A stretch of 61,087 bases of DNA from positions 1-61,087 of the forward strand of contig JAAOYF010000027.1 of the NCBI GenBank assembly GCA_018221205.1, in the 5' to 3' direction. The DNA comes from Candidatus Woesearchaeota archaeon (GTDB lineage: Archaea > Nanobdellota > Nanobdellia > Woesearchaeales > WJIZ01). Positions 1 through 61,087 of the stretch are shown here, piece after piece. Made by a program: the position numbers and the translations under genes. The notes below the pieces were generated by a model, which ran no database searches, was not told where the DNA came from, and worked only from the letters and a program-made list of their open reading frames with translations. Position 1 is the first letter of the stretch; the number at the start of each line of letters is the position of its first letter.

Positions 1-56
1 TAATCAGGTATTTTCTCATGAGCAAAGAATTGGGGAGAGTTTTATATTACTTATGT

Positions 57-2243
57 TTAAGACTTATTATCACCATTAACCTGTTCTGTGTGCCTACATT
101 TGGGATAGCTGGAGCAGCCCAGAAAAGAGCCATAGAGGCTTTTTCTCAATATGAGCTTGCCTTCTGAGCAGGTAGGACAAGGTTTTTCCAGTTTTCCTAA
201 ATCTACAGGATGCTTTGATTTGCAATCAGGATTGATGCAGAAACTCATGGGCTTTTTCGCTCTTCGGATGGACAATACCATCGGATGCTTGCAGACCTCG
301 CATTCTTTGTCAGAAGGCTTGATGAGGGCATTGTTCGGCATGGAGAAGGTCGTCTTGCAATCAGGATATTTGTTACAGGCGACGAACTGGCCGTACTTCC
401 CTCTTCTGATCTGCAATTTCCCTTCTTTGCAGTTCGGGCAGTTGCCGATAGTGGATAAGGCATCCCTTGTTTCAATATTTGCTGCTTTCAGCTCCTTGCC
501 GATATCTTTTTCTTTCTTTTTGAAGTCAGATAGGATCTTTGTCAATGCGTCTTGCGCTTCTTTCAACACATCTTCCATCTTTTTCTTTCCTTTCCTAATC
601 TCTTCCATCTCCACTTCGAAATGTCTTGACAGGGCTTCATCGATGATCTTTGGAGAATGATGCTCTAATGTTTCGATAGTCCGGATGCCTAACTCTGTCG
701 CCTGTATGGATTTTCCGTCAACATAGCCTCTGTTAAAGAGGGTGTCGACGATCGAAGCTCTCGTAGATTTGGTGCCGAGATTTCTCTTCTCGAGCTCTCT
801 GATTATCGATGCAGGAGTGTATCTTTTTGGAGGTTTTGTCTCTTCATCATGCTTTGTGATCTTCTTCACTTTCACTTTATCTCCTTTTTTCACTTTCGGA
901 AGATCTTCTTCCTCCAATTTTACATAAGGACCATAGAATTCATGCCATCCTTTCTCTAACGTCCGTGTGCCTTTCGCTATGAATGACTCGTCTTTCATAT
1001 CCATCACTATCTTGTTGGTCTCTCTCACTGCAGGATCAGAGAATGTCGCTAAAAAGCGTCTTACGATAATATCGTATATCTTATCATTCTGAGAATCCAG
1101 GCTGGGAGTGACGCCAGTCGGATAGATAGCAGGATGTGCAGGATCGGTCTTTTTACCATCATTCGGCTTGAGACCTTTTCTTGAGAGGATCTTATCAGCC
1201 AGTTTCTTGTAGGAAGGATTCTTTTTCAGTGCACTCAGGATTTTCTTATAGCCGATGCTTTCTGGATATTGCTGAGAAGAAGTCCTTGGATAGGAGATAT
1301 AGCCGGCAGTGTAAAGCTCCTGAGCGATCTCTAATGTCCTTTTCGGCGAAATCCTATGGCATCGGTACACTTCAGTCTGTAAGGTAGTCAGATCGAAAGG
1401 GGTCGGAGGAGATTGGTTGAACTTTGAGGAGTCTATCTTGTCCACAATCGCTTCTTTTCCTCCTTTTATCTTCTTCATCACTTTCTCGACTTCTTGTTTC
1501 TTCCAGAACTTATCTTCAATATGCCATGCTGTAAGGGGTGATTTGTTCGCTTCACCGTTCAACTCAATCTGCCAGAACGGAACTGGCTTGAAGGCCTTGA
1601 TCTCTTTTTCCCTTTCAACAATGGTCTTCAAGGCAGGCCCCTGGACTCTGCCTATTGACATCAGCTTGAATGTACCTGCAGTCTTTATCGCAGAAGTCAA
1701 TGCACGGCTATAGTTGATGCCGTTGTACCAATCGAGAAAATGCCGCGTCACTCCTGCATTCGCCTGCCCCCAATCCAATGTCTTGGACTTATTTTCATAT
1801 GCATTGACCAAATCATCTTTTGTCAATGTTGAGAACTTCATCCTTGATGCATCTTTTTTCTTGCAGGCATATTTTATGACATTAAGGCCAATGACCTCTC
1901 CTTCTATATCATAATCTGTTGCTACCGTGAACTCTTTCGCTTCTTTGGAGAGTTTCTTTATCGTCATCAAGTATTTTTTAGTATAGGCTGCATTCTTTCT
2001 TGTCTCATGAGAAGCCTGCCATTCAATATCAAACAATGGATAGGTCCACTTCTTTGTGCCTTCTTTTTGGTACAAGCCATATAAGTGGCCGACAGCACAG
2101 GCAACGATGATATCTTTTTTACCATGGCTTATCAGATAATAAGGCACTCCTTGGTTGTTCTCTTTGATAGGTTTACCGTCGGCAAGAGCATCAGCTATCT
2201 TCTTTGCTGCCTGCGGTTTTTCAGTGATGATCAATTCAGTCAT
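57..2243 (-). CDS. topA: DNA topoisomerase I (type IA) with C-terminal zinc ribbons
   Basis: 728-aa ORF with a Toprim-like N-terminus (MTELIITEKPQAAKKIA). Type IA active-site context GYISYPRTSSQ. Repeated CxxC...CxxC pairs at the C-terminus (CPNCKEG..CNKYPDC, CEVCKHP..CINPDC, CPTCSEG..CSSYPKC). Confidence 0.9.
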   Translation of the reverse strand: MTELIITEKPQAAKKIADALADGKPIKENNQGVPYYLISHGKKDIIVACAVGHLYGLYQKEGTKKWTYPLFDIEWQASHETRKNAAYTKKYLMTIKKLSKEAKEFTVATDYDIEGEVIGLNVIKYACKKKDASRMKFSTLTKDDLVNAYENKSKTLDWGQANAGVTRHFLDWYNGINYSRALTSAIKTAGTFKLMSIGRVQGPALKTIVEREKEIKAFKPVPFWQIELNGEANKSPLTAWHIEDKFWKKQEVEKVMKKIKGGKEAIVDKIDSSKFNQSPPTPFDLTTLQTEVYRCHRISPKRTLEIAQELYTAGYISYPRTSSQQYPESIGYKKILSALKKNPSYKKLADKILSRKGLKPNDGKKTDPAHPAIYPTGVTPSLDSQNDKIYDIIVRRFLATFSDPAVRETNKIVMDMKDESFIAKGTRTLEKGWHEFYGPYVKLEEEDLPKVKKGDKVKVKKITKHDEETKPPKRYTPASIIRELEKRNLGTKSTRASIVDTLFNRGYVDGKSIQATELGIRTIETLEHHSPKIIDEALSRHFEVEMEEIRKGKKKMEDVLKEAQDALTKILSDFKKKEKDIGKELKAANIETRDALSTIGNCPNCKEGKLQIRRGKYGQFVACNKYPDCKTTFSMPNNALIKPSDKECEVCKHPMVLSIRRAKKPMSFCINPDCKSKHPVDLGKLEKPCPTCSEGKLILRKSLYGSFLGCSSYPKCRHTEQVNGDNKS

Positions 2244-2283
2244 ACCAGCGAGAATTCAGTGTGTTGTATAAAAAGTTTTGGAA

Positions 2284-3798
2284 TTATGAGAATTTTGGAG
2301 AATTTTTCGTTATTTGGAGGTGTTTCTGCCAGATCGAATCGTGTCTTTCAGGATAATCCTTGATGAAGTGTGTGCCTCTGCTTTCTTTTCTTCTCAAAGA
2401 GGCGAGAATAATTATCTTCGCTACGAGCAGCATGTTCTTCAGTTCCAGGCTGTTCTTGTTGATCCCGTTCTCTGTTTTTGCTTCCCATCTTTTTATCTTT
2501 TTCAATGCATCCTGCAATCTTTTCTTTGTCTTGATAATACCAACCTGGTTCCACATCACTTTTCTCAGTTCATTTCTTATTTTCTTTATCTTACCGTTCT
2601 TCATTGTTGATAGTTTCAAAGGTGGAAGCTCAATACGTCTGATTTTTTGTTTTGTCATCTTCTGAACAGCCCTTTTTCCGAAGACAGCACCCTCAGCCAA
2701 TGAGTTTGAAGCCAATCTATCGGCACCATGCAATTGGGTGCAGGCACATTCTCCGACGGCAAAGAGATTCTTTATGTTTGTCTGTCCGCAATCGTCTGTC
2801 TTTATGCCGCCGCAGAGATAATGGGCAGCAGGACTCACCGGAATCATCTTCTTGGTGAGGTCGATCTTATGTGAGAGGCATCGTTGGTAGATATGAGGAA
2901 ACCGTCTCTTGAGGAAATTTGCATCGAGATGAGTCATGTCAAGAAAAACATTCTTTGCACCGGTCTTCTTCATCTCTTCCACTGAGAATTTTGAAACAAC
3001 GTCGCGAGGAGCAAGCTCGCCATCCCTATGGTAAGAGGACATATACGTCTTTCCGAACCTGTTTTTCAACAATCCGCCTTCTCCCCTCAATGTCTCTGAG
3101 ATGAGGAATGACGGAGAAGAATTATGGAGCATGGTGGGGTGGAACTGGACGAATTCCATATCTTCTAATACTGCGCCAGCCCTGAAGGCGAGGGCAATGC
3201 CATCTGCTGTGGCAACCTCTGGATTCGTTGTCCGTGCATAGAGCTGGCCTATCCCTCCAGTGGTGATGATGGTGTTGGAAGCGAAGATATCTTCTACTCC
3301 TTGCGGTGTGAGAAACCTGCATCCTAAACAAGCACCCTTGTCCATTATGAGATCAATCGCCATATGCTCTTCAAGGATTGTTGCCTTCTGCTTCACCCTT
3401 TTTACAAGGACAGTCTGTATAGCTTTTCCGGTGGTATCAGAGGAATGAACGATCCGTGCACGGGAATGCACAGCCTCTCTGCTCAATGAAAAGTGTTTTT
3501 GCTTTTGATCGAAATGAACCCCTATCTTTTTCAGTTCAAGAACGCGCTTAGGGCTTTCTTTCGCCAGAATAGCGGCGATCCTTTTATTTGTCAGTCCGTC
3601 ACCAGCCCTTACTGTGTCCTGGACATGGGCTTCTGCATTATCATCAGTGCTGAAGACAGCAGCCAGCCCGCCTTGGGCATATAGGGTATTGGAATCAAGA
3701 ACTTTCTCTTTTGTCGCTACCATGACATTGCCTTTCGCATACATCGCTGCTGTAAGGCCCGCTATTCCCGATCCGATGATTAAGGTTGAGGTTTCCAT
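2284..3798 (-). CDS. nadB: L-aspartate oxidase
   Basis: 504-aa ORF with FAD-binding GSGIAGLTAA, YAQGGLAAV, LRGEGG and AAHYLCGGI motifs typical of the NadB/succinate dehydrogenase flavoprotein family. It is adjacent to nadC. Confidence 0.85.
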   Translation of the reverse strand: METSTLIIGSGIAGLTAAMYAKGNVMVATKEKVLDSNTLYAQGGLAAVFSTDDNAEAHVQDTVRAGDGLTNKRIAAILAKESPKRVLELKKIGVHFDQKQKHFSLSREAVHSRARIVHSSDTTGKAIQTVLVKRVKQKATILEEHMAIDLIMDKGACLGCRFLTPQGVEDIFASNTIITTGGIGQLYARTTNPEVATADGIALAFRAGAVLEDMEFVQFHPTMLHNSSPSFLISETLRGEGGLLKNRFGKTYMSSYHRDGELAPRDVVSKFSVEEMKKTGAKNVFLDMTHLDANFLKRRFPHIYQRCLSHKIDLTKKMIPVSPAAHYLCGGIKTDDCGQTNIKNLFAVGECACTQLHGADRLASNSLAEGAVFGKRAVQKMTKQKIRRIELPPLKLSTMKNGKIKKIRNELRKVMWNQVGIIKTKKRLQDALKKIKRWEAKTENGINKNSLELKNMLLVAKIIILASLRRKESRGTHFIKDYPERHDSIWQKHLQITKNSPKFS

Positions 3799-4730
3799 CA
3801 GAGAATGAACTGTTTTATATCCAATGCTTTGCTCGAGTGTGTCAGATAGCCCATAGAGATGACATCAACACCTGTTCTCGCAAACTTTTTTTCATTAGCA
3901 GGAGTTATGCCGCCAGACGCTTCCAGAAGGACGTGACTATAGAGGTTGAGCTTCTTCAGTCTGGTTATTGTCGCCTTGATCCTCTTTGGAGGCATGTTAT
4001 CGAGCATGATCAAACAGGGAATGTCTGAGAATTTCTTGAAGATTGTTGCAGCTTTTATGGCTTGTTCTTTTTCAGTTACCTCAATCTCGATAAAGTTCGC
4101 TTTTTTCCTATGCTGCCAGGCCCTTTTCAAGGAGATCTCGATAGGATTCTTCATGCCTTCTCTTTTCAATGCTTTCAGATGATTGTCTTTTATCAATATA
4201 GATTCCCATAAGGCCAGACGGTGAGTCAAACCGCCGCCGACAAAGACGGATTTCTTGTCTAAATAACGCCATTGGGTCTTTCTTGTCGGTGCAATCTGCA
4301 CCTTATTCTTCACTGCTCTGATCGTCTTATTCGTCAGGGTAGCTATTCCAGACATCCTCTGCATCAAATCCAATGCAGAACGTTCAATCTTTAGCAAGTC
4401 TTTTTCTTCTCCTTCCAAATCAAGGATTCTGTCCCCTTTTCTAATCCGGTCACCATCTTTCTTTTTTTGGATGGCCTTTATCCTATATCTCTTATAGAGG
4501 AGGATCACTTCTTCCAAACCTGCGATGATTCCTGACTGTCTTGAAACGACAGCAGCTTTCAGCTTCTTATTCTTACGCATGACTGCTTTGCTTGTCAGAT
4601 CTCCAGAGCCGATGTCCCCCTTAGTCTCGCCGATGATAAATTTCTCTATCCAATCACGATACATGGTATTATCTAGAGTGAGAAGATGTCCTCTTTGGAA
4701 CGCTTTAAGAAGTGCCTTTTTCCTGTCCAT
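3798..4730 (-). CDS. nadC: Nicotinate-nucleotide pyrophosphorylase (quinolinate phosphoribosyltransferase)
   Basis: 310-aa ORF with LIKDNHL, IEIEV, SGGITPAN and ISMGYLTHS motifs of type II QPRTases. It overlaps the nadB start by 1 nt. Confidence 0.85.
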   Translation of the reverse strand: MDRKKALLKAFQRGHLLTLDNTMYRDWIEKFIIGETKGDIGSGDLTSKAVMRKNKKLKAAVVSRQSGIIAGLEEVILLYKRYRIKAIQKKKDGDRIRKGDRILDLEGEEKDLLKIERSALDLMQRMSGIATLTNKTIRAVKNKVQIAPTRKTQWRYLDKKSVFVGGGLTHRLALWESILIKDNHLKALKREGMKNPIEISLKRAWQHRKKANFIEIEVTEKEQAIKAATIFKKFSDIPCLIMLDNMPPKRIKATITRLKKLNLYSHVLLEASGGITPANEKKFARTGVDVISMGYLTHSSKALDIKQFIL

Positions 4731-4811
4731 TTCGGACTATCGGAGCCAAAATCGTCTTTTAAAGGTTTGGTTTTTCATAAACTATAAAAATCTCCTTAGA
4801 ACTATACTGTC

Positions 4812-5837
4812 ATGAAGAAGGAGCTGGTCGAGAAAACACTAAAGCCATTAGATGATTTCATCAATAGGGAAACGGCGATGCTCACGTTCAGTGATGAGAA
4901 AGGATTTCTTCCTGTGCCGATCAAAAAGGAGCATTTCCATGAACTTGACCTGTTCGGCGAGGCCAAAGAGATCCTCGCAATAGACGGCGGCAACCAGGAA
5001 CTTCTTGGAGCTGCGAATTTTTCCCTTCAATTCATCAGAGCAGCTGCTGTCTTCTATAAAGGGAAAAGGCTGCATGTTGTCAAGAAGGAGTTTTTTGCAT
5101 TGATCACAGCAGATGCCCGGGGTAAAGTGCAGTACAAAGCTGAGATTATTGGAGATCAGCTCTTTGACAAAGAAGTTTTCTTCCAGAAAGAGATCAAGAC
5201 CCTAAGTGGAGAATCCGAGAAACTCGAGATCAATGCTATCGGGAATATAATCAGAAGATATGCGGAACTGAAGCTGGCAGCTGAAGTCCTCAAAGAGGAC
5301 TGCCTTATTATCATGGATGGCAGTCTGCAAGTGAAATATCCTGCTGAGTTTGTCCTCATGAGAGAACTGGTCGATCATGCCAAAGAGAAAAAAGCTGATC
5401 TGGGATTCCTGAGCAAGACCTGCAGGCTTTTGACCAAGAATTCCTCAAGCCTGTCAAGTGCATTGCATGAACTTGGGCCGAAGGGAACATGGCACTATCA
5501 TCCTGTGTATGCGATAACCGATCCTCATTTTCTCGGAGAGATGCATTTTGTCAAATTACATCCTCGAACCGATTATGTCTTCAGGCTCGAGCTTGCCAGA
5601 CATACTCTAGCGAAGGATTTCATCCTCAGTCTCGTCCAAAACAGCTCTGATCCCATCTTCTATGGATATCCTTATTGCCTGATCGAAGCCGATAGGGTCG
5701 CACGGGTGAGCAATAAGGAAAAAAACTATTTACGCACTTTGTTTCTATCGAAAACAAGCCATAAGGATAAGCTGAAGTATCTACTGGCCAGCATGAATGC
5801 ACATGACATTCTTGATTCGCATGCACAATTTATTTAA
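4812..5837 (+). CDS. NurA-like nuclease domain protein
   Basis: 341-aa ORF with ILAIDGG near the N-terminus, the IIMDGSL motif and a C-terminal GYPYCLIEADRVARV segment resembling NurA 5'-3' nuclease motifs. No adjacent herA gene. Confidence 0.5.
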   Translation: MKKELVEKTLKPLDDFINRETAMLTFSDEKGFLPVPIKKEHFHELDLFGEAKEILAIDGGNQELLGAANFSLQFIRAAAVFYKGKRLHVVKKEFFALITADARGKVQYKAEIIGDQLFDKEVFFQKEIKTLSGESEKLEINAIGNIIRRYAELKLAAEVLKEDCLIIMDGSLQVKYPAEFVLMRELVDHAKEKKADLGFLSKTCRLLTKNSSSLSSALHELGPKGTWHYHPVYAITDPHFLGEMHFVKLHPRTDYVFRLELARHTLAKDFILSLVQNSSDPIFYGYPYCLIEADRVARVSNKEKNYLRTLFLSKTSHKDKLKYLLASMNAHDILDSHAQFI

Positions 5838-5859
5838 ACTCGACAACTGAGGATAGAGT

Positions 5860-6288
5860 ATGGACAAAAAAGAACTTGACGAAAAGATTGAGCAAGAGCT
5901 CAAGAAAGAAAAGGAACTCTCTAAGAAGATCGAAGAAACGAAGGATGTCGACGCTATCAATAAGGAAGTAAGAGTAGATGAGACTCTTAAACAAGACCTT
6001 AATGAAGAGATAAAGGAAGACACCCAGGAGCGACATGAGATAGAAGATGAAAAAGAGTACCTTGAGAAAGAAGAGGGCACTCTAGACAAGGAAATCGAAG
6101 CAGACCGGGAGCTTGAGCATGATGTCGATAAGGAAGAGATTGTTGATGAAGAGCTCAAAGTGGACCAACGGCTCCTCAAGGAAGATGAAACCGATAAAGA
6201 AGTGAAAAAAGACCTTGAGCATGCTGAAAGCGAGAAGAAGGGAGTAGACAAGCAAATCGATGAAGACGCTAAAAAACGCGAGGAGTAA
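5860..6288 (+). CDS. Highly charged E/K/D-rich low-complexity protein
   Basis: 142-aa ORF made almost entirely of E, K and D residues with coiled-coil character. The antisense Ser-rich ORF (5781..6251) is a shadow of it. Confidence 0.4.
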   Translation: MDKKELDEKIEQELKKEKELSKKIEETKDVDAINKEVRVDETLKQDLNEEIKEDTQERHEIEDEKEYLEKEEGTLDKEIEADRELEHDVDKEEIVDEELKVDQRLLKEDETDKEVKKDLEHAESEKKGVDKQIDEDAKKREE

Positions 6289-6318
6289 ATTCAATAGACT
6301 TCAGAGAGGAACAAAAAG

Positions 6319-7305
6319 ATGTATGATGTTATCTGTGTCGGAAGCTCTACAGTAGATGTCTTCGCCAGATCAAAATATTCTGAACTTATCAAGATCATGG
6401 ACCCTAAAGGCCAAGAAAGCCTTCTTGCATATCCGACAGGGGCAAAGATCCTTATCGAGGAGCTTGACACAACGACAGGCGGAGGGGGCACAAACGTCGC
6501 TGTCTCTTTGGCTAAGATCGGACTGAAATCCGCATATCTGGGCTGTATGGGCCAAGGAGGATATGCGCATACTATCATCACTGCATTGAAGAAATTCAAA
6601 GTAGGAACGAATTTAGTTGTCCAGAAGAAAGGCAGGACAGGGTTCTCCATCATCCTCGACAGCATCGAGCATGATCGGACCATACTTGCTTTCAAAGGAG
6701 TGAACAATGATCTTAACTATAAAGACATTGACAAGAAGAAATTACGGACGAAGTGGTTTTATTTTGCGTCAATGATGGGAAATGCATTCAAGACGCAGGA
6801 GCAACTTGCCCTGTTCGCGAAGAAGAACAAGATCAAGATCGCATTCAACCCAAGCAGCTATCTGGCTGAGAAAGGAAGCACTTTTCTCAAGAAGATCCTT
6901 GCCAATACTGAAATCTTAATCCTGAATAAAGAGGAGGCTGCCCTTATCGCGGGAAAAGATACCATACCTTACCTTTCACGCAAATTGCACAAGCTTGGGC
7001 CCAGATATGTCGTGATTACAGATGGCAAGACAGGGGCATATTGCTATCATGAAGATAAACTGTATTTTGCAAAGACCACAAATCTCAAGCCAGTCGAGAC
7101 TACCGGAGCAGGCGATGCGTTCGCCTCTACCTTTTTAGCAGGCATCATCCTCAAGAATGATATCTCATTCGCGATGAAATTAGCAACGATCAATGCAGAA
7201 TCGGTCATCTCTCACCATGGAGCGAAGAACAGATTATTGACGCTGCGGGAAGCACAACGCATCATGAAAGGATGCAGAATCAAGGTAACGGTTAAAAAGA
7301 TTTAA
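6319..7305 (+). CDS. PfkB-family carbohydrate kinase (ribokinase-like)
   Basis: 328-aa ORF with the TTGGGGTNVAV di-Gly motif and the PfkB signature TGAGDAFASTFLAG. Confidence 0.8.
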   Translation: MYDVICVGSSTVDVFARSKYSELIKIMDPKGQESLLAYPTGAKILIEELDTTTGGGGTNVAVSLAKIGLKSAYLGCMGQGGYAHTIITALKKFKVGTNLVVQKKGRTGFSIILDSIEHDRTILAFKGVNNDLNYKDIDKKKLRTKWFYFASMMGNAFKTQEQLALFAKKNKIKIAFNPSSYLAEKGSTFLKKILANTEILILNKEEAALIAGKDTIPYLSRKLHKLGPRYVVITDGKTGAYCYHEDKLYFAKTTNLKPVETTGAGDAFASTFLAGIILKNDISFAMKLATINAESVISHHGAKNRLLTLREAQRIMKGCRIKVTVKKI

Positions 7306-7342
7306 ATAGTGACTTTCTCTCTTACAACCCAAGGGGTGACAG

Positions 7343-9145
7343 ATGCTTATTAACCATTCTTTCCAAGATAAAAGTATCCAGAAGGATGTTCCAGATGCAG
7401 GATTTCTCTTGACGAACAAGAAAGGAGGCTTTGCCAATTTCGGTGTCAATACGAAGTATAGGGGAGTGTTCTTTCGACTCCGGGATGAAGTATACAAAAT
7501 CATCGATGACATACGGATCAAAGGGCAGATATCAGAGATCCATAACGGTTTTTGGCATGTCAGCAGGAAGAGAGGAGATAATACAGAAAAGTTTTTCATG
7601 CCTCATGGAATGGATTGCTTTGTCTATGAACTCGAGAATGAGTCGACGGTTGATGTTCTTTTCGATGTCAAGAAAGCATATGATTCACGGGTGTGGGGAA
7701 GAAATTATCGTGTCTGGCAGGAAGACGATGCACTCTTTGTCGAGTTCAAGAAGTTCACTGATAAGAGAGAAGATGATAGCGAAGGGGAGATGGAATTCCA
7801 ATTCACCATCGCTATCCTCGGAAAATTTTCTGATGTCGAGATCCTTGACAGATGGGAACATATGCTCTATACTGCTGATGCTCAGCGGCATAGTGGACCC
7901 TATGATCGGCACGTCTATAATGGTTTCAAAGCAAGAGCGAAGCAGCTGTTCTTCTCTTTCGGAGAGACAAAAGAGGATGCACTGAAAAATTGCCAGCATA
8001 TCAAAAAGAAGCTCTCACATTATCGATCGCTCCAGGAGAAGTATTCTGGCCTGATGTTCAAGAAGGCAAAAGATGATAAGACTCAATTAGCATTGAAGGC
8101 AGCTACTGAAGCATTGGACAGCCTGCTTGTCCATGATGATATCTATGCAGGACTGCCCTGGTTCTTTCAGTTCTGGGGACGAGACACCTTCATCAGCCTG
8201 AAAGCGCTTATGCTCGATAATGAATTCTCAATGGCTAAGAAAGTGTTGCTGAAATATCTTGAGCATATCGAGGAAGATGGCCTGGTGCCGAACAGGGTTC
8301 CACCGAGCGGGATACAATCAATAGATGCCTCAGGATGGTTCTTTACACGATGGCAGAACTTCTTCACCCTCTTAGGAGAGGAGAAGACGATCCAGCATTA
8401 TTTCAGCAAGGGAGAAGTAGAACTGGTCATCACCAGGCTCAAAAGCAGCATGAATCAGATCTTCAAGAATTATACAGTAGACAGCCTTGCCGTCAACAAT
8501 GCCCAAGAGACGTGGATGGATACAAACATCGGAGATGGACGAGCAGGAAAAAGGATAGAGATCCAAGCATTGCGATTCAGGTTGTACACTTTTCTCGCCC
8601 ACCATAGCGACAAAAATTTTTTCGATGATTTAGCAGCACGATTGAAAACAAAGATCAAGGAGGTGTTTTGGACAGGAACATACCTTAAGGATGGGGCAGA
8701 TGATCCTACCATCCGTCCGAACATCTTTATTGCTGCTTACCTTGCTCCTGAACTTCTTTCGAAAGAAGAATGGATAGCGTGTTTTGATCATATCCTGCCG
8801 AAGCTCTGGCTCGATTGGGGCGGCTTGTCGACGATAGATAAGGAGGATCCTCGTTTCAGAGAGAGGAGCACCGGGGAGAATCCTGAAAGCTATCACCATG
8901 GAGATTCTTGGTATTGGATCAACAATCTGGCAGCACTTGTTCTCACACGCCTGGATTATGTCCGCTATCAGCATACTATCGAGAAGATCGTCGAGGCGAG
9001 CTGTGAAGATATCTTATTCAAAGGATATGTAGGTTGTCATTCAGAGATAAGCTCTGCTGTTGAACAGAAAGCAGAAGGCTGCTTGAATCAGGCATGGAGC
9101 AACGCTTTCTTCATCGAACTCATCGAAGAATTAAATAAGCGGTGA
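7343..9145 (+). CDS. Glycogen debranching enzyme (amylo-alpha-1,6-glucosidase family)
   Basis: 600-aa ORF with GLPWFFQFWGRDTFISL, YHHGDSWYW and NQAWSNA motifs characteristic of the archaeal/bacterial GDE_C domain. Confidence 0.8.
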   Translation: MLINHSFQDKSIQKDVPDAGFLLTNKKGGFANFGVNTKYRGVFFRLRDEVYKIIDDIRIKGQISEIHNGFWHVSRKRGDNTEKFFMPHGMDCFVYELENESTVDVLFDVKKAYDSRVWGRNYRVWQEDDALFVEFKKFTDKREDDSEGEMEFQFTIAILGKFSDVEILDRWEHMLYTADAQRHSGPYDRHVYNGFKARAKQLFFSFGETKEDALKNCQHIKKKLSHYRSLQEKYSGLMFKKAKDDKTQLALKAATEALDSLLVHDDIYAGLPWFFQFWGRDTFISLKALMLDNEFSMAKKVLLKYLEHIEEDGLVPNRVPPSGIQSIDASGWFFTRWQNFFTLLGEEKTIQHYFSKGEVELVITRLKSSMNQIFKNYTVDSLAVNNAQETWMDTNIGDGRAGKRIEIQALRFRLYTFLAHHSDKNFFDDLAARLKTKIKEVFWTGTYLKDGADDPTIRPNIFIAAYLAPELLSKEEWIACFDHILPKLWLDWGGLSTIDKEDPRFRERSTGENPESYHHGDSWYWINNLAALVLTRLDYVRYQHTIEKIVEASCEDILFKGYVGCHSEISSAVEQKAEGCLNQAWSNAFFIELIEELNKR

Positions 9146-9937
9146 GACGAATATCTCTAAGAACGCAGCGATGATCAACAAGACAATGGCTCCAAAGGCC
9201 AGATCTGCAGAGTCAAGAAGGATATGCTTTGTTTTCTTCGGAGTGAAGTCATGGCGCATGACTGCAATAGAGATGATACCTCCTGCCAGGCCTGCCATGA
9301 AATAAGCCAGCATCTCGGGGATGCCATGCACAAGGAATTTTGTCAATGCCAGGGGAAAGGCTGCCAAGCCAACATGAGATTTGACAAAGTCACCTACCGC
9401 GACTCCGATAATGGAGGCGTTCCAGGTAAGGATGAAGATCGCGCCGAAGCCGTAGAAAAAGGCAAAGATGAGGGCAAAGAGCAATACTTTCAGGTTATTG
9501 AAGAAGATTTTCGAGAATGTCCCTGCAAGATTGATGGCATTTCCTGTTATCGGGCTATTGATCTCTTTGATGGTCTGTGACTGGACACTGAAGACTGCCG
9601 CAGTCGCGTCAGCGGGCAGGAAGACATACCATAAGGAAAAGGAAACGACATATCCGAGGAAGAGGAACATGAAGAATGATAATGCTTTTCCATGTTCTTT
9701 CAGCAATATCTTTTCCTTCGCAATAGAGAGATCCTTCTTTTCTTCAAGGCGGATAGTCCAGTATATTATAGGGATAGAAGCAAAGACCGTAAAGAAGATT
9801 ATCAATAGGCTGGCATATTCTCTGAACAGGAGCAAAGACATGATGATTGCAGCAGAGCTGTATAACAAACCGATGAAGAACATCTCCCAGGGCCTTTTCT
9901 CGGCCTTCATAGGGCTGATAATGCTTTCGAGTACCAT
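9131..9937 (-). CDS. SpoIIM-like (DUF95) integral membrane protein
   Basis: 268-aa ORF with multiple TM helices and an FFNNLKVLL...WNASIIG pattern typical of the stage II sporulation protein M family. Confidence 0.6.
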   Translation of the reverse strand: MVLESIISPMKAEKRPWEMFFIGLLYSSAAIIMSLLLFREYASLLIIFFTVFASIPIIYWTIRLEEKKDLSIAKEKILLKEHGKALSFFMFLFLGYVVSFSLWYVFLPADATAAVFSVQSQTIKEINSPITGNAINLAGTFSKIFFNNLKVLLFALIFAFFYGFGAIFILTWNASIIGVAVGDFVKSHVGLAAFPLALTKFLVHGIPEMLAYFMAGLAGGIISIAVMRHDFTPKKTKHILLDSADLAFGAIVLLIIAAFLEIFVSPLI

Positions 9938-9940
9938 TGA

Positions 9941-10261
9941 TCACCTTTCAAATTTTTGCATGTTCAGGACATTTCCTGTTTTTGCGTCCAATTTCACGAC
10001 AACATCACTCTGCTTCAGCTCTCCTGTCTGATTCGACTGGATATGCATGAAGACATTCCATACCCCTTTCACCTTTTCGGTGTTCAGTACAGCGATACTG
10101 GCTTTCTGTACTATCGGAGTGCCATTGTCTTCATTCACGTAGAATTTCACCTGGCCGTCCACAAATTTCTGGGTGATAGAGATAGCCTGCTCTCGTGAAA
10201 TCTCCTCTTTACATGCCACTATCAGCAGCATCAGCGGAATGATCCAAAGAATGTTCTTCAT
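9941..10261 (-). CDS. Small secreted/lipoprotein-like protein
   Basis: 106-aa ORF with an N-terminal signal peptide followed by Cys (LLIVACKEE). Its start overlaps the upstream micro-ORF stop (ATGA). Confidence 0.4.
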   Translation of the reverse strand: MKNILWIIPLMLLIVACKEEISREQAISITQKFVDGQVKFYVNEDNGTPIVQKASIAVLNTEKVKGVWNVFMHIQSNQTGELKQSDVVVKLDAKTGNVLNMQKFER

Positions 10262-10404
10262 TTTTCGATCAGTTCTTTGGTGAGCGAGTCCAATTCCTCT
10301 TTTGTGGTGATGCCTTCCTTTTCAAGAATGTTCATCAGAGCGTCTATCTTTTTCGAGAGCAGCTCTATGTTAGCCTTGTTCTCGCTTACTTGTGTTTCAG
10401 TCAT
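10258..10404 (-). CDS. 48-aa helical micro-ORF (not in the ORF track)
   Basis: Hand translation gives MTETQVSENKANIELLSKKIDALMNILEKEGITTKEELDSLTKELIEK. ATGA overlaps on both sides link it to the 369-aa and 106-aa ORFs. Confidence 0.35.
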   Translation of the reverse strand: MTETQVSENKANIELLSKKIDALMNILEKEGITTKEELDSLTKELIEK

Positions 10405-11510
10405 AGCGTTTTCTTTTGCTTCTGACTTTTTATATTTTCTCTTTTTTTCGCTTTTTCAAGAAGGATGTTGACCATTTTCTTCTTCTGCACGAAATTATGC
10501 ATCCCTTTATTGAGAAAGAACAGAAAAAGGATCATGATCAAGAGAAAGAAGGAGAAGAGAAGGTTGCTGTTTATCCTGCATTCGTGGCCTTCTGCTATCT
10601 TCAGCAGGCTGCATTCCGACGGAATACAAGTATGGTTGGTGAATGCTTCGGTATCAAGACAGTCCAGCGGATGGCATTCCATATTCAGCGGAAACTCAAA
10701 CATAGTGCAGTTCAATTTTCTGCAGGTGTGGTTGAAGAAATATTCATCTCTCGAGCAGTTCAATAGTACGCAGTCGTGGTCTATGATGTGCGCATTGAAT
10801 CCACAGTCAAGGGGGGCGCATTTGAAATCCACCAGGCCTTCATGAGGCAGGCAATTTGTTGCGGAACAAGTATGGTTGATGGTGAACTCTTCCTCCTCAC
10901 ATCTCAGATCCTTGCATTCATTATCCTCACAAAATTGATTTCCTGAGCAGTGCTCGTTCCTGCAGCATTCATACGGTTTGCAGGTATTGTCCGAGGGATA
11001 TTGGCAGTAAATACAGCTGATCGGCACACAGGAACGATCGATACACCTTTCTGTCCCAGGGCAGTCATCATTCTGGAGACATTGTGTAATGGGGAAACTG
11101 AAATTCAAGTCAGCATAGCAATGGCTCACATATTTTCCTGATTTTCCCCAATGGTCAATATCAGGTACCAAGGTCAGGCAGACATTCGCTACCAGGCTGT
11201 TGTTCCTTGTCGCATTCGGGACTTGTCTGTCTGTTGAAAAAGTATAGGCAAGCGCAGGAATAATGTAAATCGGCTTCGGGGCTTCGAACGTGATGAATTC
11301 TTCATTATCTGCAGCATCTATTATAGAATAGCTCAGTAGATAGAGGGAAGTCTTGCCCTTGCTGAAAATGGTGAGATTGAATTCAGTCTCATGCCCCCTG
11401 ATACAGATATCATTCTCGCACTCCAGCGAAAGATCCAAGAAGTCAGCGGCAGAGACACTCATCGATGCCAGAACTGCCACGATGAGAATCCATTTCAGAT
11501 GCATTTTCAA
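10401..11510 (-). CDS. Secreted Cys-rich repeat protein with C-terminal TM anchor
   Basis: 369-aa ORF with a signal peptide. It carries tandem ~22-aa modules of the form C..L.C...E.F.NHTC....C (for example CEEEEFTINHTCSATNC, CSRDEYFFNHTCRKLNC, CLDTEAFTNHTCIPSEC). C-terminal TM helix (LLFSFFLLIMILFLFFL) followed by a basic tail. Confidence 0.6.
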   Translation of the reverse strand: MKMHLKWILIVAVLASMSVSAADFLDLSLECENDICIRGHETEFNLTIFSKGKTSLYLLSYSIIDAADNEEFITFEAPKPIYIIPALAYTFSTDRQVPNATRNNSLVANVCLTLVPDIDHWGKSGKYVSHCYADLNFSFPITQCLQNDDCPGTERCIDRSCVPISCIYCQYPSDNTCKPYECCRNEHCSGNQFCEDNECKDLRCEEEEFTINHTCSATNCLPHEGLVDFKCAPLDCGFNAHIIDHDCVLLNCSRDEYFFNHTCRKLNCTMFEFPLNMECHPLDCLDTEAFTNHTCIPSECSLLKIAEGHECRINSNLLFSFFLLIMILFLFFLNKGMHNFVQKKKMVNILLEKAKKRENIKSQKQKKTL

Positions 11511-11935
11511 TTTCTCAATACAATAGTATCAACAAGCTTCTTTGTCTTGTTCAGCCACTGTTTTTTCTCTTCGTCCATATCTTCCATGGCAAAGAAATAT
11601 TTTGTGTTATGCTTGTCAAAGACGAAATATTCAGGGGTGCCTTGTGTCTTTGCGCTTATCCTGACAAGTTTTTTGTAAAGCGCTTTCGGCATGAGGGCCG
11701 TTATGGTGGTGAAGCGTTTTGTATGTATATCCATCCTTGCTTTGTGGAAGGGGATTGCTTCTATCACCTGTTCTTTGAAGTGTTCAAGACGTTCATGTGT
11801 TACGCTATGAGAAGTCATCTCCTGATGGAATGAATGGGGATTTTCCTTTTGCTTTCTGAGTTTTTGGATGAAGCGATAATGCCACCTTATTTCATGTTCG
11901 AGATCGAGATTGAAATAGGGACCAGCAGCAAACAC
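11507..11935 (-). CDS. Hypothetical protein
   Basis: 142-aa ORF and first gene of the overlapping minus-strand chain. No recognisable motif. Confidence 0.4.
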   Translation of the reverse strand: MFAAGPYFNLDLEHEIRWHYRFIQKLRKQKENPHSFHQEMTSHSVTHERLEHFKEQVIEAIPFHKARMDIHTKRFTTITALMPKALYKKLVRISAKTQGTPEYFVFDKHNTKYFFAMEDMDEEKKQWLNKTKKLVDTIVLRN

Positions 11936-12024
11936 CCTATACTGAGTTGTCCTAAACTCATCTATTGACTGAGGAATACTATCACCAAGAAAAAATGAGG
12001 AGAGAGAATATATAAACTTAATGC

Positions 12025-12582
12025 CTAATACCAGATGCCGACCACGACAGCATTCACTTCCCTTATCTTAATGGGGTCGATGTAATCAAGATTATCGCCT
12101 TTTGTCCGGAGATAAGGGCCTTTTTCATCTTTGCCTTTCTCAACTACCCTGTGGATGATGATACCATCAACAAAAGGAGAGTCATATGATATGATATCTC
12201 CCACTTCAACTTCATCAATATCATCGACTTTTCTCTCGATGGCATTCGCATCGCTTGTGATGATGGATTCCATAGATCTTGTATCAGTGAAGCGGGCGAT
12301 GATGAATTCTCCTCCAACATCCACCTCTAATGTGTTTCCTCTCACTTTGAAGTCGCTTTCTTTGATCCTGTCTTGAGGAGAAGGCTTTGATTCTGGAACT
12401 TGTCCCAGCTGCCTAAAAATAATCTCTGAGGGGTCTTCAATTATCCCTGGGGAAATGATCTCTGTATCTGCCGGAAGGTTGATGTTTTCATAGTCGGCTG
12501 AGATAGCTGAGCCTAGAAAGAATCCTCCTGTAAATAAAAGGCCTGCCACTAGGCAGGCCACCACAATACGTACCCCCAACAT
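12025..12582 (-). CDS. Signal peptidase I-like protein (archaeal S26B type), atypical
   Basis: 185-aa ORF with an N-terminal TM helix. C-terminal VGDIISY, IIHRVV and TKGDNLDYIDP boxes match archaeal Sec11-type peptidases. The Ser box is degenerate (TRSMESII) and follows an unusually long linker. Confidence 0.55.
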   Translation of the reverse strand: MLGVRIVVACLVAGLLFTGGFFLGSAISADYENINLPADTEIISPGIIEDPSEIIFRQLGQVPESKPSPQDRIKESDFKVRGNTLEVDVGGEFIIARFTDTRSMESIITSDANAIERKVDDIDEVEVGDIISYDSPFVDGIIIHRVVEKGKDEKGPYLRTKGDNLDYIDPIKIREVNAVVVGIWY

Positions 12583-12740
12583 AGATGAGAGAGGCGTTTT
12601 TCGCTTTAAAAGGTTTATGCTTTTTTGCTACTAAAAAATAGTAAAAACTGATTCTTATTGCCGTTACACAACCTTTAAATATATTCGAACTGGAGTTTGC
12701 ATTAAGCTAGATAGTGTAATATCATAAAAAAAGAGGATGT

Positions 12741-13850
12741 ATGTGGCCATTTAAGAAAAAACCCAAGGCACCTGTCCCTGGAGAAGAGCCAGGAGGTGCA
12801 GTTGACGAGGATAGCGAAGAAAAGGGATTCCAGATTCCAGAAGATGCTACGTTAGCCCAGAAGATCAATCTTATCGGTGTTGAATTGACCAAAGTCAATG
12901 CGACACTTGAAAGTTTTAAGGAAACGAGAAAGAGCACTACTGAACGATTTTCTTTGATGAATGAACAGGTCGGAGAGATCCGGGGCCAGCTGATGGATAC
13001 GAACAAGACCATCGGCCAAATAGAGGTAAAGGCCACTAAAGCGACTGATCTTGTTGAATCTGTACAGCCGGATAAGATGATGATATCTCTGCAGCGTACA
13101 GATGGCAAGATCGAGGGTGTCAGGGCACAGCTGGAAGCGAAAGATGCGATGATGAAGAATATCATGGAACAGCTGAAAGGCATGAGAAGCCAGATGTCCT
13201 TGTTCAAAGGTGTAGAGCAGATCATCAAGCTTAATGAAGATGTGAAAGATGAGATCATGAATGCCAAAAAGACCGTTGCTATGGTCGAGCGGCATGCTGA
13301 CAAAGTCGAGAATGTCTTTATTGAATCCCAGAAAAGCTTTGAGGAATTCAACAGATTTGCGAGTACACTTGAAAGTATCAGAGCAGACATCAAGGATCTG
13401 CAGACCAAAACAGAGAAGACTGAAGTGAAGACCGGCACGTTCTTGATCAAGAAGGAATTCGAGAAGAAGTTCGATAAGATGGAGCAGGATCATAAGCAGA
13501 CCATGGATCTTGTGAAGAAGCTGCAGAAGCTTGAGAAGAATCTTACGACTGAGTTTGAGGAGGCTAAAGGTGAGATCAAAGGGAAGTTTGATCATGCCAT
13601 CGAGAAAGCTGAGATGATGAGTAAAGCGTTTGAGACGATTCTTGTAGAAAATCCTATGTTCGCCAAAGGCCTTGACCTCGAGAAGTATCTTGAAAAGCAC
13701 CTTTCTGGAGAAGAAAAGCCTGCGCCTAAGAAAGAGGAGAAAGAAGAGAAAAAAGAGGGCGAAGAAGGAGAGGAGAAAGAAGAAGGCGAGGCTGAGGAAG
13801 GCGAAGAGAAAGAAGAAGATAAAGAAGATTCTGAAGAGAAGAAAGAGTGA
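12741..13850 (+). CDS. Coiled-coil protein with acidic E/K-rich C-terminal tail
   Basis: 369-aa ORF with long heptad-like helical segments and a terminal EEKEEKKEGEEGEEKEEGEAEEGEEKEEDKED tail. The antisense ORFs are shadows. Confidence 0.5.
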   Translation: MWPFKKKPKAPVPGEEPGGAVDEDSEEKGFQIPEDATLAQKINLIGVELTKVNATLESFKETRKSTTERFSLMNEQVGEIRGQLMDTNKTIGQIEVKATKATDLVESVQPDKMMISLQRTDGKIEGVRAQLEAKDAMMKNIMEQLKGMRSQMSLFKGVEQIIKLNEDVKDEIMNAKKTVAMVERHADKVENVFIESQKSFEEFNRFASTLESIRADIKDLQTKTEKTEVKTGTFLIKKEFEKKFDKMEQDHKQTMDLVKKLQKLEKNLTTEFEEAKGEIKGKFDHAIEKAEMMSKAFETILVENPMFAKGLDLEKYLEKHLSGEEKPAPKKEEKEEKKEGEEGEEKEEGEAEEGEEKEEDKEDSEEKKE

Positions 13851-13853
13851 TTT

Positions 13854-14093
13854 CTATTTTTTTGATAGTCCCTTATGCCTTGCAAGTGCAAGGAAGTGGC
13901 CTATGGCGACTGAGACTATTGCAATAGCAACTGTTACTGGGTATGTGTCGATTCTGAGCGTTCCGAATCGATAGAATGGTTTAGATCCGATAACCATAGC
14001 ACGAGATGTGAAATTAAGTGAGAGAAACCATAAGACTATGAATATAACAATGGAGTAAATGATGGCTTCTATCCATGCTCTTTTAGGGTTCAT
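13854..14093 (-). CDS. Small membrane protein
   Basis: 79-aa ORF with two predicted hydrophobic helices. Confidence 0.35.
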   Translation of the reverse strand: MNPKRAWIEAIIYSIVIFIVLWFLSLNFTSRAMVIGSKPFYRFGTLRIDTYPVTVAIAIVSVAIGHFLALARHKGLSKK

Positions 14094-14155
14094 AGTTGTT
14101 CATTAACCTTTTCCAATTTATATTTTTCGATTTATTATACAATACTTTTTTAAAG

Positions 14156-14183
14156 ATAGCTATAAATAGCTATAAATAGCTAT
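14156..14183. repeat. Tandem 10-nt repeat TATAAATAGC (two perfect units plus flanking partial units) abutting an ATG
   Basis: Read directly: ...aaagatagc tataaatagc tataaatagc tATGagc. The units are TATA-box-like and sit immediately upstream of the 53-aa ORF. Confidence 0.8.
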
Positions 14184-14343
14184 GAGCAGACGGACGGTCA
14201 AAGGGAAGATACATCTGAAGCCTATTGAGTTCTCGGAAATCATTGAAGTTGAAGTGAAACGAGCTAATGAGAGCAGCGGAAGAGTGTATCTTCCTGCGAA
14301 ATATATCGGAAAGAAAGTCTTTGTGCTTGTCAACAAAAAATGA
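14182..14343 (+). CDS. 53-aa AbrB/DUF2080-like micro-protein (not in the ORF track)
   Basis: Hand translation gives MSRRTVKGKIHLKPIEFSEIIEVEVKRANESSGRVYLPAKYIGKKVFVLVNKK. The GRVYLPAKYIGKKVFVLV segment resembles the archaeal DUF2080/SpoVT-AbrB-like family. Its stop overlaps the next ATG (ATGA). Confidence 0.45.
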   Translation: MSRRTVKGKIHLKPIEFSEIIEVEVKRANESSGRVYLPAKYIGKKVFVLVNKK

Positions 14344-16613
14344 AGAGAATAGCGGTTTTCGGTGTGATGGCCTTGTTTTTTATAGTCTTCAGCTCAGCCT
14401 ACCTGTTCTGTGATCCTGAGATCGAGGACTGTCAAAATATCATTGATAGGGTGTGGGATAATTATGCTATCTTCAAGAAAGACAAGAACATCTTTGTGAA
14501 TTTCACCATTCCTGATAATGCTACTGGGAGTGATGTTCAACTGAAAGCATTCATCCCACCCTGGACGAGCTTCAATCTTAGCTGTTATGGCGGCGGGACA
14601 TGGCAGACTGTTGTCAGCACTGAAGAGGGTCTGGAGAGACTCTCTTTAGCGCCTATCTGTTCTCCCAAGCCGAACATATATCGTATCTGGAGAATCAATA
14701 ACCCTAATAAGATCCCTGTAACTTATTCCTGGCAGCTTTATGGAAGCAGTCTCAATGGGAGTGCTGTCGCCTATCCGGGTGAGTCTTATATCAATACGAC
14801 GGCAATCTCAGGATTGAACACTTTGCGTATCTTTGTCCGGAGCAAACTGCATGATATGAGGAGCAGCGACAGTTCGACGTGTTTCCAGGATTATAAGTCA
14901 ACATTCTTCCTCAATGAGAATTATACGGTACCTGCATCCTGTATGGCAGATGAGGAATTGCAATTACACTTTCGAGCCTTTGGAAAGGGTATCTTCACAC
15001 CGGTCTGGATATATGAATTGACTGTCTGGTGGACCAGCGTCAGCTATTCTGAGTTCACTGGTAAGGGCGAGACGACTGATCTGAGCAATCTGACGAGCGG
15101 GGATCAAGAGATGCCTGATCTGGTGCTTGATGACGGAATCGACGGCAAGATAACATTCAATATTCCTGTCGGCATCAACGCTTCCATCAATTTTGATGAG
15201 GCTGTCGAGATAAGCTATGCTTCCATCTCTGTTGATACTGAGAGATACCCGAGCCTGAATGCTCCAGCTAACTTGACTATGGAAAATCTGGCCATGATGA
15301 GCCCCCTCATCTTAAGAGATGGGGTAAGGTGCCTTACCTGTCAGATCCTCTCATGGGATACTGGAACAGGGAGGCTGCATTTCTCTGTCCCGGGATTCTC
15401 GACTTATACTGCTGTCGACGGCGCGCAATTGGAGATATGGGATGATACAAATGATGTCCAAGGAGAAAATACTGATCATTATGAGTTTGAGCTTACAGGA
15501 TTCTATGCCAATTTCAGCGATACAGCAGGATTCTCTGTCAATGGAACTGGGATTTTTTGCAATTACACCCAGAACAGCACCGGCTCCTGGAGCTTTCCTC
15601 TGGAGATGGATTTTGATAATATCAGCCACCTCTATGAAGTCAATGAGACCTTTCCCTTTCCAGGAGAATTTTTCTTCAATGTCTCCTGTATAACTAATAC
15701 CTTGTTCAATGTATCTGCAACTGATAATTTTGCCATCACTTCTTCTTTGACCATCAATGAGCACTATTCTGATCCAAGCCAGCCTATTGAAGAGGAGATC
15801 ACCCATATCCTAGCAAATGTCACTGCTAACTTGCCTATACGTTGGGTCAATTTTACCCTTACTGCACCTAATGGTACCATCATCATTGACAATGAAAATG
15901 CTACGTCTGTACTTTGGGATCTCTATAATTCATCAGATTTTTCAGCTGCCGGCTCTGGGAGATGGGTCTGGAATATCAGCGCTTATGATAATTATAGTAT
16001 AGCAAACACCTCAGGGAGCTTTTCTATACAAGCATGGCACATCATCGTCGGTAATCTTTCAGGATCGCTCATCTTGGGCAATTCATTAGGAAAGGCAATC
16101 ACTGAATGGACAGTGAGCAATTCTTCTGGAAGCAACATCTATGTTGCTGATTCTGACAGTACCCTCAATTTTGACAGTCTCATCGCGCTCGGGAGGAATC
16201 TTTCAAACAGTTCACGATTCGGAGATTTTGTTGAGCTAGATGACTTAATGGCCACAACAAATCTGACAGATTCGGTCAATCGGACGTTCACATCCGGAGG
16301 AAGTGTCAAAAAGGAGCATAATTTTACTGTGTTCGGGAGTACAATCTATTATACTCCGATTGTCAACAGCACCAATGTCACTACCTTCTTTACTGGAATC
16401 TTATGGGATTCGAGCGATGATGATAATGGGGGAACGGTAGGGGAATATGATAGTGCAGATCAGGAAGATGTCGTCTTCATCACAGAAGCAACTGAACCGA
16501 GCGATGGGAGCTATGGCTATTATGCATTTGAGATCAGTATACCTGCGAGATTACGGGCATATGTATCAGGTGGAGATCCAAATTCTGTTTCCCTCTATGG
16601 TGAAATAAGGTAG
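14340..16613 (+). CDS. Large secreted surface protein rich in N-glycosylation sequons
   Basis: 757-aa ORF with a signal peptide (MKRIAVFGVMALFFIVFSSAY) and dozens of N-x-S/T sequons (NFT, NAT, NLS, NGS, NTT ...). No TM anchor was seen. Confidence 0.65.
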   Translation: MKRIAVFGVMALFFIVFSSAYLFCDPEIEDCQNIIDRVWDNYAIFKKDKNIFVNFTIPDNATGSDVQLKAFIPPWTSFNLSCYGGGTWQTVVSTEEGLERLSLAPICSPKPNIYRIWRINNPNKIPVTYSWQLYGSSLNGSAVAYPGESYINTTAISGLNTLRIFVRSKLHDMRSSDSSTCFQDYKSTFFLNENYTVPASCMADEELQLHFRAFGKGIFTPVWIYELTVWWTSVSYSEFTGKGETTDLSNLTSGDQEMPDLVLDDGIDGKITFNIPVGINASINFDEAVEISYASISVDTERYPSLNAPANLTMENLAMMSPLILRDGVRCLTCQILSWDTGTGRLHFSVPGFSTYTAVDGAQLEIWDDTNDVQGENTDHYEFELTGFYANFSDTAGFSVNGTGIFCNYTQNSTGSWSFPLEMDFDNISHLYEVNETFPFPGEFFFNVSCITNTLFNVSATDNFAITSSLTINEHYSDPSQPIEEEITHILANVTANLPIRWVNFTLTAPNGTIIIDNENATSVLWDLYNSSDFSAAGSGRWVWNISAYDNYSIANTSGSFSIQAWHIIVGNLSGSLILGNSLGKAITEWTVSNSSGSNIYVADSDSTLNFDSLIALGRNLSNSSRFGDFVELDDLMATTNLTDSVNRTFTSGGSVKKEHNFTVFGSTIYYTPIVNSTNVTTFFTGILWDSSDDDNGGTVGEYDSADQEDVVFITEATEPSDGSYGYYAFEISIPARLRAYVSGGDPNSVSLYGEIR

Positions 16614-16701
16614 ATATGACTTTTCTTAACTCTAGAATTGTTACAAAGTTATTTAAATTACTTTTCAGGATTCACTTAAAGTAGGGTGTGGTATAAGGCA
16701 T

Positions 16702-17373
16702 ATGCCGATTCTTAATCTAAAAAAGAAAGATGGGAAGGATTCTGTAGAGGAAGTTCCGGACGAGCTTCCCTCTTTGCCTGAAGAAAAGAAAGAAGAATCT
16801 CCTGCGGATGCTGAAGAATTGAAAAAAGAAGAAGCGCAGGCAGAAGAAGCTCCGGCTGAAACTGAAGAGAAAGCAGAAGAAGCACCTGCTGAGGAAACCC
16901 CATCAGAAGCTGAGCCAACAGAAGAATTGGCTCCTGATGAACTGCCACCTGTCCAGGAACCGGCAACGGAACAAGCAGAAGAACCCCAGCAGGAAGTGCA
17001 GCAACCAGAGGCGCAGCCTGCACAACCACAAGTCCTTGATGAGAGGCTTTATTTTTCTAAATTAATCGATAGGCTGAATAAAGGAGAAGCTATAGAGGAA
17101 ATCTCAAAAGAGATCCGTGATAAGGATATCATCTCTGCTCTGCGAGGAAATCTCAAGGAGAATCAGCGTCAGGACAAGAAAGGGGATTTTGAGAAGGATA
17201 TCAAGCAGATGATGGTGCAGCTTCAGGTGTTTGAGAGGGATTGGAGTACCCTTAAAGTCGAGCTTGAAGATAAAAAATCGAAATTTGAGGACACTGAAAA
17301 GAAAATCAGGGAGTTTACTGATCAGATCAAGGGTAGATTCTCAGATATTGACCACTTAAAACATCACCACTAA
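16702..17373 (+). CDS. Acidic E/P/A-rich plus coiled-coil protein
   Basis: 223-aa ORF. The N-terminal half is low-complexity (AEEAPAETEEKAEEAPAEETPSEAEPTEE) and the C-terminal half is helical. Confidence 0.5.
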   Translation: MPILNLKKKDGKDSVEEVPDELPSLPEEKKEESPADAEELKKEEAQAEEAPAETEEKAEEAPAEETPSEAEPTEELAPDELPPVQEPATEQAEEPQQEVQQPEAQPAQPQVLDERLYFSKLIDRLNKGEAIEEISKEIRDKDIISALRGNLKENQRQDKKGDFEKDIKQMMVQLQVFERDWSTLKVELEDKKSKFEDTEKKIREFTDQIKGRFSDIDHLKHHH

Positions 17374-17521
17374 TTCTTTTTTATAGGATTTATCGTCGAG
17401 AGATTTCTTACTACACTTTCAAAACGAAATGTTTATATATGAGTATATGAAAATGTATACTAAAATACATAAGTTACTGTCAGTATATCATTACTGTCAG
17501 TGTAGACTAGAGGTAGCGCGA

Positions 17522-17716
17522 ATGGATCAAAACCCCTTCATTGACTTTGTCGGCGAGGAAGTAAAGGCGCCGTATAAGGACGGCAATCAATTGAAGATTG
17601 CAAGGGGAACGCTAACGTCAGTTGATGGCGGTTTTGTCAAAGTTGTGGGCAAACTTGGGACAATAATCATCAACTCAAAGAACATTCAAAAAATGTCCAG
17701 AATCAAGAGACAATGA
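17522..17716 (+). CDS. Small beta-rich protein (possibly Sm-like fold)
   Basis: The track ORF 17429..17716 is trimmed to the internal Met (MDQNPFIDFVGEEV...GTLTSVDGGFVKVVGKLGTIIINSKNIQ), because the upstream part is AT-rich promoter-like sequence. The fold assignment is a guess. Confidence 0.3.
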   Translation: MDQNPFIDFVGEEVKAPYKDGNQLKIARGTLTSVDGGFVKVVGKLGTIIINSKNIQKMSRIKRQ

Positions 17717-17801
17717 AGAGAGAGGTAGAAAAAATGGAAAGCCAAACGTTCCTTAGTAAGTATGCTGTATTCTATTCACAATCATCTGAGGTGAGCCCAC
17801 A

Positions 17802-18662
17802 ATGAAACTAAAAGTCATAGTACTATTGTTGGTCCTTGCAACGGCTGCACTCTATGTTGCTGCCCTTCCAGAAGGACCTTCGACACTGTCTGTTGCATCT
17901 TCATCCAGAAGGATCGTAACTGATGCGTCCAACGTCTCAGCATTGGCGGGGAACGTGTCGCAGCTCAATATCGCAGCTCAATCCACATCACAGTCCTGGC
18001 AAGGCTACTATGGTAATATTACCGGTACACTTGTCTTGGATACCTCTAGCGGATTCAGATTGTATGAGTGGAGTGTCGCTAATCCATCTGGAGAGGTCTA
18101 TGCTACAACTTCAATTACTGTGCCTCAATGGGGCTTCCAGGGTCAGGTAGGAAATATCAGCTGCTGGAATTATACAAGAGGACTTTCAACATCAGATTAT
18201 CCTCATTATGCTGAAGTAGAAGGATGGAACTCCTATGACGGTGAATCACAACAGATCGGCAGCTTCGGCATAGCTCAAAATGCCATCGATGCCATCAACA
18301 ACACCTTCAGAAGAACATCCAATCTGACATTTCCAACATTCTATGTCGGAAACCAACCTATCAATGGCACAGGCAATATTGATGAATGCCCAACATTGTC
18401 TCTCTTCAATGCTACCAACGTATCAACGTATGGAGCAGGAGAGCCTCTACCAGCCGGCCCACAAGAAGGCGGCAGGTACCAGGAAGTGATCCTTATCGAC
18501 CAGGAACCGCCGATGAAACTGCTGTGGACAGCAATCATCGATCTGGATCCGCAACCAGGATTCAATCGAGTCCCTTGGGATTTCGAGATGATTGTCCCAG
18601 AGGATGGACATGGCATAGACACCGCAACGACAGAGTACAACTTTTATGTGGAGTTGGAGTGA
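17802..18662 (+). CDS. Secreted W-x-G-Y-Y-G-N-I-T-G family protein, paralog 1
   Basis: 286-aa ORF with a GAGGTGA ribosome-binding site and a Sec-type signal peptide. Core motif SWQGYYGNITGTLVLDTSSGFRLYEWSVANPSGEVYATT. C-terminal motifs WDFEMIVPE and YNFYVELE followed by the stop. Confidence 0.75.
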   Translation: MKLKVIVLLLVLATAALYVAALPEGPSTLSVASSSRRIVTDASNVSALAGNVSQLNIAAQSTSQSWQGYYGNITGTLVLDTSSGFRLYEWSVANPSGEVYATTSITVPQWGFQGQVGNISCWNYTRGLSTSDYPHYAEVEGWNSYDGESQQIGSFGIAQNAIDAINNTFRRTSNLTFPTFYVGNQPINGTGNIDECPTLSLFNATNVSTYGAGEPLPAGPQEGGRYQEVILIDQEPPMKLLWTAIIDLDPQPGFNRVPWDFEMIVPEDGHGIDTATTEYNFYVELE

Positions 18663-18672
18663 GGTGATGACA

Positions 18673-19545
18673 ATGAAAACCAAACTATTCAACCGGACAA
18701 CATCATTGCTGGTAGTCATCTTGCTTGCACTGACAGCTTTAGTGTATGCTCAGAACCCTGTCGAACCATCAGACCCATCGGACTTCACCTACATCAGCAA
18801 TTCGACGACAAGGTATGCCAATGGAACAGTGTTCAACTATACGAGAGGCTTCATCCACACCATCAACATCTACGAGAAAGCACCAACCCTGAAATGGATT
18901 GGCTATGTCGGAAACATCACAGGCGACTTTGCCTTGCAGGATTCTGACGGCTATTCACTCTATCGATGGAACATCATTTCGACAACAGGAGAAGTATATG
19001 CTACGAAGGAAGGGCCTGGATCAGATTCAGGAGCAGGAAATAATGATGAATCTGATGAAGGAGGTATCCCAGAGTGGGAAAACATCATATGTGCAAATCT
19101 GGAAAATCTGACCCAAGAGGAGATCCTCTGGAACCATACGACAGCTTATGGAGCTATCGCCAATGAGGATGCATATCTTCAGACCTTCAAAGCGAATGGA
19201 GGAGCAGATTTCACTTTGCAAGCTCCATTCTATGTGGGAGCTGATAAGGAGATTGACGGAACCGGGTGCTATGGAGTTAACCTCTATACCAATGACACCA
19301 GGATGGCCAACAACTGGGAAGAAGTCGTACTGATGGATATGTCTTGGGAAGAGGAGAGAGCAGGAGCAGGAACGTTCCTTGATATCCAATGGGACATCAT
19401 CTATGCATCCCTGATTGAAAACAACACCTGGGGATACAGGAACGACTCTCAGACGTATGACTTCCAGATCATGCTGCCTCAGTCAGGTCTTGAAGGAAGC
19501 ACAGTCCCCAACAAAGCATTTTATTTTTATGTCGAGCTTATCTAA
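18673..19545 (+). CDS. Secreted W-x-G-Y-x-G-N-I-T-G family protein, paralog 2
   Basis: Start moved to the Met preceded by GAGGTGA (MKTKLFNRTTSLLVVILLALTALVYA). Core motif KWIGYVGNITGDFALQDSDGYSLYRWNIISTTGEVYATK. C-terminal motifs YDFQIMLPQ and FYFYVELI followed by the stop. Confidence 0.75.
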   Translation: MKTKLFNRTTSLLVVILLALTALVYAQNPVEPSDPSDFTYISNSTTRYANGTVFNYTRGFIHTINIYEKAPTLKWIGYVGNITGDFALQDSDGYSLYRWNIISTTGEVYATKEGPGSDSGAGNNDESDEGGIPEWENIICANLENLTQEEILWNHTTAYGAIANEDAYLQTFKANGGADFTLQAPFYVGADKEIDGTGCYGVNLYTNDTRMANNWEEVVLMDMSWEEERAGAGTFLDIQWDIIYASLIENNTWGYRNDSQTYDFQIMLPQSGLEGSTVPNKAFYFYVELI

Positions 19546-19620
19546 GCTCTTTCTTTCTTCTTTTTTTCTTTGACTAGTTCTCTCTCTATTCTCTTGAGCA
19601 GATAAATTTATATATACCTT

Positions 19621-19678
19621 TACTTACATTATGAGTATGATATTATCTTTTTTGTAATCATACTTACATAATGAGTAT
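19621..19678. repeat. 40-nt-period direct repeat duplicating the start-codon region of the tandem-HTH gene
   Basis: tacttacatTatgagtat (19621..19638) and tacttacatAatgagtat (19661..19678) match at 17 of 18 positions. The second copy contains the real ATG (19671). The first ATG (19630) opens only MSMILSFL followed by a stop. Confidence 0.7.
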
Positions 19679-20174
19679 AGAAGGGAGGAGAAAAGGGGGA
19701 GAACGTAAGAAAAAGGTAATCAGAGGATTCTTGGATACGCTGGAAAAGCAGCATATTTCCCGTAATGAACTTATACGATTTCTCCATGATGACAGAAAGA
19801 GCATCACTCAAGTCCCGGTCTCTTTATTCTCTTGTTCTTTGAGCCCTTTACAGGCTTTGGTGAAATACCTAAAGGAGCGTAGCTTGAGCTATCTTGAGAT
19901 CTCAAGGCTGTTAGGAAGGGATGAGCGGACAATATGGAACAGCTTCAGGCAAGCACAGTCGAAGCACCCTTCTGCTTTACATCCTGAGAAATCGAAATAC
20001 TCTATCTCTATTGTGCTATTCAGGGATAGATCATTGAGCATTCTTGAGCATCTTTGCGAGCATCTATATGAGTATCATGGACTGAGCTATCATGGCATTG
20101 CCCTTCTTCTGGGGAAGGATGACCGTACGATCTGGACAGTGTGCAAGAGAGCTGAGAGGAAAAGAAATGAATAG
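19671..20174 (+). CDS. Tandem helix-turn-helix DNA-binding protein (two sigma-70 region-4/LuxR-like repeats)
   Basis: 167-aa ORF with an internal duplication: LQALVKYLKERSLSYLEISRLLGRDERTIWNSFRQAQSK and SILEHLCEHLYEYHGLSYHGIALLLGKDDRTIWTVCKRAERK. It is a paralog of 55817..56278. Confidence 0.65.
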   Translation: MSIEGRRKGGERKKKVIRGFLDTLEKQHISRNELIRFLHDDRKSITQVPVSLFSCSLSPLQALVKYLKERSLSYLEISRLLGRDERTIWNSFRQAQSKHPSALHPEKSKYSISIVLFRDRSLSILEHLCEHLYEYHGLSYHGIALLLGKDDRTIWTVCKRAERKRNE

Positions 20175-20868
20175 AGCTAGAGTTATTTGGGTGGTGATTT
20201 TCTTAGTTACCCTGCTCAGCTTCAGCTATGCTATATCTCCAAATCCTCCAGACATCCTCTTCAATATCACCTCGAGCGGGCCTTCACAGACCATGGGGAG
20301 CATGCTCAACACCACTGGAGGAACGATCAGCACAGTGAATTTCTTCACGAAAACCCAGAATCCACGGTGGAAAGGCTTTGTCGGAAACATCACCGGCAAA
20401 TTTGCGCTGCAGGATGCGAACAATTTCAGCCTGTATGACTGGACCATCACTATAGTGCAGGGTGAAATCTATGCAACCAGAAATTCTGGTACGGTCGACT
20501 GGCCTAATATCGACTGCGCAACCTACCAGAACATCAGCTTTGAGCAGACTGATCTAGGATTCCTGAAAGGAGATGCCGATAGCATCAATAATACTTTCAA
20601 TGAGACTGCCCATGACCAGTTCTATGCCGGTGATACGCTCATCTCGGTCAACAGCTGCCCATCAACGAATCTTACTGTGAACACCACAGAGGTAGGACTG
20701 TTCCAGGAGCTCCTTCTTTTCGAGCAGAACATCATCTATACTGGATTGTTGGAAGATGCAGAGATAGGATTTAGCGGAGAACCCTATGATTATCAGCTCA
20801 TTGTCCCAGAGAATACAAACCAGAGCAAGGCAAGTGAACTTTATTATTTCTATATCGAGCTCATATAA
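20167..20868 (+). CDS. Secreted W-x-G-F-x-G-N-I-T-G family protein, paralog 3
   Basis: Start set at MNRARVIWVVIFLVTLLSFSYA, overlapping the HTH gene end by 8 nt. Core motif RWKGFVGNITGKFALQDANNFSLYDWTITIVQGEIYATR. C-terminal motifs YDYQLIVPE and YYFYIELI followed by the stop. Confidence 0.75.
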   Translation: MNRARVIWVVIFLVTLLSFSYAISPNPPDILFNITSSGPSQTMGSMLNTTGGTISTVNFFTKTQNPRWKGFVGNITGKFALQDANNFSLYDWTITIVQGEIYATRNSGTVDWPNIDCATYQNISFEQTDLGFLKGDADSINNTFNETAHDQFYAGDTLISVNSCPSTNLTVNTTEVGLFQELLLFEQNIIYTGLLEDAEIGFSGEPYDYQLIVPENTNQSKASELYYFYIELI

Positions 20869-20905
20869 AGAAACATTTAAATAAAGCATATCTCAATTTT
20901 AGGAC

Positions 20906-21199
20906 ATGGCAATGGAGTTTGTTGAGGGATTACTGAAGATCACCAATGTGGTGCTGTCTCTCGGAGCAGGCTATATCGCGCTCAAGCTCTTTGTGTTCAG
21001 TAAGGAGAAGAGACTGATGGCCTGGCAGCCGCTTATCTTTGCTTTAGTCTTCTTTGTGGTGCAAGAAATCCTCGGAGCGTTACGTGCATTCAACATCTAC
21101 AGCTCTCCTTTTCTGACGCATGTCGTCCCAAGCGTCATCTTAGCATTCCTCATCTATGCATTAGCATTGCAGATCCATATCCAATCAGTCGAAAAATGA
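20906..21199 (+). CDS. Small 3-TM membrane protein (paralog a)
   Basis: 97-aa ORF with three hydrophobic helices. It shares its helix pattern with the next ORF and overlaps it (ATGA). Confidence 0.5.
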   Translation: MAMEFVEGLLKITNVVLSLGAGYIALKLFVFSKEKRLMAWQPLIFALVFFVVQEILGALRAFNIYSSPFLTHVVPSVILAFLIYALALQIHIQSVEK

Positions 21200-21501
21200 T
21201 ACCAGTAGACCAAGCATTAGGATTAGTGGCGCCTTACTATAATCTTACTCTCGTCGTCATAGTCATTGCCCTATTCGTCGCCCTGTTCCGCTATAAAGAG
21301 ACGAAGACGTTTATGCTGCCCTGGAGATTATTGTTCAACGCAGTCCTTATCTATGTATTTGAACAAGTGCTGGCAGTCCTTGACATCATGGGAATCATCC
21401 CTGTTCCGAGAATCTTTTTCGGCATCTTTGAGTTTGCGATCATCACAATTTTCATCTATCTGCTCCTAGTACAACAACAATATATCGCGAAAAATGCATA
21501 A
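21196..21501 (+). CDS. Small 3-TM membrane protein (paralog b)
   Basis: 101-aa ORF with the same architecture as 20906..21199 (K..K..M..W..L.F...V...V.E.L). It overlaps the pilin-like ORF. Confidence 0.5.
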   Translation: MIPVDQALGLVAPYYNLTLVVIVIALFVALFRYKETKTFMLPWRLLFNAVLIYVFEQVLAVLDIMGIIPVPRIFFGIFEFAIITIFIYLLLVQQQYIAKNA

Positions 21502-21742
21502 GAAAGCACTATCACCACTGGTTGCGACCGTTCTTTTAGTAGTGTTCGCTCTCATCGTGGGCACAGCGACGATGAGCTGGGCGAACAACAAGGCGACTAT
21601 CGGCGAGGATGATAATCCTGTCTCGATCGTCATCGATTTCAAGAAAGTCGATACCCCACTGAAGAGACTGCAGATCGACTATATCACTGATGAGATCACC
21701 TTAGAAGAATATCTTGAGAAAGAACAAGAACTTTTAGGATGA
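21494..21742 (+). CDS. Archaeal type IV pilin-like protein (class III signal peptide)
   Basis: 82-aa ORF starting MHKKALSPLVATVLLVVFALIVG. This matches the K-[GA]-[LI]-S-P-[VI/LV]-[IA]-T-V-L-L prepilin-peptidase substrate motif of archaeal pilins and flagellin-like proteins. Confidence 0.7.
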   Translation: MHKKALSPLVATVLLVVFALIVGTATMSWANNKATIGEDDNPVSIVIDFKKVDTPLKRLQIDYITDEITLEEYLEKEQELLG

Positions 21743-21994
21743 TACTTTTTCTAACAACGAGACGATATTCCAGATCTGAGTCCGGATGTAGGGCTGCAGA
21801 TTGTTATCATCGCCGACTTCATCAAGCTCATGCAGGGCCTGATTGACCATGACAGAAATTTCAGTTGATTTCTTTAATGAGTTACACACGTCCTGGAACT
21901 TTGCCTTGACATTTCTAGGTATAGAACCCTCTTCGCAGAGTTCAGTAAGCACATCGATTATCTCCTTTAATTGCTCTTTTTGCTGCATGTTCAC
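21734..21994 (-). CDS. UPF0147 family protein
   Basis: 86-aa ORF. IPRNVKAKFQDV...LHELDEVGDDNNLQPYIRTQIWNIVSLLE matches the conserved archaeal UPF0147 pattern. Confidence 0.7.
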   Translation of the reverse strand: MNMQQKEQLKEIIDVLTELCEEGSIPRNVKAKFQDVCNSLKKSTEISVMVNQALHELDEVGDDNNLQPYIRTQIWNIVSLLEKVSS

Positions 21995-22326
21995 TCATCT
22001 TTGATCTTGTCCATTACTTCTGATCTCAATGACTCGGCTTTCTTCTTGATGCTCTCTTCCTGCTTCTCGAGACTCTTCAGTCTCATATCCAATGCAGACT
22101 TCTTCTCGTCGAGATCCTTTATCACATCATCTTTCTTTGCCTTGACCATGACATTTCCCACGATCTTATAGGATTCAGAAGACTTCTCGAGTTCTTTCAA
22201 CGCAGATTCAATCTCGATCAATTGTCCTTGAAATTGCTGCTTTTGCATAAGAAGGTTCTGCAGGCTTTGCTCATAGAGCTGTAATTGGCTAATCTTTTCC
22301 TCTGCTTCTTTCGAATCTTTTTCCAT
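21991..22326 (-). CDS. pfdB: Prefoldin beta subunit
   Basis: 111-aa coiled-coil/beta-hairpin/coiled-coil protein (QLQLYEQSLQNLLMQKQQ...YKIVGNVMVKAKKDDV...LEKQEESIKKK). It lies in the conserved Pcc1-RpoP-L37Ae neighbourhood. Confidence 0.85.
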   Translation of the reverse strand: MEKDSKEAEEKISQLQLYEQSLQNLLMQKQQFQGQLIEIESALKELEKSSESYKIVGNVMVKAKKDDVIKDLDEKKSALDMRLKSLEKQEESIKKKAESLRSEVMDKIKDE

Positions 22327-22327
22327 T

Positions 22328-22555
22328 TTACAGCTTTTTTGCCTTTTCGATGATCTGTAGGATCTTTATGACGGTATTTGCAGAAGCCCTCAATGCAGTG
22401 GCATCTGCTGCGTCGATAATGAATATGATCTTGTCTTTCTTCTTTTCTATCTTGAGCTCTGAACGGTCTTTCTTGTCTGCTTCGACCTTGATAACCTTAA
22501 AGAGCTTATCTGCGTCTTTGGTATGGAAATCAAGTGCTAAGTGATATGTTTTCAT
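22328..22555 (-). CDS. pcc1: KEOPS complex subunit Pcc1-like
   Basis: 75-aa ORF with ADATALRASANTVIKILQIIEKA, typical of Pcc1/CTAG. Supported by the conserved archaeal gene order. Confidence 0.65.
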   Translation of the reverse strand: MKTYHLALDFHTKDADKLFKVIKVEADKKDRSELKIEKKKDKIIFIIDAADATALRASANTVIKILQIIEKAKKL

Positions 22556-22689
22556 CGTGCCTTGACTATCGTCCCAGTAGAGCGAGGCTTGAATAAGATC
22601 TTGCTTCCGCAGTATGGGCAGCGCACTTTTTTTCTCAAGTAGTCATCAGCAACCTTTTTATTGCACTCAAAGCATTTGTATTCGGTCAT
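22552..22689 (-). CDS. rpoP: DNA-directed RNA polymerase subunit P (Rpo12)
   Basis: Not in the track. Hand translation gives MTEYKCFECNKKVADDYLRKKVRCPYCGSKILFKPRSTGTIVKAR, with a CxxC...CxxC zinc ribbon. ATGA overlaps occur at both ends. Confidence 0.8.
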   Translation of the reverse strand: MTEYKCFECNKKVADDYLRKKVRCPYCGSKILFKPRSTGTIVKAR

Positions 22690-22940
22690 TCTTTAACCTC
22701 GGTCTTTTCAGAAGACCCTACAATCTTCACACCTGGAGTGTAGGCCTTTCCTGTAAATTTTACATCGCATTTCCGGCATTTCCATATGCCGACAGCAATT
22801 CTTTTCACTGCTTCCTTATTGCAGTAAGGACATTTATGGAGCTTGCGCTGTTCTTTCTCTATCTTGGCGAAATTATGCCTAGCGGTACGGCCGTATCGTG
22901 AGCCGAATCGTTTCATTGATCCTAATTTTTCGTCTGCCAT
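22686..22940 (-). CDS. rpl37ae: 50S ribosomal protein L37Ae (eL43)
   Basis: Start set at MADEKLGSMKRFGSRYGRTARH. Zinc ribbon CPYCNK...CRKCDVKF. The track's longer ORF (to 22994) extends into repeat/insert sequence. Confidence 0.85.
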   Translation of the reverse strand: MADEKLGSMKRFGSRYGRTARHNFAKIEKEQRKLHKCPYCNKEAVKRIAVGIWKCRKCDVKFTGKAYTPGVKIVGSSEKTEVKE

Positions 22941-22941
22941 T

Positions 22942-23050
22942 TTAAATATAACATATGGGCCTACCCATAACAACTGGTTACGCCCGGTTGACATGCAATG
23001 AGGGTTTCGCTTCGCTCAAGCCCTCTTAAATATAACATATGGGCCTACCC
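22942..23050. repeat. Element A: 25-nt perfect direct repeat pair flanking a 59-nt hairpin insert
   Basis: ttaaatataacatatgggcctaccc occurs at 22942..22966 and at 23026..23050. The insert (22967..23025) ends in the hairpin GAGGG-TTTCGCTTCGCTCAAG-CCCTC. The repeat contains the tRNA 3' end plus an AT-rich box. Confidence 0.9.
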
Positions 23051-23143
23051 GGAAATTCACGATAGTCTTCACGACCAATCGTTTTGAACCGGGGTCGTCT
23101 GGTCCCAAACCAGAAAGGATGTTCCAAGCTACCCCATAGGCCC
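23040..23143 (-). tRNA. tRNA-Pro(UGG)-like gene with a ~29-nt insertion (putative non-canonical intron) in the T-loop
   Basis: Hand fold of the minus strand. Acceptor stem GGGCCTA/TAGGCCC plus discriminator A. D-arm GGGT-AGCTTGGAAC-ATCC. Anticodon arm TCTGG-TTTGGGA-CCAGA. T-stem CCCGG/CCGGG enclosing TTCAAA[ACGATTGGTCGTGAAGACTATCGTGAATT]T. There is one extra nt between the D and anticodon arms in this fold. Confidence 0.55.
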
Positions 23144-23185
23144 GTATGAGATGATATTGAAACTTCAGGGGCTTTATAAAGCTTA

Positions 23186-24160
23186 CTATGACCTTTTACT
23201 CGATAAAACTCCTGCCATGACCAAAGGGAATGCTATGGTCGCATCGCAACTCACTTTCACTTGCACAGCATCTGGTTTGATCTTTCCCCATGTCACTGCT
23301 TCATCTGTCGAAGCGCCCGAATCAGAGCCGTCAAACTCAGCTCCAGTATTGATGTAGACAGCGTAATCAGTGCCGTCCCTGAAAATCTGCGCGTTCAACG
23401 CATAATGCTTTGCTGTTCCGCCTCCTAAGATGATGACTCCTGTCTTTTTTGCATGGAGGCATATGTTGACAATCTTGTTCATGTCTTCGACAATATCAAC
23501 CTGGAATTTCTTATTCCTCTGCTTCTCGAAGAAGAGAAGATCTCCAAAAGCCCCATCTGTCAATGCTGGACAGAAGACAGGGATATTGTTTTTTGTTGCC
23601 CAGTGCAAAACTGAATCTTTTTCTTTGACTTCTTTTCCAAGAAGATTCAGTATTTCGGATGCGCAGAGGGCTTTATTCGAGATCTTTTTCAGGAATGGAT
23701 TCATGAATTTCTCGAAATAAGTGTAGCGATCATTGGTGACGAAGATATTTCCAGTACGATTCACGCCTTTCTCAAAAAGATACTTACCATCTGCATCGAA
23801 CGAACCTAAGACAAACGGCTTTAATGATTTTATAACGTCTTCTTCGATACCGCCAGCTGTTGTAATGATAGCATGGACTAGTTTATGCTCGACGAGATAT
23901 CTGATAATTTCTCTGTTGCCGGAAGTGACCATATTTGAGGTGAAGGCAAGGAAGATGGTTGCTTTTTCCCTTATCATCGCTTTTATTGTCTCTATCGCTT
24001 TTCCAAGATTCGTTGCCTGGAAGCCTGTTGTGGAAAAAGATTTCATGAATCTCTCAAAAGAGAACTTTTTGTTGAAATCATAGCCTTTGATATGCGGCAG
24101 ATGATCTAGGTTGATGTTCTCTACCGGAATATAGCCGTTCTTTGTTTGTTGCATCTGCAT
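23186..24160 (-). CDS. dys: Deoxyhypusine synthase
   Basis: 324-aa ORF with ILGGGTAKHY and TGAEFDGSDSGASTDEAVTWGKIK motifs of DHS. aIF5A is encoded 2 kb away. Confidence 0.9.
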   Translation of the reverse strand: MQMQQTKNGYIPVENINLDHLPHIKGYDFNKKFSFERFMKSFSTTGFQATNLGKAIETIKAMIREKATIFLAFTSNMVTSGNREIIRYLVEHKLVHAIITTAGGIEEDVIKSLKPFVLGSFDADGKYLFEKGVNRTGNIFVTNDRYTYFEKFMNPFLKKISNKALCASEILNLLGKEVKEKDSVLHWATKNNIPVFCPALTDGAFGDLLFFEKQRNKKFQVDIVEDMNKIVNICLHAKKTGVIILGGGTAKHYALNAQIFRDGTDYAVYINTGAEFDGSDSGASTDEAVTWGKIKPDAVQVKVSCDATIAFPLVMAGVLSSKRS

Positions 24161-24309
24161 ACTATCACCTATTGATTATTCATTTAATTAATAGAATGAG
24201 CTTAAGACCCGCGTTTCCTGACGGTTGACATAATAAAGAGGATGCTTATATGATATATAAAGTTATGGCTGGCAAACTTTTAAATAGCTAGTCTAAAACT
24301 CAAAGAGCT

Positions 24310-25410
24310 ATGTCATTGACAGAAAAACAAAGGCACGACTTGAAGAAGTTCATCAAAGAATTAGATCAATATAGGGGCAGGCATACAGAATTCGTCTCGG
24401 TCCTTATTCCTCAAGGCTATGATATGAACAAAGTCATCAATCATCTGCAGCAAGAACAGGGCACGGCCACTAACATCAAGTCCACTGCTACCCGGAAGAA
24501 TGTCATAGATTCTCTGGAAAGGATGGTGCAGCATCTACGATTGTTCAAGAATACTCCTGAAAACGGCCTTGCTGTCTACTCTGGCAACATCGCTTCGAAA
24601 GAAGGCCAGCAAAACTTGAAAGTGTGGAGCATCGAACCACCTGTCCCTCTCAAAATGAGGATCTATCGATGCGATAAGGATTTTAAGATAGAAGTTCTTC
24701 GACAGATGCTCGATGTGAAAGAAGTTTTTGGGTTGATCGTCCTTGATAGGAGAGATGCAAACATCGCATTGCTCAAAGGAAAATCTATCATCCCTTTGGT
24801 CAAGACCCACAGCGAAGTTCCGGGAAAGTTCAGGGCAGGCGGCCAGTCAGCTCCCCGATTTGCGCGATTACGAGAGGGTGCTGCAAAGGACCATTATAAG
24901 AAAGTGGCGGACTATGCGAAAGAGCAGTTCTTGAATTTTGAAGGATTAAAAGGTATCATTGTCGGCGGTCCTGGACCGACGAAGCACGATTTTCTCGACG
25001 GTGGCTATCTGACGAATGAGATCCGGAAAAAAGTGATTGCTGTCAGAGATCTGAGCTATACAGGTGATTTCGGCATGGAGGAACTGCTGCAGAAATCAGA
25101 GGATGTCTTGGCTGCAGAAGAGGTCTCTGAGGAGAAGAAGATTGTAGGCAGGTTCTTTGACGGGCTTGCTAAGAAGCCAGGAGAAGTCAGCTATGGGGAA
25201 AAGGATGTGATGGAAAAGCTGAAGATGGGCGCAGTCGATATCTTGATGCTTTCTGAGAGCCTTGATGACGCGAAGATCGAAGAATTTGAAGACGAAGCCA
25301 AGAAGTTAGGTACAGATGTAAGAATAATCTCTACTGAAACAAGAGAAGGAGTGCAGCTCAAAGAGATGGGCAAAGTCGCTGCCCTGCTTCGATATGATGT
25401 CGGGCATTAA
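24310..25410 (+). CDS. prf1: Peptide chain release factor aRF1
   Basis: 366-aa ORF with the NIKS motif (TATNIKS) and the GGQ motif (AGGQSAPRFARL). Confidence 0.9.
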   Translation: MSLTEKQRHDLKKFIKELDQYRGRHTEFVSVLIPQGYDMNKVINHLQQEQGTATNIKSTATRKNVIDSLERMVQHLRLFKNTPENGLAVYSGNIASKEGQQNLKVWSIEPPVPLKMRIYRCDKDFKIEVLRQMLDVKEVFGLIVLDRRDANIALLKGKSIIPLVKTHSEVPGKFRAGGQSAPRFARLREGAAKDHYKKVADYAKEQFLNFEGLKGIIVGGPGPTKHDFLDGGYLTNEIRKKVIAVRDLSYTGDFGMEELLQKSEDVLAAEEVSEEKKIVGRFFDGLAKKPGEVSYGEKDVMEKLKMGAVDILMLSESLDDAKIEEFEDEAKKLGTDVRIISTETREGVQLKEMGKVAALLRYDVGH

Positions 25411-25440
25411 TTTATTAAGTTCTGAATCTTTTCAATACTT

Positions 25441-26094
25441 ATGATTGTCGAGAAAGCATATCTGGAGCTGTATCCTAAAGGGAAATTAGGGGATTATTCT
25501 TTTTCTATCGCCTATTCAGGAAAATTCAGCGACTATAACGCCAATGTCTCCCGCAAAGGAAAAGTTATCCGATTCAATCTCAGCAGGAAATGGGAAGAGA
25601 TCAATGATGATGTCAAGATGGGCCTTATCCAATTCCTGATGAACAAGCTGTTTGGTACGAAGAAGCATACCCAGCATATGGAACTGTATGATATCTTCCT
25701 GAAAAAGGTGCATATCGCGGTTCCCAAGACTAAAACTGATCCTATCCTGGCAGAATCCTTCGATCGCGTGAATGATGCCTATCTATATGGATTGATAGAA
25801 AAGCCTAATCTGGAATGGGGCACAGATAGTTTCCATAAATTGGGCAGTTATGAATATGGAAGCGACACTATCACTATCAGTACAATCCTAGTTGGGGATA
25901 AGGAATCATTAGATTATGTGATGTACCATGAAATGCTGCATAAGAAGCATAAGTTCAAGACCAAAAATGGCCGGAGCTACCATCATACTAAGGAATTTCT
26001 CGCTGAGGAGAGGAAATTCAAGGATTTTGATGATGTGGATAAGAAGATTAACCGCTTAGTCAGGCGAAAAAAAGGTTTTAAAGCGTTCTTTTAG
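25441..26094 (+). CDS. SprT/DUF45-like zinc metallopeptidase
   Basis: 217-aa ORF with a single HExxH motif (YVMYHEMLHKKHKF) near the C-terminus, as in YgjP/DUF45/SprT-like proteins. Confidence 0.5.
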   Translation: MIVEKAYLELYPKGKLGDYSFSIAYSGKFSDYNANVSRKGKVIRFNLSRKWEEINDDVKMGLIQFLMNKLFGTKKHTQHMELYDIFLKKVHIAVPKTKTDPILAESFDRVNDAYLYGLIEKPNLEWGTDSFHKLGSYEYGSDTITISTILVGDKESLDYVMYHEMLHKKHKFKTKNGRSYHHTKEFLAEERKFKDFDDVDKKINRLVRRKKGFKAFF

Positions 26095-26132
26095 CCGAAA
26101 TATTTAAAAAACAGCCCTGATTCAAGAAATAG

Positions 26133-26342
26133 ATGGCAGAACGTCTTATTCCATTGGCAGCGATGGAAAAAATCATGAAAGAAGCTGGTGCTTTACGTGT
26201 AGCAGATGATGCTAAGATAGCCCTGAAGCAGCTCATTGAAGAGAAAGCTGAAGAACTATCCAAGAGGGCAATCAAGTTTGCCTCGCACGCCGGCAGGAAG
26301 ACTGTCAAGGCAGGAGACATCAAATTAGCGATAAAAGAATAA
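26133..26342 (+). CDS. Archaeal histone (HMf family)
   Basis: 69-aa histone-fold protein: PLAAMEKIMKEAGALRVADDAKIALKQLIEEKAEELSKRAIKFASHAGRKTVKAGDIKLA. Confidence 0.9.
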   Translation: MAERLIPLAAMEKIMKEAGALRVADDAKIALKQLIEEKAEELSKRAIKFASHAGRKTVKAGDIKLAIKE

Positions 26343-26377
26343 CCTTTTAAATCAAGACAAAGTTCAAGGTAATCATT

Positions 26378-26776
26378 ATGGGCGAAACAAAACCAGTAAG
26401 TATCGGAGGCCTGAAGAAAGGAAACTATATCGTCATTGAAGAAGTGGCGTGCAAAGTGAGCGATATACAGGTGAGCAGGCCAGGAAAGCATGGCCACGCG
26501 AAGATACGTCTTACGGGTGTGGGTCTGATGGATGGCAAGAAAAGGATAATTGTCGCTCCTGGCCATGATAATGTCGATACACCCATTGTTGAGAAGAGGA
26601 CTGCCCAGGTACTTTCTCTTTCCGGCGACAAAGCCAATGTGATGGATAATGAATCATATGAGACATTTGATCTGGATATCCCTGCTGAATTAAAAGAACA
26701 ATGCAAAGACGGTGTACAAATCCTCTATTGGATCATTCTTGATGATAAAGTCATGAAACAGGTGCAAAATGGTTAA
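26378..26776 (+). CDS. eif5a: Translation initiation factor 5A
   Basis: 132-aa ORF with the hypusine loop SRPGKHGHAKIR. Confidence 0.9.
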   Translation: MGETKPVSIGGLKKGNYIVIEEVACKVSDIQVSRPGKHGHAKIRLTGVGLMDGKKRIIVAPGHDNVDTPIVEKRTAQVLSLSGDKANVMDNESYETFDLDIPAELKEQCKDGVQILYWIILDDKVMKQVQNG

Positions 26777-26930
26777 ATTCGCAGAAGCAGAAACCCGAAG
26801 GTTCAAGAATATCTTTGTCTGTAGAGTCTGCAAGTCGAAGGTTCGTGCCCCTAACCTGAAAGTCATCCAAGGCAAGATCAGCTGCAGGAAATGCGGCAGC
26901 AAGCAGTTAAGGACTCTTAAGAAGAAATAA
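26769..26930 (+). CDS. rpl40e: 50S ribosomal protein L40e
   Basis: Not in the track. Hand translation gives MVKFAEAETRRFKNIFVCRVCKSKVRAPNLKVIQGKISCRKCGSKQLRTLKKK (CxxC...CxxC). It overlaps the aIF5A stop. Confidence 0.8.
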   Translation: MVKFAEAETRRFKNIFVCRVCKSKVRAPNLKVIQGKISCRKCGSKQLRTLKKK

Positions 26931-26968
26931 AGCGAATATTTAAAAAGAGCCTTCTGTATTTTCTCATA

Positions 26969-28249
26969 ATGGAAAAAAAGAGCCCATTCATCTTCTTTGC
27001 TTTAGTTCTCCTATTCTTTATTCCGGCCCTGAACTTCATCAATTTCGATACAGCAAGTGCTGTTGTGTTTTTGCTTGTCATTCTCTATCTTATTGTCAGG
27101 AACAGAAAGATTCTGGTGTTCCAACAGATGCTGCATATAGGAAAGATTCCATTAATCTATGCTGTGTTGTGGAAAACGAAATTTGGCATCAAGTTCATGG
27201 AGAAATTCGCAAAGAAATATCGGGAATTAGTCAAATTATTCGGATATAGTTTTGTCGGATTTGGTTTTTTCGGAATGATCTTTATCTCTGTCAATATCCT
27301 GATCATGCTTGTCAGATTGTTCATTGCTCCGAAAGCTGCAAGCGAAGGTGTTGCTTTAGTATTGCCCCTTACGAATATCCCTGGATTAGGATTCTTATCG
27401 TTCTGGCATTTCCTGATTACCATCTTTATCACTGTGTTAATCCATGAGTTTGCCCATGGCATTGTCGCTCGAGCACATAATGTTCCTGTCAAGTCATCTG
27501 GATTAGGTATTTTCGGTATCGTGCTGCCTATCTTCCCTCTTGCTTTTGTCGAGCCTGAAGAGAAGAAATTAGTGAAGGAACAGGATATTGTCCAGTATTC
27601 TATCTTTGCTGCTGGGCCGATGGTCAACATCATATTTGCAGCCTTGATACTATTGCTCACGCTTTATGTCATTGTACCGATCGAGAATAACATCACTCAT
27701 CCTATCGGCTTTTCCTATAATGGTGTGGCAGAAGATTTTCCTGCGCAGACAGCAGGAATGGAACCAGGGATGATCATCAATACAGTCAATGGAGTCGAGG
27801 TCCTGACCTATCAAGATTTCTCTTCAGAGATCGGAGAATTGAGGCCTGGAGAGGAAGTGACTCTCGGAACGTTGAACGGAACATTCACGATCATTACAAA
27901 AGCCGCTACAGATGATCCTGAACGGGGAATGATCGGCATACTAGATATCCGTAATGAAGTAAGATTGAAAGAGCGATTCGAAACATACGGTCCTGTGTAT
28001 TTCTGGATTCGAGGATTGCTCAAATGGCTCTATTTCATCAATCTCATCATCGGCCTGATGAACTTATTGCCTTTGCTTGTCACCGATGGCGGAAGGATGC
28101 TGAAGCTTGCTCTGGACAAGATCATCGTCAATAAAAAGAAATCAGCAAAAGTGTGGATGTTTATCGGCGCCTTGTTTATCTTTACGTTAATCGGAGCGTT
28201 ATTGGTAAAATATGGACTGAGTTTCTTTGCGTTTATAGGAATGGGTTAA
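26969..28249 (+). CDS. Site-2 protease family (M50) membrane metalloprotease with PDZ-like insert
   Basis: 426-aa polytopic ORF with HEFAHG (HExxH), a central soluble PDZ-like region and a NLLPLLVTDGGRM motif. Confidence 0.8.
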   Translation: MEKKSPFIFFALVLLFFIPALNFINFDTASAVVFLLVILYLIVRNRKILVFQQMLHIGKIPLIYAVLWKTKFGIKFMEKFAKKYRELVKLFGYSFVGFGFFGMIFISVNILIMLVRLFIAPKAASEGVALVLPLTNIPGLGFLSFWHFLITIFITVLIHEFAHGIVARAHNVPVKSSGLGIFGIVLPIFPLAFVEPEEKKLVKEQDIVQYSIFAAGPMVNIIFAALILLLTLYVIVPIENNITHPIGFSYNGVAEDFPAQTAGMEPGMIINTVNGVEVLTYQDFSSEIGELRPGEEVTLGTLNGTFTIITKAATDDPERGMIGILDIRNEVRLKERFETYGPVYFWIRGLLKWLYFINLIIGLMNLLPLLVTDGGRMLKLALDKIIVNKKKSAKVWMFIGALFIFTLIGALLVKYGLSFFAFIGMG

Positions 28250-28560
28250 GTCTTCTTATCGAAATAGGCCTTGACTTCAGCTTTTATTGCAGGATTCGCT
28301 TTTGAGCCTAATGCATAATATGTTTTTGTGACGACATTACCCCAGGAATAGTCTCCTTGCTCTTTCTTCACTTCGGCTATCTTGAATTCTTCTAAATCCG
28401 CCCCTTTTTTGAGGTGGTAATAGATTGACCTCATGGTCACGGCAGGAAAGATGTCTCGATATGTCTTATAGATGCCGTATCCATAGCCTTTTCCCATGAA
28501 GTGGAGAATCTCTATGATGTTCTGTCTTATCCCTGATTTTACTGGTCGTCCGCGAGGCAT
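28246..28560 (-). CDS. PadR-like winged-helix transcriptional regulator
   Basis: 104-aa ORF. IIEILHFMGKGYGYGIYKTYRDIF...SIYYHLKKG resembles the PadR/wHTH family. Confidence 0.5.
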   Translation of the reverse strand: MPRGRPVKSGIRQNIIEILHFMGKGYGYGIYKTYRDIFPAVTMRSIYYHLKKGADLEEFKIAEVKKEQGDYSWGNVVTKTYYALGSKANPAIKAEVKAYFDKKT

Positions 28561-28599
28561 AATACTATAGTGGTTTTTGCAGTATATATAGTTTTTGTT

Positions 28600-28674
28600 A
28601 GTATTGAAAGAAAGTCACGGACTTTCTTTCAGACTTAGAAAATCTTCGATTTTCATAAGTATTGAAAAGAAGTC
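28600..28674. repeat. Imperfect 17-nt direct repeat flanking two perfect hairpins in a divergent promoter region
   Basis: AGTATTGAAAGAAAGTC (28600..28616) and AGTATTGAAAAGAAGTC (28658..28674). A 12-bp hairpin TGAAAGAAAGTC-ACG-GACTTTCTTTCA (28605..28631) and a 7-bp hairpin GAAAATC-TTC-GATTTTC (28638..28654). Confidence 0.8.
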
Positions 28675-28716
28675 CACATCGATATGTTTAAATAATCAGT
28701 ATCTTTCTATGTCTGT

Positions 28717-29301
28717 ATGGATATCAGAAAGATCCTTATCATCTTTGTTGTCGGTCTACTTTTTTCAGTGCTCGTCTTCTCTGTTATCGAAGCAGTGTAT
28801 CCACAGCCTGACTGGGATGATTTCTGCGAGGAGAAATTTCCTACTCCTGTCAGATTAGCTGACAGAGAGAAGATCGAATGTCCCGATTTAGAAGTGCCGA
28901 AATCAGACCAAGATTCTTGTAAAGAGAAAGAGGGAGATATCACGTTCAATTATGATGAGAATGGGTGCGCAACCAGTTTTGAATGCAGCACCTGCAGGCA
29001 TGAATATGATCAATCCCGAGAGAGATACAATCAAGTGGTGTTCTATGTCTCTGCTATCCTTGCTTTATTGGCTATTTTTATCGGACTGTTCCTTCCTGCC
29101 AAAGCAAATACCATGAATGAATGGATTGGCACTGGTTTCATGCTCGGCGGAGTCTTTGCTTTGTTCTTCGGCACAATCAGGAGTTTTGGCGACTTAGGAA
29201 GATTTGTCAGGCCTATCGTCATCTTCATCGAACTTGTCTTGGTCATCTATATTTCATATAGAAAAGTAGGCAACTTACGAAAAGACAAAAAGCGTAAATA
29301 G
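28717..29301 (+). CDS. Membrane protein with Cys-containing extracellular loop
   Basis: 194-aa ORF with an N-terminal TM helix, a soluble segment carrying 6 Cys, then three TM helices and a basic tail. Confidence 0.45.
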   Translation: MDIRKILIIFVVGLLFSVLVFSVIEAVYPQPDWDDFCEEKFPTPVRLADREKIECPDLEVPKSDQDSCKEKEGDITFNYDENGCATSFECSTCRHEYDQSRERYNQVVFYVSAILALLAIFIGLFLPAKANTMNEWIGTGFMLGGVFALFFGTIRSFGDLGRFVRPIVIFIELVLVIYISYRKVGNLRKDKKRK

Positions 29302-29332
29302 GTTTTTATATTCTGAAACAATTTTATTTCTT

Positions 29333-30256
29333 ATGAAACTCTTCCTGCTCTCAAAAGAAAATATAGGCATGGCAAAGGCAGAGGTAGAGAGCATTGCCGG
29401 AAAAGGAACATCAGACGGAAACTTTTTCCTCACTCGTTCATCTGCAACTCAGTTAGGCTATACACGGAAAGTCTTTGATGTCCTCTTTGGCTGTACCAAG
29501 AAGGAACTTCTGAAGAAGATGGAAACATATCCTTGGGATAAAGTCTATAAAAAGAATTTTTCTTTACGGATCCATGGCAAGCTAGCCTATACTGAGAAGG
29601 CATTGGCAGGGTATGTCTGGCGGAAAGTCAAGAGGCCTAAAGTCAATCTAGAGAATGCGGCTACCCAGATAGAATTATTGGTCGGGAAGAAAATCTATGC
29701 CTGTTTGCTTGAGCAAAGCATCGAAGAGGATTTCCATGCGAGAAAAGCGCATAACCGTCCTGCATTGCATCCAAGCTCAATGGATCCTAAATTAGCACGG
29801 GTGATGATCAATCTTACCGGCATCAAAAAAGGGTTGATTACAGACCCGTTCTGCGGTTCAGGCGGACTGCTTATCGAAGCTGGTTTGATGGGGCTGTTTC
29901 CTGTCGGATTTGATATCGACAGAAAAATGCTGGATAGGGCAAAGACCAATCTTAATCATTATGGCATCAAGAAGTATAGCCTTCATCTGAAAGACGCTCT
30001 TGAACTTGCTAAAGTAGATTATGTCGTCACCGATCTTCCTTACGGCAGGAATACGAAATTGAATAAAGATTTGTATAAAAAATTCATCCAGAGACTTTCG
30101 AAAAATCTGAGAAAGAAAGCTGTTATCGGCCTTCCAGTCTTAGGGAAAGAGAGATATCTGCCCTTATTCAAGAAATATGGGTTAAAAATTATTCATTCTT
30201 TTGATATTTATATCCATAAGTCGCTTTCAAAGAAAATATTTGTCCTCAGTACTTGA
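29333..30256 (+). CDS. THUMP-domain tRNA (guanine-N2)-methyltransferase (Trm11/Trm-G10-like)
   Basis: 307-aa ORF with SAM motif I DPFCGSGGLLIEAG and motif IV VTDLPYG. Confidence 0.75.
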   Translation: MKLFLLSKENIGMAKAEVESIAGKGTSDGNFFLTRSSATQLGYTRKVFDVLFGCTKKELLKKMETYPWDKVYKKNFSLRIHGKLAYTEKALAGYVWRKVKRPKVNLENAATQIELLVGKKIYACLLEQSIEEDFHARKAHNRPALHPSSMDPKLARVMINLTGIKKGLITDPFCGSGGLLIEAGLMGLFPVGFDIDRKMLDRAKTNLNHYGIKKYSLHLKDALELAKVDYVVTDLPYGRNTKLNKDLYKKFIQRLSKNLRKKAVIGLPVLGKERYLPLFKKYGLKIIHSFDIYIHKSLSKKIFVLST

Positions 30257-30500
30257 TCTTCACTGTTCCAGAATTGATCTTGCACTGGCAAGCCAGCCTT
30301 GTATTGCCTTCAACACCCATATCTTTCTCTTCCTGCGTTGGTTGGGAGAGATTTTCCATACCTTCTTCGATCTCAATCATACAAGTTCCACATAATCCAT
30401 CTTCACAGCCAAAGACCACTCCTAAATCTTTGCATGCATCTTTTATTTCTGCACCATCTTCAAGAGTGACTTCTTTGTTATCGTCTTTAATGATTGCCAT
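30246..30500 (-). CDS. 2Fe-2S ferredoxin
   Basis: Start set at MAIIKDDNKEV. Cys ligand pattern CEDGLCGTCMIEI...ACQC. Confidence 0.7.
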   Translation of the reverse strand: MAIIKDDNKEVTLEDGAEIKDACKDLGVVFGCEDGLCGTCMIEIEEGMENLSQPTQEEKDMGVEGNTRLACQCKINSGTVKIKY

Positions 30501-30594
30501 GTTTCGCAGAGGAGCTGAGAGATTTATAAGCTTTGCTAAACACAAGATTTATATACGCTCCGTGGCGAATTTAATTAAAAAAGAGGGGATATGA

Positions 30595-31656
30595 TTGAAC
30601 ATTGACGTGCCCTACACTAGTTTTCTTGATATAGATGGAAATCTCAAAGAAGGAGCTCCTCAGTTGAGCCATGATGACCTGAAGACGATCTATTGGCACA
30701 TGAATTTAGGAAGAATCTGCAATGCTAAGATCTTGAGCATGCAGAAGCAAGGAAGAATCGGGACCTATGCCTCTACACTTGGCCAGGAAGGCTGCCAAGC
30801 AGCTTTGGCCCATGCAATCAAAGATAATGATAACATATGGTTAGTGCCTTCTTTTAGAGAATCGGTCGCGACTATCGCTCGCGGCTATCCCATGGAGCAA
30901 CTGATGAGGTATTGGGGAGGCTTTGAGATCGGCAGCAATCAAACTCGAGAGTTTAAAGTCATGCCAGTTAACATTCCTATCGCTTCTCAATTGAATCATG
31001 CAGCAGGCATCGCTATCTCTATGAAATTCAAAGGAGAAAAGGGAGCTGCTATCGGATTTGTAGGAGATGGTGGTACGAGCGAAGGAGAATTCGCAGAAGC
31101 GATGAACTTTGTCGGAGAGTTCAAAGCGCCGGCAGTGTTTGTGTGCCAGAATAATCAATATGCTATCTCGGTTCCTCGAAAAAAACAGACTGCTGCTTCC
31201 ACCATCGCGCAGAAAGCAACTGCATTCGGTTTTGAAGGAGTGCAAGTTGATGGTAATGATGTCTTTGCTTGCTATAAGATCATCAAAGATGCAATCGAGA
31301 AAGCGATGAATGGAGGAGGGCCTACTTTTGTCGAAGCTATCACCTATCGTCTTGATAATCATACTACTGCAGATGATTGGCATAAGTATCGTACAGAAGA
31401 AGAAGTGAATGAATGGAAGAAGAAAGACCCTATTGAGAGATTGAAGAAGCATATGATGCAGATTGGTTGCTGGGACGACCAACATGAACAGCATATGTTA
31501 GAAGATGCGAAGAAAAAAGTAGAAGAAGCTGCAAAAGCATATGAAGGAACTCCCAAACCGAAAGTTGAAGAAATCTTTGATCATCTTTATGCAAAACTGC
31601 CTTATCATATCCAAGAGCAAAAGGATCACTTTGTGAAATTCTGGGGTGGACAATGA
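30595..31656 (+). CDS. 2-oxoacid dehydrogenase E1 component, alpha subunit (TTG start)
   Basis: 353-aa ORF with the TPP-binding motif GDGGTSEGEFAEAMNF...NNQYAIS. A GAGGGG ribosome-binding site precedes the TTG start. Confidence 0.85.
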   Translation: MNIDVPYTSFLDIDGNLKEGAPQLSHDDLKTIYWHMNLGRICNAKILSMQKQGRIGTYASTLGQEGCQAALAHAIKDNDNIWLVPSFRESVATIARGYPMEQLMRYWGGFEIGSNQTREFKVMPVNIPIASQLNHAAGIAISMKFKGEKGAAIGFVGDGGTSEGEFAEAMNFVGEFKAPAVFVCQNNQYAISVPRKKQTAASTIAQKATAFGFEGVQVDGNDVFACYKIIKDAIEKAMNGGGPTFVEAITYRLDNHTTADDWHKYRTEEEVNEWKKKDPIERLKKHMMQIGCWDDQHEQHMLEDAKKKVEEAAKAYEGTPKPKVEEIFDHLYAKLPYHIQEQKDHFVKFWGGQ

Positions 31657-32621
31657 CTGAACGCAACATGGTACAGGCATTGAACAATGCTTTTTTTATT
31701 GCTATGGAAAGAGATCCTACTGTCATCACCTATGGAGAAGATGTAGGGGTTGATGGCGGAGTCTTTCGCGTCACTGATGGTCTGCAGGCCAAATTTGGCG
31801 ATCAAAGAAGTTTTGACAGTCCATTAGCAGAGGCAGGCATCGTCGGATCTGCTATAGGTATGGCAGTCAATGGATTGAAGCCGGTTGTGGAGATGCAATT
31901 TAGTGGATTCATCTATCCAGCGTTCCAGCAGATTGTGAGCCATGCTGCCCGACTGAGAAATCGTACCCGAGGAGATATCACTATTCCTTTAGTCATCAGA
32001 AGCCCGTATGGAGGAGGAATCAATGCACTGGAACATCATTCAGAAAGCCTTGAAGCACTCTATGTCCATATTCCTGGATTGAAAGTGGTCATCCCTTCCA
32101 GTCCTTATGATGCTAAGGGATTATTGATTGCAGCTATAGAAGATCCTGATCCGGTGTTATTTCTGGAACCTAAGAGATTATATCGAGCAGTGAAGCAGGA
32201 AGTGCCTGATGATTACTATACTATTCCACTCGGCCAGGCCAAGGTCATGAAAGAGGGGAAAGATATCACTATCATCGCCTGGGGAGGGATGGTCCCTGTT
32301 GCAGAAGATGCTATTTCACAAGTGAAGGCAGAATGTGAGCTCATCGATCTGCGGACGATCGATCCGTGGGACAAGAAAACGATCATCGACAGCGTCAAGA
32401 AGACTGGAAAGTGTATCATCATCCATGAAGCGACCAAGACAGGTGGATTCGGCGCTGAGATCGCTGCGACGCTGCAGGAAGAATGCATCTTCAACCTCGA
32501 TGCTCCTGTCGCTCGAGTAACTGCTCCTGATGTCATCGTCCCTTATTTCAAGGCTGAACATTATTACCGGCCAAATGCAGACATGCTGGTCAAAAAAATC
32601 AATGAACTGCTTAACTTTTAG
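31653..32621 (+). CDS. 2-oxoacid dehydrogenase E1 component, beta subunit
   Basis: 322-aa ORF with transketolase-like pyrimidine-binding and C-terminal domains (GEDVG..GGVFRVT, FDSPLAEAGIVG). It overlaps E1 alpha. Confidence 0.85.
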   Translation: MTERNMVQALNNAFFIAMERDPTVITYGEDVGVDGGVFRVTDGLQAKFGDQRSFDSPLAEAGIVGSAIGMAVNGLKPVVEMQFSGFIYPAFQQIVSHAARLRNRTRGDITIPLVIRSPYGGGINALEHHSESLEALYVHIPGLKVVIPSSPYDAKGLLIAAIEDPDPVLFLEPKRLYRAVKQEVPDDYYTIPLGQAKVMKEGKDITIIAWGGMVPVAEDAISQVKAECELIDLRTIDPWDKKTIIDSVKKTGKCIIIHEATKTGGFGAEIAATLQEECIFNLDAPVARVTAPDVIVPYFKAEHYYRPNADMLVKKINELLNF

Positions 32622-34097
32622 ATGGCATTTGAATTCAAATTTCCGGACGTAGCAGAAGGTCTTGTTGAAGGTAAACTTGTTTCTTGGAAAGTCAAAGAAG
32701 GTGATAAGGTAAAGGCAGATGATACCATCTGCGAGATGGAGACAGACAAAAGCGTCTTAGACATCCCTATCCCTCAAGCCGGTACGGTCACGACACTGCA
32801 CCATAAAGCAGGAGATACAGTCAAAGTCGGAGATGTTTTGATCACCTTGGATGGTGATGGTGCTGGAAAAAAAGAGGAACCTGCAAAACCCGTCGAGAAA
32901 GCTGAAGTAAAGCAGGAAGTTCCACCAACGCAGCAAGTTCAACAAGAAATCCCACCTACCCAACCCCCTCCGCCGCCTGCGCAACCTGCTCAGGCACCTA
33001 AGGGAGAAATCAAAATCCTTCCTAAAGAAAAGAAATTGGCCAAAGAGATGGGTGTTGATTATTCTCATATTGCTGGAACAGGGCCGCAAGGAAGGATAAC
33101 CTCTGATGATATCAAGGCTGCTGCTGGAAAAGCTCCTGCGCCTGCTCGGCAAACACCTACTCAAATACCAGCACCGCAAAAGGAGATTAAAGAAGGTTTT
33201 CACCCTCATATCGATCAGGAGCATCCTTGTCATGCCTCTCCGGCGATGCGGAAGCATGCACGAGAACAAGGCATTCCTGTGGAACAGTTGACTGCTTCAG
33301 CTGCTCCATCCCACCCAAGTGCATCTCCACAGACCGTCCCACCCCCTCCTCCACCAGCAGTACATAAAGAAGCAATATCTATTAAGGATCGTGAAGGAGA
33401 CTCACGCGTCAAGATTGAAGGCATTAGACAGGCAATTTATAGGAAAATGTCTACATCATGGCAGCATATCCCTCATAGTTCCATCATGATCGAGGTTCCT
33501 ATCGATAAATTAGTTGAGGAACGAAATAAAGTCAAGGAAGAGATGAAGCAGAAGGGGATTAAACTCACTTATCTTGCCTATATCGCTAAAGTCACTGCTG
33601 TCGCACTTGAAAAATTCCCGAAAGTCAATTCTACTATTGATGAATCTACGAATGAACAAGTCTTACGTAGCCAAATCAATGTCGGCATAGCTGTCGATAC
33701 TGAAAATGGATTGATCGTTCCTAATATCAAGGAGACGAATAGGAAATCAATAACAGATATCGCTCAAGAGATCCAGGAATTGGCTGATAAAGCGCGTGCG
33801 AGGAAATTAAGCCCTAAAGAAATCACAGGTGGAACGTTTACGATTACAAATTTAGGAAGTTTCAATGCTCTCACTGGCCTTACTCTTATCAATCATCCAG
33901 AGGTTGCGATACTTGGAGTCGGAAGAATGTTTTCTAAAGTTGAGCTGCAGGATGGCAAGCCAGTTGAGAAGAAGATCCTTCCTCTGACAATCACCATAGA
34001 CCATAGAATTCTAGACGGTGCAGACAGCGGTAGATTTTTAAAGTACCTTGCAGACCATTTGAGCAATCCTTCATTGATGATATTGGATGTGATATAA
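32622..34097 (+). CDS. Dihydrolipoamide acyltransferase (E2)
   Basis: 491-aa ORF with a lipoyl domain (CEMETDKSV), P/Q/A-rich linkers, a subunit-binding domain (GTGPQGRITSDDI) and the catalytic motif TIDHRILDGA. Confidence 0.85.
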   Translation: MAFEFKFPDVAEGLVEGKLVSWKVKEGDKVKADDTICEMETDKSVLDIPIPQAGTVTTLHHKAGDTVKVGDVLITLDGDGAGKKEEPAKPVEKAEVKQEVPPTQQVQQEIPPTQPPPPPAQPAQAPKGEIKILPKEKKLAKEMGVDYSHIAGTGPQGRITSDDIKAAAGKAPAPARQTPTQIPAPQKEIKEGFHPHIDQEHPCHASPAMRKHAREQGIPVEQLTASAAPSHPSASPQTVPPPPPPAVHKEAISIKDREGDSRVKIEGIRQAIYRKMSTSWQHIPHSSIMIEVPIDKLVEERNKVKEEMKQKGIKLTYLAYIAKVTAVALEKFPKVNSTIDESTNEQVLRSQINVGIAVDTENGLIVPNIKETNRKSITDIAQEIQELADKARARKLSPKEITGGTFTITNLGSFNALTGLTLINHPEVAILGVGRMFSKVELQDGKPVEKKILPLTITIDHRILDGADSGRFLKYLADHLSNPSLMILDVI

Positions 34098-35515
34098 TGG
34101 TTATCGGAGAAGCAATAGGTTCGACTGATGTAGCTATCATAGGTGGTGGACCAGGCGGCTATACTGCTGCTATCAAATGTGCCCAAGAAGGAAAGAAAGT
34201 TACTGTTGTTGATAGGGAGAGTGTCGGTGGCATATGCTTGCATCATGGCTGTATCCCTACGAAAGCGTTGATCCATGCTGCTGATATGGTGCAGGAAAGC
34301 AAGAAGGCAGCTGAGTATGGTGTTTCTTTTTCTGGAATTTCAGTTGATTTCAAGAAGACACAAGAATGGAAACGAAATATCATCAAGAAATTAGATAATG
34401 GTGTCCGAGGATTGTTCAAGCATTATGGCATCACGCTGCTGAAAGCAGAGGCTTTTTTTGAGGAATCAAATAAATTATCATTACATCCTCTTGATGAGAA
34501 TGAACATTTGGAGATCAATGCTCTTGAATTCAAGAAATGCATCATCGCTACTGGTTCTAGAGAGAGAATGATCCCTGGCATTGAAGTAGATGGAGAGTCT
34601 ATCCTTACTTCAACACATGCAATTGAATTAGAAACACTTCCTGAATCTGTTCTCGTCATCGGTGGAGGCTATATCGGCATTGAATTGAGCCAGATGATGG
34701 CTAAATTAGGAGTGAAAGTCACGATCGTCGAGGCTTTGCCTCGTATCTTAAATCTCTTGGATGAGGAATTCAGCTCTATAGTGCAAAAGAATGTCGAAGC
34801 ATTCGGCGGAACAGTGTTTGCTAGTGCGAAAGTAGAAAAGGTTGAGAAAAAAGATGGAAAAGTAAGCACGACTTTCAATAAAGACGGCAAATCACAGACT
34901 GTTGTCACTGATAAAGTCATTGTTGCTATAGGCAGAGTACCTAATGCTGAGCAATTACATCTTGATACTACTAAAGTTCAGCTTGATGAACATGGTTTCA
35001 TCAAGATAGATAAGAAGATGCAGACAACTGATCCCCGCATCTTTGCTATCGGTGATGTAGCTGGTGGAGCGATGCTGGCACATAAGGCAGCGTTTGAAGC
35101 AAAGATAGCTGCAGAAGTCATTGCTGGCAAGAGCAGTGCGTTTGATAATCTTGTTCCTTTTGCTATCTTCTCAGATCCTGAGATTGCAGGAGTAGGGTTG
35201 AATGAAACTCAGGCCAAAGAGCAGGGGTTAAGCTATAAGGTGAAAAAATTCAACTCATCTACTTCGGGAAAAAGCCAGATCATGGGGGATAAAGGATCGT
35301 TCTTCAAAGTGATTTATGAGGAGAATGGGACTATTCATGGTCTGCATATCTGTGGAGCGAGAGCTTCGGATATGATTGGAGAGGCTGTTTTAGCTATGGA
35401 GATGGGAGCTACTATAGAGGATCTTTCTTTGATCATCCATCCGCATCCTACACTTGTTGAAGGATATGGAGAATTAGCTGATCTGGCACTTGGAAAGCCG
35501 ACGAATTCTCTGTGA
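34097..35515 (+). CDS. lpdA: Dihydrolipoamide dehydrogenase (E3)
   Basis: 472-aa ORF with GGGPGGYTAAI, the redox disulfide GGICLHHGCIPTK and the C-terminal HPHPTL motif. Confidence 0.9.
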   Translation: MVIGEAIGSTDVAIIGGGPGGYTAAIKCAQEGKKVTVVDRESVGGICLHHGCIPTKALIHAADMVQESKKAAEYGVSFSGISVDFKKTQEWKRNIIKKLDNGVRGLFKHYGITLLKAEAFFEESNKLSLHPLDENEHLEINALEFKKCIIATGSRERMIPGIEVDGESILTSTHAIELETLPESVLVIGGGYIGIELSQMMAKLGVKVTIVEALPRILNLLDEEFSSIVQKNVEAFGGTVFASAKVEKVEKKDGKVSTTFNKDGKSQTVVTDKVIVAIGRVPNAEQLHLDTTKVQLDEHGFIKIDKKMQTTDPRIFAIGDVAGGAMLAHKAAFEAKIAAEVIAGKSSAFDNLVPFAIFSDPEIAGVGLNETQAKEQGLSYKVKKFNSSTSGKSQIMGDKGSFFKVIYEENGTIHGLHICGARASDMIGEAVLAMEMGATIEDLSLIIHPHPTLVEGYGELADLALGKPTNSL

Positions 35516-35652
35516 TTTTAGACTTATTCAAAAAACCCGTGGATTAGCATTTCCGCTCTCTCTAAGCTTCTTGAATAATCTGCCCATTGTATAGAAGTAA
35601 TTTATACGCTTTTCAAACAGGTGCATTTTTTGGGATAAAAAAGAGGTGAAAG

Positions 35653-35766
35653 TTATCCCGGACTAATGTCCAATTTCTTCTCTAATTCAGCAATAGCCAG
35701 TGTTGTCTTGATAATGGTGTCGGGGTTGAGGGACATGGTCTGGATGCCGCATTGGACAACGACAAG
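35653..35766 (-). pseudogene. Diverged duplicate of the last ~36 codons of ppsA (orphan 3' fragment)
   Basis: Hand translation gives LVVVQCGIQTMSLNPDTIIKTTLAIAELEKKLDISPG then a stop. The ppsA C-terminus reads EFVVQCGIGSMSLNPDTVIKTTLSVAKLEQKLGISPE then a stop. An in-frame TAG lies immediately upstream. Many synonymous differences occur at the nucleotide level. Confidence 0.8.
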
Positions 35767-36716
35767 CTAGAAACGAGATCATTCAGTTTTGCCTGCCGAT
35801 CCTTGTGAGCTCCAAAACCAATGAGATTGGCATATGTTCTGAGGTTTTCCTTGCCGCCGATATAGAGGCTTTCCATACGATATCTTGTGGTTCTTTTATG
35901 ATGCGTGTATGATATATTCAAGAAATTTAGCAGTTTCTTTACGAAATTGATTTCATCAGGATTCTTCATCTCCAGACGGACATATCTTGTTTTATTGTTG
36001 TATACTGTACCTTCTCCAGCCATAAGACCACGGAGATACGCGGCTGCACGTTGCGGATCATTCAAAGCAGCAGTTTTTACATAGTCTCTGAGAGCAAGGA
36101 AAAGATCGATGACAACAGCATTGTCGACACAAACTCTATATTTGGGGATTTTATTGTATTGTTGATATGAGATTCTTGTGTCATGAAACCGTTCATAGCT
36201 TCCCATGTAACCGATTGGCAAAATAACGTTTATGTAATAAGGAAGATCCGGAATGAATTTCCTGAGCCATCTAATATAAAACCTTATTACATCGATATTT
36301 GAATTAGTGAATCGGAGCTTTCTGGCTTTTTTAGTACCAGAATCTCCTGTGTCACCTTCAGCAATATAAAGACCATAACCTTCGACGAATAATTCTGTTA
36401 GTTTGATTTGTTTCGGTAAAGAAATCGGTTTGTTATGGCTTCCCCATGAATAGTAGCCGGTGATTTCGTCATAAACCTTATGTTTGTCTACACCAAGAAC
36501 CGAAGCAATTTTCAATAGCCTGATGAGATTATGGCCATAGTTCTTCTTGAAAGGCCAATTAAAGGTTTGGCTGTCGATTTTGATATATTGTTGATTGAAT
36601 TCTTCAATAGAGCCGGATTTAGAATTGATTTTAAATTTTAGTTTTTCAATAAAGCTACTGTTGACTGATACGAAAACCTTCTCGAGATTTGAAAGCAGGG
36701 CAGCTGTCTTATACAT
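35682..36716 (-). CDS. LAGLIDADG homing endonuclease (double-motif, free-standing)
   Basis: 344-aa ORF with two LAGLIDADG-type motifs (LFVEGYGLYIAEGDTG and AAYLRGLMAGEGTVY). Its last ~28 codons read through the ppsA 3' fragment in a different frame. Confidence 0.75.
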   Translation of the reverse strand: MYKTAALLSNLEKVFVSVNSSFIEKLKFKINSKSGSIEEFNQQYIKIDSQTFNWPFKKNYGHNLIRLLKIASVLGVDKHKVYDEITGYYSWGSHNKPISLPKQIKLTELFVEGYGLYIAEGDTGDSGTKKARKLRFTNSNIDVIRFYIRWLRKFIPDLPYYINVILPIGYMGSYERFHDTRISYQQYNKIPKYRVCVDNAVVIDLFLALRDYVKTAALNDPQRAAAYLRGLMAGEGTVYNNKTRYVRLEMKNPDEINFVKKLLNFLNISYTHHKRTTRYRMESLYIGGKENLRTYANLIGFGAHKDRQAKLNDLVSSLSLSNAASRPCPSTPTPLSRQHWLLLN

Positions 36717-36853
36717 ATGAAATCACCAAGCCCCCTAAGTAAAGCTCGCTTAAATGATTTCAGCAACTTGCGAAATCATAATTTACGAGCTGAACACTAG
36801 TTTGGGAGATTTCATATAAGATAAACTTTGCCCTCTAAAATCCGGAAGGTTTC

Positions 36854-39271
36854 CTATTCCGGAGAGATGCCGAGTTTTTGTTCGAGTTTTGCGACGGAGA
36901 GCGTCGTCTTGATCACAGTATCTGGATTGAGGCTCATGGAGCCGATACCACATTGTACCACGAATTCTGCAAATTCGACGTAATCTGAGACAGATTGGCC
37001 GCAAATTCCGATGTATTTTCCTTTTTTGTTGCAGACTTCGATGACTTGTTTGACCAATTTCTTCACTGCGTCGTTCCTTTCGTCATAGACATGGGCAACC
37101 AATTCTGAATCTCTATCTACTCCTAATGTCAATTGAGTGAGATCGTTTGTTCCGATTGAAAAGCCGTCTACTACTTCCAAGAATTCTTCTGCTAAGATGA
37201 CATTTGAAGGAATCTCGCACATGCCGATGACCTTTAATCCGTTCTCTCCTCGTCTCAAGCCGAATTCTGCCATGGTCTCAATGACTTTCTTCGTCTCTTC
37301 GACAGTCCGGGGGAAAGGAATCATCACTTCTACATTCGTCAGACCCATCTCATTGCGTACTTTTAGGAAAGCCCTGCATTCCAAGCTGAATGCTTCCTTA
37401 TACTTATCAGAATAATAACGGGAAGCTCCACGCCAACCTATCATGGGGTTGTCTTCTTTAGGCTCAAATTGCTTGCCGCCTATCAGATTAGCATATTCGT
37501 TGGACTTAAAATCAGATAATCTGACAATGACCTTCTTCGGATAGAAAGCTGCGGCGATCATGCCTATTCCTTCAGCCAATTTATCGACGAAGTACTGGCC
37601 TTTGTCCTGCCAATTGAAGGTTGCGTCAGCAATTATCTTTTTCACTTCTTCATCCTGGACTTCATTGAATCTTAAAAGAGCGAGTGGGTGGATCCTGATG
37701 TAGGAATTGATGACAAATTCCTCTCTAGCCAAACCTACTCCTTCATTAGGGATGAAACTTTGCTCAAACGCTTGATCGGGAGCGGCAAGATTCATCATGA
37801 TCTTTGTCTTAGTCTTTGGGATAGAGCCTAGATCTGTCTCTTTCTTCTGGAATTTCAATAATCCTTTGTATACATAGCCGACTGCGCCTTGAGAGCAATC
37901 AATAGTCACATCTTCTCCTGAATGGACAGCTTCTGTTGCGTTCTGTGTTCCCACGACGCATGGAATACCTAACTCACGAGAGATGATGGCAGCATGGCAA
38001 GTCCTTCCGCCCCTGTTTGTCACGATCGCACCAGCTATCTTCATGATAGGTTCCCAATCTGGGTCAGTCATATCAGTTATGAGCACTTCTCCTTTCTTGA
38101 ACTGATTGATCTGATGCGTATCTTTGATGACATGGGCTTTTCCCTGGCCGATCTTCTCACCGACGGATTTTCCTTCAATAATGATTTCTCCCTTCTCTTC
38201 AAGGAGGTATTCTACCAGCTTGCTCATATCTTTTTGCGAATGGACAGTCTCAGGACGGGCCTGAACAATGAACAATTCATTTGTCACGCCGTCTTTTGCC
38301 CATTCCATATCCATAGGAGTGAATTTCCCTCTTTTTTCTGAGTAATGATCTTCAATGGTACAGGCCATCTTAGCCAATGCTAAAATCTCATCATCATTTA
38401 TGACGAATTTTTTCCTTTCTTCATCAGGAACATCGATATTTTTCGTAGGATGCTTATGGTCCATGGTATAGACCATCTTAATCTTCTTCTCACCAACACT
38501 TTTCTTGATTATTGGCCTGAAATTCTGTTTTAATGTGGGCTTGAAAATATAATATTCATCTGGATTTACAGCGCCTTGCACAACATTCTCTCCTAGTCCA
38601 TATGCCCCTGTGAGAAATACTGCATCTTTGAAGCCGGATTCAGTATCAATGGAGAACATGACTCCTGAAGATGCTATGTCAGAACGGACCATCTTCTGCA
38701 CGCCGATCGAAAGTGCGATAGAGAAATGATCGAAGTTCTTATCTTCTCTATAGGAGATGGCTCGGTTGGTGAATAAGGAAGCAAAGCACCTTTTACATGC
38801 GTCAATGATCATATCAGGGCCTTTGATATTCAAATAAGTCTCTTGTTGGCCTGCGAAGCTTGCGTCTGGCAAGTCTTCTGCAGTGGCAGAACTTCTTACA
38901 GCGCAATCGGTATTGTTCCCATACTCCTTGCACATATTTCCATATGCTTCGACGATCACATCCTTCAATTCAGGAGGGAATTCAAGATTCCTGATCAACT
39001 CCCTTACTTTTTGTCCGTGAGCTGCAAGATTATCCATATTACTGGTATCAAGATCTTTCAGGATGTCTTTTATCTTGTCTCTTGTCCCTGTTTTTTCTAA
39101 TAAATATCTATATGCATAGGCTGTCACGGCAAAACCATTCGGTATCTTGACTCCTTTCGGACTTAGATTACGGTACATCTCTCCTAGGGATGCGTTCTTG
39201 CCGCCCACCAACGGAACATCTTCAATGCCTAATTGATCAAACCATAAAATAAATTGATCTGCTTTGTTCAT
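36854..39271 (-). CDS. ppsA: Phosphoenolpyruvate synthase (pyruvate, water dikinase)
   Basis: 805-aa ORF with an ATP-grasp N-domain, a phospho-His swivel domain (GGRTCHAAIISRELGIPCVVG) and a PEP-utilising C-terminal TIM domain. Confidence 0.9.
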   Translation of the reverse strand: MNKADQFILWFDQLGIEDVPLVGGKNASLGEMYRNLSPKGVKIPNGFAVTAYAYRYLLEKTGTRDKIKDILKDLDTSNMDNLAAHGQKVRELIRNLEFPPELKDVIVEAYGNMCKEYGNNTDCAVRSSATAEDLPDASFAGQQETYLNIKGPDMIIDACKRCFASLFTNRAISYREDKNFDHFSIALSIGVQKMVRSDIASSGVMFSIDTESGFKDAVFLTGAYGLGENVVQGAVNPDEYYIFKPTLKQNFRPIIKKSVGEKKIKMVYTMDHKHPTKNIDVPDEERKKFVINDDEILALAKMACTIEDHYSEKRGKFTPMDMEWAKDGVTNELFIVQARPETVHSQKDMSKLVEYLLEEKGEIIIEGKSVGEKIGQGKAHVIKDTHQINQFKKGEVLITDMTDPDWEPIMKIAGAIVTNRGGRTCHAAIISRELGIPCVVGTQNATEAVHSGEDVTIDCSQGAVGYVYKGLLKFQKKETDLGSIPKTKTKIMMNLAAPDQAFEQSFIPNEGVGLAREEFVINSYIRIHPLALLRFNEVQDEEVKKIIADATFNWQDKGQYFVDKLAEGIGMIAAAFYPKKVIVRLSDFKSNEYANLIGGKQFEPKEDNPMIGWRGASRYYSDKYKEAFSLECRAFLKVRNEMGLTNVEVMIPFPRTVEETKKVIETMAEFGLRRGENGLKVIGMCEIPSNVILAEEFLEVVDGFSIGTNDLTQLTLGVDRDSELVAHVYDERNDAVKKLVKQVIEVCNKKGKYIGICGQSVSDYVEFAEFVVQCGIGSMSLNPDTVIKTTLSVAKLEQKLGISPE

Positions 39272-41064
39272 TTACCAAACACCTTCTGCACTGCTAAATT
39301 ATGTGCCTCTATGTAATTTTTTATCAAGATGCTCCAGTCTGCGCACGATGCCAATGATTTTGCTACTGTCTTGTTCTGGACCCTCTCTTTTCTATTCAAC
39401 ATCGAGTATTTGTAGAGGATATCAGCGAAATCCTGCACAACCTGATCATCTTTCTTCTTCATCCTTTTCAGGATGAAAATACCTTCTTTCTTCTTTGCAT
39501 GTTTTGAGATGAATCTGCCAAATCCAGCTAAGTCAGTCGTCACTGAAGGAATGGCCAAAGCAGCAGCTTCTAGCGGAGTGTAGCCCCAGGGTTCATAATA
39601 ACTGGGGAAGACACCCAAATGGGCGCCAGCGATCGTATCGTAATAGCTGAGATTGATCATCTCATCTGCACCGTCAAGGTAGACAGGATAGATTATCGCT
39701 TTCACCTTATCTTCTTCCCTATTCTGGAGGCCGTTGTTCTTGAGTTCAGTGATCATCGTATCTTTATCGTCCATATAGTGGGTGGAGAGAGGAGGATTTC
39801 CCTGGCGCTTAAAGTGCAAGACATCTTTTCTCAGGTGCTCAAAGAATTCTTCTGAGAAAATCATGTTCAAGGAAAGCTTTTTCCTGCTTACGATAGCAGA
39901 AACAGTCTTGTTGATGATATTATCTGAATTATAATCGACAAAATTCTTGATGTGGCGGAAATAGTTCTTGTTTTCCAATACTTGAGTATTCAAGCCGCCA
40001 TGGCCTGCAGGAATCCAGAAAAAGACAGAGATAGTCCTCTTCGTTTTTTCTTTTTTCAGGCGATCATTTAGCTTTCCTAATGCTTTGATGAAGATATCAA
40101 GGCCTTTATTGCGGAATTCATATCTTCCTAGGATGAAGAATATCAGATTGTGCTCTAATTCTATCGGATAGTAGGGGAAGAAGTAATAGGTGAGGAATTC
40201 CCTGATCCTTTCTCTTACTGTCAGGTGTTTGATAGATGTCTCTTCGATTGTCGGGAACTTTCCGATATCTAATCCATTCAAGACCAAGACATCTGCTTTT
40301 CTTCCTAAGAGCTTTTCTGCCTCAATCGCAGTTATTTCTGAAACTGTTGTGAAAACATCAGTTGTCTGGGCGCAGGACTTCTCTGTCAAATACTTTGTCT
40401 CGATCTTTAATCTATAGGCCTCTTCCTGTGGATTGACCTGCGCTAATTTCTCATAAAGAGGAAAGTTATTGCCAGCTAAAGCTCTTCCAAGCATGGTCGC
40501 ATGAGTAGTAAAGACTGTTCCAATCTTAACCTTGTTCTTTTTGAGGAACAATAGAGCATAGCCAGCAAGCCATTCATGGCAGTGCATGGTTGATTTCAAA
40601 GAAGGATATTTTTCAACTATCTTCTGGATAACTCTGGATGCAGCATAACTCCAGATAAGGGGCTCTTCGACATCCCATTGGGCATTCATCGAATCAATCT
40701 TATAATCTTCCCATAATTTTGCTTTCAGCTCATCCTTCTTCTCTTTGAGCTTTGAGCAATCGATCAAAATGGCATAGGGCTCACCCTTCACTTTCCATTT
40801 GCCGAAATGACAGAAAATCTGTTCATCAGCCACTTCTTTAAAAGCTTCTGCAATCTCAGGAGGAGGAGTCTCTTGGGTGAACTCAAACTTTGTCTTGCCC
40901 TCAAAGTAAGGGCCTATGAGATAATAGTGCTTGAAATGCTGCTTCATCAAAGCAGCCTTGGACATGACGACTGTATAGATGCCGCCTACTTTATTGCATA
41001 CTTCCCAGGATAGCTCAAATAGAAGGTCACTCTTGGCTTTCACTCTTTTACCTCTTTTTTTCAT
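39268..41064 (-). CDS. Glycogen synthase, eukaryote-type (GT3 family)
   Basis: 598-aa ORF. The N-terminal LFELSWEVCNKVGGIYTVVMSKA closely matches the GT3 glycogen synthase signature (FE..WEV.NKVGGIYTV). Confidence 0.75.
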   Translation of the reverse strand: MKKRGKRVKAKSDLLFELSWEVCNKVGGIYTVVMSKAALMKQHFKHYYLIGPYFEGKTKFEFTQETPPPEIAEAFKEVADEQIFCHFGKWKVKGEPYAILIDCSKLKEKKDELKAKLWEDYKIDSMNAQWDVEEPLIWSYAASRVIQKIVEKYPSLKSTMHCHEWLAGYALLFLKKNKVKIGTVFTTHATMLGRALAGNNFPLYEKLAQVNPQEEAYRLKIETKYLTEKSCAQTTDVFTTVSEITAIEAEKLLGRKADVLVLNGLDIGKFPTIEETSIKHLTVRERIREFLTYYFFPYYPIELEHNLIFFILGRYEFRNKGLDIFIKALGKLNDRLKKEKTKRTISVFFWIPAGHGGLNTQVLENKNYFRHIKNFVDYNSDNIINKTVSAIVSRKKLSLNMIFSEEFFEHLRKDVLHFKRQGNPPLSTHYMDDKDTMITELKNNGLQNREEDKVKAIIYPVYLDGADEMINLSYYDTIAGAHLGVFPSYYEPWGYTPLEAAALAIPSVTTDLAGFGRFISKHAKKKEGIFILKRMKKKDDQVVQDFADILYKYSMLNRKERVQNKTVAKSLASCADWSILIKNYIEAHNLAVQKVFGK

Positions 41065-41096
41065 CTTTAAGGAAAGGGCATTATTTATATCTTTCC

Positions 41097-41702
41097 TTAA
41101 TCATAGACATATATATGTGAATCAGGCCAATCAGTCTTGATTTTTCCAGCCCTCATATTCCTTTTGGGAAGGTAGTTCCTGGCAATCCTCAAGGTGTCTG
41201 AAATCGGTATGGTTATGGTCTCTTTTACACAACCATGGCCAAAATGGGCATGTAATTCGTTTATCAATTCAGCATTATAGATCTCAATCAAGTCCTCTCT
41301 CTTATGGCTTTCAATAACCATTATCAAAGCGATATTTCCCATGTACTCACCAATCTGGGTAGAAACTAAATGCTTTGGAAAGAATCTGGCAGCTTTCTCA
41401 GATTGCTCAAACCGCTCCAGGACAGCTTTTCTGGTTATACCTTCTTTCAGCATAATGATGAACATGCTTCGGCCAGTGAAGGTACCTGTACCCTTTGGCG
41501 TGTTGTTCAGATAGCAGAAATAGTTGATGAGGTTGTTTTCTTCAAGCAGTTTCCTTTTTCGATTTGTGGTCTTAAGTGGCACATTTGTTCTTATCGCAAT
41601 CTGGTTGTCAGAGATTCTTGGGTCTCTGATGAGTTCCCGGACGATTAGTTTTTCTTGTTCATCAAGTTGGTACATAATATCTATTCCCCCTATTCTTGAC
41701 AT
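41097..41702 (-). CDS. Lrp/AsnC-like HTH transcriptional regulator
   Basis: 201-aa ORF. The N-terminal LIVRELIRDPRISDNQIAIRTNVPLKTTNRKRKLLEE resembles the Lrp/AsnC wHTH domain. The C-terminal domain is uncharacterised. Confidence 0.45.
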   Translation of the reverse strand: MSRIGGIDIMYQLDEQEKLIVRELIRDPRISDNQIAIRTNVPLKTTNRKRKLLEENNLINYFCYLNNTPKGTGTFTGRSMFIIMLKEGITRKAVLERFEQSEKAARFFPKHLVSTQIGEYMGNIALIMVIESHKREDLIEIYNAELINELHAHFGHGCVKETITIPISDTLRIARNYLPKRNMRAGKIKTDWPDSHIYVYD

Positions 41703-41869
41703 GAGTATGTCAATATACTAGTTATACAACTATATATATGTTTCTTTTTTCATGATAGGGTTGTTGTCATTAGAAAGTAACGAGAAACCTTTTTTAATAG
41801 ATTTACCATAGGAGTACTTTAAGATAGATGGTATGCTATCATTGACATGATTGTGTAAAAAGGGAGAGC

Positions 41870-43075
41870 ATGAGAGTATTGATGTTTGGGTGGGAATTTC
41901 CGCCAATGAGTTCTGGAGGTTTGGGTACGGCTTGCTATGGACTCACCAAAGGATTGAGCCAGCACGGTATTGGAGTTACCTTTGTCATGCCTTATGTCTC
42001 TGAAGGTGTAGATGCTGAATTTGTCAAGCTGTTGCCTGCCAATACAGCCCAGAAGATTAAGATGGTTGGTGTGGATAGCCCTCTTCATGCTTATATCACC
42101 TCAAGCGAATATCAGGAATTTCTGCTGACCTATAAGAAAACGGGTAAGCAGAACAAGCTCTATGGGCATAATCTGTTTGAGGAAGTGTATAGATTTTCTA
42201 TGAAAGCTGCGCTCATAGCTCAGCATGAGCAGTTTGATGTCATTCACTGCCATGATTGGATGACCTATGAGGCAGGCATCAGAGCACGGGAAGCCTCTGG
42301 AAAGCCTATGGTGATCCATGTCCATGCCACTGATTTTGACCGTACTGGTGGAAATGTCAATCAATTGGTGTATGACATCGAAAAAAGAGGGATGCATGCT
42401 GCTGATATGATCATCGCAGTTTCGCAATTCACCAAGAACAAGATTGTTGAGCATTATGGCATCAATCCTGATAAAGTCACGGTTGTACACAATGCGGTGA
42501 CGCAGGAGGAGAAACCTCGTTTCCATATCAATAAACATGATAAGATTGTGCTGTTTTTGGGAAGGATAACCCTGCAGAAAGGTCCGGACTACTTCATCGA
42601 AGCAGCGCGAAAGTGCCTTGAATTCGACCCAAACATCAGATTCGTCATTGCTGGAACAGGGGATATGGAAGGCCAGATTATACAAAGGGCAGCAGAATAC
42701 GGCATCGGCGACAAAGTCCTTTTTGCCGGATTTGTCAAGGATGAAGATCTTGATAGGATGTACCAGCTGGCAGATGTGTATGTGATGCCTTCTGTCTCAG
42801 AACCTTTTGGCATCACTCCTCTGGAAGCGATGAAAAATGGCACACCCTGCATCATCTCGAAACAGAGTGGAGTCTCGGAAGTCATCACCCATTGCCTTAA
42901 AGTTGATTTTTGGGACATCAATCAGCTTGTCGATAAGATTCTCAGTGTATTGAAACATGAGGAATTACATCATGCTCTCAAGGAACACGGTGCTCTAGAG
43001 ATCAAGAATTTCACCTGGCGGGAGCCAGCAGGGAAATGCGTTGACGTTTATAAAAAAGCGATAGCAGGGGGCTAA
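41870..43075 (+). CDS. GT4/GT5 glycosyltransferase, archaeal glycogen-synthase-like
   Basis: 401-aa ORF. The N-terminal MRVLMFGWEFPPMSSGGLGTACYGL and the E-x7-E motif EPFGITPLEAM fit GT-B retaining transferases. The glycogen gene context supports the assignment. Confidence 0.65.
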   Translation: MRVLMFGWEFPPMSSGGLGTACYGLTKGLSQHGIGVTFVMPYVSEGVDAEFVKLLPANTAQKIKMVGVDSPLHAYITSSEYQEFLLTYKKTGKQNKLYGHNLFEEVYRFSMKAALIAQHEQFDVIHCHDWMTYEAGIRAREASGKPMVIHVHATDFDRTGGNVNQLVYDIEKRGMHAADMIIAVSQFTKNKIVEHYGINPDKVTVVHNAVTQEEKPRFHINKHDKIVLFLGRITLQKGPDYFIEAARKCLEFDPNIRFVIAGTGDMEGQIIQRAAEYGIGDKVLFAGFVKDEDLDRMYQLADVYVMPSVSEPFGITPLEAMKNGTPCIISKQSGVSEVITHCLKVDFWDINQLVDKILSVLKHEELHHALKEHGALEIKNFTWREPAGKCVDVYKKAIAGG

Positions 43076-43078
43076 GAA

Positions 43079-43328
43079 ATGGTAAGTGTATGCTTGAGGT
43101 CTTTCAAAGACCTCGGAGAAGAGCACAAGGAGGAACTCCTCAAAAATCGGAGTTCCCCAAGGCAAAGAGGGACAACAACATGGTAAGTGTATGCTTTGAG
43201 ATTTTTGCAAAAAATCTCGTAAAAAGCGTGGGTTTCGCTTTTGTAGGCAAAGCCTACAAACCTTTGAGCATAGCTCAAAGTTCGCTCAAGCCCACGATTA
43301 GGGGGATAACATGGTAAGTGTATGCTTT
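43079..43328. repeat. Elements B1/B2: triplicated start-codon segment ATGGTAAGTGTATGCTT separated by 84-nt and 114-nt hairpin inserts
   Basis: Copies lie at 43079..43095, 43180..43196 and 43311..43327; the third is the GH57 start. B1 contains the hairpin GAGGTCTTT-C-AAAGACCTC. B2 contains GAGATTTTT-GCA-AAAAATCTC, GTAGGC-AAA-GCCTAC and CTTTGAGC-ATA-GCTCAAAG, all nested inside CGTGGG...CCCACG. Confidence 0.9.
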
Positions 43329-44501
43329 TATTTTCAAGTGCATCAGCCGTACAGAATCAGAAATTATTCAGTCTTTGATATCGGCAATAACAATCAGTAT
43401 TGGTTTAATGATAAAAATAAACAGATCATGGAGAAGGTCGCGAAGAAATGCTATATTCCTACCAATAAAGTCTTCCTGAATCATCTGCGGAATAATCCAG
43501 AGTTCAAGATCAGCTATTCTTTTTCAGGGGTTGTCCTTGACCAATTTGAGGAGTATGCTCCTGATGTCCTTCGGAGCTTCCAAGATCTTGTCGATACTGG
43601 CCAGGTCGAGGTGCTTGATGAAACTTATTACCACAGCCTGGCTTATCTCTATTCAAAAGATGAGTTCAAAGCACAGGTAAAACTTCATAATAAGAAGGTG
43701 AAGGACCTCTTCGGCTACAGCCCGTCTGTCTTCAGAAACACAGAACTGGTCTATAACAATGAACTTGCTAAATTTGTTGAAGATATGGGCTATAAAGGAA
43801 TCCTGGCAGAAGGTGCAGACCACATCCTCGGATGGAGAAGCCCTAATTTCCTCTATCGACCTGTGACGTGCAATAATATCAAGCTGCTGCTGAAGAATTA
43901 TAAGCTCTCAGATGACATCGCATTCAGATTCTCGAACAAAGGATGGAATGAGCATCCATTGACTGCACCAAAATTTGCAAAATGGGTGAACCAGACAAAC
44001 GGGAACGGGAACGTCGTCAACCTGTTCATGGATTACGAGACTTTCGGCGAGCACCAATGGGAAGACACCGGCATATTCAAGTTTCTAGAAGCGATGCCCC
44101 ATGAACTGCTCAAGCACCCAGACAATAAGTTCATCACGCCGAGCGAAGCTGTCAAGAGCTTCGAGCCTGTAAGTGACCTAGACATCCATAACATCATCTC
44201 ATGGGCAGACATCGAACGAGATCTGAGCGCATGGCTCGGCAACAGCATGCAGCAATCAGCAGCAACAAAGATCTACCAAATCGAGAAAAGAGTAAAGGAA
44301 CTGAACGATCCGAAGCTATTGGAAGACTGGCGAAAATTGCAGACGAGCGACCATTTCTATTATATGTGCACGAAGTGGTTTGCAGACGGTGATGTGCATC
44401 GGTATTTCAATCCCTATGAAAGCCCTTATGACGGCTTCATCGCATTCATGAACATCCTGAATGATATGCACAAAAGAATAGCACCACCAATTCCAGCATA
44501 A
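43311..44501 (+). CDS. Glycoside hydrolase family 57 protein
   Basis: 396-aa ORF. The N-terminal FYFQVHQPYRIR and MDYETFGEHQWE segments are typical of GH57 alpha-glucan-active enzymes. Confidence 0.75.
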   Translation: MVSVCFYFQVHQPYRIRNYSVFDIGNNNQYWFNDKNKQIMEKVAKKCYIPTNKVFLNHLRNNPEFKISYSFSGVVLDQFEEYAPDVLRSFQDLVDTGQVEVLDETYYHSLAYLYSKDEFKAQVKLHNKKVKDLFGYSPSVFRNTELVYNNELAKFVEDMGYKGILAEGADHILGWRSPNFLYRPVTCNNIKLLLKNYKLSDDIAFRFSNKGWNEHPLTAPKFAKWVNQTNGNGNVVNLFMDYETFGEHQWEDTGIFKFLEAMPHELLKHPDNKFITPSEAVKSFEPVSDLDIHNIISWADIERDLSAWLGNSMQQSAATKIYQIEKRVKELNDPKLLEDWRKLQTSDHFYYMCTKWFADGDVHRYFNPYESPYDGFIAFMNILNDMHKRIAPPIPA

Positions 44502-44812
44502 TGGCACCACGACTGACTCCGGAATATGCAGAGCACCTTTTAGCGACAGCACCATCTGACAAGAATTTCCATATCTTCAACGGACCTATGGTACACTGCA
44601 TCGAGGAACTGCATCAAGCATTGCGGCAGATATCTGAAGAGCAGTTCAAGCACCATAAGAACAACAGCAAGAATGATTTCTATAACTGGATATTATTGGT
44701 TGTGGGAGATATTAAATTAGCGAATGACATTGCCCGTGCCAAGACGAAACAGACCATGCTCAAAAGAATAGATGAGAGGATATCCTATCTGAAAAGCAAG
44801 GTGAATAGATGA
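44501..44812 (+). CDS. Small conserved protein, N-D-F-x-N-W motif family (paralog a)
   Basis: 103-aa ORF: FHIFNGPMVHCIEELHQALRQISEEQFKHHKNNSKNDFYNWI. It parallels the next ORF. Confidence 0.5.
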   Translation: MAPRLTPEYAEHLLATAPSDKNFHIFNGPMVHCIEELHQALRQISEEQFKHHKNNSKNDFYNWILLVVGDIKLANDIARAKTKQTMLKRIDERISYLKSKVNR

Positions 44813-45282
44813 AACATTATACCTTCAACCGGGATGCAGGAGAGAACAGTTTTTGGTTAGCCAGTGGAGAGGAGCTTTCTACCATCAAGGACCTGTATCA
44901 TGAACTCGCACATATGAGTGATGATACTTTCAATACTCATGTCAACGCAGGCAAGAATGACTTTGCTAACTGGGTAGACCATGTCTTTGAAGAGCATACT
45001 CTATCATCTAAACTCGTGCAGGCATCGACTAGAGATGAGATGAAGACCGCATTAGGAAGCTGGATGCATGATATCATCCATGAATCGAGCAATATCCGCC
45101 ATGCCTATAAGAAGACCATGCATCATGCGAAAACCATGGGAGAGAAAGTTAAGGAGCACTCACAGAAGCATGTCTCCTGGATCTTTTCGAAGGATCATCC
45201 ATTGAGAAAAGGCATGCTTGATTTTTTACTGGGATTTTTCATAGGGGCTTTATCAGTCTTCTTTATCTTCAATGCTCTCTAA
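44809..45282 (+). CDS. N-D-F-x-N-W motif family protein (paralog b) with C-terminal TM helix
   Basis: 157-aa ORF: FWLASGEELSTIKDLYHELAHMSDDTFNTHVNAGKNDFANWV. C-terminal hydrophobic helix LLGFFIGALSVFFIF. Confidence 0.5.
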   Translation: MKHYTFNRDAGENSFWLASGEELSTIKDLYHELAHMSDDTFNTHVNAGKNDFANWVDHVFEEHTLSSKLVQASTRDEMKTALGSWMHDIIHESSNIRHAYKKTMHHAKTMGEKVKEHSQKHVSWIFSKDHPLRKGMLDFLLGFFIGALSVFFIFNAL

Positions 45283-46013
45283 TCATCCGGAGAAAACTTT
45301 AATTTAATTACTTGAATGAGCTTGTTCATAAAGTCCTTGATACTCTTGAATGTCTTCTTTATCTTGCCTATCACTTTCCTCATGATTTTTCCAGGGAATT
45401 TCAGTATGACTACTATCTTTTTCAGCACTTTCATGCTGATATCAAGACTTTTGCTCCATATCTTGGACAGCACGACCTTTGCTTTTTCCCAGAAAATGAT
45501 GAGTTTTTTCTTCAATGCGCGATTAGGAGCATTCAGCCTATGAAGAACAGGCCAGATATGCTGCTGGTAGTAGAGTCTTGAAGGATGGAGCTTGCCAGCT
45601 ACCTTGAACGTGAATCTTTGGTAGGATCTTTTTGATTTTTTAGCGAGCTCAAAACCCGTACCCCTTTTGAACTGTTCGCTCTTTTTCCCGGTGAACGATT
45701 TTGTCCTTTTGAATATGAACTTCAGCCTGTTCAGGGTAGATACAAAGGGCCTGAGGAACTTTTTCATCCCTCTCTTGCCTCTTTCCTTCTGCTTCTCTTT
45801 CCTGACCTTTTTAGCGAGCATACTCTCATATCTTTTTCTTAATGCAAGGGAATCCTCCAGGAATCTCTTCTCATGTCTCTTCATCAGCAGCCTTCTCTCA
45901 TGAGCAGACAGCTTCTGGTCTTCGGTAAGAAGAGAGTCCATCTTCTTCAGATAATGCTTCACCATCTCTTCTTTGTTCTCTTCAAACCACAGGTTTATCT
46001 CTGACTCTTCCAT
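45279..46013 (-). CDS. Highly basic K/R-rich hypothetical protein
   Basis: 244-aa ORF and last gene of the RHH-RHH-ATPase operon. Confidence 0.45.
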   Translation of the reverse strand: MEESEINLWFEENKEEMVKHYLKKMDSLLTEDQKLSAHERRLLMKRHEKRFLEDSLALRKRYESMLAKKVRKEKQKERGKRGMKKFLRPFVSTLNRLKFIFKRTKSFTGKKSEQFKRGTGFELAKKSKRSYQRFTFKVAGKLHPSRLYYQQHIWPVLHRLNAPNRALKKKLIIFWEKAKVVLSKIWSKSLDISMKVLKKIVVILKFPGKIMRKVIGKIKKTFKSIKDFMNKLIQVIKLKFSPDD

Positions 46014-46014
46014 C

Positions 46015-46440
46015 TTATTCTAGGCGTTCCCTCAATCCTTTACAGGCAGAAAAAACCGTCTGCTTCAATTCCTTGGGAAGAAGCCTATAGCGCTGCATGA
46101 TCTCATGATAGTTGTCCTTAGCAGGCTTCTTCTCATTGTTCCTCAGATGCTCAAAACATTCTTTGATCAGGACATTTATACGGTCAAAATCAGATCCTTT
46201 AGAGAGGTCATCTATCTCATTCTTGATATCCTTCAGGAGATGTTTTGCACGCTTGATGTCATGCTCTTCCTGGGTGAGTGATGCAGTCTTTATCTTTGAA
46301 GGTATATCCAATACCATCAGCTCTGCTATGGCAGTATCTTTCCCTTCTTTTCTCAGCACGGACACAGACTGCTGCAATTCCTGAAATTTATCCTTAAGTT
46401 CGTCGATCTTCTCTTCTATCTCCTCTTTTTTTATCCTCAT
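46015..46440 (-). CDS. Helical/coiled-coil hypothetical protein
   Basis: 141-aa ORF. Its start overlaps the stop of the 1287-aa ORF. Confidence 0.45.
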   Translation of the reverse strand: MRIKKEEIEEKIDELKDKFQELQQSVSVLRKEGKDTAIAELMVLDIPSKIKTASLTQEEHDIKRAKHLLKDIKNEIDDLSKGSDFDRINVLIKECFEHLRNNEKKPAKDNYHEIMQRYRLLPKELKQTVFSACKGLRERLE

Positions 46441-49400
46441 TTCTTAACCTCCTTCTTCTCCCCTTTCGGAGGGTTTTTCGTAAGCTCAATAGCCCCTTCT
46501 AATTTTTTCACTACCTTATCCTTCTTCTCAACCTGGTCTTTTGGCAATGCAATATTCTTGACCTCCATCATCAGATCATTGATGGTTAGCCAGTCTTTAT
46601 AGGGGAGCAAGTTCTCAATCTGCTTGCCCAACTGAGTTATGCTCTCGAGATTCGCCTCGATCTGTTCCTTACTTAGCTTCGTTTCCTCTTTCTTCTCTTC
46701 TTTTCTTGATTCGACCTCTTTCTTCTTCACTTCTTTTTCCTTATCAGCTGCCTTTTCGTGCTCTTTTCGTGCTGCTTCCAATTCTTTTTCCATAGCCTCG
46801 ACATCGACGAGCTTTCTCTGCAGTTTCTGAGGCTTCTTACCTATCTTGTTCCAGAGTTTCTCAACCCTCGGCGTCAATCCATCCAGGTAGATCTGGACCA
46901 TGTTGAAATTGCCTGATTTGATCTTGTCCTGGGCAAGCTTCAGCTCTAATTTCAGGTCGAACACATCCTGGCTTTCCTTCTCGAGCTGCTCGAACTGGAA
47001 TGCGAGATCGTCGACAATATCATTGAATTTATTGTATTTCTCAAGCTCCTCATCACTCAATCTGACGACAGAATGGAGGATAGGACGGAATGTCACGTAG
47101 TAAGGCCTTCCACGATTCCATGCAGAGCTCTGCACCATGCCGCTGCCAACAGGCGCTTTGATCAATGCCTGGATGAACTCTTCACCATAGTTGGTCTTGA
47201 TCCTGTTCAAATCGCCCTCATCTCGAGTCTTCATCTGGACGTTGGTGTTGATGTTGGCTTTGATCTGGCCGACGAAATCCTGCAATACCTGTGAGATCAG
47301 CAAAATACCGATACCCCACTTCCTGAACTCTCGGCACCCACGTTCAATCTGGATAAAGCCCTGTCCAGAGCCGCCAAATTTCGGCAAGATCCTATGGATC
47401 TCATCGTAGACGAGCATATATCTCAATCCCCGATACTCCTGCAGATTAGAGTGGAAGATCTCTCTGATGGTATTCGCGACAAAAATATCATAGTCCTTTG
47501 GATCTAATGTGGAGGTGGTGAAGACCTGTATCTCTCCAGGACGCCAATTCTTGTAGATGGCGACAATCTCTCTACTATCCTTGATTGCACGAATATTACC
47601 TGGGAAGGCTCTCGCGTCTTTAGGTTTCATACCCATCGCAGGATAGAAGCTGAGCATCTTCTTATCAGTGCATTTTCTCAGCATGCCTGACCATTGGGCA
47701 GTCGGATCGAATACGACGATAGCTGCACCCTTTATCAATACCTCTTCTATTATCACCTGTGCTGCAATAGATTTTCCTCCTCCTGTCGATCCTGCGACGA
47801 TGGAATGGACGGTTAAGATGTCCATATCAAAATATGCGTTCTTGGTCGTCTCTGCTATCTTGCCAACAAACAAGCTGCGGGGCCCTTCTTTCGGCAACTC
47901 TTTATAATCGACTTTCGCATGGAACCTCTTCCGTTTCTCCATCTCCCTCTTTATGATGAGGTAGGTGATGAATCCCAGCAGGAGAAGGGCCACGATGAGT
48001 GCAAGGACCCATACAGGCAGCCATCCAAAGATCCGATATTGATGATAAGGATAGACGACACTAAACAAGGTATCTGTCGAAGAGGAGATGCCTAGATATT
48101 CTGCTTCAACTCCGAGGAGATAATCTCCAGTCTCGAAGTCTTTCGGTATCTTATACGAGCGTATGAGGGAAGCGAAGGTCTCGATGTTCAGACCATGCTC
48201 TCCTATCGGGGTCTTATTGGTCTTGTTGAGATCAGAGATGAAGAAACTTAGGTTGACATTGTATTTCCTTCCGATCAGCAGGTTGATCAGATCCAATTCA
48301 TATTTGAAATCATAGCCGATGAATGCATTTTTCTTCAACGGCCGGAGATCCATCAATAATGTCCTTACCGGAATGTCGATGTCTTCTGTTATGATGAGAT
48401 AGACAGGTATGTTGTAATCATAATCTCCCCTTATGCGGATATTGCCTAAGTATTTTCCTTCGTCTTGGTTCCCTAGCAGGCGCACGTTCACTTCTTTAGA
48501 AGAATTTGCAGGAATGAGCAGCTCTGTGTCGCTCAATTGAATGGAAGGAGCGACATTTCCTTCTACACCGAGCCTTAATCTTATCGGTACTTTCCTGAAA
48601 TTGAAGATGGTGAACTGCTCGTCCACGTAGTTTCCTCTCTGTATCTTCTTGATGATCTCGTTGATGGAGATGAATACTTCTAGAGGAGAGGGTTTTTGCA
48701 CATCTATGGGGAAGGCGGATTCGTCTGTCCTTGTCCTTGTCCTTGTCTGAGTCTCTTCCTCTGGCTTGGGCTGAACTTGCACCTGCTCAGGTATCTCTCC
48801 AAGCGGAATAGTGATGTTCACTGTACCGCCCTCTACTAATTCAGTTATCCCAGTCAGGTTCCCAATGTAAGGGAAATATCCATCCTTAATGCCGATAATC
48901 AAATAGTAGGCTGAAGCAGGAAGGTTCAGCGTAAAGCCACCATTAGTGTCTGAGTAGGTAAGGTAGCCTCCGATAGCCACTGTAGCGTTTGATATCCTTG
49001 TCAGAGTATCCTCATCGAAGACATATCCATTCACTGTCCCATTCAGATCTGCTTCGATGGGAATCGGGATTAATGATAGGTTCAGCTCTTTTTCTTCATA
49101 GATATCGATGCTGATATCTTTTGAGTAGGGGAAATATCCTGTCTTCACTGCGACAGCGGTCCTGTTGCCGCTCTGCATAGGGAAACTGAATCTTCCACTT
49201 GCATTCGTGATACCGACGCCGCCACCAGCTGAGACTGTCGCATTCGGGATGGCGCAGGCTGCGATGGAGAAGTTTGCGATGCAGGCGCTTGTGTTCTGGA
49301 AGACATATCCTCTTAATATTGCATTGAAATCAAACTTCCCGAGGAAATCAGGGACCATGGAGATATTGTATTGGATTATCTCTCCGACTTCGGCCTCTAC

Positions 49401-50300
49401 CAGACCGTAGAAGTCCAAGAATCCAGGATGACTTGCTTTCAAGATATGTCGGTCTACATCTACAAGTATCAAGTAGTAGCCAGATGCATTTGTGTTGGTC
49501 GTAAGACCAGAAATATTGATTATTGTATTGTTCAATGGAGAGCCATCTCTTATATCAGTCACATACCCGTCGATGAAACTCTTCTCCTGGATGGAGCAGT
49601 TGCTCAAAGGATCAGATATAGGATCAGGGAAGAAATAATAGGTGATATTGTCAGAAGATTCTGGAATGGGCAGCATCATTTCATAATTATAGTAGGAATT
49701 GTCAAAGCCTTGCTTAAATTCTTCTGCTTGGACTGCAAAGAAGATGTTTCCGGCAGAATCCTGCAATGCACCCATCAACCAGCTCACTGCTTCTGGGAAG
49801 AGATCAATCGCAGGAGCAGTGATATTCAATCCTCCTAGGATTACATTGATGGTCTCTGTGAAACTCATATTCGCGGAATACACTGCTTGTGAACTGACTT
49901 CCATGAATGCGTCTATCGCAGAGAGATTTGCAGCAGATGCACCTGAGGAAAAATCCAATTGCGATTGATTCAGGGTGCTGGCATATATATCTAATCCGGT
50001 TGTACCATGACAATTGAAGAAGAGATCGTACCTATTTAGGTCGCCGGCCGCCGAAGTATAGGGCCAATAATCATTATTATTCGACGGACTGAGGATAGCG
50101 ATACCATAATAGCCAGTCCACCAGTTCATCTCTACTGGCCCGACTATCTGCACTTCATAGATATAGCCGGCTGTTCCGTTGACTGCCCAGCCGAAGTAGC
50201 CGACATAATCTTTGACATAAGTGAGAGTGATGAGAGCAAGGACTAGAGAGATGATTATTATGAACAGATACAAATACTTGTATTGTCTCTTATGTATCAC
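46437..50300 (-). CDS. Giant single-pass membrane protein: extracellular W-x-G-Y-Y-G-like and CarboxypepD_reg-like repeats, TM helix, cytoplasmic HerA/FtsK-like (DUF87) P-loop ATPase, coiled-coil tail
   Basis: 1287-aa ORF with a GTG start overlapping the RHH-1 stop (GTGA) and an N-terminal signal anchor. MNWWTGYYG...GLDIYAST resembles the secreted family. Three G-Y-V-x-D...N-A-S-G-x-F-like repeats follow. TM helix IFGWLPVWVLALIVALLLLGFITYLII. Walker A HSIVAGSTGGGKS, VVFDPT, Walker B MLVYDEIH, and LLISQV. The tail is K/E-rich. Confidence 0.75.
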   Translation of the reverse strand: MIHKRQYKYLYLFIIIISLVLALITLTYVKDYVGYFGWAVNGTAGYIYEVQIVGPVEMNWWTGYYGIAILSPSNNNDYWPYTSAAGDLNRYDLFFNCHGTTGLDIYASTLNQSQLDFSSGASAANLSAIDAFMEVSSQAVYSANMSFTETINVILGGLNITAPAIDLFPEAVSWLMGALQDSAGNIFFAVQAEEFKQGFDNSYYNYEMMLPIPESSDNITYYFFPDPISDPLSNCSIQEKSFIDGYVTDIRDGSPLNNTIINISGLTTNTNASGYYLILVDVDRHILKASHPGFLDFYGLVEAEVGEIIQYNISMVPDFLGKFDFNAILRGYVFQNTSACIANFSIAACAIPNATVSAGGGVGITNASGRFSFPMQSGNRTAVAVKTGYFPYSKDISIDIYEEKELNLSLIPIPIEADLNGTVNGYVFDEDTLTRISNATVAIGGYLTYSDTNGGFTLNLPASAYYLIIGIKDGYFPYIGNLTGITELVEGGTVNITIPLGEIPEQVQVQPKPEEETQTRTRTRTDESAFPIDVQKPSPLEVFISINEIIKKIQRGNYVDEQFTIFNFRKVPIRLRLGVEGNVAPSIQLSDTELLIPANSSKEVNVRLLGNQDEGKYLGNIRIRGDYDYNIPVYLIITEDIDIPVRTLLMDLRPLKKNAFIGYDFKYELDLINLLIGRKYNVNLSFFISDLNKTNKTPIGEHGLNIETFASLIRSYKIPKDFETGDYLLGVEAEYLGISSSTDTLFSVVYPYHQYRIFGWLPVWVLALIVALLLLGFITYLIIKREMEKRKRFHAKVDYKELPKEGPRSLFVGKIAETTKNAYFDMDILTVHSIVAGSTGGGKSIAAQVIIEEVLIKGAAIVVFDPTAQWSGMLRKCTDKKMLSFYPAMGMKPKDARAFPGNIRAIKDSREIVAIYKNWRPGEIQVFTTSTLDPKDYDIFVANTIREIFHSNLQEYRGLRYMLVYDEIHRILPKFGGSGQGFIQIERGCREFRKWGIGILLISQVLQDFVGQIKANINTNVQMKTRDEGDLNRIKTNYGEEFIQALIKAPVGSGMVQSSAWNRGRPYYVTFRPILHSVVRLSDEELEKYNKFNDIVDDLAFQFEQLEKESQDVFDLKLELKLAQDKIKSGNFNMVQIYLDGLTPRVEKLWNKIGKKPQKLQRKLVDVEAMEKELEAARKEHEKAADKEKEVKKKEVESRKEEKKEETKLSKEQIEANLESITQLGKQIENLLPYKDWLTINDLMMEVKNIALPKDQVEKKDKVVKKLEGAIELTKNPPKGEKKEVKK

Positions 50301-50431
50301 TCTGCGTCCATCCTCCTTTTGATTAGGTACTCAAAACCGTGAGATCTGTTTGCGAATGTTTTATCATCAATCTTCTTATCTATCCAATCAACTAAATCTT
50401 TGTCTATTGTTATGGTGATGCGCTCTTTCAT
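50297..50431 (-). CDS. Ribbon-helix-helix (CopG/Arc-like) micro-protein RHH-1
   Basis: Not in the track. Hand translation gives MKERITITIDKDLVDWIDKKIDDKTFANRSHGFEYLIKRRMDAE. The beta-strand ITITID plus the RSH..EYL helix pattern fits an RHH fold. Confidence 0.6.
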   Translation of the reverse strand: MKERITITIDKDLVDWIDKKIDDKTFANRSHGFEYLIKRRMDAE

Positions 50432-50562
50432 TCTTGGTCTATCTTCCTTTTCACTAAATATTCAAAAGCATGAGATCTGTTCGCGAATGTCTTGTCAGTT
50501 ACTTTCTTATCTAGCCATCTGAGAAGTTCTTTGTCTATTGTTATGGTGATGCGCTCTTTCAA
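50428..50562 (-). CDS. Ribbon-helix-helix micro-protein RHH-2 (TTG start)
   Basis: Not in the track. Hand translation gives (M)KERITITIDKELLRWLDKKVTDKTFANRSHAFEYLVKRKIDQE, a tandem paralog of RHH-1. There is no in-frame ATG upstream. It has an ATGA overlap with RHH-1. Confidence 0.5.
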   Translation of the reverse strand: MKERITITIDKELLRWLDKKVTDKTFANRSHAFEYLVKRKIDQE

Positions 50563-50672
50563 TAGAGAACTATCATACTGAGTAATATATAAAGGTTTCT
50601 GTTAAGTAGATTAGTATAGAAAAAAGTATATTTATTAACGAAAAATATTATGTTCGCATACTGAGTAATACT

Positions 50673-53600
50673 TTACTTTTGGAGCATCTCAAAGACTTCG
50701 CTACACACCCTGCTCACTTTCACTTTCCACGATTTCGGCAGTTGAGCATATAATTCCTGGATGTCGTTGTAGATCGATTTCGCCTGTTTCTTGTCACTCT
50801 TAATGACATTCAACACATCCTTGACCTTTTTCTTTATCCTATGGACAAGCAGTTCGTTATAGATAGAAGAGATCTTTTCGATGACTTTCTTCCTGAGATC
50901 AGATCCTAATCTGTCATTGTAGATCTTGATCATATCATGATAGGTGTCTTCAGCATTGTCCAGTCTCTCTTCAGCTATCTCACCTGAAGCCCGCTTGAGC
51001 AGCATATGGAGCTCGTGAAGATCCTTATTGATCATCTTCTTCACTTGATGGATCGGATTGATCTTATTGATGAAATCGTATTTCCTTATCTTGAGGAGTA
51101 TCTCAAATTCATAAAATACATAGACGACCAGCAGCAGCAGGATGAGGGCGATCTGGATAGCCAGCAAAGGATTCTCAAAACCAGTAAAGGTGGAGAATAC
51201 TGCAAACCCACTGATACCCAGGCCTTTTTTCGGCTCAGCAAATGGGTCTATGAGGACAGGCACGATCTTTTTCGTGTCTTCACTCTCTACTCTTTTCTTA
51301 AGATAATAGATGATGTTCTTGATCTTGCCTGGCTCAAACAATACCAAAGGATCTGACTCGAGAATCTGATGGGGTGTCAAGAATTCAATCTCTGAGGTAT
51401 CTTTTGCCAGGTCTTTAGGAATCGACTCTATGATATGCATATTCTCGTTGGAGTTCTTGATATCGAAATCTGTCTTTATCAGGGTGATCTCTTCTGTCTC
51501 TCCAGAGAGCATCGTCAGCTCGATATTCTTCACTGTCTTTATGATGAGCATATCTTTCTGGATATCTTCGTTGGCGCCTATCACTTCCTTGTCTTCTTTC
51601 TTCATCACTTCAGCATATCTTTTCAAGGTCTCTTCAATCTCTTTCTCTTCGGGATAGGCAGAATATTCTTCAGTGGCAAGGACCTTTAGGCCAATGATGG
51701 TGTTCTGTTCGATCTCATCTACACTCGCTATGATATCAAGCCTTCTCTGATCTTTTTCATCCTCTTCCTTGAAATACTGCAGGCCGTCAAGGTCGCGAGG
51801 GATCCTCAACAGGTTTGTCTTCTTTTCCTGGAGCTGCCCTTCTATTCCAAGATCAATCGCTGCATCAAGCTCAGATTTGCCAAGATTGCTCATGGTATAG
51901 ATCGCGTCTGATAGCGCATCAACCAATAGGGTGACTCTTTCAAGAAGACTCCCTGATTCAAGCACTTCAGCAACAGGGACAGGCACCTCTTCTTCGACAG
52001 TCTCCAAGGGGTCTGCTGCTATTATCTTAAGGGTAGTTGAGTTCAGATAGTATGTCTTTGCCAGATCCTTTGTCACTTCTAATTTTTCGGATTCAGACTC
52101 GTAGTTTTCCATCATGACCAACACTTGGTGGTTTCCGTCCAGCACGACATAAGAGACCGTGCCTTCTGCATTCGTGATTTTCTTGTCTCCTTCGACAAAG
52201 ACTTTTGCGCCTGCCAGCAATTTATTCGAGATGTCCTTGACGATGATATCGAGATTGTACTGCTCCTTCACCTTTATCCTTATGGTGCTAGATGCTACAT
52301 TGCCTACAGAGTCCTTTACCTGCACAGCCACATCGTAGTTCCTCACTCCATTGAAGGTGTGCTTCGGATTCTGCTCGGTGGAGGTCGTCTCGTCATCGAA
52401 ATCCCATTTATAGGTTATTCCACCTATGCCGCCAGAGGGATGGGACTCAAACGTCACCGCGATGCCTGAACTTATTTCGGTATCATCAGCGACAATAGAG
52501 ACCGTAAAGGTATTTCCTACTTCGAACGTCTTCTCGATCACTTGGGAGCCATGCTCAAAGATCATCACTGCTTCGATCTTATAGGAACCAGGCCTTTTCA
52601 GGAAGTCTATCACATCAGTCACCGGGAAATTCTGATTGCTGTAGGACCTGAACAGGGTCTCTCCGTTAGGCTGTGTTATGAGGACAGTGACTTCTGCTCC
52701 GAAGGGAGCGGTGATGATGTAATAGCCCTGTTGGTTGATGCTGAACGTGTCAGCATTGAGCTCCAGGCCGAAATCCTGCTCGAGGTCGATGATGAATCTC
52801 CTTTCTTCAGACTCTCTCATATTTCCGGCAAGATCAGTACAGGCCACTTTCCATGTATGATTGCCGCTCTCAAGGTCTGTCAGTGTGATCTCTTCACTCT
52901 CTCCAGAGCTGACTACGAGGTCCTGCTTCTTCTGGCCGTCTATGAAAAGAGAGCAGTCGAATTGAGGAGCAAGATTATCTACAGGGAGGAAATCTAAGGT
53001 GAGGGTGCTCATGAACGTGAAAAAATTGTCTTCAAGACCTAAGGTGATGGAAGGAGCAGTGTAGTCCATGATGATCGGAAGAGGAGATGACTGCAGCTGG
53101 TCAGCTTCATCATCTGCGCAGTCAAGCACGAATGATCGTGAGCCTTCAGCCAAGTCAAGAGTAGTTGAGAGCGTCTCAGTCTCGACAGAGCCAAAGACCT
53201 GGAGGATGATACTGTTGTCCAGCAAGAGCGAACAGTCTACTGATGTCCCTGTTGTGTGGAAGACAAAATAATCCAGATCAAGACTCTGTTGGCTATCATA
53301 GTAGGTACCGGCATCTGGAGTGAGACTGAAAATGTCCATGCTGCCTGTGCCATGGAAAATCCTCAACGTGATAGGGGTCCCTTCCGGATCTATCTGCTCC
53401 TGGAAATTTGCCTGCAGGGAAGCAGTGCCGCTGTAGCTAATTTCGGCTTTCGGATTATCTAAATCAAAGGAAATGTCAGCGTAGATGACCTGGGCAGAAA
53501 CTTCATTGTTCTTTGTCGCACCCAGCTTTCCTTCATTCAGGCTGAAGTCGTCATCCCAGTTGTCTGCAGCAGGCTCTTTTTCTACTAATGCGCAACATTG

Positions 53601-53831
53601 TGCGCTGCCATAGCAGGTCTTCTGCATTGAGGAAGACTCATAAGAGTAGACTGCCCATTGGGTGCAGAGCTTTGATTCATCAACCTGCCAATCGAATGAA
53701 CTGGCGCTGACACTGAATGTCTTCAATGCGTTGTTGCCTGTAGGGATCTCGGTGAGGGAGATGTCGATACTAAGGGCAAGGACAAGGGTGCTCAGCAGGA
53801 TCACTGTTGCGAGATAATGGAGCTTTTTCAT
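50673..53831 (-). CDS. Giant secreted surface protein with PKD domain, C-terminal TM helix and cytoplasmic helical tail
   Basis: Start trimmed to MKKLHYLATVILLSTLVLALS (ATGA overlap with the 90-aa RHH gene). PKD-like ITYKWDFDDETTSTEQNPKHTFNGVRNYDVAVQVKDSVGN. TM helix LLAIQIALILLLLVVYVFYEF. About 140 aa are cytoplasmic. Confidence 0.7.
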   Translation of the reverse strand: MKKLHYLATVILLSTLVLALSIDISLTEIPTGNNALKTFSVSASSFDWQVDESKLCTQWAVYSYESSSMQKTCYGSAQCCALVEKEPAADNWDDDFSLNEGKLGATKNNEVSAQVIYADISFDLDNPKAEISYSGTASLQANFQEQIDPEGTPITLRIFHGTGSMDIFSLTPDAGTYYDSQQSLDLDYFVFHTTGTSVDCSLLLDNSIILQVFGSVETETLSTTLDLAEGSRSFVLDCADDEADQLQSSPLPIIMDYTAPSITLGLEDNFFTFMSTLTLDFLPVDNLAPQFDCSLFIDGQKKQDLVVSSGESEEITLTDLESGNHTWKVACTDLAGNMRESEERRFIIDLEQDFGLELNADTFSINQQGYYIITAPFGAEVTVLITQPNGETLFRSYSNQNFPVTDVIDFLKRPGSYKIEAVMIFEHGSQVIEKTFEVGNTFTVSIVADDTEISSGIAVTFESHPSGGIGGITYKWDFDDETTSTEQNPKHTFNGVRNYDVAVQVKDSVGNVASSTIRIKVKEQYNLDIIVKDISNKLLAGAKVFVEGDKKITNAEGTVSYVVLDGNHQVLVMMENYESESEKLEVTKDLAKTYYLNSTTLKIIAADPLETVEEEVPVPVAEVLESGSLLERVTLLVDALSDAIYTMSNLGKSELDAAIDLGIEGQLQEKKTNLLRIPRDLDGLQYFKEEDEKDQRRLDIIASVDEIEQNTIIGLKVLATEEYSAYPEEKEIEETLKRYAEVMKKEDKEVIGANEDIQKDMLIIKTVKNIELTMLSGETEEITLIKTDFDIKNSNENMHIIESIPKDLAKDTSEIEFLTPHQILESDPLVLFEPGKIKNIIYYLKKRVESEDTKKIVPVLIDPFAEPKKGLGISGFAVFSTFTGFENPLLAIQIALILLLLVVYVFYEFEILLKIRKYDFINKINPIHQVKKMINKDLHELHMLLKRASGEIAEERLDNAEDTYHDMIKIYNDRLGSDLRKKVIEKISSIYNELLVHRIKKKVKDVLNVIKSDKKQAKSIYNDIQELYAQLPKSWKVKVSRVCSEVFEMLQK

Positions 53832-54100
53832 TTCTCCACCTCTATCATCTCTTTTATCCTTTTGAGCTCTTGCAGCAGAAGTTCCTCTTTTGAGAGCTTG
53901 GATTTTTCCTTTACAACTTCTTTGATATCTTCTCTCAGTTTTTTCACTTGGTAGGTTGTAGGGTCTTTCCATTCCAGCCAACGCTTTCTTACAATGCTTC
54001 TCACTGTTTCTGATACATCAAGAAAATGATCTTTCTGGACAATCTCTTTGAGGTTTTTAGCTAATGAAGAAGGAACCCTTATAGAGACTATTGCATTCAT
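53828..54100 (-). CDS. Ribbon-helix-helix protein with coiled-coil extension
   Basis: 90-aa ORF. MNAIVSIRVPSSLAKNLKEIV...VSETVRSIVRKRW fits an RHH N-domain. Confidence 0.55.
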   Translation of the reverse strand: MNAIVSIRVPSSLAKNLKEIVQKDHFLDVSETVRSIVRKRWLEWKDPTTYQVKKLREDIKEVVKEKSKLSKEELLLQELKRIKEMIEVEK

Positions 54101-54240
54101 TTCGACCCCATGTAGTCACGGATGAAATCTCGAATAGCTTCTGATCTTGACCCATAGATCTCCCTCTTCACCAAAGAATCAAGCCATTTTATGATATCAT
54201 CAGGCAGGCGCACGTTTAGGATGTTTATTTTTTGCGGCAT
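54097..54240 (-). CDS. Ribbon-helix-helix CopG-family micro-protein
   Basis: Not in the track. Hand translation gives MPQKINILNVRLPDDIIKWLDSLVKREIYGSRSEAIRDFIRDYMGSK, a classic CopG pattern (SRSEAIR). It has an ATGA overlap with the next gene. Confidence 0.65.
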   Translation of the reverse strand: MPQKINILNVRLPDDIIKWLDSLVKREIYGSRSEAIRDFIRDYMGSK

Positions 54241-54573
54241 TTGTTTTCAGTATACAGATGTATGATATTTGTATTTTAATATAATAATATGTGTAGTATT
54301 TAAAAGTTTCTATCCTTTTGTGTATTTTCTTTGTATGTTGTATGTATTTTATTTATTAGTTATATGTATTTTCTATTTTTCTGGTTAAATTAAGGATGGG
54401 CGAAATAGTCTGTTTGTATTATATACGTGTGATGTATGTATTATGGAATAGTGGTTTTTTGTTGGAGAAAGACCATCTAGACTAGGCACTCAAACATTTA
54501 ATCTTGTTACTAATATACAAAAGCAGAATATTTATATAGTAGTTTCTATACTATTGTAGCAAGGGGGTAGTAA
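54241..54573. promoter_or_regulatory. AT-rich 333-nt divergent intergenic region packed with TGTAT / TGTATTTT repeats
   Basis: TGTATTTT occurs at 54270, 54321, 54343 (within TGTATGTATTTT at 54339) and 54365. Further TGTAT copies lie at 54259, 54332, 54414 and 54433-54437. The region sits between the RHH operon (minus) and the 128-aa ORF (plus). Confidence 0.6.
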
Positions 54574-54960
54574 ATGGTAGTACTATTTGACATATTTAAT
54601 TTACCAGATGATATCTTTGAAGTAGTGTTTGCTACGAAACAGCAGAAGATCATCGCAAAAGTCCTTATTGTGGCGATGAAAAATAACCATAATTCTTTTA
54701 CCAAGACTGAGATGAGTTTCTTGGCTACCCAGCTTCATGAAGGCAAGTATGTTACAGAGATTGATGAGCCAGAGTATAAAGGCAAGAAAGTCAAATTAAG
54801 CTATAATAAAAGGCAGTTCTATGATAGAATCCTGACTCCGATGAAGAGTATGGGATTGATCTATTATGATCTGTACAAGAAAACATATTCACTTTCTGAT
54901 CGCTTTAACAAGGAGCTGCAGAAGATCGGCATGATGTGGCTTCATGAATTGAAAAAATAG
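54574..54960 (+). CDS. Hypothetical protein, possible winged-helix DNA binding
   Basis: 128-aa ORF preceded by GGGGGT. No firm motif; the wHTH assignment is a guess from helical pattern. Confidence 0.35.
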   Translation: MVVLFDIFNLPDDIFEVVFATKQQKIIAKVLIVAMKNNHNSFTKTEMSFLATQLHEGKYVTEIDEPEYKGKKVKLSYNKRQFYDRILTPMKSMGLIYYDLYKKTYSLSDRFNKELQKIGMMWLHELKK

Positions 54961-54962
54961 AT

Positions 54963-55083
54963 TTATTCTAATTGCACGTAGAAGTAATACTCGAGCATTT
55001 TCAAATCCTCGGCAAAGAGTACCACATCTTCATTACATTCGGAGTGGCACAGACAAATCACTTATTCTAACTGCACGTAGAAG
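54963..55083. repeat. Element D: 22-nt direct repeat (21/22) duplicating a gene 3' end, flanking a 77-nt insert
   Basis: ttattctaaTtgcacgtagaag (54963..54984) and ttattctaaCtgcacgtagaag (55062..55083). The second copy is the reverse complement of ...FYVQLE-stop. The insert shares the 16-nt CAAATCCTCGGCAAAG with element C. Confidence 0.85.
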
Positions 55084-55820
55084 AAGTAGTCAGTAGGAGT
55101 GTCATCTCCTAAACGTCCATTCTCTGCAACGATCATCTGGAAATTCCAGATATTACCATCAAAACCGACTATGCCATCAGGCTGGATGATCGAAGTATAG
55201 ATAGGGATGTTGGCAGTGAGGTCATATAATATCAGCTCCTGATATGTGTCTTTAGAGCTTTGGTTTGAGCTATTATATAGATAGGCTGTCGGGCAGGTCT
55301 GATTGATACGGGTGGTACCGATATAGAAATCATCATAATCGGCTGTGAGATTGAACGTCTCGTTGATACCGTCTGATGCTGTTGCTGGGATATCTAATGA
55401 TGATTCATATGCTGATATATCAAGATAGAGCCCGCCTGTCCTGGTGAAATTATAGCATTCTATATTACCGTCTGAGAAGTCTACCTCAGATGTTGAAGCA
55501 TAGATCTGGCCTGAAGGATTAGAGGTCTGCCAGTCATAGAGGGTGTATCCACTAGAGTCTCCTAACTGGATCTTTCCGGTGACGTTTCCATAATAACCCT
55601 GCCATGTCTTTGTTGTGGTCCAGGCATAGATATTCAACTGGCTCACATTACCTGCAATCGCTGACAAAGTGTCAGAAGCAGTGGACGGCCTTCTTGTGGA
55701 GTCCACTATGGTCAGGTTCTTTGCACCCTCTGGAAGATTCACTGATAGCGCTGATAGGCTCTGGATTATCAAGAGGATTAGGAGAATGATTCCAAGCCTG
55801 TTTATCATCTTCTTTTTCAT
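55062..55820 (-). CDS. Secreted W-x-G-Y-Y-G-N-V-T-G family protein, paralog 4
   Basis: 252-aa ORF with a signal peptide. Core motif TWQGYYGNVTGKIQLGDSSGYTLYDWQTSNPSGQIYAST. C-terminal motifs WNFQMIVAE and YFFYVQLE followed by the stop. It is closest to paralog 1. Confidence 0.75.
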   Translation of the reverse strand: MKKKMINRLGIILLILLIIQSLSALSVNLPEGAKNLTIVDSTRRPSTASDTLSAIAGNVSQLNIYAWTTTKTWQGYYGNVTGKIQLGDSSGYTLYDWQTSNPSGQIYASTSEVDFSDGNIECYNFTRTGGLYLDISAYESSLDIPATASDGINETFNLTADYDDFYIGTTRINQTCPTAYLYNSSNQSSKDTYQELILYDLTANIPIYTSIIQPDGIVGFDGNIWNFQMIVAENGRLGDDTPTDYFFYVQLE

Positions 55821-56278
55821 TTCTTCTTGATCCTCTGCATGACTGTCCAGATGGTCTGATAATCCCGTTTGAGGATTCCTGATATCTCTGTCAGCGTAAA
55901 GCCTTTTTTATGCAAGTGAGAGATGAGGTTTTCGAGAACTGAGAGTTTCTTATTCTGGAATATTGAGATAGGAATTGTCTTTTTCGAGCTTTTATCGAGC
56001 TCCCAAGGATATTTTCTGTTCGCACGGCCGAGGGTGGTCCTCAGCGGCTTCACTTCTCTGTTCAGCAAGTAGGAAATCTCTTTCAGGCTGAATCCATTTT
56101 CGTCAAGATATTTTACAATACCCTCTAGAGAGCCCAGACGCATGTTGAAAATCGAGAAAGGTATTTTGGTGGTCTCCTTTCCTATGATGTTGAGAATCTC
56201 TTTTGCGTTCAGATCGTATTTCTTCTCTAATCTCTTCAAATCCTGTTTGATCTCTTTAAATAGGGGATTTTCTGACAT
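55817..56278 (-). CDS. Tandem helix-turn-helix DNA-binding protein (paralog of 19671..20174)
   Basis: 153-aa ORF with two repeats: SLEGIVKYLDENGFSLKEISYLLNREVKPLRTTLGRANRK and SVLENLISHLHKKGFTLTEISGILKRDYQTIWTVMQRIKKK. It has an ATGA overlap with paralog 4. Confidence 0.65.
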   Translation of the reverse strand: MSENPLFKEIKQDLKRLEKKYDLNAKEILNIIGKETTKIPFSIFNMRLGSLEGIVKYLDENGFSLKEISYLLNREVKPLRTTLGRANRKYPWELDKSSKKTIPISIFQNKKLSVLENLISHLHKKGFTLTEISGILKRDYQTIWTVMQRIKKK

Positions 56279-56348
56279 AGTGTGTTATTTGAATACTAAT
56301 TAAGAGAATTGGTATATAAAATTAACTGTTAGAGAATACTAGGTAAGA

Positions 56349-56433
56349 GAGATTTTTGCCCGCTCACTCTGTTCGCTTAAAAACCTCGCAAAAAGCACTC
56401 AAGTGGGATATTGACTTCGTCAAGTCCCACGAA
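56349..56433. repeat. Element E: hairpin-module sequence related to element B2, no clear flanking direct repeat
   Basis: It shares GAGATTTTTGC (11/11) and CTCG[CT]AAAAAGC with B2. Terminal hairpin GTGGGA-TATTGACTTCGTCAAG-TCCCAC (56403..56430). Confidence 0.6.
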
Positions 56434-56445
56434 CTAGAATAAGAT

Positions 56446-58173
56446 TTATTTCAACTTATGGCCGCACTTCTTGCAGGTCTTCCTGAACTTATTATTCTTA
56501 TGGCCGCAGCTGTCACATTTCTTTTTCGTGATGGAAAGGAGTACAAGGATGATGAGTATGATTAAGAGGACTGTCGGCAGGTAGGTGATCAATGTCGGAC
56601 CCCTCAGCACGAGTTCGAATTCTCCTTCTATTATCTTCACTAAGGCGCTTTCACGCGCTCCGTAGAATGACCTCACTCTTATCGTCGGGTTGGCCTCGAT
56701 GTCCCGTTCATCAAGCACAGCAAGAAGCCGTGCTTTTTTTGATTTACCCGGTTTTATATCTAATATGCCTTCTGAATGGAGCGTCAAGGTCTCTCCCTGG
56801 AGGATAATGTCAATAATCTCAGTATCGACAAAGACCTCTTTCTTTCCTATATTGCCTATGACCACCTCAAAGCGTTCTTTTGATGTGTCATAATAGGCAT
56901 TTCTCAGCTCGATATCAGTATCGTCTTTGATATCCACTGTGGAAACAGCCCATCTTCCGTCCAGAATAAACTCGAGAGAATTCTTCGACTCGCCAAAAAT
57001 CGTGAAGACATCCAAGAAAGCAGAGTCTCCTACCAATGGCTCGACATCATATACTACAGTCTTGAAGCTCTGCGGACCGATGAAGATAGCGTCTAAATCA
57101 CCGAAACTCTGCTCGTTGTCACCGTCAACTAAGGTGTAGGAGCCTTTGAAATACGTCACCACCTCAGCATCATTCCTGTAAGTAACCTCGAGCTGCCTGG
57201 TGAATTTATTGTACCTTACTCCTGAGATATTCAGATCGAGGAAGACTCTCGGCACTGCAAAGATATCAAGATCCTCTACCTGGGCGATGGGTCCATCTGG
57301 GTCTCTGGCAGAGCGGGCAAATTTGACGAAGACAGAGATACCCAATTCTCTTCTTATAACAGTAGCAGTGCCGACAAGATCATTGCCTATCAATACCCCT
57401 GTATTGATGGTGGAACTTTTTACATATTCTTTTATCTTGTCAGGCACATTATTACGGCCTATGAATAATATCGGATACTGATCAGACATGAATGATTCTT
57501 CAATAAATTCACCATTCGTCAACAGAACCTGGCCAGTCTCTTTTATCTCCATATATTTTTTTACAATCTCGACATTATTTGCGAACCGATCACCATCTTC
57601 ATTGATAGTTTCAGGATTGAATCTTTCCAAAGCGTTGAATACTTCCCTGTCGATGTGGCCGTAGATAAGGATACTCTCAGGCTGGCGCTCATCCAGGAAA
57701 TCCTCTATCTCAACAATATTGGTCTTATCTGCAAATAACACATAAGATCGGGAGAGCATCGCGTATGGAGCGACTGCAATGGCATTGTAGCCGTAGGAAT
57801 CATCCAGGATGATGAAGTTCTTAATGTCATCCAGCTCACGTGCGAGTTCCAAACTGAGGGAATCAAAAACTTCTTCTTCAACACTATCAAAACCCCTGCT
57901 CTTAATCGTCGATCCATAGCCAGAAATCCAGGGAAATCTCCGTGAACTGAATACGGTCAGGTCGTCATCTGTCCGGTATCCATTGAGGATCAAGGTAGCA
58001 TGAGGAGTTGAAGTAAGAAAATCAGGTGATTTACCTATAAAATTGCCGTATATCGTACCAGAATAGACATCTTTCCAATCTTTGGAGTTTATGATCAACC
58101 TATCGGTCGCCAGGACAGGAGTGACTAATAAGATGACTACGAGTAAAAACAACCCCTTTTTCCCACAAATCAT
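56446..58173 (-). CDS. Secreted surface protein with three cell-wall-binding-2-like repeats, C-terminal TM helix and cytoplasmic zinc-ribbon tail
   Basis: 575-aa ORF with a signal peptide. Three roughly 90-aa repeats are each anchored by a hydrophobic strand (LIINSKDW..., FIILDDSYGYNAIAVAPYA..., VLLTNGEFIEESF...PILFI). TM helix LITYLPTVLLIILIILVLLSI. Tail KKKCDSCGHKNNKFRKTCKKCGHKLK. Confidence 0.55.
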   Translation of the reverse strand: MICGKKGLFLLVVILLVTPVLATDRLIINSKDWKDVYSGTIYGNFIGKSPDFLTSTPHATLILNGYRTDDDLTVFSSRRFPWISGYGSTIKSRGFDSVEEEVFDSLSLELARELDDIKNFIILDDSYGYNAIAVAPYAMLSRSYVLFADKTNIVEIEDFLDERQPESILIYGHIDREVFNALERFNPETINEDGDRFANNVEIVKKYMEIKETGQVLLTNGEFIEESFMSDQYPILFIGRNNVPDKIKEYVKSSTINTGVLIGNDLVGTATVIRRELGISVFVKFARSARDPDGPIAQVEDLDIFAVPRVFLDLNISGVRYNKFTRQLEVTYRNDAEVVTYFKGSYTLVDGDNEQSFGDLDAIFIGPQSFKTVVYDVEPLVGDSAFLDVFTIFGESKNSLEFILDGRWAVSTVDIKDDTDIELRNAYYDTSKERFEVVIGNIGKKEVFVDTEIIDIILQGETLTLHSEGILDIKPGKSKKARLLAVLDERDIEANPTIRVRSFYGARESALVKIIEGEFELVLRGPTLITYLPTVLLIILIILVLLSITKKKCDSCGHKNNKFRKTCKKCGHKLK

Positions 58174-58251
58174 ACTATTACCCGAGAGAGGGTTATTTTT
58201 AAAGTTTTCTAAAGCGCAACATTAAAAAAGATATCCTATTCTATACGGGTC

Positions 58252-59556
58252 ATGAGCAAGGCTACCCGGCAATTAATGACCTATATCAATGACCGCATAA
58301 AAAAAGGACATTCCCTGCACGGTATCGAAAAAGAGCTGATCAAACAGGGATACCCTAAACATGTGGCAGAGGGAATCATCCTCCATGTCAAATACCGGAA
58401 GAACACCTTTCAGCTCTTCGGGCTGTTGATCCTGGCAATACTTTTTGTCGCCGGAATATCCATCACTGGCTCGGGTGTCATCGGTATGGCAACAGTCAAT
58501 TATGCCCGAACCTATTCTGATACTGTCAACATTGTTGTTGAGAATCCTGATACGCTCACTTGGAACCCTTCGCAGGAAGGAGCAATCGTCTCTTTGCTGC
58601 TGACAGGACACTTTCGTGGCAACGGAAGCGCGATGGTGAGTCTCCAGAAAGAAGGAGAGGAATTAACCATCATCGATTCCTATAATGAATTCCTGTTGAA
58701 GACCTTTGAGGACACAAGATACTTTGAACTGGCATGTGAAGAGACGTGCAGCCTGGAAAATATGGGAGAGGGTCCGTATTCATTGGTATTTGATTTTAAC
58801 GGAGCAGTTGTTGAGCTGACCACTATAAACTATGACTTGATCGTCACAGAGGATGTTTCTGTTGTCCCTGAGTTCATTACCATACCTTCACAGATCACGA
58901 CAGAAGACTCCACACTCAGTTTTGACCTGAGCACCTTCTTCACTTCTTCAGCAGAGGTCGTCTACAACGCCTTGGCTGAGGAGCAGTTCTTGGATGTTTC
59001 TGTCGAGGGAGATATTGCCACGGTGAATACTAAAAGGATCGGAAAAAGCTATGTCTATTTCATAGGAGAGATAGAGGACAGGCAATATATCTCTAATCTG
59101 GTGGAGATCGATGTCCAGGAAGGCCCGGTCAGCCAGAGATTGATCACCGGAGAGATCAAGAGCGGGACTTTTGAAGTGAAGCAGACATTTTGGGAGATAT
59201 TCCTGTTCATGCTGCTGATACTCTTCCTTGTTATTTTCATACCTATCTTTATACGGTCTGTCAGAAGGAGGCATCTGCCCAAGAAACATACGATCAAGAA
59301 GGCAGTCAAAGTTGTCAAGGAAACGGTCGATGAGCTGAAAAAGCCTATGCCTAAGAAAGAAGCACGATCATCATTGTTGGATCTATTCTATGAGCAGTGC
59401 GACAAATTTGAGGAAGCAGAGAGCAGGAAGGAGAAAGAGCGGATATATAGCAGGCTGAGAAAGATCTATACTACCATCATGAAATCTTCTCTGCGGATGA
59501 AAGATAAGAAAGTCTTATATACTAAATTAGAAGAGTATTATAAGGATCTTCAGTGA
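58252..59556 (+). CDS. Bitopic/two-TM surface protein, hypothetical
   Basis: 434-aa ORF. A cytoplasmic N-terminal helical domain is followed by TM1 (LFGLLILAILFVAGISI), a ~260-aa external region, TM2 (IFLFMLLILFLVIFIPIFI) and a basic cytoplasmic tail. Confidence 0.5.
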   Translation: MSKATRQLMTYINDRIKKGHSLHGIEKELIKQGYPKHVAEGIILHVKYRKNTFQLFGLLILAILFVAGISITGSGVIGMATVNYARTYSDTVNIVVENPDTLTWNPSQEGAIVSLLLTGHFRGNGSAMVSLQKEGEELTIIDSYNEFLLKTFEDTRYFELACEETCSLENMGEGPYSLVFDFNGAVVELTTINYDLIVTEDVSVVPEFITIPSQITTEDSTLSFDLSTFFTSSAEVVYNALAEEQFLDVSVEGDIATVNTKRIGKSYVYFIGEIEDRQYISNLVEIDVQEGPVSQRLITGEIKSGTFEVKQTFWEIFLFMLLILFLVIFIPIFIRSVRRRHLPKKHTIKKAVKVVKETVDELKKPMPKKEARSSLLDLFYEQCDKFEEAESRKEKERIYSRLRKIYTTIMKSSLRMKDKKVLYTKLEEYYKDLQ

Positions 59557-59561
59557 GTTCT

Positions 59562-59754
59562 ATGGTAAGAAACAAAGCGTTAGAAAAAACGAAAAGACAG
59601 GAGGATTTTCCAAATCCTCGGCAAAGTTACCGAAATCAAATGATTTCGGAACCTCAAGAATCTTTGATTCTTGTAGGAGCACAAGAGGGAACATTCGCTT
59701 CGCGAAGTTCCCTAAGGCAATGGTAAGAAACAAAGCGTTAGAAAAAACGAAAAG
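59562..59754. repeat. Element C: 35-nt perfect direct repeat duplicating the DRG-GTPase start, flanking a 123-nt multi-hairpin insert
   Basis: atggtaagaaacaaagcgttagaaaaaacgaaaag occurs at 59562..59596 and at 59720..59754. Insert hairpins: GAGGATTT-TCC-AAATCCTC, CCGAAATCA-AA-TGATTTCGG, CAAGAATC-TTT-GATTCTTG and GGGAAC...GTTCCC. Confidence 0.9.
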
Positions 59755-60844
59755 CAGCCTTCCGGATAGAGTGAAGGAGATTGAAGATGAGATCTCCCGC
59801 ACTAAATATAATAAGCGTACTCAAGGCCATGTCGGCCTGCTGAAAGCTAAACTCGCCCAGCTGAAGGAAAAACAGATCACTCGACGTAAAGGAAAAGGAA
59901 AGACTGAAGGATATTCTGTCAAGAAATCCGGAGACGGAACTGTCATCATAGTCGGTTTTCCTTCTGTCGGCAAAAGTACGTTGTTGAACAAAATATCAAA
60001 TGCGAAATCTCAAGTAGGAGCGTATGCTTTCACCACTCTTACTTGCATTCCAGGTATGCTTAATTATAAGGGTGCGAAGATTCAAGTCTTAGATGTTCCT
60101 GGAGTGGTTAGAGGAGCTGCTTCTGGAAAAGGCAGGGGGAAAGAAGTCTTATCTGTTGCGATGAATTCTGATCTGGTGCTTTTTGTCATTGACGTCCATA
60201 GTCCGGAGCATTATCCTATCTTATTGAAAGAGATAAGAGATAGTTATCTTCGGATCAATGAAGTAAAACCTGATGTCCGTATCAAGAAAAAATCCCGTGG
60301 AGGCATAGGTATAGGGACGACTGTCAAACTTACTCACCTGGACAAACCCACTATCAAGAAAATGCTGAATGAATTCAGGATAACCAATGCTGATGTGTTG
60401 ATCAGGAGCAATATCAATCCTGACCAATTGATCGATATCATCGAAGGGAATAAAAAGTATATCTCTGGCATTGTGGTGTTCAATAAAGTCGATATCGCTA
60501 CTCCGGCACAGATTGCTCAGGCAAAAAAGATCATCAAGCCTGATCTATTGATTTCTGCAGAGAAAGGAGAAGGAATCGATGAACTGAAGGAACTGATCTT
60601 CCAACGATTGGGTTTTATGAGGGTCTTCTGCAAAAGGCAAGGCCAGAGAGCAGATATGGGAGAGCCACTTATTATGCGCCGGGGGGATGGCCTTAAAGAG
60701 ATGTGCGAGAAATTGCATCGGGATTTTGTCACCCGCTTCAGATTTGCCCGGATCTGGGGCAGTTCTAAGTTTCCAGGGCAGGCTATCCGTAAAATGAGCT
60801 ATCCTCTGAAAGATCAGGATGTTGTTGAGCTGATCCTTGATTGA
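59720..60844 (+). CDS. Developmentally regulated GTP-binding protein (DRG/Obg-like GTPase with TGS domain)
   Basis: 374-aa ORF with G1 GFPSVGKST, G3 DVPG, G4 NKVD and a C-terminal TGS-like domain. Confidence 0.85.
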   Translation: MVRNKALEKTKSSLPDRVKEIEDEISRTKYNKRTQGHVGLLKAKLAQLKEKQITRRKGKGKTEGYSVKKSGDGTVIIVGFPSVGKSTLLNKISNAKSQVGAYAFTTLTCIPGMLNYKGAKIQVLDVPGVVRGAASGKGRGKEVLSVAMNSDLVLFVIDVHSPEHYPILLKEIRDSYLRINEVKPDVRIKKKSRGGIGIGTTVKLTHLDKPTIKKMLNEFRITNADVLIRSNINPDQLIDIIEGNKKYISGIVVFNKVDIATPAQIAQAKKIIKPDLLISAEKGEGIDELKELIFQRLGFMRVFCKRQGQRADMGEPLIMRRGDGLKEMCEKLHRDFVTRFRFARIWGSSKFPGQAIRKMSYPLKDQDVVELILD

Positions 60845-61020
60845 ATGAAAAAGGTGTCTTCGGGAGTTTCATGAAAGGCCTTTTTGGCTACAATGGGAAT
60901 CCTAGCCTTTTGGAAGTTCTTTTGTATCTTTCTTACCTTGGTCTTATCGGTCTGATGTACTGGCGTATATAGGCTAAGCCAACCATAAACTATTAAAAGA
61001 GCATATTCTAGGATAAATAT

Positions 61021-61087
61021 ATGAAGAGATTATTTCTTATTTTGGTATTGCTTTTGGTACTCTCTACTGTTTCTGCTAATCCCATGA
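61021..61087 (+). CDS. 5' end of a secreted protein gene (truncated by the window edge)
   Basis: ATG followed by MKRLFLILVLLLVLSTVSANP, a signal-peptide-like segment. Only 22 codons are visible. Confidence 0.3.
   Translation, partial: MKRLFLILVLLLVLSTVSANPM

Follow-up and report, generated by a model that had tools for sequence, protein, structure and literature searches.

FAM, an unnamed family of secreted proteins in DPANN archaea with a tandem-HTH partner gene, and its possible role in the cell envelope as a module for assembly or docking

The stretch of DNA analysed here (61,087 nucleotides, hereafter the window) carries on its plus strand three neighbouring genes for secreted paralogs of a family that we call FAM, our label for the secreted W-x-G-Y-x-G-N-I-T-G proteins. 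Paralog 1 (17802..18662, 286 aa, clade 1, with 10 sequons and 2 Cys) has GAGGTGA before its ATG and is the first member of a pair completed by paralog 2 (18673..19545, 290 aa, clade 2), whose ATG at 18673 is preceded by the ribosome-binding site GGAGTGAGGTGAT. Paralog 3 (20167..20868, 233 aa, clade 2) begins within the end of the gene for HTH2x, a tandem-HTH protein of 167 aa (19671..20174, plus strand): its ATG at 20167 lies in ATGAATAG, in an 8-nt overlap with the HTH2x stop, which suggests that the translation of the two genes is coupled. The ORF check and the sequence confirm the three adjacent frames and the overlap proposed by the initial annotation, and its corrected starts also hold, given the signals at 18673 and 20167 and the family HMM alignment, which begins there. 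The four features that it ascribed to the trio were recovered as well. All three proteins have a Sec-type N-terminus, and their three-way alignment contains 48 invariant columns, with W-G-GNITG, LY-W, GE-YAT, the [WY]D[FY][EQ]..[VL]P block and the FY[VI]EL C-terminus among them.

A hairpin followed by a long T-rich tract (19534..19575, plus strand) is the likely end of a transcription unit made of c8 and the genes of paralogs 1 and 2. The c8 gene (17522..17716, plus strand), with GAGGTAG before its ATG, encodes a small cytoplasmic protein of 64 aa that is conserved directly upstream of clade-1 FAM genes and has phmmer matches in at least 10 distinct loci (E 1e-21 to 1e-29). An acidic coiled-coil protein (16702..17373, plus strand; cluster 3) is another conserved neighbour upstream of FAM pairs; cluster 3 is found in 22 of 81 loci, in the order acidic - c8 - FAM - FAM. 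The window also holds, absent from the initial annotation, a full fourth paralog with its own tandem-HTH gene on the minus strand (55062-56278). Paralog 4 (55062..55820, 252 aa, clade 1, HMM E 2.7e-75) is coupled to this second HTH2x gene (55817..56278, 153 aa), which it overlaps by 4 nt. In the promoter of the latter, TTTTATATA lies between two copies of another direct repeat, TAGTATTC.

HTH2x contains two sigma-70-region-4 / HTH_38-like repeats, as had been read from its sequence: the Pfam models HTH_38 (27.4 bits, cut-off 27) and Sigma70_r4_2 (27.0 bits, cut-off 25.7) match just above their cut-offs, with an additional match to the NCBIfam IS630 N-terminal model. The two copies in the window (genes at 19671 and 55817) are 35% identical. 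Across the 81 loci, a FAM gene follows 63 of the 64 HTH2x genes, with a stop/start overlap in 60 of these 63; the adjacency of HTH and secreted-protein genes, to which the initial proposal had been tied, is thus strongly conserved. Upstream of HTH2x we read a TATA-like box of the HTH2x-FAM operon (AAATTTATATATA, 19604..19616) and two copies of a candidate operator on the plus strand, namely TACTTACATTATGAGTA (19621..19637), a near-palindrome TACTTA-N5-TAAGTA, and TACTTACATAATGAGTA (19661..19677), which overlaps the HTH2x start codon. With up to 3 mismatches, these are the only 2 matches of the 17-bp motif in the 61-kb window, where 0.15 are expected. Many divergent loci have the motif in pairs ahead of their HTH2x genes: 50 of its 77 matches in 1.9 Mb fall within 8.4 kb at HTH2x promoters, and most of the others also lie at HTH2x genes, missed by gene calling. 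From this co-occurrence we infer that HTH2x binds the paired 17-bp near-palindromes and is an autoregulator. It would be the dedicated transcription factor of its own bicistronic HTH2x-FAM operon, binding TACTTAcataaTAAGTA-type near-palindromes (TACTTA-N5-TAAGTA) around its own promoter and start codon, and would thereby control its own gene and one translationally coupled FAM subunit. Two HTH units per chain are also found in sigma-70 region 4/LuxR/HTH_38 proteins and in the bipartite (paired-like) domains of IS630/Tc1 transposases; by analogy, HTH2x could plausibly recognise a near-palindromic DNA site in two parts. Unlike sigma factors, LuxR-type proteins and transposases, HTH2x has no sigma regions 2/3, receiver domain or transposase domain, and unlike these relatives it is archaeal and occurs in a single gene context, with FAM always downstream.

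Downstream of paralog 3, the plus strand encodes three further proteins. Two of them are 3-TM proteins (20906-21199 and 21196-21501), and the third (21494-21742, 82 aa) is pilin-like, with a class-III signal. This third protein scores 22.4 bits, above the cut-off of 20, with TIGR02537, a model of the N-terminus of archaellins and type IV pilins, in agreement with its original description as a pilin. The two 3-TM genes are paralogs in a weak sense only, since BLASTP of one protein against the other gives E 6.9, while each matches orthologues of the other at about 3e-5. Membership of the three genes in the FAM system, also proposed initially, was not borne out. Of the 80 other loci, just two (L001 and L015) have the trio together with FAM, and the trio has its own TATA-like element, TTTAAATA, at 20877-20884, about 25 nt upstream of its first ATG; thus, it is probably a separate neighbouring module and not a conserved partner of FAM.

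The family itself is large. Its profile matched 688 proteins in an indexed search and, in an exhaustive search, 1507, 1075 and 519 cluster representatives at E ≤ 1e-3, 1e-10 and 1e-30, respectively, so that the pattern is far beyond chance. The taxonomic range obtained with the HMM, as the initial annotation had recommended, covers more than 1,500 representative clusters from Woesearchaeota, Pacearchaeota and Nanoarchaeota only. FAM has no match in Pfam, NCBIfam, PHROGs, PADLOC, PDB sequences or PDB folds and is, as first supposed, a secreted family without an existing name. Its 231 members in the 81 loci split into two deep clades, with genes ordered as clade-1 then clade-2 pairs, after which a third secreted family (c2_324) often comes next. 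The free-standing proteins are 235-300 aa long (about 25 kDa), and in 165 of 180 of them the chain ends with E-[LIVMF] plus exactly one residue. A Sec-type N-terminus is present in 202 of 209 members, and 152 of the 209 contain exactly two Cys, both Cys columns being invariant, as are W68, W92, Y102, E100, D138, E181, D186 and D208. The proposed glycosylation is also supported: FAM has 3.70 sequons per 100 aa, whereas its composition predicts 1.55 and the cytoplasmic proteins of the window have 0.35, and it is very probably N-glycosylated. Finally, the locus is syntenic with prefoldin, aRF1 and L37ae genes and shows normal GC content and no composition anomaly; therefore the FAM cluster is chromosomal, not mobile.

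The AlphaFold model of paralog 3 (pLDDT 93.1, pTM 0.86) predicts a compact, mostly beta fold of about 170 residues behind an ordered N-terminal arm of about 45 residues. In the model this arm packs onto its own domain (pLDDT 83-92) and forms no strand, and thus there is no sign of strand exchange. Foldseek against the PDB gave no significant match, which agrees with the earlier failure to assign a known domain. The top-ranked entry, Ena3A, is non-significant (E 0.53, TM 0.16-0.27), and no fold match was found to known donor-strand pilins, Ena, TasA-like or cannula subunits. Since the model is confident and no enzyme family or fold is matched, FAM is probably structural rather than enzymatic.

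Two larger proteins of the window, neither reported in the initial annotation as FAM-related, contain divergent FAM-like domains. The first (14340..16613, plus strand) is a secreted, sequon-rich surface protein of 757 aa with 34 sequons and with Nup98-type (S59-like), Ig-like and FAM-like C-terminal domains. It matches the FAM profile in hhalign (93.7% probability, E 2e-7), although the model of its FAM-like part is poor (pLDDT <50). Its last 200 aa resemble the ends of giant proteins that precede FAM pairs in about 20 loci. The Nup98-type domain has GFS at aa 352-354; BLASTP of the protein against P0180 gives E 3e-25 across aa 238-469, and the A4 profile matches Nup98 autoproteolytic domains in the PDB (E 8e-7). 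The likeness to the autoproteolytic domain of Nup98/Nup145N/Nup116 (peptidase S59; ZU5 superfamily) is one of sequence profiles, and the H-F-S of FAM-fused homologues aligns on the HF|S cleavage site, cleavage being putative. However, the FAM-linked domains are extracellular and archaeal, the window copy has G-F-S instead of H-F-S, and Foldseek did not confirm a Nup98 fold in the 757-aa protein. The second is a membrane protein of 1287 aa (46437..50300, minus strand) consisting, from N to C, of a FAM-like domain as distal ectodomain (hhalign 97.1% probability, E 5.7e-11, 173 columns), three CarboxypepD_reg domains, a TM helix and a cytoplasmic HerA/DUF87 ATPase (Pfam DUF87 42.2 bits; the PADLOC HerA and mad8 models also match). 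The statement that no assembly ATPase is encoded nearby thus holds for type IV pilus ATPases and is incomplete, because this HerA-ATPase protein carries a divergent FAM domain.

About 20 of the top 150 FAM representatives are likewise large, at 350-1780 aa, and carry the domain as the last part of the chain, and giant proteins with a FAM-like C-terminus lie directly upstream of FAM pairs. FAM-fused homologues keep the N-terminal arm of the domain. They begin with a TM segment, continue through a Gly-rich linker, a Nup98-like HFS domain and an Ig-like domain, and end with FAM, which this order puts at the distal tip of a membrane tether, in the geometry of an S-layer anchor. Because in large surface proteins the position of the domain is always the extreme terminus, the architecture favours a self-associating or docking module.

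In our preferred reading, to which we tentatively give slightly less than an even chance, FAM serves the cell envelope of Woesearchaeales, Pacearchaeales and related DPANN as a lineage-specific extracellular module for assembly or docking, and has a subunit gene under autoregulation. FAM proteins would associate non-covalently into an outer surface structure, most likely an S-layer-like canopy and possibly a fibre, in which clade-1 and clade-2 subunits from adjacent gene pairs would be heteromeric partners. A FAM domain at a chain end would serve as a plug inserting other proteins into this structure, namely giant adhesin-like proteins, membrane-tethered proteins with a putatively self-cleaving Nup98-type domain and the HerA-type membrane ATPase. 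No similarity of FAM to any known S-layer protein or pilin was found. Nevertheless, two-component archaeal S-layers (Sulfolobales SlaA canopy and SlaB stalk) and the Firmicutes SLH and CWB2 families share with FAM Sec export, heavy N-glycosylation, several paralogs per genome, membrane-tethered stalk versions and a common module that places varied passenger domains in one surface structure. FAM differs from them in lacking sequence or fold similarity (SlaB is only a weak Ig-domain match to the 757-aa model), in its much smaller subunits (about 25 kDa), in a lattice that is hypothetical, and in having HTH2x, as translationally coupled dedicated transcription factors are unusual for S-layer genes. 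Compared by description, the DPANN-specific cluster cls.004306 (NEQ255, Makarova et al., S-layer-like proteins) is, like FAM, DPANN-restricted, secreted and uncharacterised, in a neighbourhood rich in surface proteins. Nanoarchaeum equitans, the source of NEQ255, is absent from the titles of FAM matches.

Alternatively, FAM could form a surface fibre or pilus other than a type IV pilus, as the initial annotation suggested, with the free-standing paralogs as major and minor subunits, the large C-terminal-FAM proteins as two-domain tip adhesins and the tethered or HerA-fused forms as the base. FimH and PapG are such two-domain tip adhesins of chaperone-usher pili, and the presence of FAM at the extreme C-terminus of adhesin-like proteins recalls them. 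As small secreted glycoproteins with several conserved paralog classes, predicted mostly beta, the FAM proteins also resemble Sulfolobus threads, Pyrobaculum bundling pili/TasA-like proteins, Pyrodictium cannulae (CanA/B/C) and Bacillus Ena; their terminal aromatic strand is conserved, and the top-ranked, albeit non-significant, fold match is a fibre subunit (Ena3A). We consider this reading unlikely, however, since none of these fibre proteins is a significant fold match although the PDB copy used should include them all, the arm, which is predicted to lie ordered against its own domain and is kept in fusions, is unlike a free donor strand, and assembly genes (chaperone, usher, sortase-like) are not conserved near FAM in the 81 loci.

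It seems to us doubtful that FAM is a lectin- or CBM-like module that binds carbohydrate or another ligand and attaches proteins to glycan on the cell's own envelope or on a host cell, with free copies as soluble or loose adhesins in episymbiosis. The invariant aromatic and acidic residues listed above would fit, and the highly conserved surface-type motifs (W, Y, GN[IV][TS]G, several Asp/Glu) could equally mark a ligand-binding site. A terminal place on multidomain surface proteins is typical for anchoring and binding modules, host-recognition proteins usually show paralog expansion, and jelly-roll, CBM and lectin entries are weakly present in the fold-search noise. Nevertheless, no CBM or lectin fold or family is significantly matched, free-standing secreted binders lacking an anchor would diffuse away, and the stable clade-1/clade-2 pairing across genomes resembles fixed stoichiometric partners and not diversifying adhesins.

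It is quite improbable that FAM proteins are secreted enzymes or effectors (hydrolases, toxins) that act on polymers of the host or the environment and are induced on demand by the HTH protein. Secretion, conserved carboxylates and a dedicated regulator would fit, and self-cleaving domains of the ZU5/Nup98 type are known, as ZU5-superfamily autopeptidases, from bacterial surface proteins, surface enzymes and toxins (PMC3482391). Against this stand the lack of likeness to any catalytic family or fold, the lack of an immunity-like gene paired with FAM, the several paralogs per locus and the core chromosomal context. Finally, a virus or mobile-element remnant with FAM as jelly-roll capsid-like protein is effectively refuted, because the polyomavirus VP1 and bromovirus coat proteins among the non-significant fold matches have E ~1 and TM-scores <0.2, PHROG matches and significant BFVD matches are lacking, FAM proteins have Sec signal peptides, the position beside housekeeping genes is conserved, GC content is normal, and neither an integrase nor a tRNA gene, a usual integration site, was found.

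FAM is thus a large unnamed family in symbiotic DPANN archaea and, if the reading as an assembly or docking module is true, it would most likely build their outer cell coat or attach to it.

The window has the gene content of a DPANN archaeon (aRF1, deoxyhypusine synthase, prefoldin and L37ae), and Rfam and tRNA scans of it returned no matches. The three consecutive ORFs which the initial annotation had grouped as secreted paralogs, here called the FAM family and sharing a W-x-G-Y-x-G-N-I-T-G block, are present at 17802–18662, 18673–19545 and 20167–20868. The four features said to unite them (a Sec-type signal peptide, the W-x-G block, a [WY]-D-[FY] motif and a common C-terminus) all fall within the 48 invariant columns of a three-way alignment. 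Their corrected starts coincide with the point where the family profile alignment begins; in addition, the ATG at 18673 is preceded by the Shine-Dalgarno-like GGAGTGAGGTGAT, while the start at 20167 lies in a stop/start overlap, ATGAATAG, with the preceding tandem-HTH gene (20167–20174). The family profile also identifies a fourth, full-length paralog on the minus strand (55062–55820), which had been missed. Finally, divergent FAM-like regions are found at the C-terminus of a 757-aa surface protein encoded by the first gene of the cluster (14340–16613; hhalign 93.7%, E 2e-7) and at the N-terminus of a 1287-aa membrane protein (46437–50300, minus strand; hhalign 97.1%, E 5.7e-11).

The family could not initially be assigned to any named domain and, indeed, neither the 3-sequence nor the 121-sequence profile matches anything in Pfam, NCBIfam, PHROG, PADLOC or the PDB sequences. 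An indexed profile search gave 688 matches, every one labelled "hypothetical protein". When 1.84 billion cluster representatives were searched exhaustively, 1507, 1075 and 519 of them matched at E ≤ 1e-3, 1e-10 and 1e-30, respectively, so that the family comprises >1,500 clusters, counted at 50% identity. When a single genome from each GTDB species was scanned with a sequence pattern, 520 FAM stretches were confirmed, the best 80 of which all come from records titled Woesearchaeota, Pacearchaeota, Nanoarchaeota or Nanoarchaeia; likewise, the named relatives of the studied proteins belong without exception to Woesearchaeota, Pacearchaeota or Nanoarchaeota. Some FAM-bearing MAGs carry the title "uncultured Methanosarcinales". 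Since the families flanking FAM in these MAGs are the same as in the window and in Woesearchaeota-titled loci, this title is suggestive of a mislabel. Our literature search found no published description of FAM. Makarova et al. list the DPANN-specific secreted cls.004306/NEQ255, which adjoins S-layer-like proteins (PMC6393860); compared by description only, it could be FAM or a different family.

The alignment of 121 members reveals invariant residues at W68, G73, G77, L81, W92, G99, C117, T143, C164, F228 and E231 (numbering of paralog 3). An N-terminal hydrophobic segment is found in 202 of 209 members, exactly two cysteines in 152 of the same 209, and the chain ends exactly one residue past E-[LIVMF] in 165 out of 180. 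The signals are Sec-type with an A-x-A-like end, and the paralogs match neither the archaellin/type IV pilin N-terminus model TIGR02537 nor pilins when examined for a class III signal peptide. Sequons (N-x-S/T) occur at 3.70 per 100 aa; composition alone would predict 1.55, and the density in ten cytoplasmic window proteins is 0.35. The signal peptides, together with a sequon density about ten times the cytoplasmic level, agree with the earlier proposal of a glycosylated surface protein. Overall, the prediction from sequence that FAM is an exported, glycosylated, disulfide-bonded extracellular domain is firmly supported. Searches of Pfam, NCBIfam and the PDB detected no homology to known S-layer families.

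The AlphaFold2 model of FAM, built on the 121-sequence alignment, is of high confidence (pLDDT 93.1, pTM 0.86) and consists of a signal helix, an arm of ~45 residues and a domain of ~165 residues with ~11 strands and two short helices. In this monomer model the arm is ordered (pLDDT 83–92), has no regular secondary structure and does not form a strand. The structure prediction and Foldseek comparison suggested by the initial annotation recovered no known fold, and what the PDB and BFVD returned was noise: no PDB entry matches at E ≤ 1e-3 (the best being Ena3A, E 0.53, probability 0.09, TM <0.3), and nothing significant was found in BFVD (best E 0.31). The PDB search shows no fold likeness of FAM to the donor-strand and beta-sandwich subunits of known fibres (threads, TasA-like bundling pili, cannulae and Ena), bearing in mind that distant beta-sandwich similarities can escape Foldseek. 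The predicted fold apparently has no solved relative detectable by these PDB and BFVD searches.

Gene order was analyzed in 81 loci, namely the window, two long contigs and 78 distinct genome loci, which together hold 231 full FAM members (~2.9 per locus). The members split into two deep clades. Clade 1 provides the first gene of a pair and is preceded by an ArsR-like HTH gene, by c8 (a small cytoplasmic protein, 64 aa in the window, 17522–17716), by an acidic coiled-coil gene or by a giant surface protein; clade 2 provides the second gene of the pair or the gene coupled to the tandem-HTH gene, HTH2x. The order in the window is 757-aa protein, acidic protein, c8, FAM clade 1, FAM clade 2, HTH2x and FAM clade 2, and a hairpin with a T-tract 3′ of paralog 2 (19534–19575) separates the two units FAM1-FAM2 and HTH2x-FAM. 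The last ~200 residues of the 757-aa protein are common to the giant proteins found upstream of FAM pairs. Ahead of the c8-FAM1-FAM2 unit, 3′ of a TATA-like element and 5′ of the c8 start codon, the sequence TTACTGTCAGT[AG]TA is directly repeated at 17474–17487 and 17491–17504, with a spacing of 17 nt; L001, the locus of the closest relative, shows no obvious conservation of this repeat.

Several other proteins recur in these neighbourhoods. A secreted protein unrelated to FAM, c2_324 (~324 aa, Cys-rich, extremely sequon-rich and without a Pfam match; e.g., L003, L014, L018, L019, L025), often lies 3′ of the pair's clade 2 gene (41/81 loci) and has no copy in the window; it was considered as a distant FAM relative and rejected, given an hhalign probability of only 24%. 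At 22 loci a second type of dedicated regulator, absent from the window, is encoded directly upstream of FAM pairs (e.g., L003 9131–9757, L022 6530–7081). It is ~200 aa long and ArsR/HTH_5-like, with a winged helix and a C-terminal half that is uncharacterised. The conserved 575-aa protein c5 (56446–58173, minus strand; 21 loci), which often adjoins HTH2x-FAM units, combines a signal peptide and a large, nearly sequon-free ectodomain with a C-terminal TM helix and a zinc ribbon on the cytoplasmic side. In some genomes, the acidic coiled-coil proteins upstream of FAM pairs have in common a C-terminal 'H.N..KNDF..W' segment, which recurs in two small proteins encoded close to glycogen-metabolism genes of the window; examples of these proteins or of the segment are 16702–17373, 44501–44812 and 44809–45282 in the window, L003 3381–4130 and L014 12299–13234 (minus strand).

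The partner gene at 19671–20174 indeed encodes two HTH units, at ~aa 62–95 and 132–160, with scores above the Pfam cut-offs of HTH_38 (27.4 bits vs. 27), Sigma70_r4_2 (27.0 vs. 25.7) and HTH_23 (25.3 vs. 24.6). A second HTH2x gene (55817–56278, minus strand), 35% identical to the first, precedes FAM paralog 4 with a 4-nt overlap. Only 13 relatives of HTH2x were retrieved by the indexed search. Its adjacency to FAM, proposed from this genome, extends to others: among the 64 HTH2x genes with enough downstream sequence, 63 have a FAM gene 3′ of them, and in 60 of these 63 the nearest FAM ATG overlaps the HTH2x stop, by 4 nt in 29 cases and by 8 nt in 11.

Upstream of HTH2x genes a 17-bp near-palindrome, TACTTAcataaTAAGTA, is conserved, usually as two copies 40–52 bp apart. 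In the window these are at 19621–19637, after a TATA-like box, and 19661–19677, covering the HTH2x start codon; they are the sole matches in the 61 kb at ≤3 mismatches, where 0.15 would be expected. When both strands of the 1.9 Mb of locus sequence were searched, 50 of 77 matches fell inside the 8.4 kb that precede called HTH2x genes, and most of the remaining ones lie upstream of HTH2x genes missed in gene calling. The confinement of this conserved, paired near-palindrome to HTH2x promoters suggests that HTH2x binds the 17-bp sites and would thereby autoregulate the bicistronic HTH2x-FAM operon. The promoter of the second HTH2x gene (56285–56341, minus strand) carries a different direct repeat, TAGTATTC, which occurs twice and flanks a TATA box, TTTTATATA; this difference suggests that the operators are paralog-specific.

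The two 3-TM genes and the pilin gene, initially described as part of the same cluster, do not hold as partners of FAM. The trio, with overlapping starts (20906–21742), is found in only 2 of the 80 other loci, namely L001 (8779–9661) and, on the other strand, L015 (4490–5390, minus strand), and a TATA-like TTTAAATA is located ~25 nt ahead of its own ATG. Because of this restricted occurrence and the TATA-like element, we treat it as a separate neighbouring unit; it moves independently of the FAM genes. The 82-aa protein does pass TIGR02537 (22.4 bits vs. a cut-off of 20), in agreement with its reading as a pilin with a class III signal, and no pilus ATPase or prepilin peptidase is encoded near the trio. 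As for the paralogy of the 3-TM proteins, direct BLASTP gives E 6.9, whereas each matches the other's orthologues at ~3e-5, so that they are distant paralogs at best.

FAM also occurs as part of larger proteins. Among the best 150 representatives, ~20 proteins of 350–1780 aa carry it at their extreme C-terminus, and 7 of 10 such fusions examined match PF04096, the Nup98-96 autopeptidase S59 (P0137, 31 bits vs. a cut-off of 28.4; six more homologues just under the cut-off). At the end of the PF04096 match stands HFS[NAS]YS, present in 7 of 19 long FAM-fused representatives (P0137, P0173, P0180, P0209, P0223, P0243 and P0249); in 3 others of the 19, as in the window 757-aa protein, GFS replaces HFS. 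A 17-sequence profile of this region that includes the window protein matches 23 PDB sequences, 22 of which are Nup98, Nup116 or Nup145 (best E 8e-7), and its "FsVehFsnYs" aligns on the Nup98 cleavage site "FKVSHF|SKYG". The 757-aa protein, for which the indexed search gave only 4 relatives, has its Nup98-like domain at aa ~238–360 with GFS at aa 352–354. The model of its residues 225–757 is confident only in part, namely in the Nup98-like region (pLDDT 70–87) and in the following Ig-like domain; its Nup98 fold is unconfirmed, since the top 50 Foldseek matches are Ig-like domains and none is Nup98. These profile comparisons point to a Nup98/Nup145N-type autoproteolytic (S59) domain, with putative self-cleavage, in extracellular DPANN surface proteins. 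Bacterial surface proteins and toxins were previously known to contain autopeptidases of the ZU5 superfamily, to which Nup96/98 also belongs (PMC3482391).

Since the HFS-type proteins start with a hydrophobic segment and a Gly-rich linker, FAM would be placed distally on a membrane tether, at its end. The same holds for the 1287-aa protein, composed of the FAM-like N-terminal ectodomain, three CarboxypepD_reg domains, a TM helix, a cytoplasmic HerA/DUF87 ATPase and a long coiled-coil tail. The ATPase is identified by PF01935 (42.2 bits vs. a cut-off of 23.2) and by the PADLOC models HerA (1.7e-13) and mad8 (1.9e-14), and its sequence contains the P-loop motif GSTGGGKS. A possible role for this protein is that of a translocation ATPase that docks to the FAM structure. 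Homologues of it lie near FAM genes in L048, L056 and L066. Separately, an [IFL]-[TS]-G-[FY] motif recurs in many surface proteins of Woesearchaeota, 5–10 residues after the N-terminal hydrophobic segment (e.g., P0137, P0173, P0180, P0223, P0224; L026 7470–8252; L037 7354–8049; window 58252–59556, at aa ~70), which may be an unrecognised processing or sorting signal.

A role of FAM in the envelope as an assembly or docking module is less firmly supported than its extracellular nature. In this reading, the free-standing subunits of clades 1 and 2 would make up a surface structure, into which FAM-tagged giant adhesin-like proteins, self-cleaving tethers and the HerA ATPase would be inserted via the same domain. 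An S-layer-like canopy appears preferable to a fibre, owing to the tethered geometry, the lack of likeness to known fibre subunits and the absence of a predicted free donor strand. A serious rival to assembly is that FAM is a lectin-like binding module; that it is an enzyme or effector is unlikely. A virus or prophage origin of the cluster is effectively excluded by the signal peptides, the synteny, the composition and the lack of PHROG matches. Returning to the assembly or docking module, its most extended form, to which we assign a low probability, is that FAM is the building block of a new surface assembly of Woesearchaeales-type DPANN, a missing S-layer/sheath or host-contact structure with its own docking code, into which giant adhesins, Nup98-type self-cutting tethers and a HerA-type translocation ATPase would plug to give a cell-cell contact apparatus, possibly for symbiont-host transfer of DNA or protein.

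As a kind, a lineage-specific archaeal surface glycoprotein family is already known; what is new is FAM itself, its apparently unmatched fold, the docking-domain architecture and the translationally coupled putative autoregulator with a defined operator. Woesearchaeota and Pacearchaeota rank among the most widespread uncultured archaea; to our knowledge, almost nothing is known of their cell envelope or of the machinery by which they contact hosts. The presence of a Nup98-type domain in extracellular archaeal proteins, a side result of this analysis, would bear on the origin of that nucleoporin domain. The tandem-HTH protein, the 17-bp operator pair and the translationally coupled target gene form a simple, testable regulatory unit. 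With several copies per locus and fixed gene partners, FAM is among the most expanded secreted families of Woesearchaeota/Pacearchaeota, and offers a concrete target for cryo-ET, envelope proteomics and antibody or FISH-type labelling.

What the first reader, a model, noticed from the sequence alone, without database searches (positions are those of the whole stretch)
35653..36961. Free-standing LAGLIDADG homing-endonuclease cassette after ppsA, with a diverged orphan copy of the ppsA 3' end on its far side
ppsA ends normally at 36854 (...VVQCGIGSMSLNPDTVIKTTLSVAKLEQKLGISPE-stop). A structured spacer of 137 nt follows, containing GCTCG...CGAGC around ATGATTTC...GAAATCAT. Then comes a 344-aa double-motif LAGLIDADG ORF. 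Immediately beyond it, in another frame, lies a second copy of the final ~36 ppsA codons (VVVQCGIQTMSLNPDTIIKTTLAIAELEKKLDISPG-stop, 35653-35766). This copy is about three quarters identical in protein but differs at many synonymous positions, and it is cut off upstream by an in-frame TAG. The endonuclease ORF runs 28 codons into this fragment out of frame. The simplest reading is that a mobile HEG cassette invaded the 3' end of ppsA. It would have carried its own recoded, presumably cleavage-resistant, replacement for the gene's C-terminus and displaced the resident 3' end. This architecture is known from organellar and phage free-standing HEGs. I am not aware of it being described for archaeal ppsA. 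It is not an intein, because there is no in-frame fusion and a stop and spacer intervene.
Basis: partly seen in the sequence, partly recalled or inferred. Interest (0 to 1): 0.7.

Follow-up and report, generated by a model that had tools for sequence, protein, structure and literature searches.

The report
Homing-endonuclease cassette replacing ppsA's 3' end
A selfish DNA-cutting-enzyme gene sits just after the archaeal ppsA gene, carries its own replacement for the gene's last ~45 codons, and has pushed the old gene end aside as a dead fragment; about 45 related metagenomic loci show the same arrangement.

Summary
ppsA (36854-39271, minus strand) ends normally. A 137-nt spacer follows, then an intact 344-aa double-motif LAGLIDADG ORF (35682-36716). 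Its last 28 codons run out of frame into an orphan copy of the last 36 ppsA codons (35653-35766). The copies match at 26/36 aa and 70/108 nt, and synonymous sites are saturated.

The arrangement is not a one-off. Every homolog of the ORF with enough flank (about 45 loci) sits at the 3' end of a ppsA gene, in changing neighbourhoods. A few sit in inverted orientation. At least 14 distinct loci keep an orphan ppsA tail beyond the endonuclease gene.

Only 1 of 80 species-level ppsA loci carries the gene. The window's closest relatives (84-85% aa, one syntenic upstream) lack it.

Alleles with the gene are altered in a short window (GQAPSDFPEF) just 5' of the duplication. Pro761 is present in 76/76 empty alleles and 4/13 occupied ones, which suggests a target-immunity change.

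The ORF folds like I-DmoI and is under purifying selection.

Best reading: a free-standing homing endonuclease that invades ppsA by replacing its 3' end. This architecture is known from fungal mitochondria. I found no description of it for archaeal chromosomes.

The parts
36854..39271 (-). ppsA (phosphoenolpyruvate synthase), 805 aa, complete. It is the host and target gene.
   Evidence: ORF. Pfam PPDK_N, PEP-utilizers and PEP-utilizers_C. It is 84-85% identical to Woesearchaeota/Nanoarchaeota MAG proteins.
36971..36997 (-). Codons Q759-F767 (CAA TCT GTC TCA GAT TAC GTC GAA TTT = QSVSDYVEF). This is the variant form of the conserved GQAPSD(F/Y)PEF window, 2 codons after the GICGQ cysteine. Inferred to be a cleavage-immune version of the endonuclease target.
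   Evidence: Pro761 is present in 76/76 HEG-free alleles and in 4/13 HEG-bearing alleles. Codon table. Motif tables. Window vs L128/L129 aa identity drops from 96-98% (701-756) to 77% (757-769).
36854..36964 (-). Copy A: the working last 36 codons plus stop of ppsA (FVVQCGIGSMSLNPDTVIKTTLSVAKLEQKLGISPE*). Inferred to have arrived with the cassette.
   Evidence: It is 70-81% aa identical to the tails of the four relatives compared codon by codon, against 81-88% for the orphan.
36717..36853 (-). 137-nt spacer between the ppsA stop and the endonuclease start. It holds a long imperfect hairpin (36744-36790) and a GGTGAT Shine-Dalgarno-like site (36722-36727). The predicted outer stem pairs with the SD/start region.
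   Evidence: dG -37.5, z -2.75. (with ATG: dG -40.9, z -3.8). (hairpin unique in the window). (no Rfam match). The regulatory role is inferred only.
35682..36716 (-). Free-standing monomeric double-motif LAGLIDADG homing-endonuclease gene, 344 aa. Motif 1 is at 36345-36389 and motif 2 at 36000-36041. The conserved protein ends near residue 317-320.
   Evidence: Pfam. Family alignment with invariant E120/G121 and E235/G236. AlphaFold pLDDT 90, pTM 0.86. Foldseek best hit I-DmoI, E 5.9e-7, TM 0.66. Family dN/dS 0.12-0.19.
35682..35766 (-). The last ~28 codons of the endonuclease ORF, read out of frame through the orphan (…SSLSLSNAASRPCPSTPTPLSRQHWLLLN*). An accidental, disordered extension.
   Evidence: pLDDT is below 50 for residues 325-344. 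This stretch is not conserved in the family alignment.
35653..35769 (-). Copy B: orphan, promoterless copy of the last 36-37 ppsA codons plus stop, cut off upstream by an in-frame TAG. Inferred to be the displaced resident 3' end and the downstream homology arm for homing.
   Evidence: z 30. 27/30 aa to the HEG-free relative L012 against 21/30 for copy A. It carries odd replacements at conserved positions (F770V, G801D).

Best explanation
This is a selfish, free-standing LAGLIDADG homing-endonuclease element that lives at the 3' end of ppsA.

What the element is. It consists of a variant copy of the last ~45 codons of ppsA, a spacer and the endonuclease gene.

Proposed mechanism.
1. The enzyme cuts endonuclease-free ppsA alleles in the conserved DNA that encodes GQAPSD(F/Y)PEF. 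This lies two codons after the GICGQ cysteine and just 5' of where the orphan begins.
2. The break is repaired from an occupied allele. The ppsA body serves as the upstream homology arm. The recipient's own 3' end, pairing with the donor's orphan, serves as the downstream arm.
3. The recipient ends up with a donor-type gene end that no longer has the target (here QSVSDYVEF), then the endonuclease gene, then its own old 3' end as a non-coding relic that decays.
4. ppsA stays intact, so no intron or intein is needed.

Shown: the anatomy; the family-wide linkage to the ppsA 3' end; recurrent orphans; patchy distribution; the Pro761/target-window association; the I-DmoI-like fold; intact catalytic motifs; purifying selection.

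Inferred: nuclease activity; the exact target; the direction of import; present-day mobility.
For: Anatomy in the window.

Linkage to ppsA.
- All 7 homologs looked up by exact protein lie directly after ppsA, with different downstream genes.
- Of 32 further metagenomic loci, every one with enough flank has ppsA adjacent.
- In most the gene is on the same strand, with a spacer of -29 to +242 nt.
- In L120-L122 it is tail-to-tail with ppsA, and the fragmentary L119 hit points the same way. Position is therefore conserved while orientation is not.

Orphan tails.
- They score z > 5 against shuffles in 14 distinct loci, plus L120.
- They are fused in frame to the endonuclease C-terminus in L001, L098, L105 and L106.
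- They lie just after its stop in L099, L104 and L109.
- They are decayed in L002, L005 and L097.

Patchiness.
- Only L023 among 80 GTDB-species ppsA loci has a copy, and it is broken.
- The nearest relatives, L128 (85%) and L129 (84%), are empty and carry QAPSD. L129 shares the upstream GH57, glycosyltransferase and glycogen synthase genes with the window.

Target window.
- Pro761 is present in 76/76 empty alleles and 4/13 occupied ones.
- The changes cluster in Q759-F767.
- Of three SVSD alleles found blind among the 119 closest proteins, one (L127) has the endonuclease gene downstream. The base rate is about 1 in 80.

The two copies.
- They diverged under purifying selection (pN 0.22, pS 0.78).
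- The orphan matches the tails of relatives at about body level (81-88%). Copy A is lower (70-81%).

The enzyme.
- Both LAGLIDADG motifs keep their acidic residue in all 17 aligned members.
- Model pLDDT is 90 and the best structural match is I-DmoI.
- dN/dS is 0.12-0.19.

Non-vertical signals.
- L002 and L003 have ppsA 91% identical but endonucleases only 55% identical.
- L094 and L103 have endonuclease neighbours from other ppsA clades.

A cassette-specific spacer motif, CACTGGACA, occurs in 14/30 occupied and 3/80 empty loci.
Against: - No cleavage or homing has been shown.
- Synonymous sites are saturated even against the nearest relatives (third-position identity about 0.42). The imported tract cannot be mapped at DNA level.
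- Against the five closest protein relatives, copies A and B score about equally.
- Copy A is not clearly closer to the A copies of other occupied loci.
- L011 has an intact endonuclease gene yet a canonical QAPSD. Two SVSD alleles (L124/L125, L126) have neither endonuclease gene nor orphan. The Pro761 link is therefore strong but not absolute.
- Endonuclease and ppsA distances correlate (r = 0.68), so much of the inheritance looks vertical.
- The window's spacer lacks the CACTGGACA motif.
Confidence: 0.75

Rival explanations
1. Domesticated or resident LAGLIDADG protein. An ancient one-off insertion after ppsA is now inherited vertically. The protein is kept for a host function such as regulating ppsA (WhiA-like DNA binding), not for homing. 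The orphan is a fossil.
For: Endonuclease and ppsA distances correlate, r = 0.68. Purifying selection is strong, dN/dS 0.12-0.19. In one subfamily the start codon overlaps the ppsA stop, which looks operon-like (spacers -4 to -29). WhiA is among the structural matches. Distant relatives carry a C-terminal winged-helix-like extension.
Against: Only 1 of 80 species-level ppsA loci has it, and the nearest relatives at 84-85% lack it. Both catalytic acidic residues are invariant. Orphans at very different stages of decay, including nearly intact ones, argue for repeated and recent events. The orientation is inverted in some lineages. The Pro761/target-window changes have no obvious place in a regulator model. 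L002 and L003 share 91% ppsA identity but only 55% endonuclease identity.
Confidence: 0.15
2. A plain local tandem duplication of the ppsA 3' end. An unrelated endonuclease gene later landed inside it, or the duplication arose by replication slippage.
For: Two direct copies of one gene end flank the inserted ORF.
Against: The same arrangement recurs in at least 14 independent loci of different ppsA clades, always with this endonuclease family. No relative has the fragment without the endonuclease gene. The copies are saturated at synonymous sites yet 72% identical in protein. They therefore diverged as working genes, not as a fresh duplicate plus a decaying copy.
Confidence: 0.04
3. A degenerate intein or an intron-borne endonuclease whose splicing element has decayed, or an assembly artefact joining two pps genes.
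For: Some relatives' ppsA genes do carry a true intein with a LAGLIDADG_3 domain at another site. The orphan is fused in frame to the endonuclease C-terminus in four loci.
Against: ppsA has its own stop and a 137-nt spacer. There is no Intein_splicing/Hint hit. The N-terminal 100 residues are helical, not Hint-like. No Rfam intron family matches even at E <= 1. The same structure appears in assemblies from NCBI, JGI, ENA and Logan. The window has no second pps gene.
Confidence: 0.03

Closest known systems
Free-standing HEGs of fungal mitochondria with partial 3'/C-terminal duplication of the neighbouring gene. Examples: cob and atp6 in Endoconidiophora resinifera (PMC6279837); atp6 and cox1 pseudogenes next to free LAGLIDADG genes (PMC7487136). 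From memory, not re-read here: the Allomyces macrogynus atp6/ORF360 case of Paquin, Laforest & Lang, PNAS 1994.
   Same: The host gene is complete. The endonuclease ORF lies directly after it. A partial duplicate of the gene's 3' end lies beyond the ORF. The gene stays functional without an intron or intein.
   Different: The host here is an archaeal (DPANN-type) chromosome and a central-metabolism gene, not an organelle. The endonuclease is a distinct ~330-aa family with an extra N-terminal helical domain. One family keeps to one target across about 45 loci. A recurrent amino-acid change marks the presumed target. Inverted-orientation and in-frame-fused forms occur.
Intronless homing by free-standing phage endonucleases (T4 Seg and Mob enzymes; F-CphI next to psbA, PMC6083498). 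A review statement says free-standing HEGs are generally limited to intergenic sites (PMC13619312).
   Same: The endonuclease gene has its own start and stop and sits beside the gene it targets. Spread is by break repair, with co-conversion of flanking markers.
   Different: Phage cases use GIY-YIG, HNH or Endo VII enzymes and insert between genes without duplicating a gene end. Here the insertion point lies inside the coding region and is made harmless by a replacement 3' end.
I-DmoI and other archaeal monomeric LAGLIDADG enzymes (intron-encoded), and the PI-PfuI/PI-SceI intein endonuclease domains.
   Same: Double LAGLIDADG fold. The best Foldseek hit is I-DmoI (E 5.9e-7, TM 0.66). Pfam LAGLIDADG_3 matches. 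There is one acidic residue per motif.
   Different: Sequence identity is only 14-17%. The gene is not inside an rRNA intron or an intein. It carries an additional ~100-residue N-terminal domain.
'Fractured genes': a free-standing HEG between two halves of a gene that carry split inteins (PMC2677866).
   Same: A prokaryotic free-standing HEG is lodged within a conserved host gene without killing it.
   Different: There the gene is split and rejoined by trans protein splicing. Here the gene is kept whole by a duplicated, recoded end and no splicing is involved.

Membership tests
LAGLIDADG homing endonuclease (monomeric, two-motif) | Two LAGLIDADG-type helices, each ending in an acidic residue followed by Gly | tested here: met
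   GYGLYIAEG (E120, G121) and LRGLMAGEG (E235, G236). Both are invariant in 17 family members.
LAGLIDADG homing endonuclease (monomeric, two-motif) | Profile match above the curated threshold | tested here: met
   Pfam LAGLIDADG_3, 49.7 bits against a cut-off of 22.5, E 4.5e-13. The hit covers only the second domain (residues 225-300).
LAGLIDADG homing endonuclease (monomeric, two-motif) | Pseudo-dimeric alpha-beta-beta-alpha-beta-beta-alpha fold | tested here: met
   AlphaFold model pLDDT 90, pTM 0.86. The top 8 Foldseek hits are I-DmoI chains (best E 5.9e-7, TM 0.66). WhiA, PI-SceI, PI-PfuI and I-Tsp061I follow among the top 50.
LAGLIDADG homing endonuclease (monomeric, two-motif) | Site-specific cleavage of a long (about 20 bp) DNA target | not testable with these tools
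   Needs purified protein and substrates.
Free-standing homing endonuclease gene (mobile element) | Own start and stop; not inside an intron or intein | tested here: met
   ppsA stop, 137-nt spacer, ATG with a GGTGAT site upstream. No Rfam match. No Hint domain.
Free-standing homing endonuclease gene (mobile element) | Constant association with one target gene while other neighbours change | tested here: met
   About 45 loci, all at the ppsA 3' end. Downstream genes differ and both orientations occur.
Free-standing homing endonuclease gene (mobile element) | Patchy presence and absence among close relatives (empty sites exist) | tested here: met
   1 of 80 species-level loci. L128 and L129, at 84-85% aa, are empty.
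Free-standing homing endonuclease gene (mobile element) | The occupied allele lacks an intact target (immunity) | tested here: inconclusive
   Pro761 is present in 76/76 empty and 4/13 occupied alleles. Exceptions are L011 (occupied, canonical) and L124-L126 (variant, empty). The target itself is only inferred.
Free-standing homing endonuclease gene (mobile element) | Demonstrated transfer into an empty allele (homing) | not testable with these tools
   Indirect evidence only: endonuclease/ppsA incongruences.
Mitochondrial-type 'HEG plus duplicated host-gene 3' end' architecture | Complete host gene, then the HEG, then a partial duplicate of the host 3' end | tested here: met
   Window and at least 14 related loci.
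Mitochondrial-type 'HEG plus duplicated host-gene 3' end' architecture | The working copy is foreign and the downstream copy is the displaced resident | tested here: inconclusive
   The orphan is 81-88% and copy A 70-81% identical to relatives' tails. Against the five closest proteins the two score about equally. DNA-level mapping is impossible because synonymous sites are saturated.
Intein | In-frame insertion in the host protein with Hint splicing blocks | tested here: not met
   A stop codon and a spacer intervene. There is no Intein_splicing hit. The N-terminal domain is helical.
Group I/II or archaeal intron carrying a HEG | Intron RNA structure around the ORF; exons rejoined by splicing | tested here: not met
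   No Rfam family matches at E <= 1 in 35000-37600. ppsA is complete upstream, so no splicing is needed.

The most novel reading that the evidence does not exclude
An active homing system circulates among DPANN-type archaea and uses 'gene-end replacement' instead of an intron or intein. The endonuclease cuts the DNA that encodes the active-site-proximal GQAPSDFPEF stretch of ppsA. It spreads together with an immune, amino-acid-altered replacement of the last ~45 codons, and the host's old gene end serves as the downstream recombination arm. If so, this would be, as far as I could find, the first such system on a prokaryotic chromosome. It would also be direct evidence for recurrent DNA exchange and homologous recombination between these episymbiotic archaea.
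Probability: 0.45. Interest if true: 0.72.

Novelty: new variant of a known kind. Interest (0 to 1): 0.6.

Why it matters
Homing endonucleases that enter conserved coding sequence are thought to need an intron or intein to spare the host gene. Free-standing ones are said to be largely confined to intergenic sites (PMC13619312).

This family shows a third solution outside organelles: replacing the gene's end. It operates in archaeal chromosomes, on a central-metabolism gene, right next to an active-site motif.

The roughly 45 natural loci form a ready-made series.
- Empty, occupied and variant alleles give predicted sensitive and immune target pairs.
- Orphans at all stages of decay give a clock for the invasion-decay-loss cycle.
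- The enzymes are compact, confidently modelled and diverse (40-80% identical), so they could serve as new LAGLIDADG scaffolds for genome engineering.

If the element is still moving, it is also a marker of gene flow among DPANN archaea.

Tried and rejected
1. Intron or other structured-RNA explanation. Rfam at E <= 1 over 35000-37600 found nothing, and the whole window at gathering scores also found nothing.

2. Spacer hairpin as a repeated element (MITE-like). It is unique in the window. Spacers of related loci are not homologous to it, although some have their own strong hairpins.

3. Mapping the imported tract at DNA level against L012, L128 and L129. This failed because third-position identity is about 0.4 everywhere.

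4. Showing that copy A groups with the A copies of the nearest endonuclease relatives (L002, L003). The result was inconclusive, with about equal numbers of differences to L012 and to L002.

5. An empty-site alignment with L012. Its downstream region is not syntenic. L129 shares only the upstream synteny.

6. My idea that the conserved endonuclease C-terminus ...KKLRVNQYV* is a fossil of the ppsA ISVNPDV stretch. I rejected it because in L099, L104 and L109 an orphan lies at or just after that stop, and in L104 and L109 it still includes the (F)FLV..GI segment upstream of that stretch.

7. A blind prediction that SVSD alleles carry the endonuclease gene. Only 1 of 3 did. That is an enrichment, not a rule.

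8. A general N-to-S/T change in SLNPD of copy A. It is seen in 9 of 12 orphan-bearing loci but not in the window, and I did not control for phylogeny, so I do not rely on it.

Full report
**1. The observation**

- ppsA runs 39271 to 36854 on the minus strand. It is 805 aa with the three expected Pfam domains and ends ...KLEQKLGISPE-stop.
- A 137-nt spacer follows (36717-36853). It contains an imperfect 47-nt hairpin at 36744-36790. The spacer's RNA fold has z = -2.75 against shuffles, and the hairpin occurs once in the window.
- An ORF of 344 aa follows (36716 to 35682). It has a GGTGAT site 5 nt before its ATG.
- Its last 85 nt overlap, in another frame, a second copy of the last 36 ppsA codons plus stop (35766 to 35653). 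In its own frame that copy is preceded by TAG.
- The two copies share 26/36 residues and 70/108 bases. Differences by codon position are 12, 5 and 21. pS is 0.78 (saturated) and pN is 0.22.
- The match is far above chance (z = 30 against shuffled tails; E 3e-11).
- The window holds no other pps or endonuclease sequence.

**2. What the ORF is**

- Pfam gives LAGLIDADG_3 (E 4.5e-13).
- A search of 5.8 billion proteins found only 18 relatives, at 36-53% identity.
- Their alignment shows two LAGLIDADG-type helices. Each ends in an invariant Glu-Gly: YIAEG at 117-121 and MAGEG at 232-236.
- An AlphaFold model built on that alignment is confident (pLDDT 90, pTM 0.86). The exception is residues 325-344, the stretch read out of frame through the orphan.
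- Foldseek against the PDB puts I-DmoI first (E 5.9e-7, TM 0.66). WhiA, PI-SceI, PI-PfuI and I-Tsp061I follow.
- About 100 N-terminal residues form an extra helical domain.
- An exhaustive profile search finds 48 cluster representatives at E <= 1e-30 and 135 at E <= 1e-10. Among the 150 listed, all are of free-standing size and none is intein-sized.
- Close pairs of family members give dN/dS of 0.12-0.19, so the protein is maintained by selection.

**3. The family is tied to the ppsA 3' end**

- All seven homologs I located by exact protein lie directly after a ppsA gene on the same strand. Their downstream neighbours are unrelated to one another.
- A pattern scan of metagenome contigs gave 32 more loci. 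In every one with enough flank, ppsA is adjacent.
- Most are on the same strand, with spacers from -29 nt (overlapping genes) to +242 nt.
- L120-L122 are tail-to-tail with ppsA, and the fragmentary L119 hit points the same way. In L120 and L121 the endonuclease gene overlaps the ppsA stop.
- Position is therefore conserved while orientation and neighbours are not. That is the expected pattern for an element defined by its target.

**4. Orphan tails recur**

- I aligned each locus's own ppsA tail to the DNA around the endonuclease 3' end. This finds a second tail, at z > 5 against shuffles, in 14 distinct loci.
- A weaker one lies beyond the inverted gene in L120.
- The tails span every stage of decay.
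  - Fused in frame to the endonuclease C-terminus: L001/L118, L098, L105, L106.
  - Starting within a few bases of its stop: L099, L104, L109.
  - Out of frame: the window.
  - Carrying a stop: L107.
  - Reduced to scraps: L002, L005, L097.
- Their 5' boundary always falls at ppsA residues about 764-771, (D)FAEF(L/V)V.
- In every pair the two copies differ heavily at synonymous sites.

**5. Patchy distribution and empty sites**

- Among the 80 best ppsA loci from one-genome-per-species GTDB contigs, only L023 has a homolog, and that copy is frameshifted.
- The source names attached to the best ppsA hits are Woesearchaeota, Nanoarchaeota or Nanobdellota MAGs. The window is therefore most likely from a DPANN archaeon. 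This is an inference from one gene.
- The closest proteins (84-85% identity) come from L128 and L129. Both are followed directly by other genes, with no endonuclease and no orphan.
- L129 shares the upstream GH57, glycosyltransferase and glycogen synthase genes with the window.

**6. A candidate target and immunity change**

I compared ppsA alleles at least 60% identical to the window, column by column.

- Only one position that is invariant in empty alleles is changed in occupied ones. Pro761 is present in 76/76 empty alleles and in 4/13 occupied ones.
- The occupied alleles read Q(S/A/C)VSD, Q(S/G)ASD or (D/E)APS(T/S) instead of Q(A/G)PSD.
- Further changes occur at P765 and F767.
- The altered window spans about 9 codons, Q759-F767. 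It begins two codons after the GICGQ cysteine. By homology with enzyme I and PPDK I take this cysteine to be the catalytic one. That rests on my own knowledge. The PDB PEP synthases show the same motif.
- The window ends exactly where the orphans begin.
- In the window the sequence is CAA TCT GTC TCA GAT TAC GTC GAA TTT. The empty-allele consensus is CAG GCN CCN AGN GAT TTT CCN GAN TTT.
- Against its nearest relatives, the window's ppsA drops from 96-98% aa identity (residues 701-756) to 77% (757-769) and 75-81% (tail A). The orphan scores 81%.
- Against L012, the orphan matches 27/30 residues and copy A 21/30.

Blind test. Three of the 119 closest proteins carry SVSD.
- One of them (L127) has the endonuclease gene downstream.
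- Two (L124/L125, L126) do not, and they have no orphan.
- Conversely, L011 is occupied but canonical.

The association is strong but not absolute. The variant-but-empty alleles may be former hosts or naturally immune alleles.

**7. Mechanism proposed**

The enzyme cuts empty alleles in or next to the GQAPSDFPEF codons. Repair then copies from an occupied allele.

- Upstream, the ppsA body provides homology.
- Downstream, the only homology shared between unrelated genomes is the remainder of ppsA itself. The donor's orphan supplies it.
- The product necessarily has a donor-derived gene end (copy A with the altered target), the spacer, the endonuclease gene, and a resident or hybrid orphan.

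This logic explains four things.
- Why copy A must be foreign at the moment of invasion.
- Why the orphan lacks the left half of the target.
- Why strongly diverged A/B pairs persist. Similar direct repeats would recombine and delete the element.
- Why orphans decay once the element is fixed.

Steps shown: the anatomy, linkage, recurrence, patchiness, allele association, fold and selection. Steps inferred: cleavage, the exact site, the direction of import and current mobility.

**8. Vertical or horizontal inheritance**

- Endonuclease and ppsA distances correlate (r = 0.68), so lineages mostly stay within ppsA clades.
- There are clear departures. L002 and L003 share 91% ppsA identity but only 55% endonuclease identity. 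Other pairs with 87-93% ppsA identity have 65-83%. L094 and L103 have endonuclease neighbours from other ppsA clades.
- Together with the empty sites in close relatives, this fits a gain, decay and loss cycle better than a single ancient gain. I could not run a formal reconciliation.

**9. Rivals**

- A domesticated DNA-binding protein serving ppsA is the only serious rival (about 0.15). It explains the purifying selection and the overlapping start/stop codons of one subfamily. It does not explain the patchiness, the invariant catalytic residues, the fresh orphans, the inverted copies or the Pro761 pattern.
- A plain local duplication is excluded by the recurrence and by the saturated synonymous divergence.
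- An intein or intron is excluded by the stop codon and spacer, the lack of Hint or intron signatures, and the completeness of ppsA.
- Misassembly is excluded by independent assemblies from four sources.

**10. Comparison with what is known**

- The architecture matches free-standing HEGs of fungal mitochondria that sit between a gene and a partial C-terminal duplicate of it. Examples are cob and atp6 in Endoconidiophora resinifera (PMC6279837) and atp6 and cox1 pseudogenes next to free LAGLIDADG genes (PMC7487136). From memory, the Allomyces atp6 case also fits.
- Full-text searches for phosphoenolpyruvate synthase with LAGLIDADG, LAGLIDADG with DPANN, and free-standing LAGLIDADG in archaea returned nothing that describes this. 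That library is incomplete.
- A recent paper states that free-standing HEGs are generally limited to intergenic sites (PMC13619312).
- I therefore rate this a new variant of a known kind. The trick is the same. The host domain, the enzyme family and the target are new, and the natural series is unusually informative.

**11. Verdict**

Interest is 0.6. The finding would be stronger with a cleavage assay. It is weaker than it first looks in one respect, because the kind is already known from organelles.

Noticed in passing
L001/L118, L105, L116, L120, L122, L126; proteins P0030, P0037, P0052, P0058, P0072: Many relatives' ppsA genes carry a true intein (Intein_splicing plus LAGLIDADG_3, proteins of about 1200 aa) at a different site, in the PEP-utilizers mobile domain. 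L001/L118, L105, L116, L120 and L122 carry both the intein and the 3' endonuclease gene, so one gene hosts two independent homing elements. The L105 intein's endonuclease domain aligns to this family at 25% identity.
   Followed up: partly
window 36854-39271; proteins P0094, P0118, P0120, P0126; loci L013-L015: The window's ppsA is about 75% identical to ppsA of Desulfomicrobium and other Desulfovibrionales. That is about as close as it is to many DPANN archaeal copies. This suggests inter-domain transfer of ppsA between these archaea and sulfate reducers.
   Followed up: no
L001, L002, L003, L005, L006, L008, L011, L023, L097, L100, L104, L107, L113, L127: 2-39 nt after the ppsA stop: A conserved CACTGGACA(T) motif lies in the spacer of 14/30 occupied loci against 3/80 empty loci (Fisher p = 3e-7). 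It is sometimes doubled (L002, L008, L107) or forms a perfect palindrome (L113: CACTGGACATCAATGTCCAGTG). It is absent from the window's spacer. Its function is unknown. It could be a protein-binding or processing site that belongs to the cassette.
   Followed up: partly
L100, L104, L107: spacers between ppsA and the endonuclease gene: These three loci share a long, strongly structured spacer hairpin (AAAAAGAGAACACGCAAAACT...CGCTTAACGTTCTCTTTTT; z -3.3 to -6.1). It is unrelated in sequence to the window's hairpin. Structured spacers may be a recurrent but non-homologous feature of these cassettes.
   Followed up: no
proteins P0167, P0173, P0176, P0178, P0181, P0182, P0186, P0188 and about 25 more: More distant members of the endonuclease family (390-490 aa) carry a C-terminal extension of about 70-90 residues that looks like a winged helix-turn-helix (for example ...TVKELMEKTNKSKTQVRRVLNRLIKKKRIKRLKSGRSYIYKP). 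I did not examine their genomic context or target gene.
   Followed up: no
L124/L125 (P0036) and L126 (P0052): These ppsA alleles have the 'immune-type' QSVSD motif but no endonuclease gene and no orphan. A convergent gene abuts or overlaps the ppsA stop. They may be former hosts that lost the element, or naturally resistant alleles.
   Followed up: partly
window 39268-44501 and 7343-9145: A glycogen/starch metabolism cluster lies next to ppsA: a glycogen-synthase-like ORF of 598 aa, a GT4/GT5 glycosyltransferase, a GH57 enzyme and, further away, an amylo-alpha-1,6-glucosidase. The ppsA-proximal part is syntenic with the Woesearchaeota MAG contig L129. On the other side lie the E2 and E3 (lipoamide dehydrogenase) genes of a 2-oxoacid dehydrogenase complex, convergent with the cassette.
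   Followed up: partly
window 1-61087: No tRNA gene (ARAGORN) and no Rfam family at gathering threshold was found in the whole 61-kb window.
   Followed up: no

Follow-up and report, generated by a model that had tools for sequence, protein, structure and literature searches.

The start of a GH57 glycoside hydrolase gene is present in three copies in the analysed stretch of DNA (here called the window, 61,087 nt in all), and the two different inserts that separate the copies, B1 and B2, are probably small mobile hairpin elements that entered with long target duplication, the leftover gene starts apparently being kept as relay upstream open reading frames (uORFs). At sequence level, this reading is supported by insertion and duplication set against empty sites, by membership of an element family, by covarying hairpins, and by uORFs that are open in all comparable cases.

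Organization of the GH57 Start Locus

A string search of the 61-kb window locates ATGGTAAGTGTATGCTT at 43079, 43180, and 43311, bearing out the triplicated GH57 start with two different modular hairpin inserts that an earlier note on this DNA had described. Copies 2 and 3 have a 21-nt stretch in common (AACATGGTAAGTGTATGCTTT), insert B1 covers 43096-43179 (84 nt) and insert B2 43197-43310 (114 nt), and the GH57 reading frame (43311-44501) continues from copy 3 alone, as MVSVCFYFQVHQPYR. The features of the locus are as follows:

41870..43075, plus strand: upstream GT4-type glycosyltransferase (GT) gene, from the ORF list; orthologues have Glycos_transf_1/Glyco_transf_4 Pfam matches
43073-43075, plus strand: TAA stop codon of the GT gene, 3 nt 5' of the exact core of repeat copy 1
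43065..43095, plus strand: repeat copy 1, the native junction, with the GT end, a G-rich SD-like stretch, and then ATGGTAAGTGTATGCTT (exact core 43079-43095)
43079..43186, plus strand: uORF 1, 35 codons, MVSVCLRSFKDLGEEHKEELLKNRSSPRQRGTTTW; runs through B1 and stops at the TAA within the second ATGGTAA
43096..43164, plus strand: B1 core, with 5' hairpin GAGGTCTTT-C-AAAGACCTC, then GGAGAAGAGCACAAG, 3' hairpin GAGGAACTCC...GGAGTTCCCC, and AAGGCA
43165..43197, plus strand: repeat copy 2, with diverged pre-ATG part AAGAGGGACAACAAC, then ATGGTAAGTGTATGCTTT
43180..43317, plus strand: uORF 2, 45 codons; runs through B2 and stops at the TAA within the third ATGGTAA (the ORF list starts this frame at an earlier ATG, 43090)
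43198..43297, plus strand: B2 core, with hairpin GAGATTTTT-GC-AAAAAATCTC, then GTAAAAAG, an outer hairpin CGTGGG...CCCACG around a two-hairpin module, and the end ...ACGA
43298..43328, plus strand: repeat copy 3, the real GH57 start, with TTAGGGGGATAAC (a remnant of the GT-end/SD junction), then ATGGTAAGTGTATGCTTT
43311..44501, plus strand: GH57 glycoside hydrolase gene, 396 aa, from the ORF list; Pfam PF03065

The hairpins named in the earlier note are present, and the repeat/insert region folds much more strongly than shuffled sequences (z = -4.6). The B1 core has a homologue at the matching position in the relatives L160-L162, and its 3' end, AAGGCA, is common to B1 and a further window element, C. 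The 5' and 3' ends of B2 recur in window element E and in L168 and L163, and the nested two-hairpin module of B2 is also found in L160, with compensatory changes in its stems.

A Family of Hairpin Elements Within the Window

The 61-kb window holds six copies of such elements (A, B1, B2, C, D, and E), all hairpin-rich, non-coding, and ~60-125 nt long, each flanked by a direct repeat (11-35 nt) of its own target. The elements outside the GH57 locus are as follows:

59562..59754, plus strand: element C, at the start of a DRG-family GTPase gene; 35-nt exact repeat (59562-59596 / 59720-59754) around a 123-nt insert (59597-59719)
59562-59726, plus strand: element C uORF, 54 codons
22942..23050, minus strand: element A; 25-nt repeat (22942-22966 / 23026-23050) around a 59-nt insert
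54963..55091, plus strand: element D; 30-nt repeat (54963-54992 / 55062-55091, 26/30 identical) around a 69-nt insert
56338..56444, plus strand: element E; B2-type core (56349-56432) with degenerate flanking repeat ACTAGGTAAGA / ACTAGAATAAGA; intergenic, antisense to both neighbours

The repeat of element A consists of the last 11 nt of tRNA-Pro and the 14-nt spacer 5' of the L37ae start, and that of element D is the 3' end of a minus-strand gene (55062-55820), starting 2 nt past the stop of gene 54574-54960, with the differences between its copies mostly at third codon positions. Element C, like the GH57 region, folds more strongly than shuffles (z = -4.3). Several modules are common to elements at different sites, as had been claimed: GAGATTTTTGC of the GH57 locus occurs a second time at 56349, TTCGCTCAAGCCC of the same locus a second time at 23011, and GAGCACAAGRRGGAAC at both 43121 and 59677 (chance expectation 0.1 matches), while CAAATCCTCGGCAAAG is found at 55002 and 59611.

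The ends of the elements are discrete, running in B2-type elements from 5' [G/C]AGATTTTT... to ...CGA 3' and closing in B1-type elements with GTTCCC[CT]A[AG][AG]GC, and their recurrence per element type has the look of defined termini being recognised. Compensatory changes affect five of eight pairs of the 5' hairpin, and its conservation together with this covariation suggests a role in binding or recognition. The make-up of the elements is mosaic, one two-hairpin module being enclosed by one host hairpin in B2 and by another in L160, and the element at the DRG start of L160 being a B2/B1 hybrid. B2-type elements occupy four different targets with four different repeats, and B1-type elements are flanked by at least three different repeats. 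Both 5' target genes start with ATGGTAAG, and GGTARG, a motif common in the window, can be read within the flanking repeats of B1, B2, C, E, A, L159, L160, and L168, which is suggestive on a rough estimate; these two motifs hint at a target or homology rule.

Mosaic, nested modules of the kind seen in B2, L160, and the L160-DRG hybrid could also arise without a dedicated transposase, if modules were copied by replication template switching or microhomology-mediated repair, giving rise to flanking duplication, shuffling, and nesting. The variable length of the duplications and the lack of any mobility gene found in the window are in keeping with such copying, for which the ATGGTAAG shared by both 5' targets is a possible homology anchor, but the elements have discrete 5' and 3' termini that recur per element type, and the 5' hairpin is conserved and covarying, which makes this route unlikely.

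Filled and Empty Sites in Relatives

Comparison with relatives, proposed in the earlier note, reveals both filled and empty sites. At the GH57 start, L159 carries a 62-nt insert with an 18-nt repeat; L160, L161, and L162 (three assemblies) carry a B1-type insert of identical structure at the same position as in the window; and L168 carries a B2-type insert with a 28-nt repeat at a position different from that in the window. At the start of the DRG GTPase gene, L160 has an element with a 14-nt repeat, again placed differently from window element C. The GH57 junction is empty, with its target single-copy, in L244, L245, L247, L248, and most of L164-L243, and the DRG start likewise in L159, L250, L251, and L252. 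Exact repeat lengths across the elements are 11, 13, 14, 17, 18, 21, 25, 28, 30, and 35 nt, and every copy has long flanking repeats except an intergenic copy in L163. The modules do not always sit at ORF boundaries, since the elements in L189 and L216 are intergenic, like window element E.

An origin of the triplication in assembly, through collapse or expansion of a repeat, is extremely improbable. The window is a metagenomic contig known here from assembly alone, which would leave room for such an error, but B1 and B2 differ in sequence, and two different inserts are not the outcome of a simple tandem expansion; the architecture also occurs in independent assemblies from other samples (L159 and L168) and is identical in L160, L161, and L162, and the reading frames are conserved. 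The recurring architecture and the clean empty sites thus disfavour an assembly artefact and favour insertion with long variable target duplication. Both possibilities that the earlier note had named as fatal to its case, an artefactual triplication and modules confined to this locus, are countered by these assemblies and by the recurrence of the modules in the window and in related genomes.

Beyond the relatives, a metagenome scan with a 24-nt hairpin pattern returned a single locus, L163; 16-nt module patterns gave only single chance matches without extended similarity in IMG/VR, where longer patterns gave zero, and an Rfam search of the elements at the gathering threshold and at E <= 1 yielded no family. 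Looking up the GH57 of the window by exact sequence brought no record and hence no sister strain for comparison. CPR bacteria and planctomycetes seemed to have repeats 280-430 nt 5' of GH57, which were rejected as false positives caused by the likeness of the GT motif VMPSV to the GH57 start MPSV. A search for larger long-repeat elements returned a 501-nt insert with a 54-nt repeat in L160, which may come from paralogous RHH genes rather than from insertion because the repeat flanks differ almost only synonymously.

Extent and Asymmetry of the Repeated Unit

The duplicated segment had been described as that of the GH57 start codon, which holds for the core repeat; the whole unit is probably larger. 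The 14-22 nt 5' of the downstream ATGs resemble the GT-end/GH57-start junction of their own genome, which ranks 14, 3, 2, 22, and 4 among 87 junctions (Fisher p about 0.003). This ranking points to a repeated unit longer than the start-codon segment, probably about 31 nt long, whose 5' part, diverged and covering ~14-20 nt ahead of the ATG, reaches into the GT end. The upstream-extension signal could partly represent convergent SD-like sequence. Divergence between repeat copies amounts to 0-12% after the ATG vs 35-50% with indels before it, an asymmetry that a simple duplicate-then-drift history does not predict, and some downstream pre-ATG parts are closer to the junctions of other lineages than to their own. 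The start of the repeat was also considered as a transcript 5' end (a leaderless mRNA with a TATA-like box at -32 to -25), an idea dropped as unsupported because the box lies in a conserved GT coding motif and stands at -50 in the empty-site relative L248, and because neither the DRG case nor element D agrees with it.

Comparison With Known Mobile Elements

The 61-kb window codes for no transposase, integrase, or reverse transcriptase; a free-standing LAGLIDADG protein is the only related find in it, and no autonomous partner of the elements, no Y1 (HUH) transposase or RAYT, and no IS1634- or IS30-family transposase was found there. A Y1_Tnp gene is present in the related MAG GCA_014729995.1 (L250), with unrelated flanking hairpins and without elements at the loci of that MAG, and a tyrosine integrase is encoded in a related MAG.

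About 105 MITEs per Mb have been reported from a Woesearchaea genome, a density of the same order as the six elements in 61 kb here (PMC11602168). The hallmarks of MITEs are terminal inverted repeats and duplications of 2-10 bp (PMC11602168). The present elements share with them, and with REP, BIME, IS200/IS605, Correia, and RPE elements, small size, lack of coding capacity, multiple copies, hairpin formation, and a patchy distribution among relatives (filled sites in L159, L160, and L168; empty sites in L244-L253 and most of L164-L243), and with BIMEs also the mosaic combination of modules. The features that define these classes are nevertheless missing, as the earlier note had argued for MITEs. 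A classical MITE was rejected because terminal inverted repeats are lacking, the 5' ends ([G/C]AGATTTTT..., GAGGTCTTT...) not being the reverse complement of the 3' ends (...CCCACGA, ...GTTCCCYARRGC), because the folds are internal hairpins without end-to-end pairing, and because the exact repeats measure 11-35 nt instead of a fixed 2-10 bp. REP and IS200-type elements insert beside a fixed short motif and without target duplication; derivation from IS200/IS605 or REP-BIME elements is disfavoured by the long repeats and by the bases 5' of the element start, which vary (GCTT, CTTT, AAGA, CAAG, GAAA, ACTC, and TTAA).

Long and variable target duplications are on record for IS1549/IS1634 (8-514 bp), IS1630 (19-26 bp), and restriction-modification (RM) gene units, for which a mechanistic model of insertion is not established, and the IS1634 family is reported to be frequent in Euryarchaeota (PMC2266710, PMC2853133). 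The exact repeats of 11-35 nt, checked against single-copy empty sites, resemble these in lying far above the usual 2-10 bp, in varying from copy to copy, and in often reaching across gene ends. However, IS1549, IS1634, and IS1630 are 1.5-2 kb long with a transposase and terminal inverted repeats, and RM units span multiple kb, whereas the elements described here are non-coding, 60-125 nt long, built of hairpin modules, and without inverted termini.

Archaeal integrative elements likewise duplicate att sites that hold a tRNA 3' end or the end of a protein gene and leave the gene intact (PMC3293823). The flanking repeats could accordingly be att sites, and the inserts remnants of integrative elements or miniature cassettes mobilised by an integrase, as known at tRNA genes and for phage 21/e14 in icd. 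The repeats span gene ends and restore the gene, element A lies at a tRNA 3' end, a tRNA 3' end is present in three copies in L163, and this array and B1/B2 of the window are tandem arrays of a repeated gene end as seen with att duplication. The mainly third-position differences in element D, the almost only synonymous differences flanking the 54-nt repeat of L160, as if one copy came from another allele, the downstream pre-ATG parts nearer to other lineages' junctions, and the tyrosine integrase of a related MAG also agree with integration. In contrast, one element type is found with different repeats, in different targets, and at different positions within one gene, and different repeats per element type are not site-specific behaviour. 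The inserts are moreover tiny, no integrase is encoded in the window, and modules common to 59-123-nt inserts across sites would be unexpected for remnants of unrelated integrations, so that an att origin is improbable.

Upstream Reading Frames and Probable Termination-Reinitiation

The copy-to-copy spacings in the window (101, 131, and 158) are each 2 mod 3, and each upstream ATG opens a uORF that ends at the TAA within the next ATGGTAA. The geometry given in the earlier note thereby stands except for one length, the uORFs having 35, 45, and, in element C, 54 rather than 52 codons. Across the window and its relatives, all seven upstream ATGs open a stop-free frame whose stop ends -3 to +6 nt from the next start, with spacing of 2 mod 3 in six. 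The product of shuffle probabilities is 4e-9 and a conservative frame test gives about 0.002, to be read with the possible shared ancestry of window B1 and L160, which would lower the independence of the seven cases. At empty sites, the stop of the upstream gene lies 0-12 nt before the start, and the GT stop directly abuts the GH57 ATG; each downstream copy at filled sites has its own start codon and SD-like stretch. In L159, L160, and L168 this downstream start has relaxed to GTG or TTG and the upstream copy has retained its ATG, in support of the main reading.

Termination-reinitiation coupling in archaea collapses with a stop-start gap of about 20 nt (PMC10666635; PMC6728339), and an untranslated insert of 84-114 nt would thus uncouple GH57. 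Given native stop-start distances of 0-12 nt and open frames that end at the next start, the uORFs look like selected relays, which strengthens the termination-reinitiation reading offered earlier. Selection accounts better for the 2-mod-3 spacing and the open frames than does the way in which the elements insert. We infer from sequence conservation that the uORFs undergo translation and are required.

The preferred scenario begins with a family of ~60-125 nt non-coding, hairpin-rich mobile elements in a Woesearchaeota-like DPANN clade, whose insertion would duplicate the target over 11-35 nt of exact repeat and, by the full extent that we infer, probably 30-45 nt including the diverged part. 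Two successive insertions past codon 6 of GH57, presumably of B1 and then B2, would each have duplicated the junction (the GT end, the SD-like stretch, and the GH57 start from its ATG to about codon 6), thereby regenerating an intact start downstream and sparing both genes. Ribosomes that end the GT gene would restart at the first ATG, translate through the B1 hairpins, and stop at the TAA in the next ATGGTAA; a second restart would take them through B2 to the stop in the third ATGGTAA and then into GH57, this chain of termination and reinitiation standing in for the native direct GT/GH57 coupling.

Known coupling at close stop/start sites matches the stops at -3 to +6 nt from the next start and the native GT/GH57 and upstream-gene/DRG pairs 0-12 nt apart (PMC6728339, PMC10666635). 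In contrast to the known cases, which join two real genes, the short frames made here by insertion seem to be mere bridges, twice in series, and the overlap is A-TGG-TAA, with the stop 4 nt past the start, in place of ATGA or TAATG.

Programmed ribosomal bypassing has precedents in T4 gene 60 and the yeast mitochondrial byp elements. Here, it would involve take-off in an upstream repeat and landing on the matching codon in the next copy; a stable hairpin lies directly 3' of each upstream copy, and matched take-off and landing codons exist, as they trivially do in repeats. No stop codon follows the putative take-off site, however, the inserts stay open in frame as far as the next start, for which bypassing has no need, and the downstream copies have their own start codon and SD-like stretch, making bypassing very improbable.

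Splicing and tRNA Intervening Sequences

ARAGORN detects the tRNA-Pro of the window and the tRNA-Ala of L163 only after inserts in their T-loops are removed. The insert in the L163 tRNA-Ala is 94 nt long and holds a B1-like module, which recalls the non-canonical tRNA introns of archaea and their proposed transposition (PMC4090602).

These non-canonical intervening sequences of the lineage invite the idea that B1, B2, and their kin are archaeal BHB introns or another RNA-level intervening sequence, the insert and one repeat copy being spliced out and the upstream ATG being the true start. Weak GU-rich BHB-like pairing is possible between the GH57 repeat copies, and relatives keep ATG in the upstream copy with GTG or TTG as the downstream start (L159, L160, and L168), as this idea would have it. 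A geometry scan for precise excision, with the canonical motif taken as 3-nt bulges plus a 4-bp helix and relaxed motifs partly explored, recovered no such motif in element C, L160-DRG, A, or D; GH57 yielded nothing beyond weak pairings rich in AU or GU. Furthermore, all seven inserts are open in the frame of the upstream ATG and stop at the next start, contrary to the lack of selection on reading frame expected of spliced-out inserts. In differing from archaeal tRNA introns by the lack of a usable BHB motif and by reading-frame selection, the mRNA-borne copies are probably not spliced, and an intron origin of the GH57 inserts is quite improbable.

Biological Significance

Tentatively, and with more doubt than attaches to the origin of B1 and B2 themselves, the elements may represent an undescribed class of archaeal mobile element, with tiny modular hairpins, 10-45-nt duplications that would let them colonise gene ends in DPANN genomes nearly devoid of intergenic space, relay uORFs kept by the host, and a possible part as a source of non-canonical introns via tRNA T-loops. 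For annotation, the locus means that gene callers label the uORFs as hypothetical proteins (a 63-aa ORF in L160-L162) and miss the interrupted tRNAs. Their small size could make the elements an experimentally tractable handle on insertion with long variable duplication, and the locus provides an independent comparative test of the published few-nucleotide stop/start rule for termination-reinitiation. With modules present in a tRNA intervening sequence, it becomes testable whether the origin of non-canonical tRNA introns in archaea is tied to mobile hairpin elements. If the proposed explanation is true, a mobile element would be tolerated in the first codons of genes that touch or overlap their neighbours, because the duplication would rebuild the gene end and a bridging uORF would restore the hand-over of ribosomes from one gene to the next.

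Hairpin-Rich Elements at Repeated Gene Starts

The window is a complete metagenomic contig of 61,087 bp with archaeal marker genes; the closest homologues of its GH57 protein (≤78% identity) are named Woesearchaeota or Nanoarchaeota, and its host is a Woesearchaeota-like DPANN archaeon. An earlier note had described the GH57 start segment as present three times around two different inserts, with hairpin modules common to several elements of the window. Both observations were borne out: ATGGTAAGTGTATGCTT occurs at 43079, 43180, and 43311, with 21 nt common to copies 2 and 3, the module sharing was confirmed, and the GH57-start region folds far more strongly than shuffled sequence (z = −4.6). 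The window contains the following features:

43096–43179, insert B1, 84 nt, between copies 1 and 2
43197–43310, insert B2, 114 nt, between copies 2 and 3
43311–44501, GH57 gene, the continuation of copy 3 only
Element C, DRG GTPase start, 35-nt exact repeat, 123-nt insert, 54-codon uORF
Element A, 59-nt insert flanked by copies of a 25-nt repeat
Element D, 69-nt insert flanked by copies of a 30-nt repeat (26/30 identical) that is a gene 3′ end
Element E, intergenic, degenerate 11–12-nt repeat

The B2-type members (window B2 and E, L168, and L163, where L numbers are loci of other genomes) have the layout 5′ [G/C]AGATTTTT-loop-AAAAATCT[C/G]-G[T/C]AAAAAG, a variable hairpin, and a CGA 3′ end. 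The B1-type members (window B1, C, partly D, and the GH57 insert of L160) have 5′ GAGnnnTTT-loop-AAAnnnCTC-GG..., a long 3′ hairpin GGGAAC...GTTCCC, and a 6-nt tail; hybrid elements and nested modules are also present among the copies. The shape of the 5′ hairpin is kept, with compensatory changes in 5/8 pairs, and a nested two-hairpin module shows a double compensatory change between the window and L160 (TGTAGGC/GCCTACA vs. TGTAAAC/GTTTACA). Rfam held nothing similar to the elements and IMG/VR nothing similar to their modules. GGTAAG or GGTAGG lies inside the target repeats of B1, B2, C, E, and A (43079, 59562, 56341, 23050) and of the L159, L160, and L168 inserts, and the only two window genes beginning with ATGGTAAG both have 5′ inserts; GGTARG may be a candidate target or homology motif. 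A nested hairpin, AGCTCG..AATGATTTC..GAAATCAT..CGAGCT, occupies the spacer between a LAGLIDADG gene and the PPDK gene (36717–36853); its inner stem matches the element C hairpin, and it may be a seventh element copy, without a repeat.

Filled and Empty Sites in Related Genomes

Syntenic contigs of other samples contained filled sites, with an element between target-repeat copies:

L159 GH57, ATGATAGGTGTTTGCTTT, 62-nt insert, GTGGTAGGTGTTTGCTTT
L160, L161, and L162 GH57 (three assemblies), ATGGTAAGTGTATACTT, B1-type insert with extra nested hairpins, TTGGTAAGTGTATGTTT
L168 GH57, 28-nt repeat around a B2-type insert, at another position in GH57
L160 DRG, 14-nt repeat, at a position different from that of window element C

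The GH57 junction is single-copy in L244, L245, L247, L248, and nearly all of 80 GTDB loci (L164–L243), as is the DRG start in L159, L250, L251, and L252/L253. These filled and empty sites show that the elements insert with a long, variable target duplication. The same architecture in contigs of other samples argues against the assembly artefact that the earlier note had considered, and the triplication with its inserts is, on this comparison, real, unusual, and reproducible across genomes. Site-specific att integration was ruled out because one element type carries different repeats. No family member was detected across ~120 kb from the closest relatives with empty sites (L244–L253), and L168 was the only locus with a detection among the more distantly related Woesearchaeota and CPR loci (L164–L243, ~1.2 Mb), a distribution by which it is judged patchy and clade-restricted.

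No transposase, integrase, or reverse transcriptase gene was found in the 61-kb window. L250 (595–1245 and 16328–16879), from a related MAG (GCA_014729995.1), codes for a tyrosine integrase and for an IS200-like Y1 transposase, the latter lying between perfect hairpins of its own (TTACGACCACCT.., TTACAAAGTAGT..) that are unrelated to the window elements; the loci of this MAG are without window-type elements, and neither enzyme is linked to the elements. Unrelated intergenic hairpin elements with exact direct repeats of 13 nt and 17 nt occur in other Woesearchaeota (L189, 9810–9950, and L216, 15244–15410, respectively), the L216 element having short inverted termini AGAAAGTAA..TTACTTTCT; from these two cases, long duplications may be widespread in this phylum.

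Extent of the Duplication

At empty sites, the stop codon of GT (the upstream GT4-type glycosyltransferase gene) is immediately followed by the GH57 ATG, and the final codons of GT make up an SD-like, G-rich stretch. The 14–22 nt preceding downstream copies resemble this junction (TTAGGGGGATAAC before window copy 3, TAATTAGGGTGGAATT in L159). Their similarity to the native junction of their own genome exceeds expectation: for the pre-ATG parts the own-genome junction ranked 14, 3, 2, 22, and 4 of 87 (p ~0.003, Fisher combination). Because the core ends recur (B2-type ...CGA; B1-type ...AAGGCA or ...AGAGCG), the bases between core end and ATG are assigned to the target and not to the element, and the duplicated GH57 unit is probably ~31–44 nt long, spanning the gene junction. 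Divergence between copies is 0–12% in the post-ATG part and 35–50%, with indels, in the pre-ATG part. The freed pre-ATG part may have been remodelled rapidly and adaptively, the uORF start may be under constraint, or one copy may have been imported from another allele, an option raised by the better match of window copy 3 to the native junction of L197 than to the window's own.

Upstream Reading Frames and Probable Translational Coupling

The ATGs of copies 1 and 2 open uORFs of 35 and 45 codons that end at the TAA within the next ATGGTAA, as the earlier note had read them; the uORF in element C ends in the same way but is 54 codons long, not 52. In 7/7 comparable cases (window B1, B2, and C; L159; L160 GH57; L160 DRG; L168), the upstream-ATG frame is stop-free and terminates −3 to +6 nt from the downstream start; copy spacing is 2 mod 3 in six of the seven, and the other frames of the inserts mostly contain stops. 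Not every one of these cases is independent, given a possible common origin of window B1 and L160. Across them, the mononucleotide-shuffle probabilities multiply to 4e-9, and a conservative test, the chance that the ATG's frame falls among the observed stop-free frames, gives ~0.002.

The GH57 and DRG starts lie 0–12 nt past the upstream gene's stop at empty sites. In Haloferax and E. coli reporters, a stop-start gap of ~20 nt nearly abolishes termination-reinitiation coupling (PMC10666635; PMC6728339), so that an untranslated insert of 84–176 nt would break coupling, which an open bridging frame through the insert would restore. The uORFs look like selected relays keeping this coupling. The downstream start has relaxed to GTG/TTG in three lineages with ATG kept in the upstream copy, a pattern that fits reinitiation.

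Removal of the inserts as BHB introns was rejected as a general explanation: a BHB scan found no precise-excision boundaries in C, L160-DRG, A, and D, and only weak GU/AU pairings at GH57, which are due to the self-complementarity of AAGUGUAUGCUU with wobble pairs. Selection on the reading frame argues instead for retention of the inserts in the mRNA. A transcript-5′-end model, in which the repeat begins at a leaderless mRNA start, was also rejected: its TATA-like box belongs to a coding motif of GT whose distance varies, and the model fits neither DRG nor element D. Ribosome hopping was discarded, as it does not predict open frames and each copy has its own start, which makes hopping unnecessary.

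Possible Link to tRNA Genes

The element A repeat consists of the last 11 nt of tRNA-Pro and the 14-nt spacer leading up to the L37ae start. Two tRNA regions bear on the family:

23040–23143, minus strand, tRNA-Pro(UGG) with a 29-nt T-loop insert
L163 570–1145, densely packed tRNA genes on a 183-kb metagenomic contig

The tRNA-Pro(UGG) was missed by ARAGORN and Rfam, and ARAGORN calls the gene once the insert is removed in silico. Similarly, tRNA-Ala(CGC) of L163 is recognized by ARAGORN only after in silico removal of a 94-nt T-loop insert, which contains GAGTTCTTTGCGAAAGAACTCGGAGAAAGG, a B1-like 5′ module. A second L163 tRNA, which probably carries a D-region insert, has its 3′ end AATCTTCGCAACCCCAT in three copies with two hairpin-rich inserts between them, the same layout as window B1/B2; between this tRNA and tRNA-Ala is a B2-type element in antisense orientation. 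The B1-like module and the shared layout suggest that the element family may also be a source of tRNA intervening sequences.

Other Repeats and Possible Insertions

Two tandem 44-aa ribbon-helix-helix (RHH, CopG-like) genes (50297–50558, minus strand; 131-nt period, 78% identical) have stop/start overlaps ATGA, then GTGA, and lead into a 1287-aa HerA/DUF87-domain gene (46437–50300); a homologue is present in L160. A pyruvate/2-oxoacid dehydrogenase operon (E1 alpha, E1 beta, E2, E3) with a free-standing LAGLIDADG-domain protein (344 aa, 35682–36716, minus strand) occupies 30253–36716, between the UPF0020 methyltransferase and PPDK genes. This block looks like an insertion, since the flanking genes are adjacent in syntenic L159 and L160 and separated by one 485-aa gene in L248. 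A small RHH gene of L160 has at its 3′ end (11591–12199) a 54-nt exact direct repeat that encloses a 501-nt insert with an 84-aa ORF; the 19 nt beyond differ almost only synonymously (MDLES* vs. MDVES*), so one copy may derive from a paralogue or foreign allele rather than a fresh duplication. AT-rich (~32% GC) intergenic regions of 0.3–0.6 kb with several degenerate short direct repeats (window 53982–54573, TGTATTTT..TGTATGTATT; L159 17600–17910, AATACTTACAAATTAGGT ×5) are candidates for promoter, origin, or protein-binding arrays.

Comparison With Known Systems

REP and IS200-type elements are not known to make a target duplication. For ordinary MITEs, the defining features are terminal inverted repeats and duplications of 2–10 bp (PMC11602168); the window elements, as had been proposed, differ in having no terminal inverted repeats and longer duplications. 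The duplication has its nearest known parallels in IS1630 (19–26 bp), IS1549/IS1634 (8–514 bp), and restriction-modification units, for all of which long target duplications are described with no known mechanism (PMC2853133; PMC2266710), and the expression solution has its nearest parallel in ordinary stop/start coupling (PMC6728339; PMC10666635). A limited literature search turned up no earlier description of uORFs that arise by insertion and serve as coupling bridges, nor of miniature elements of this kind with long duplications. We rate the elements as a putative non-autonomous mobile element that combines a long target duplication with what would be a selected translational relay.
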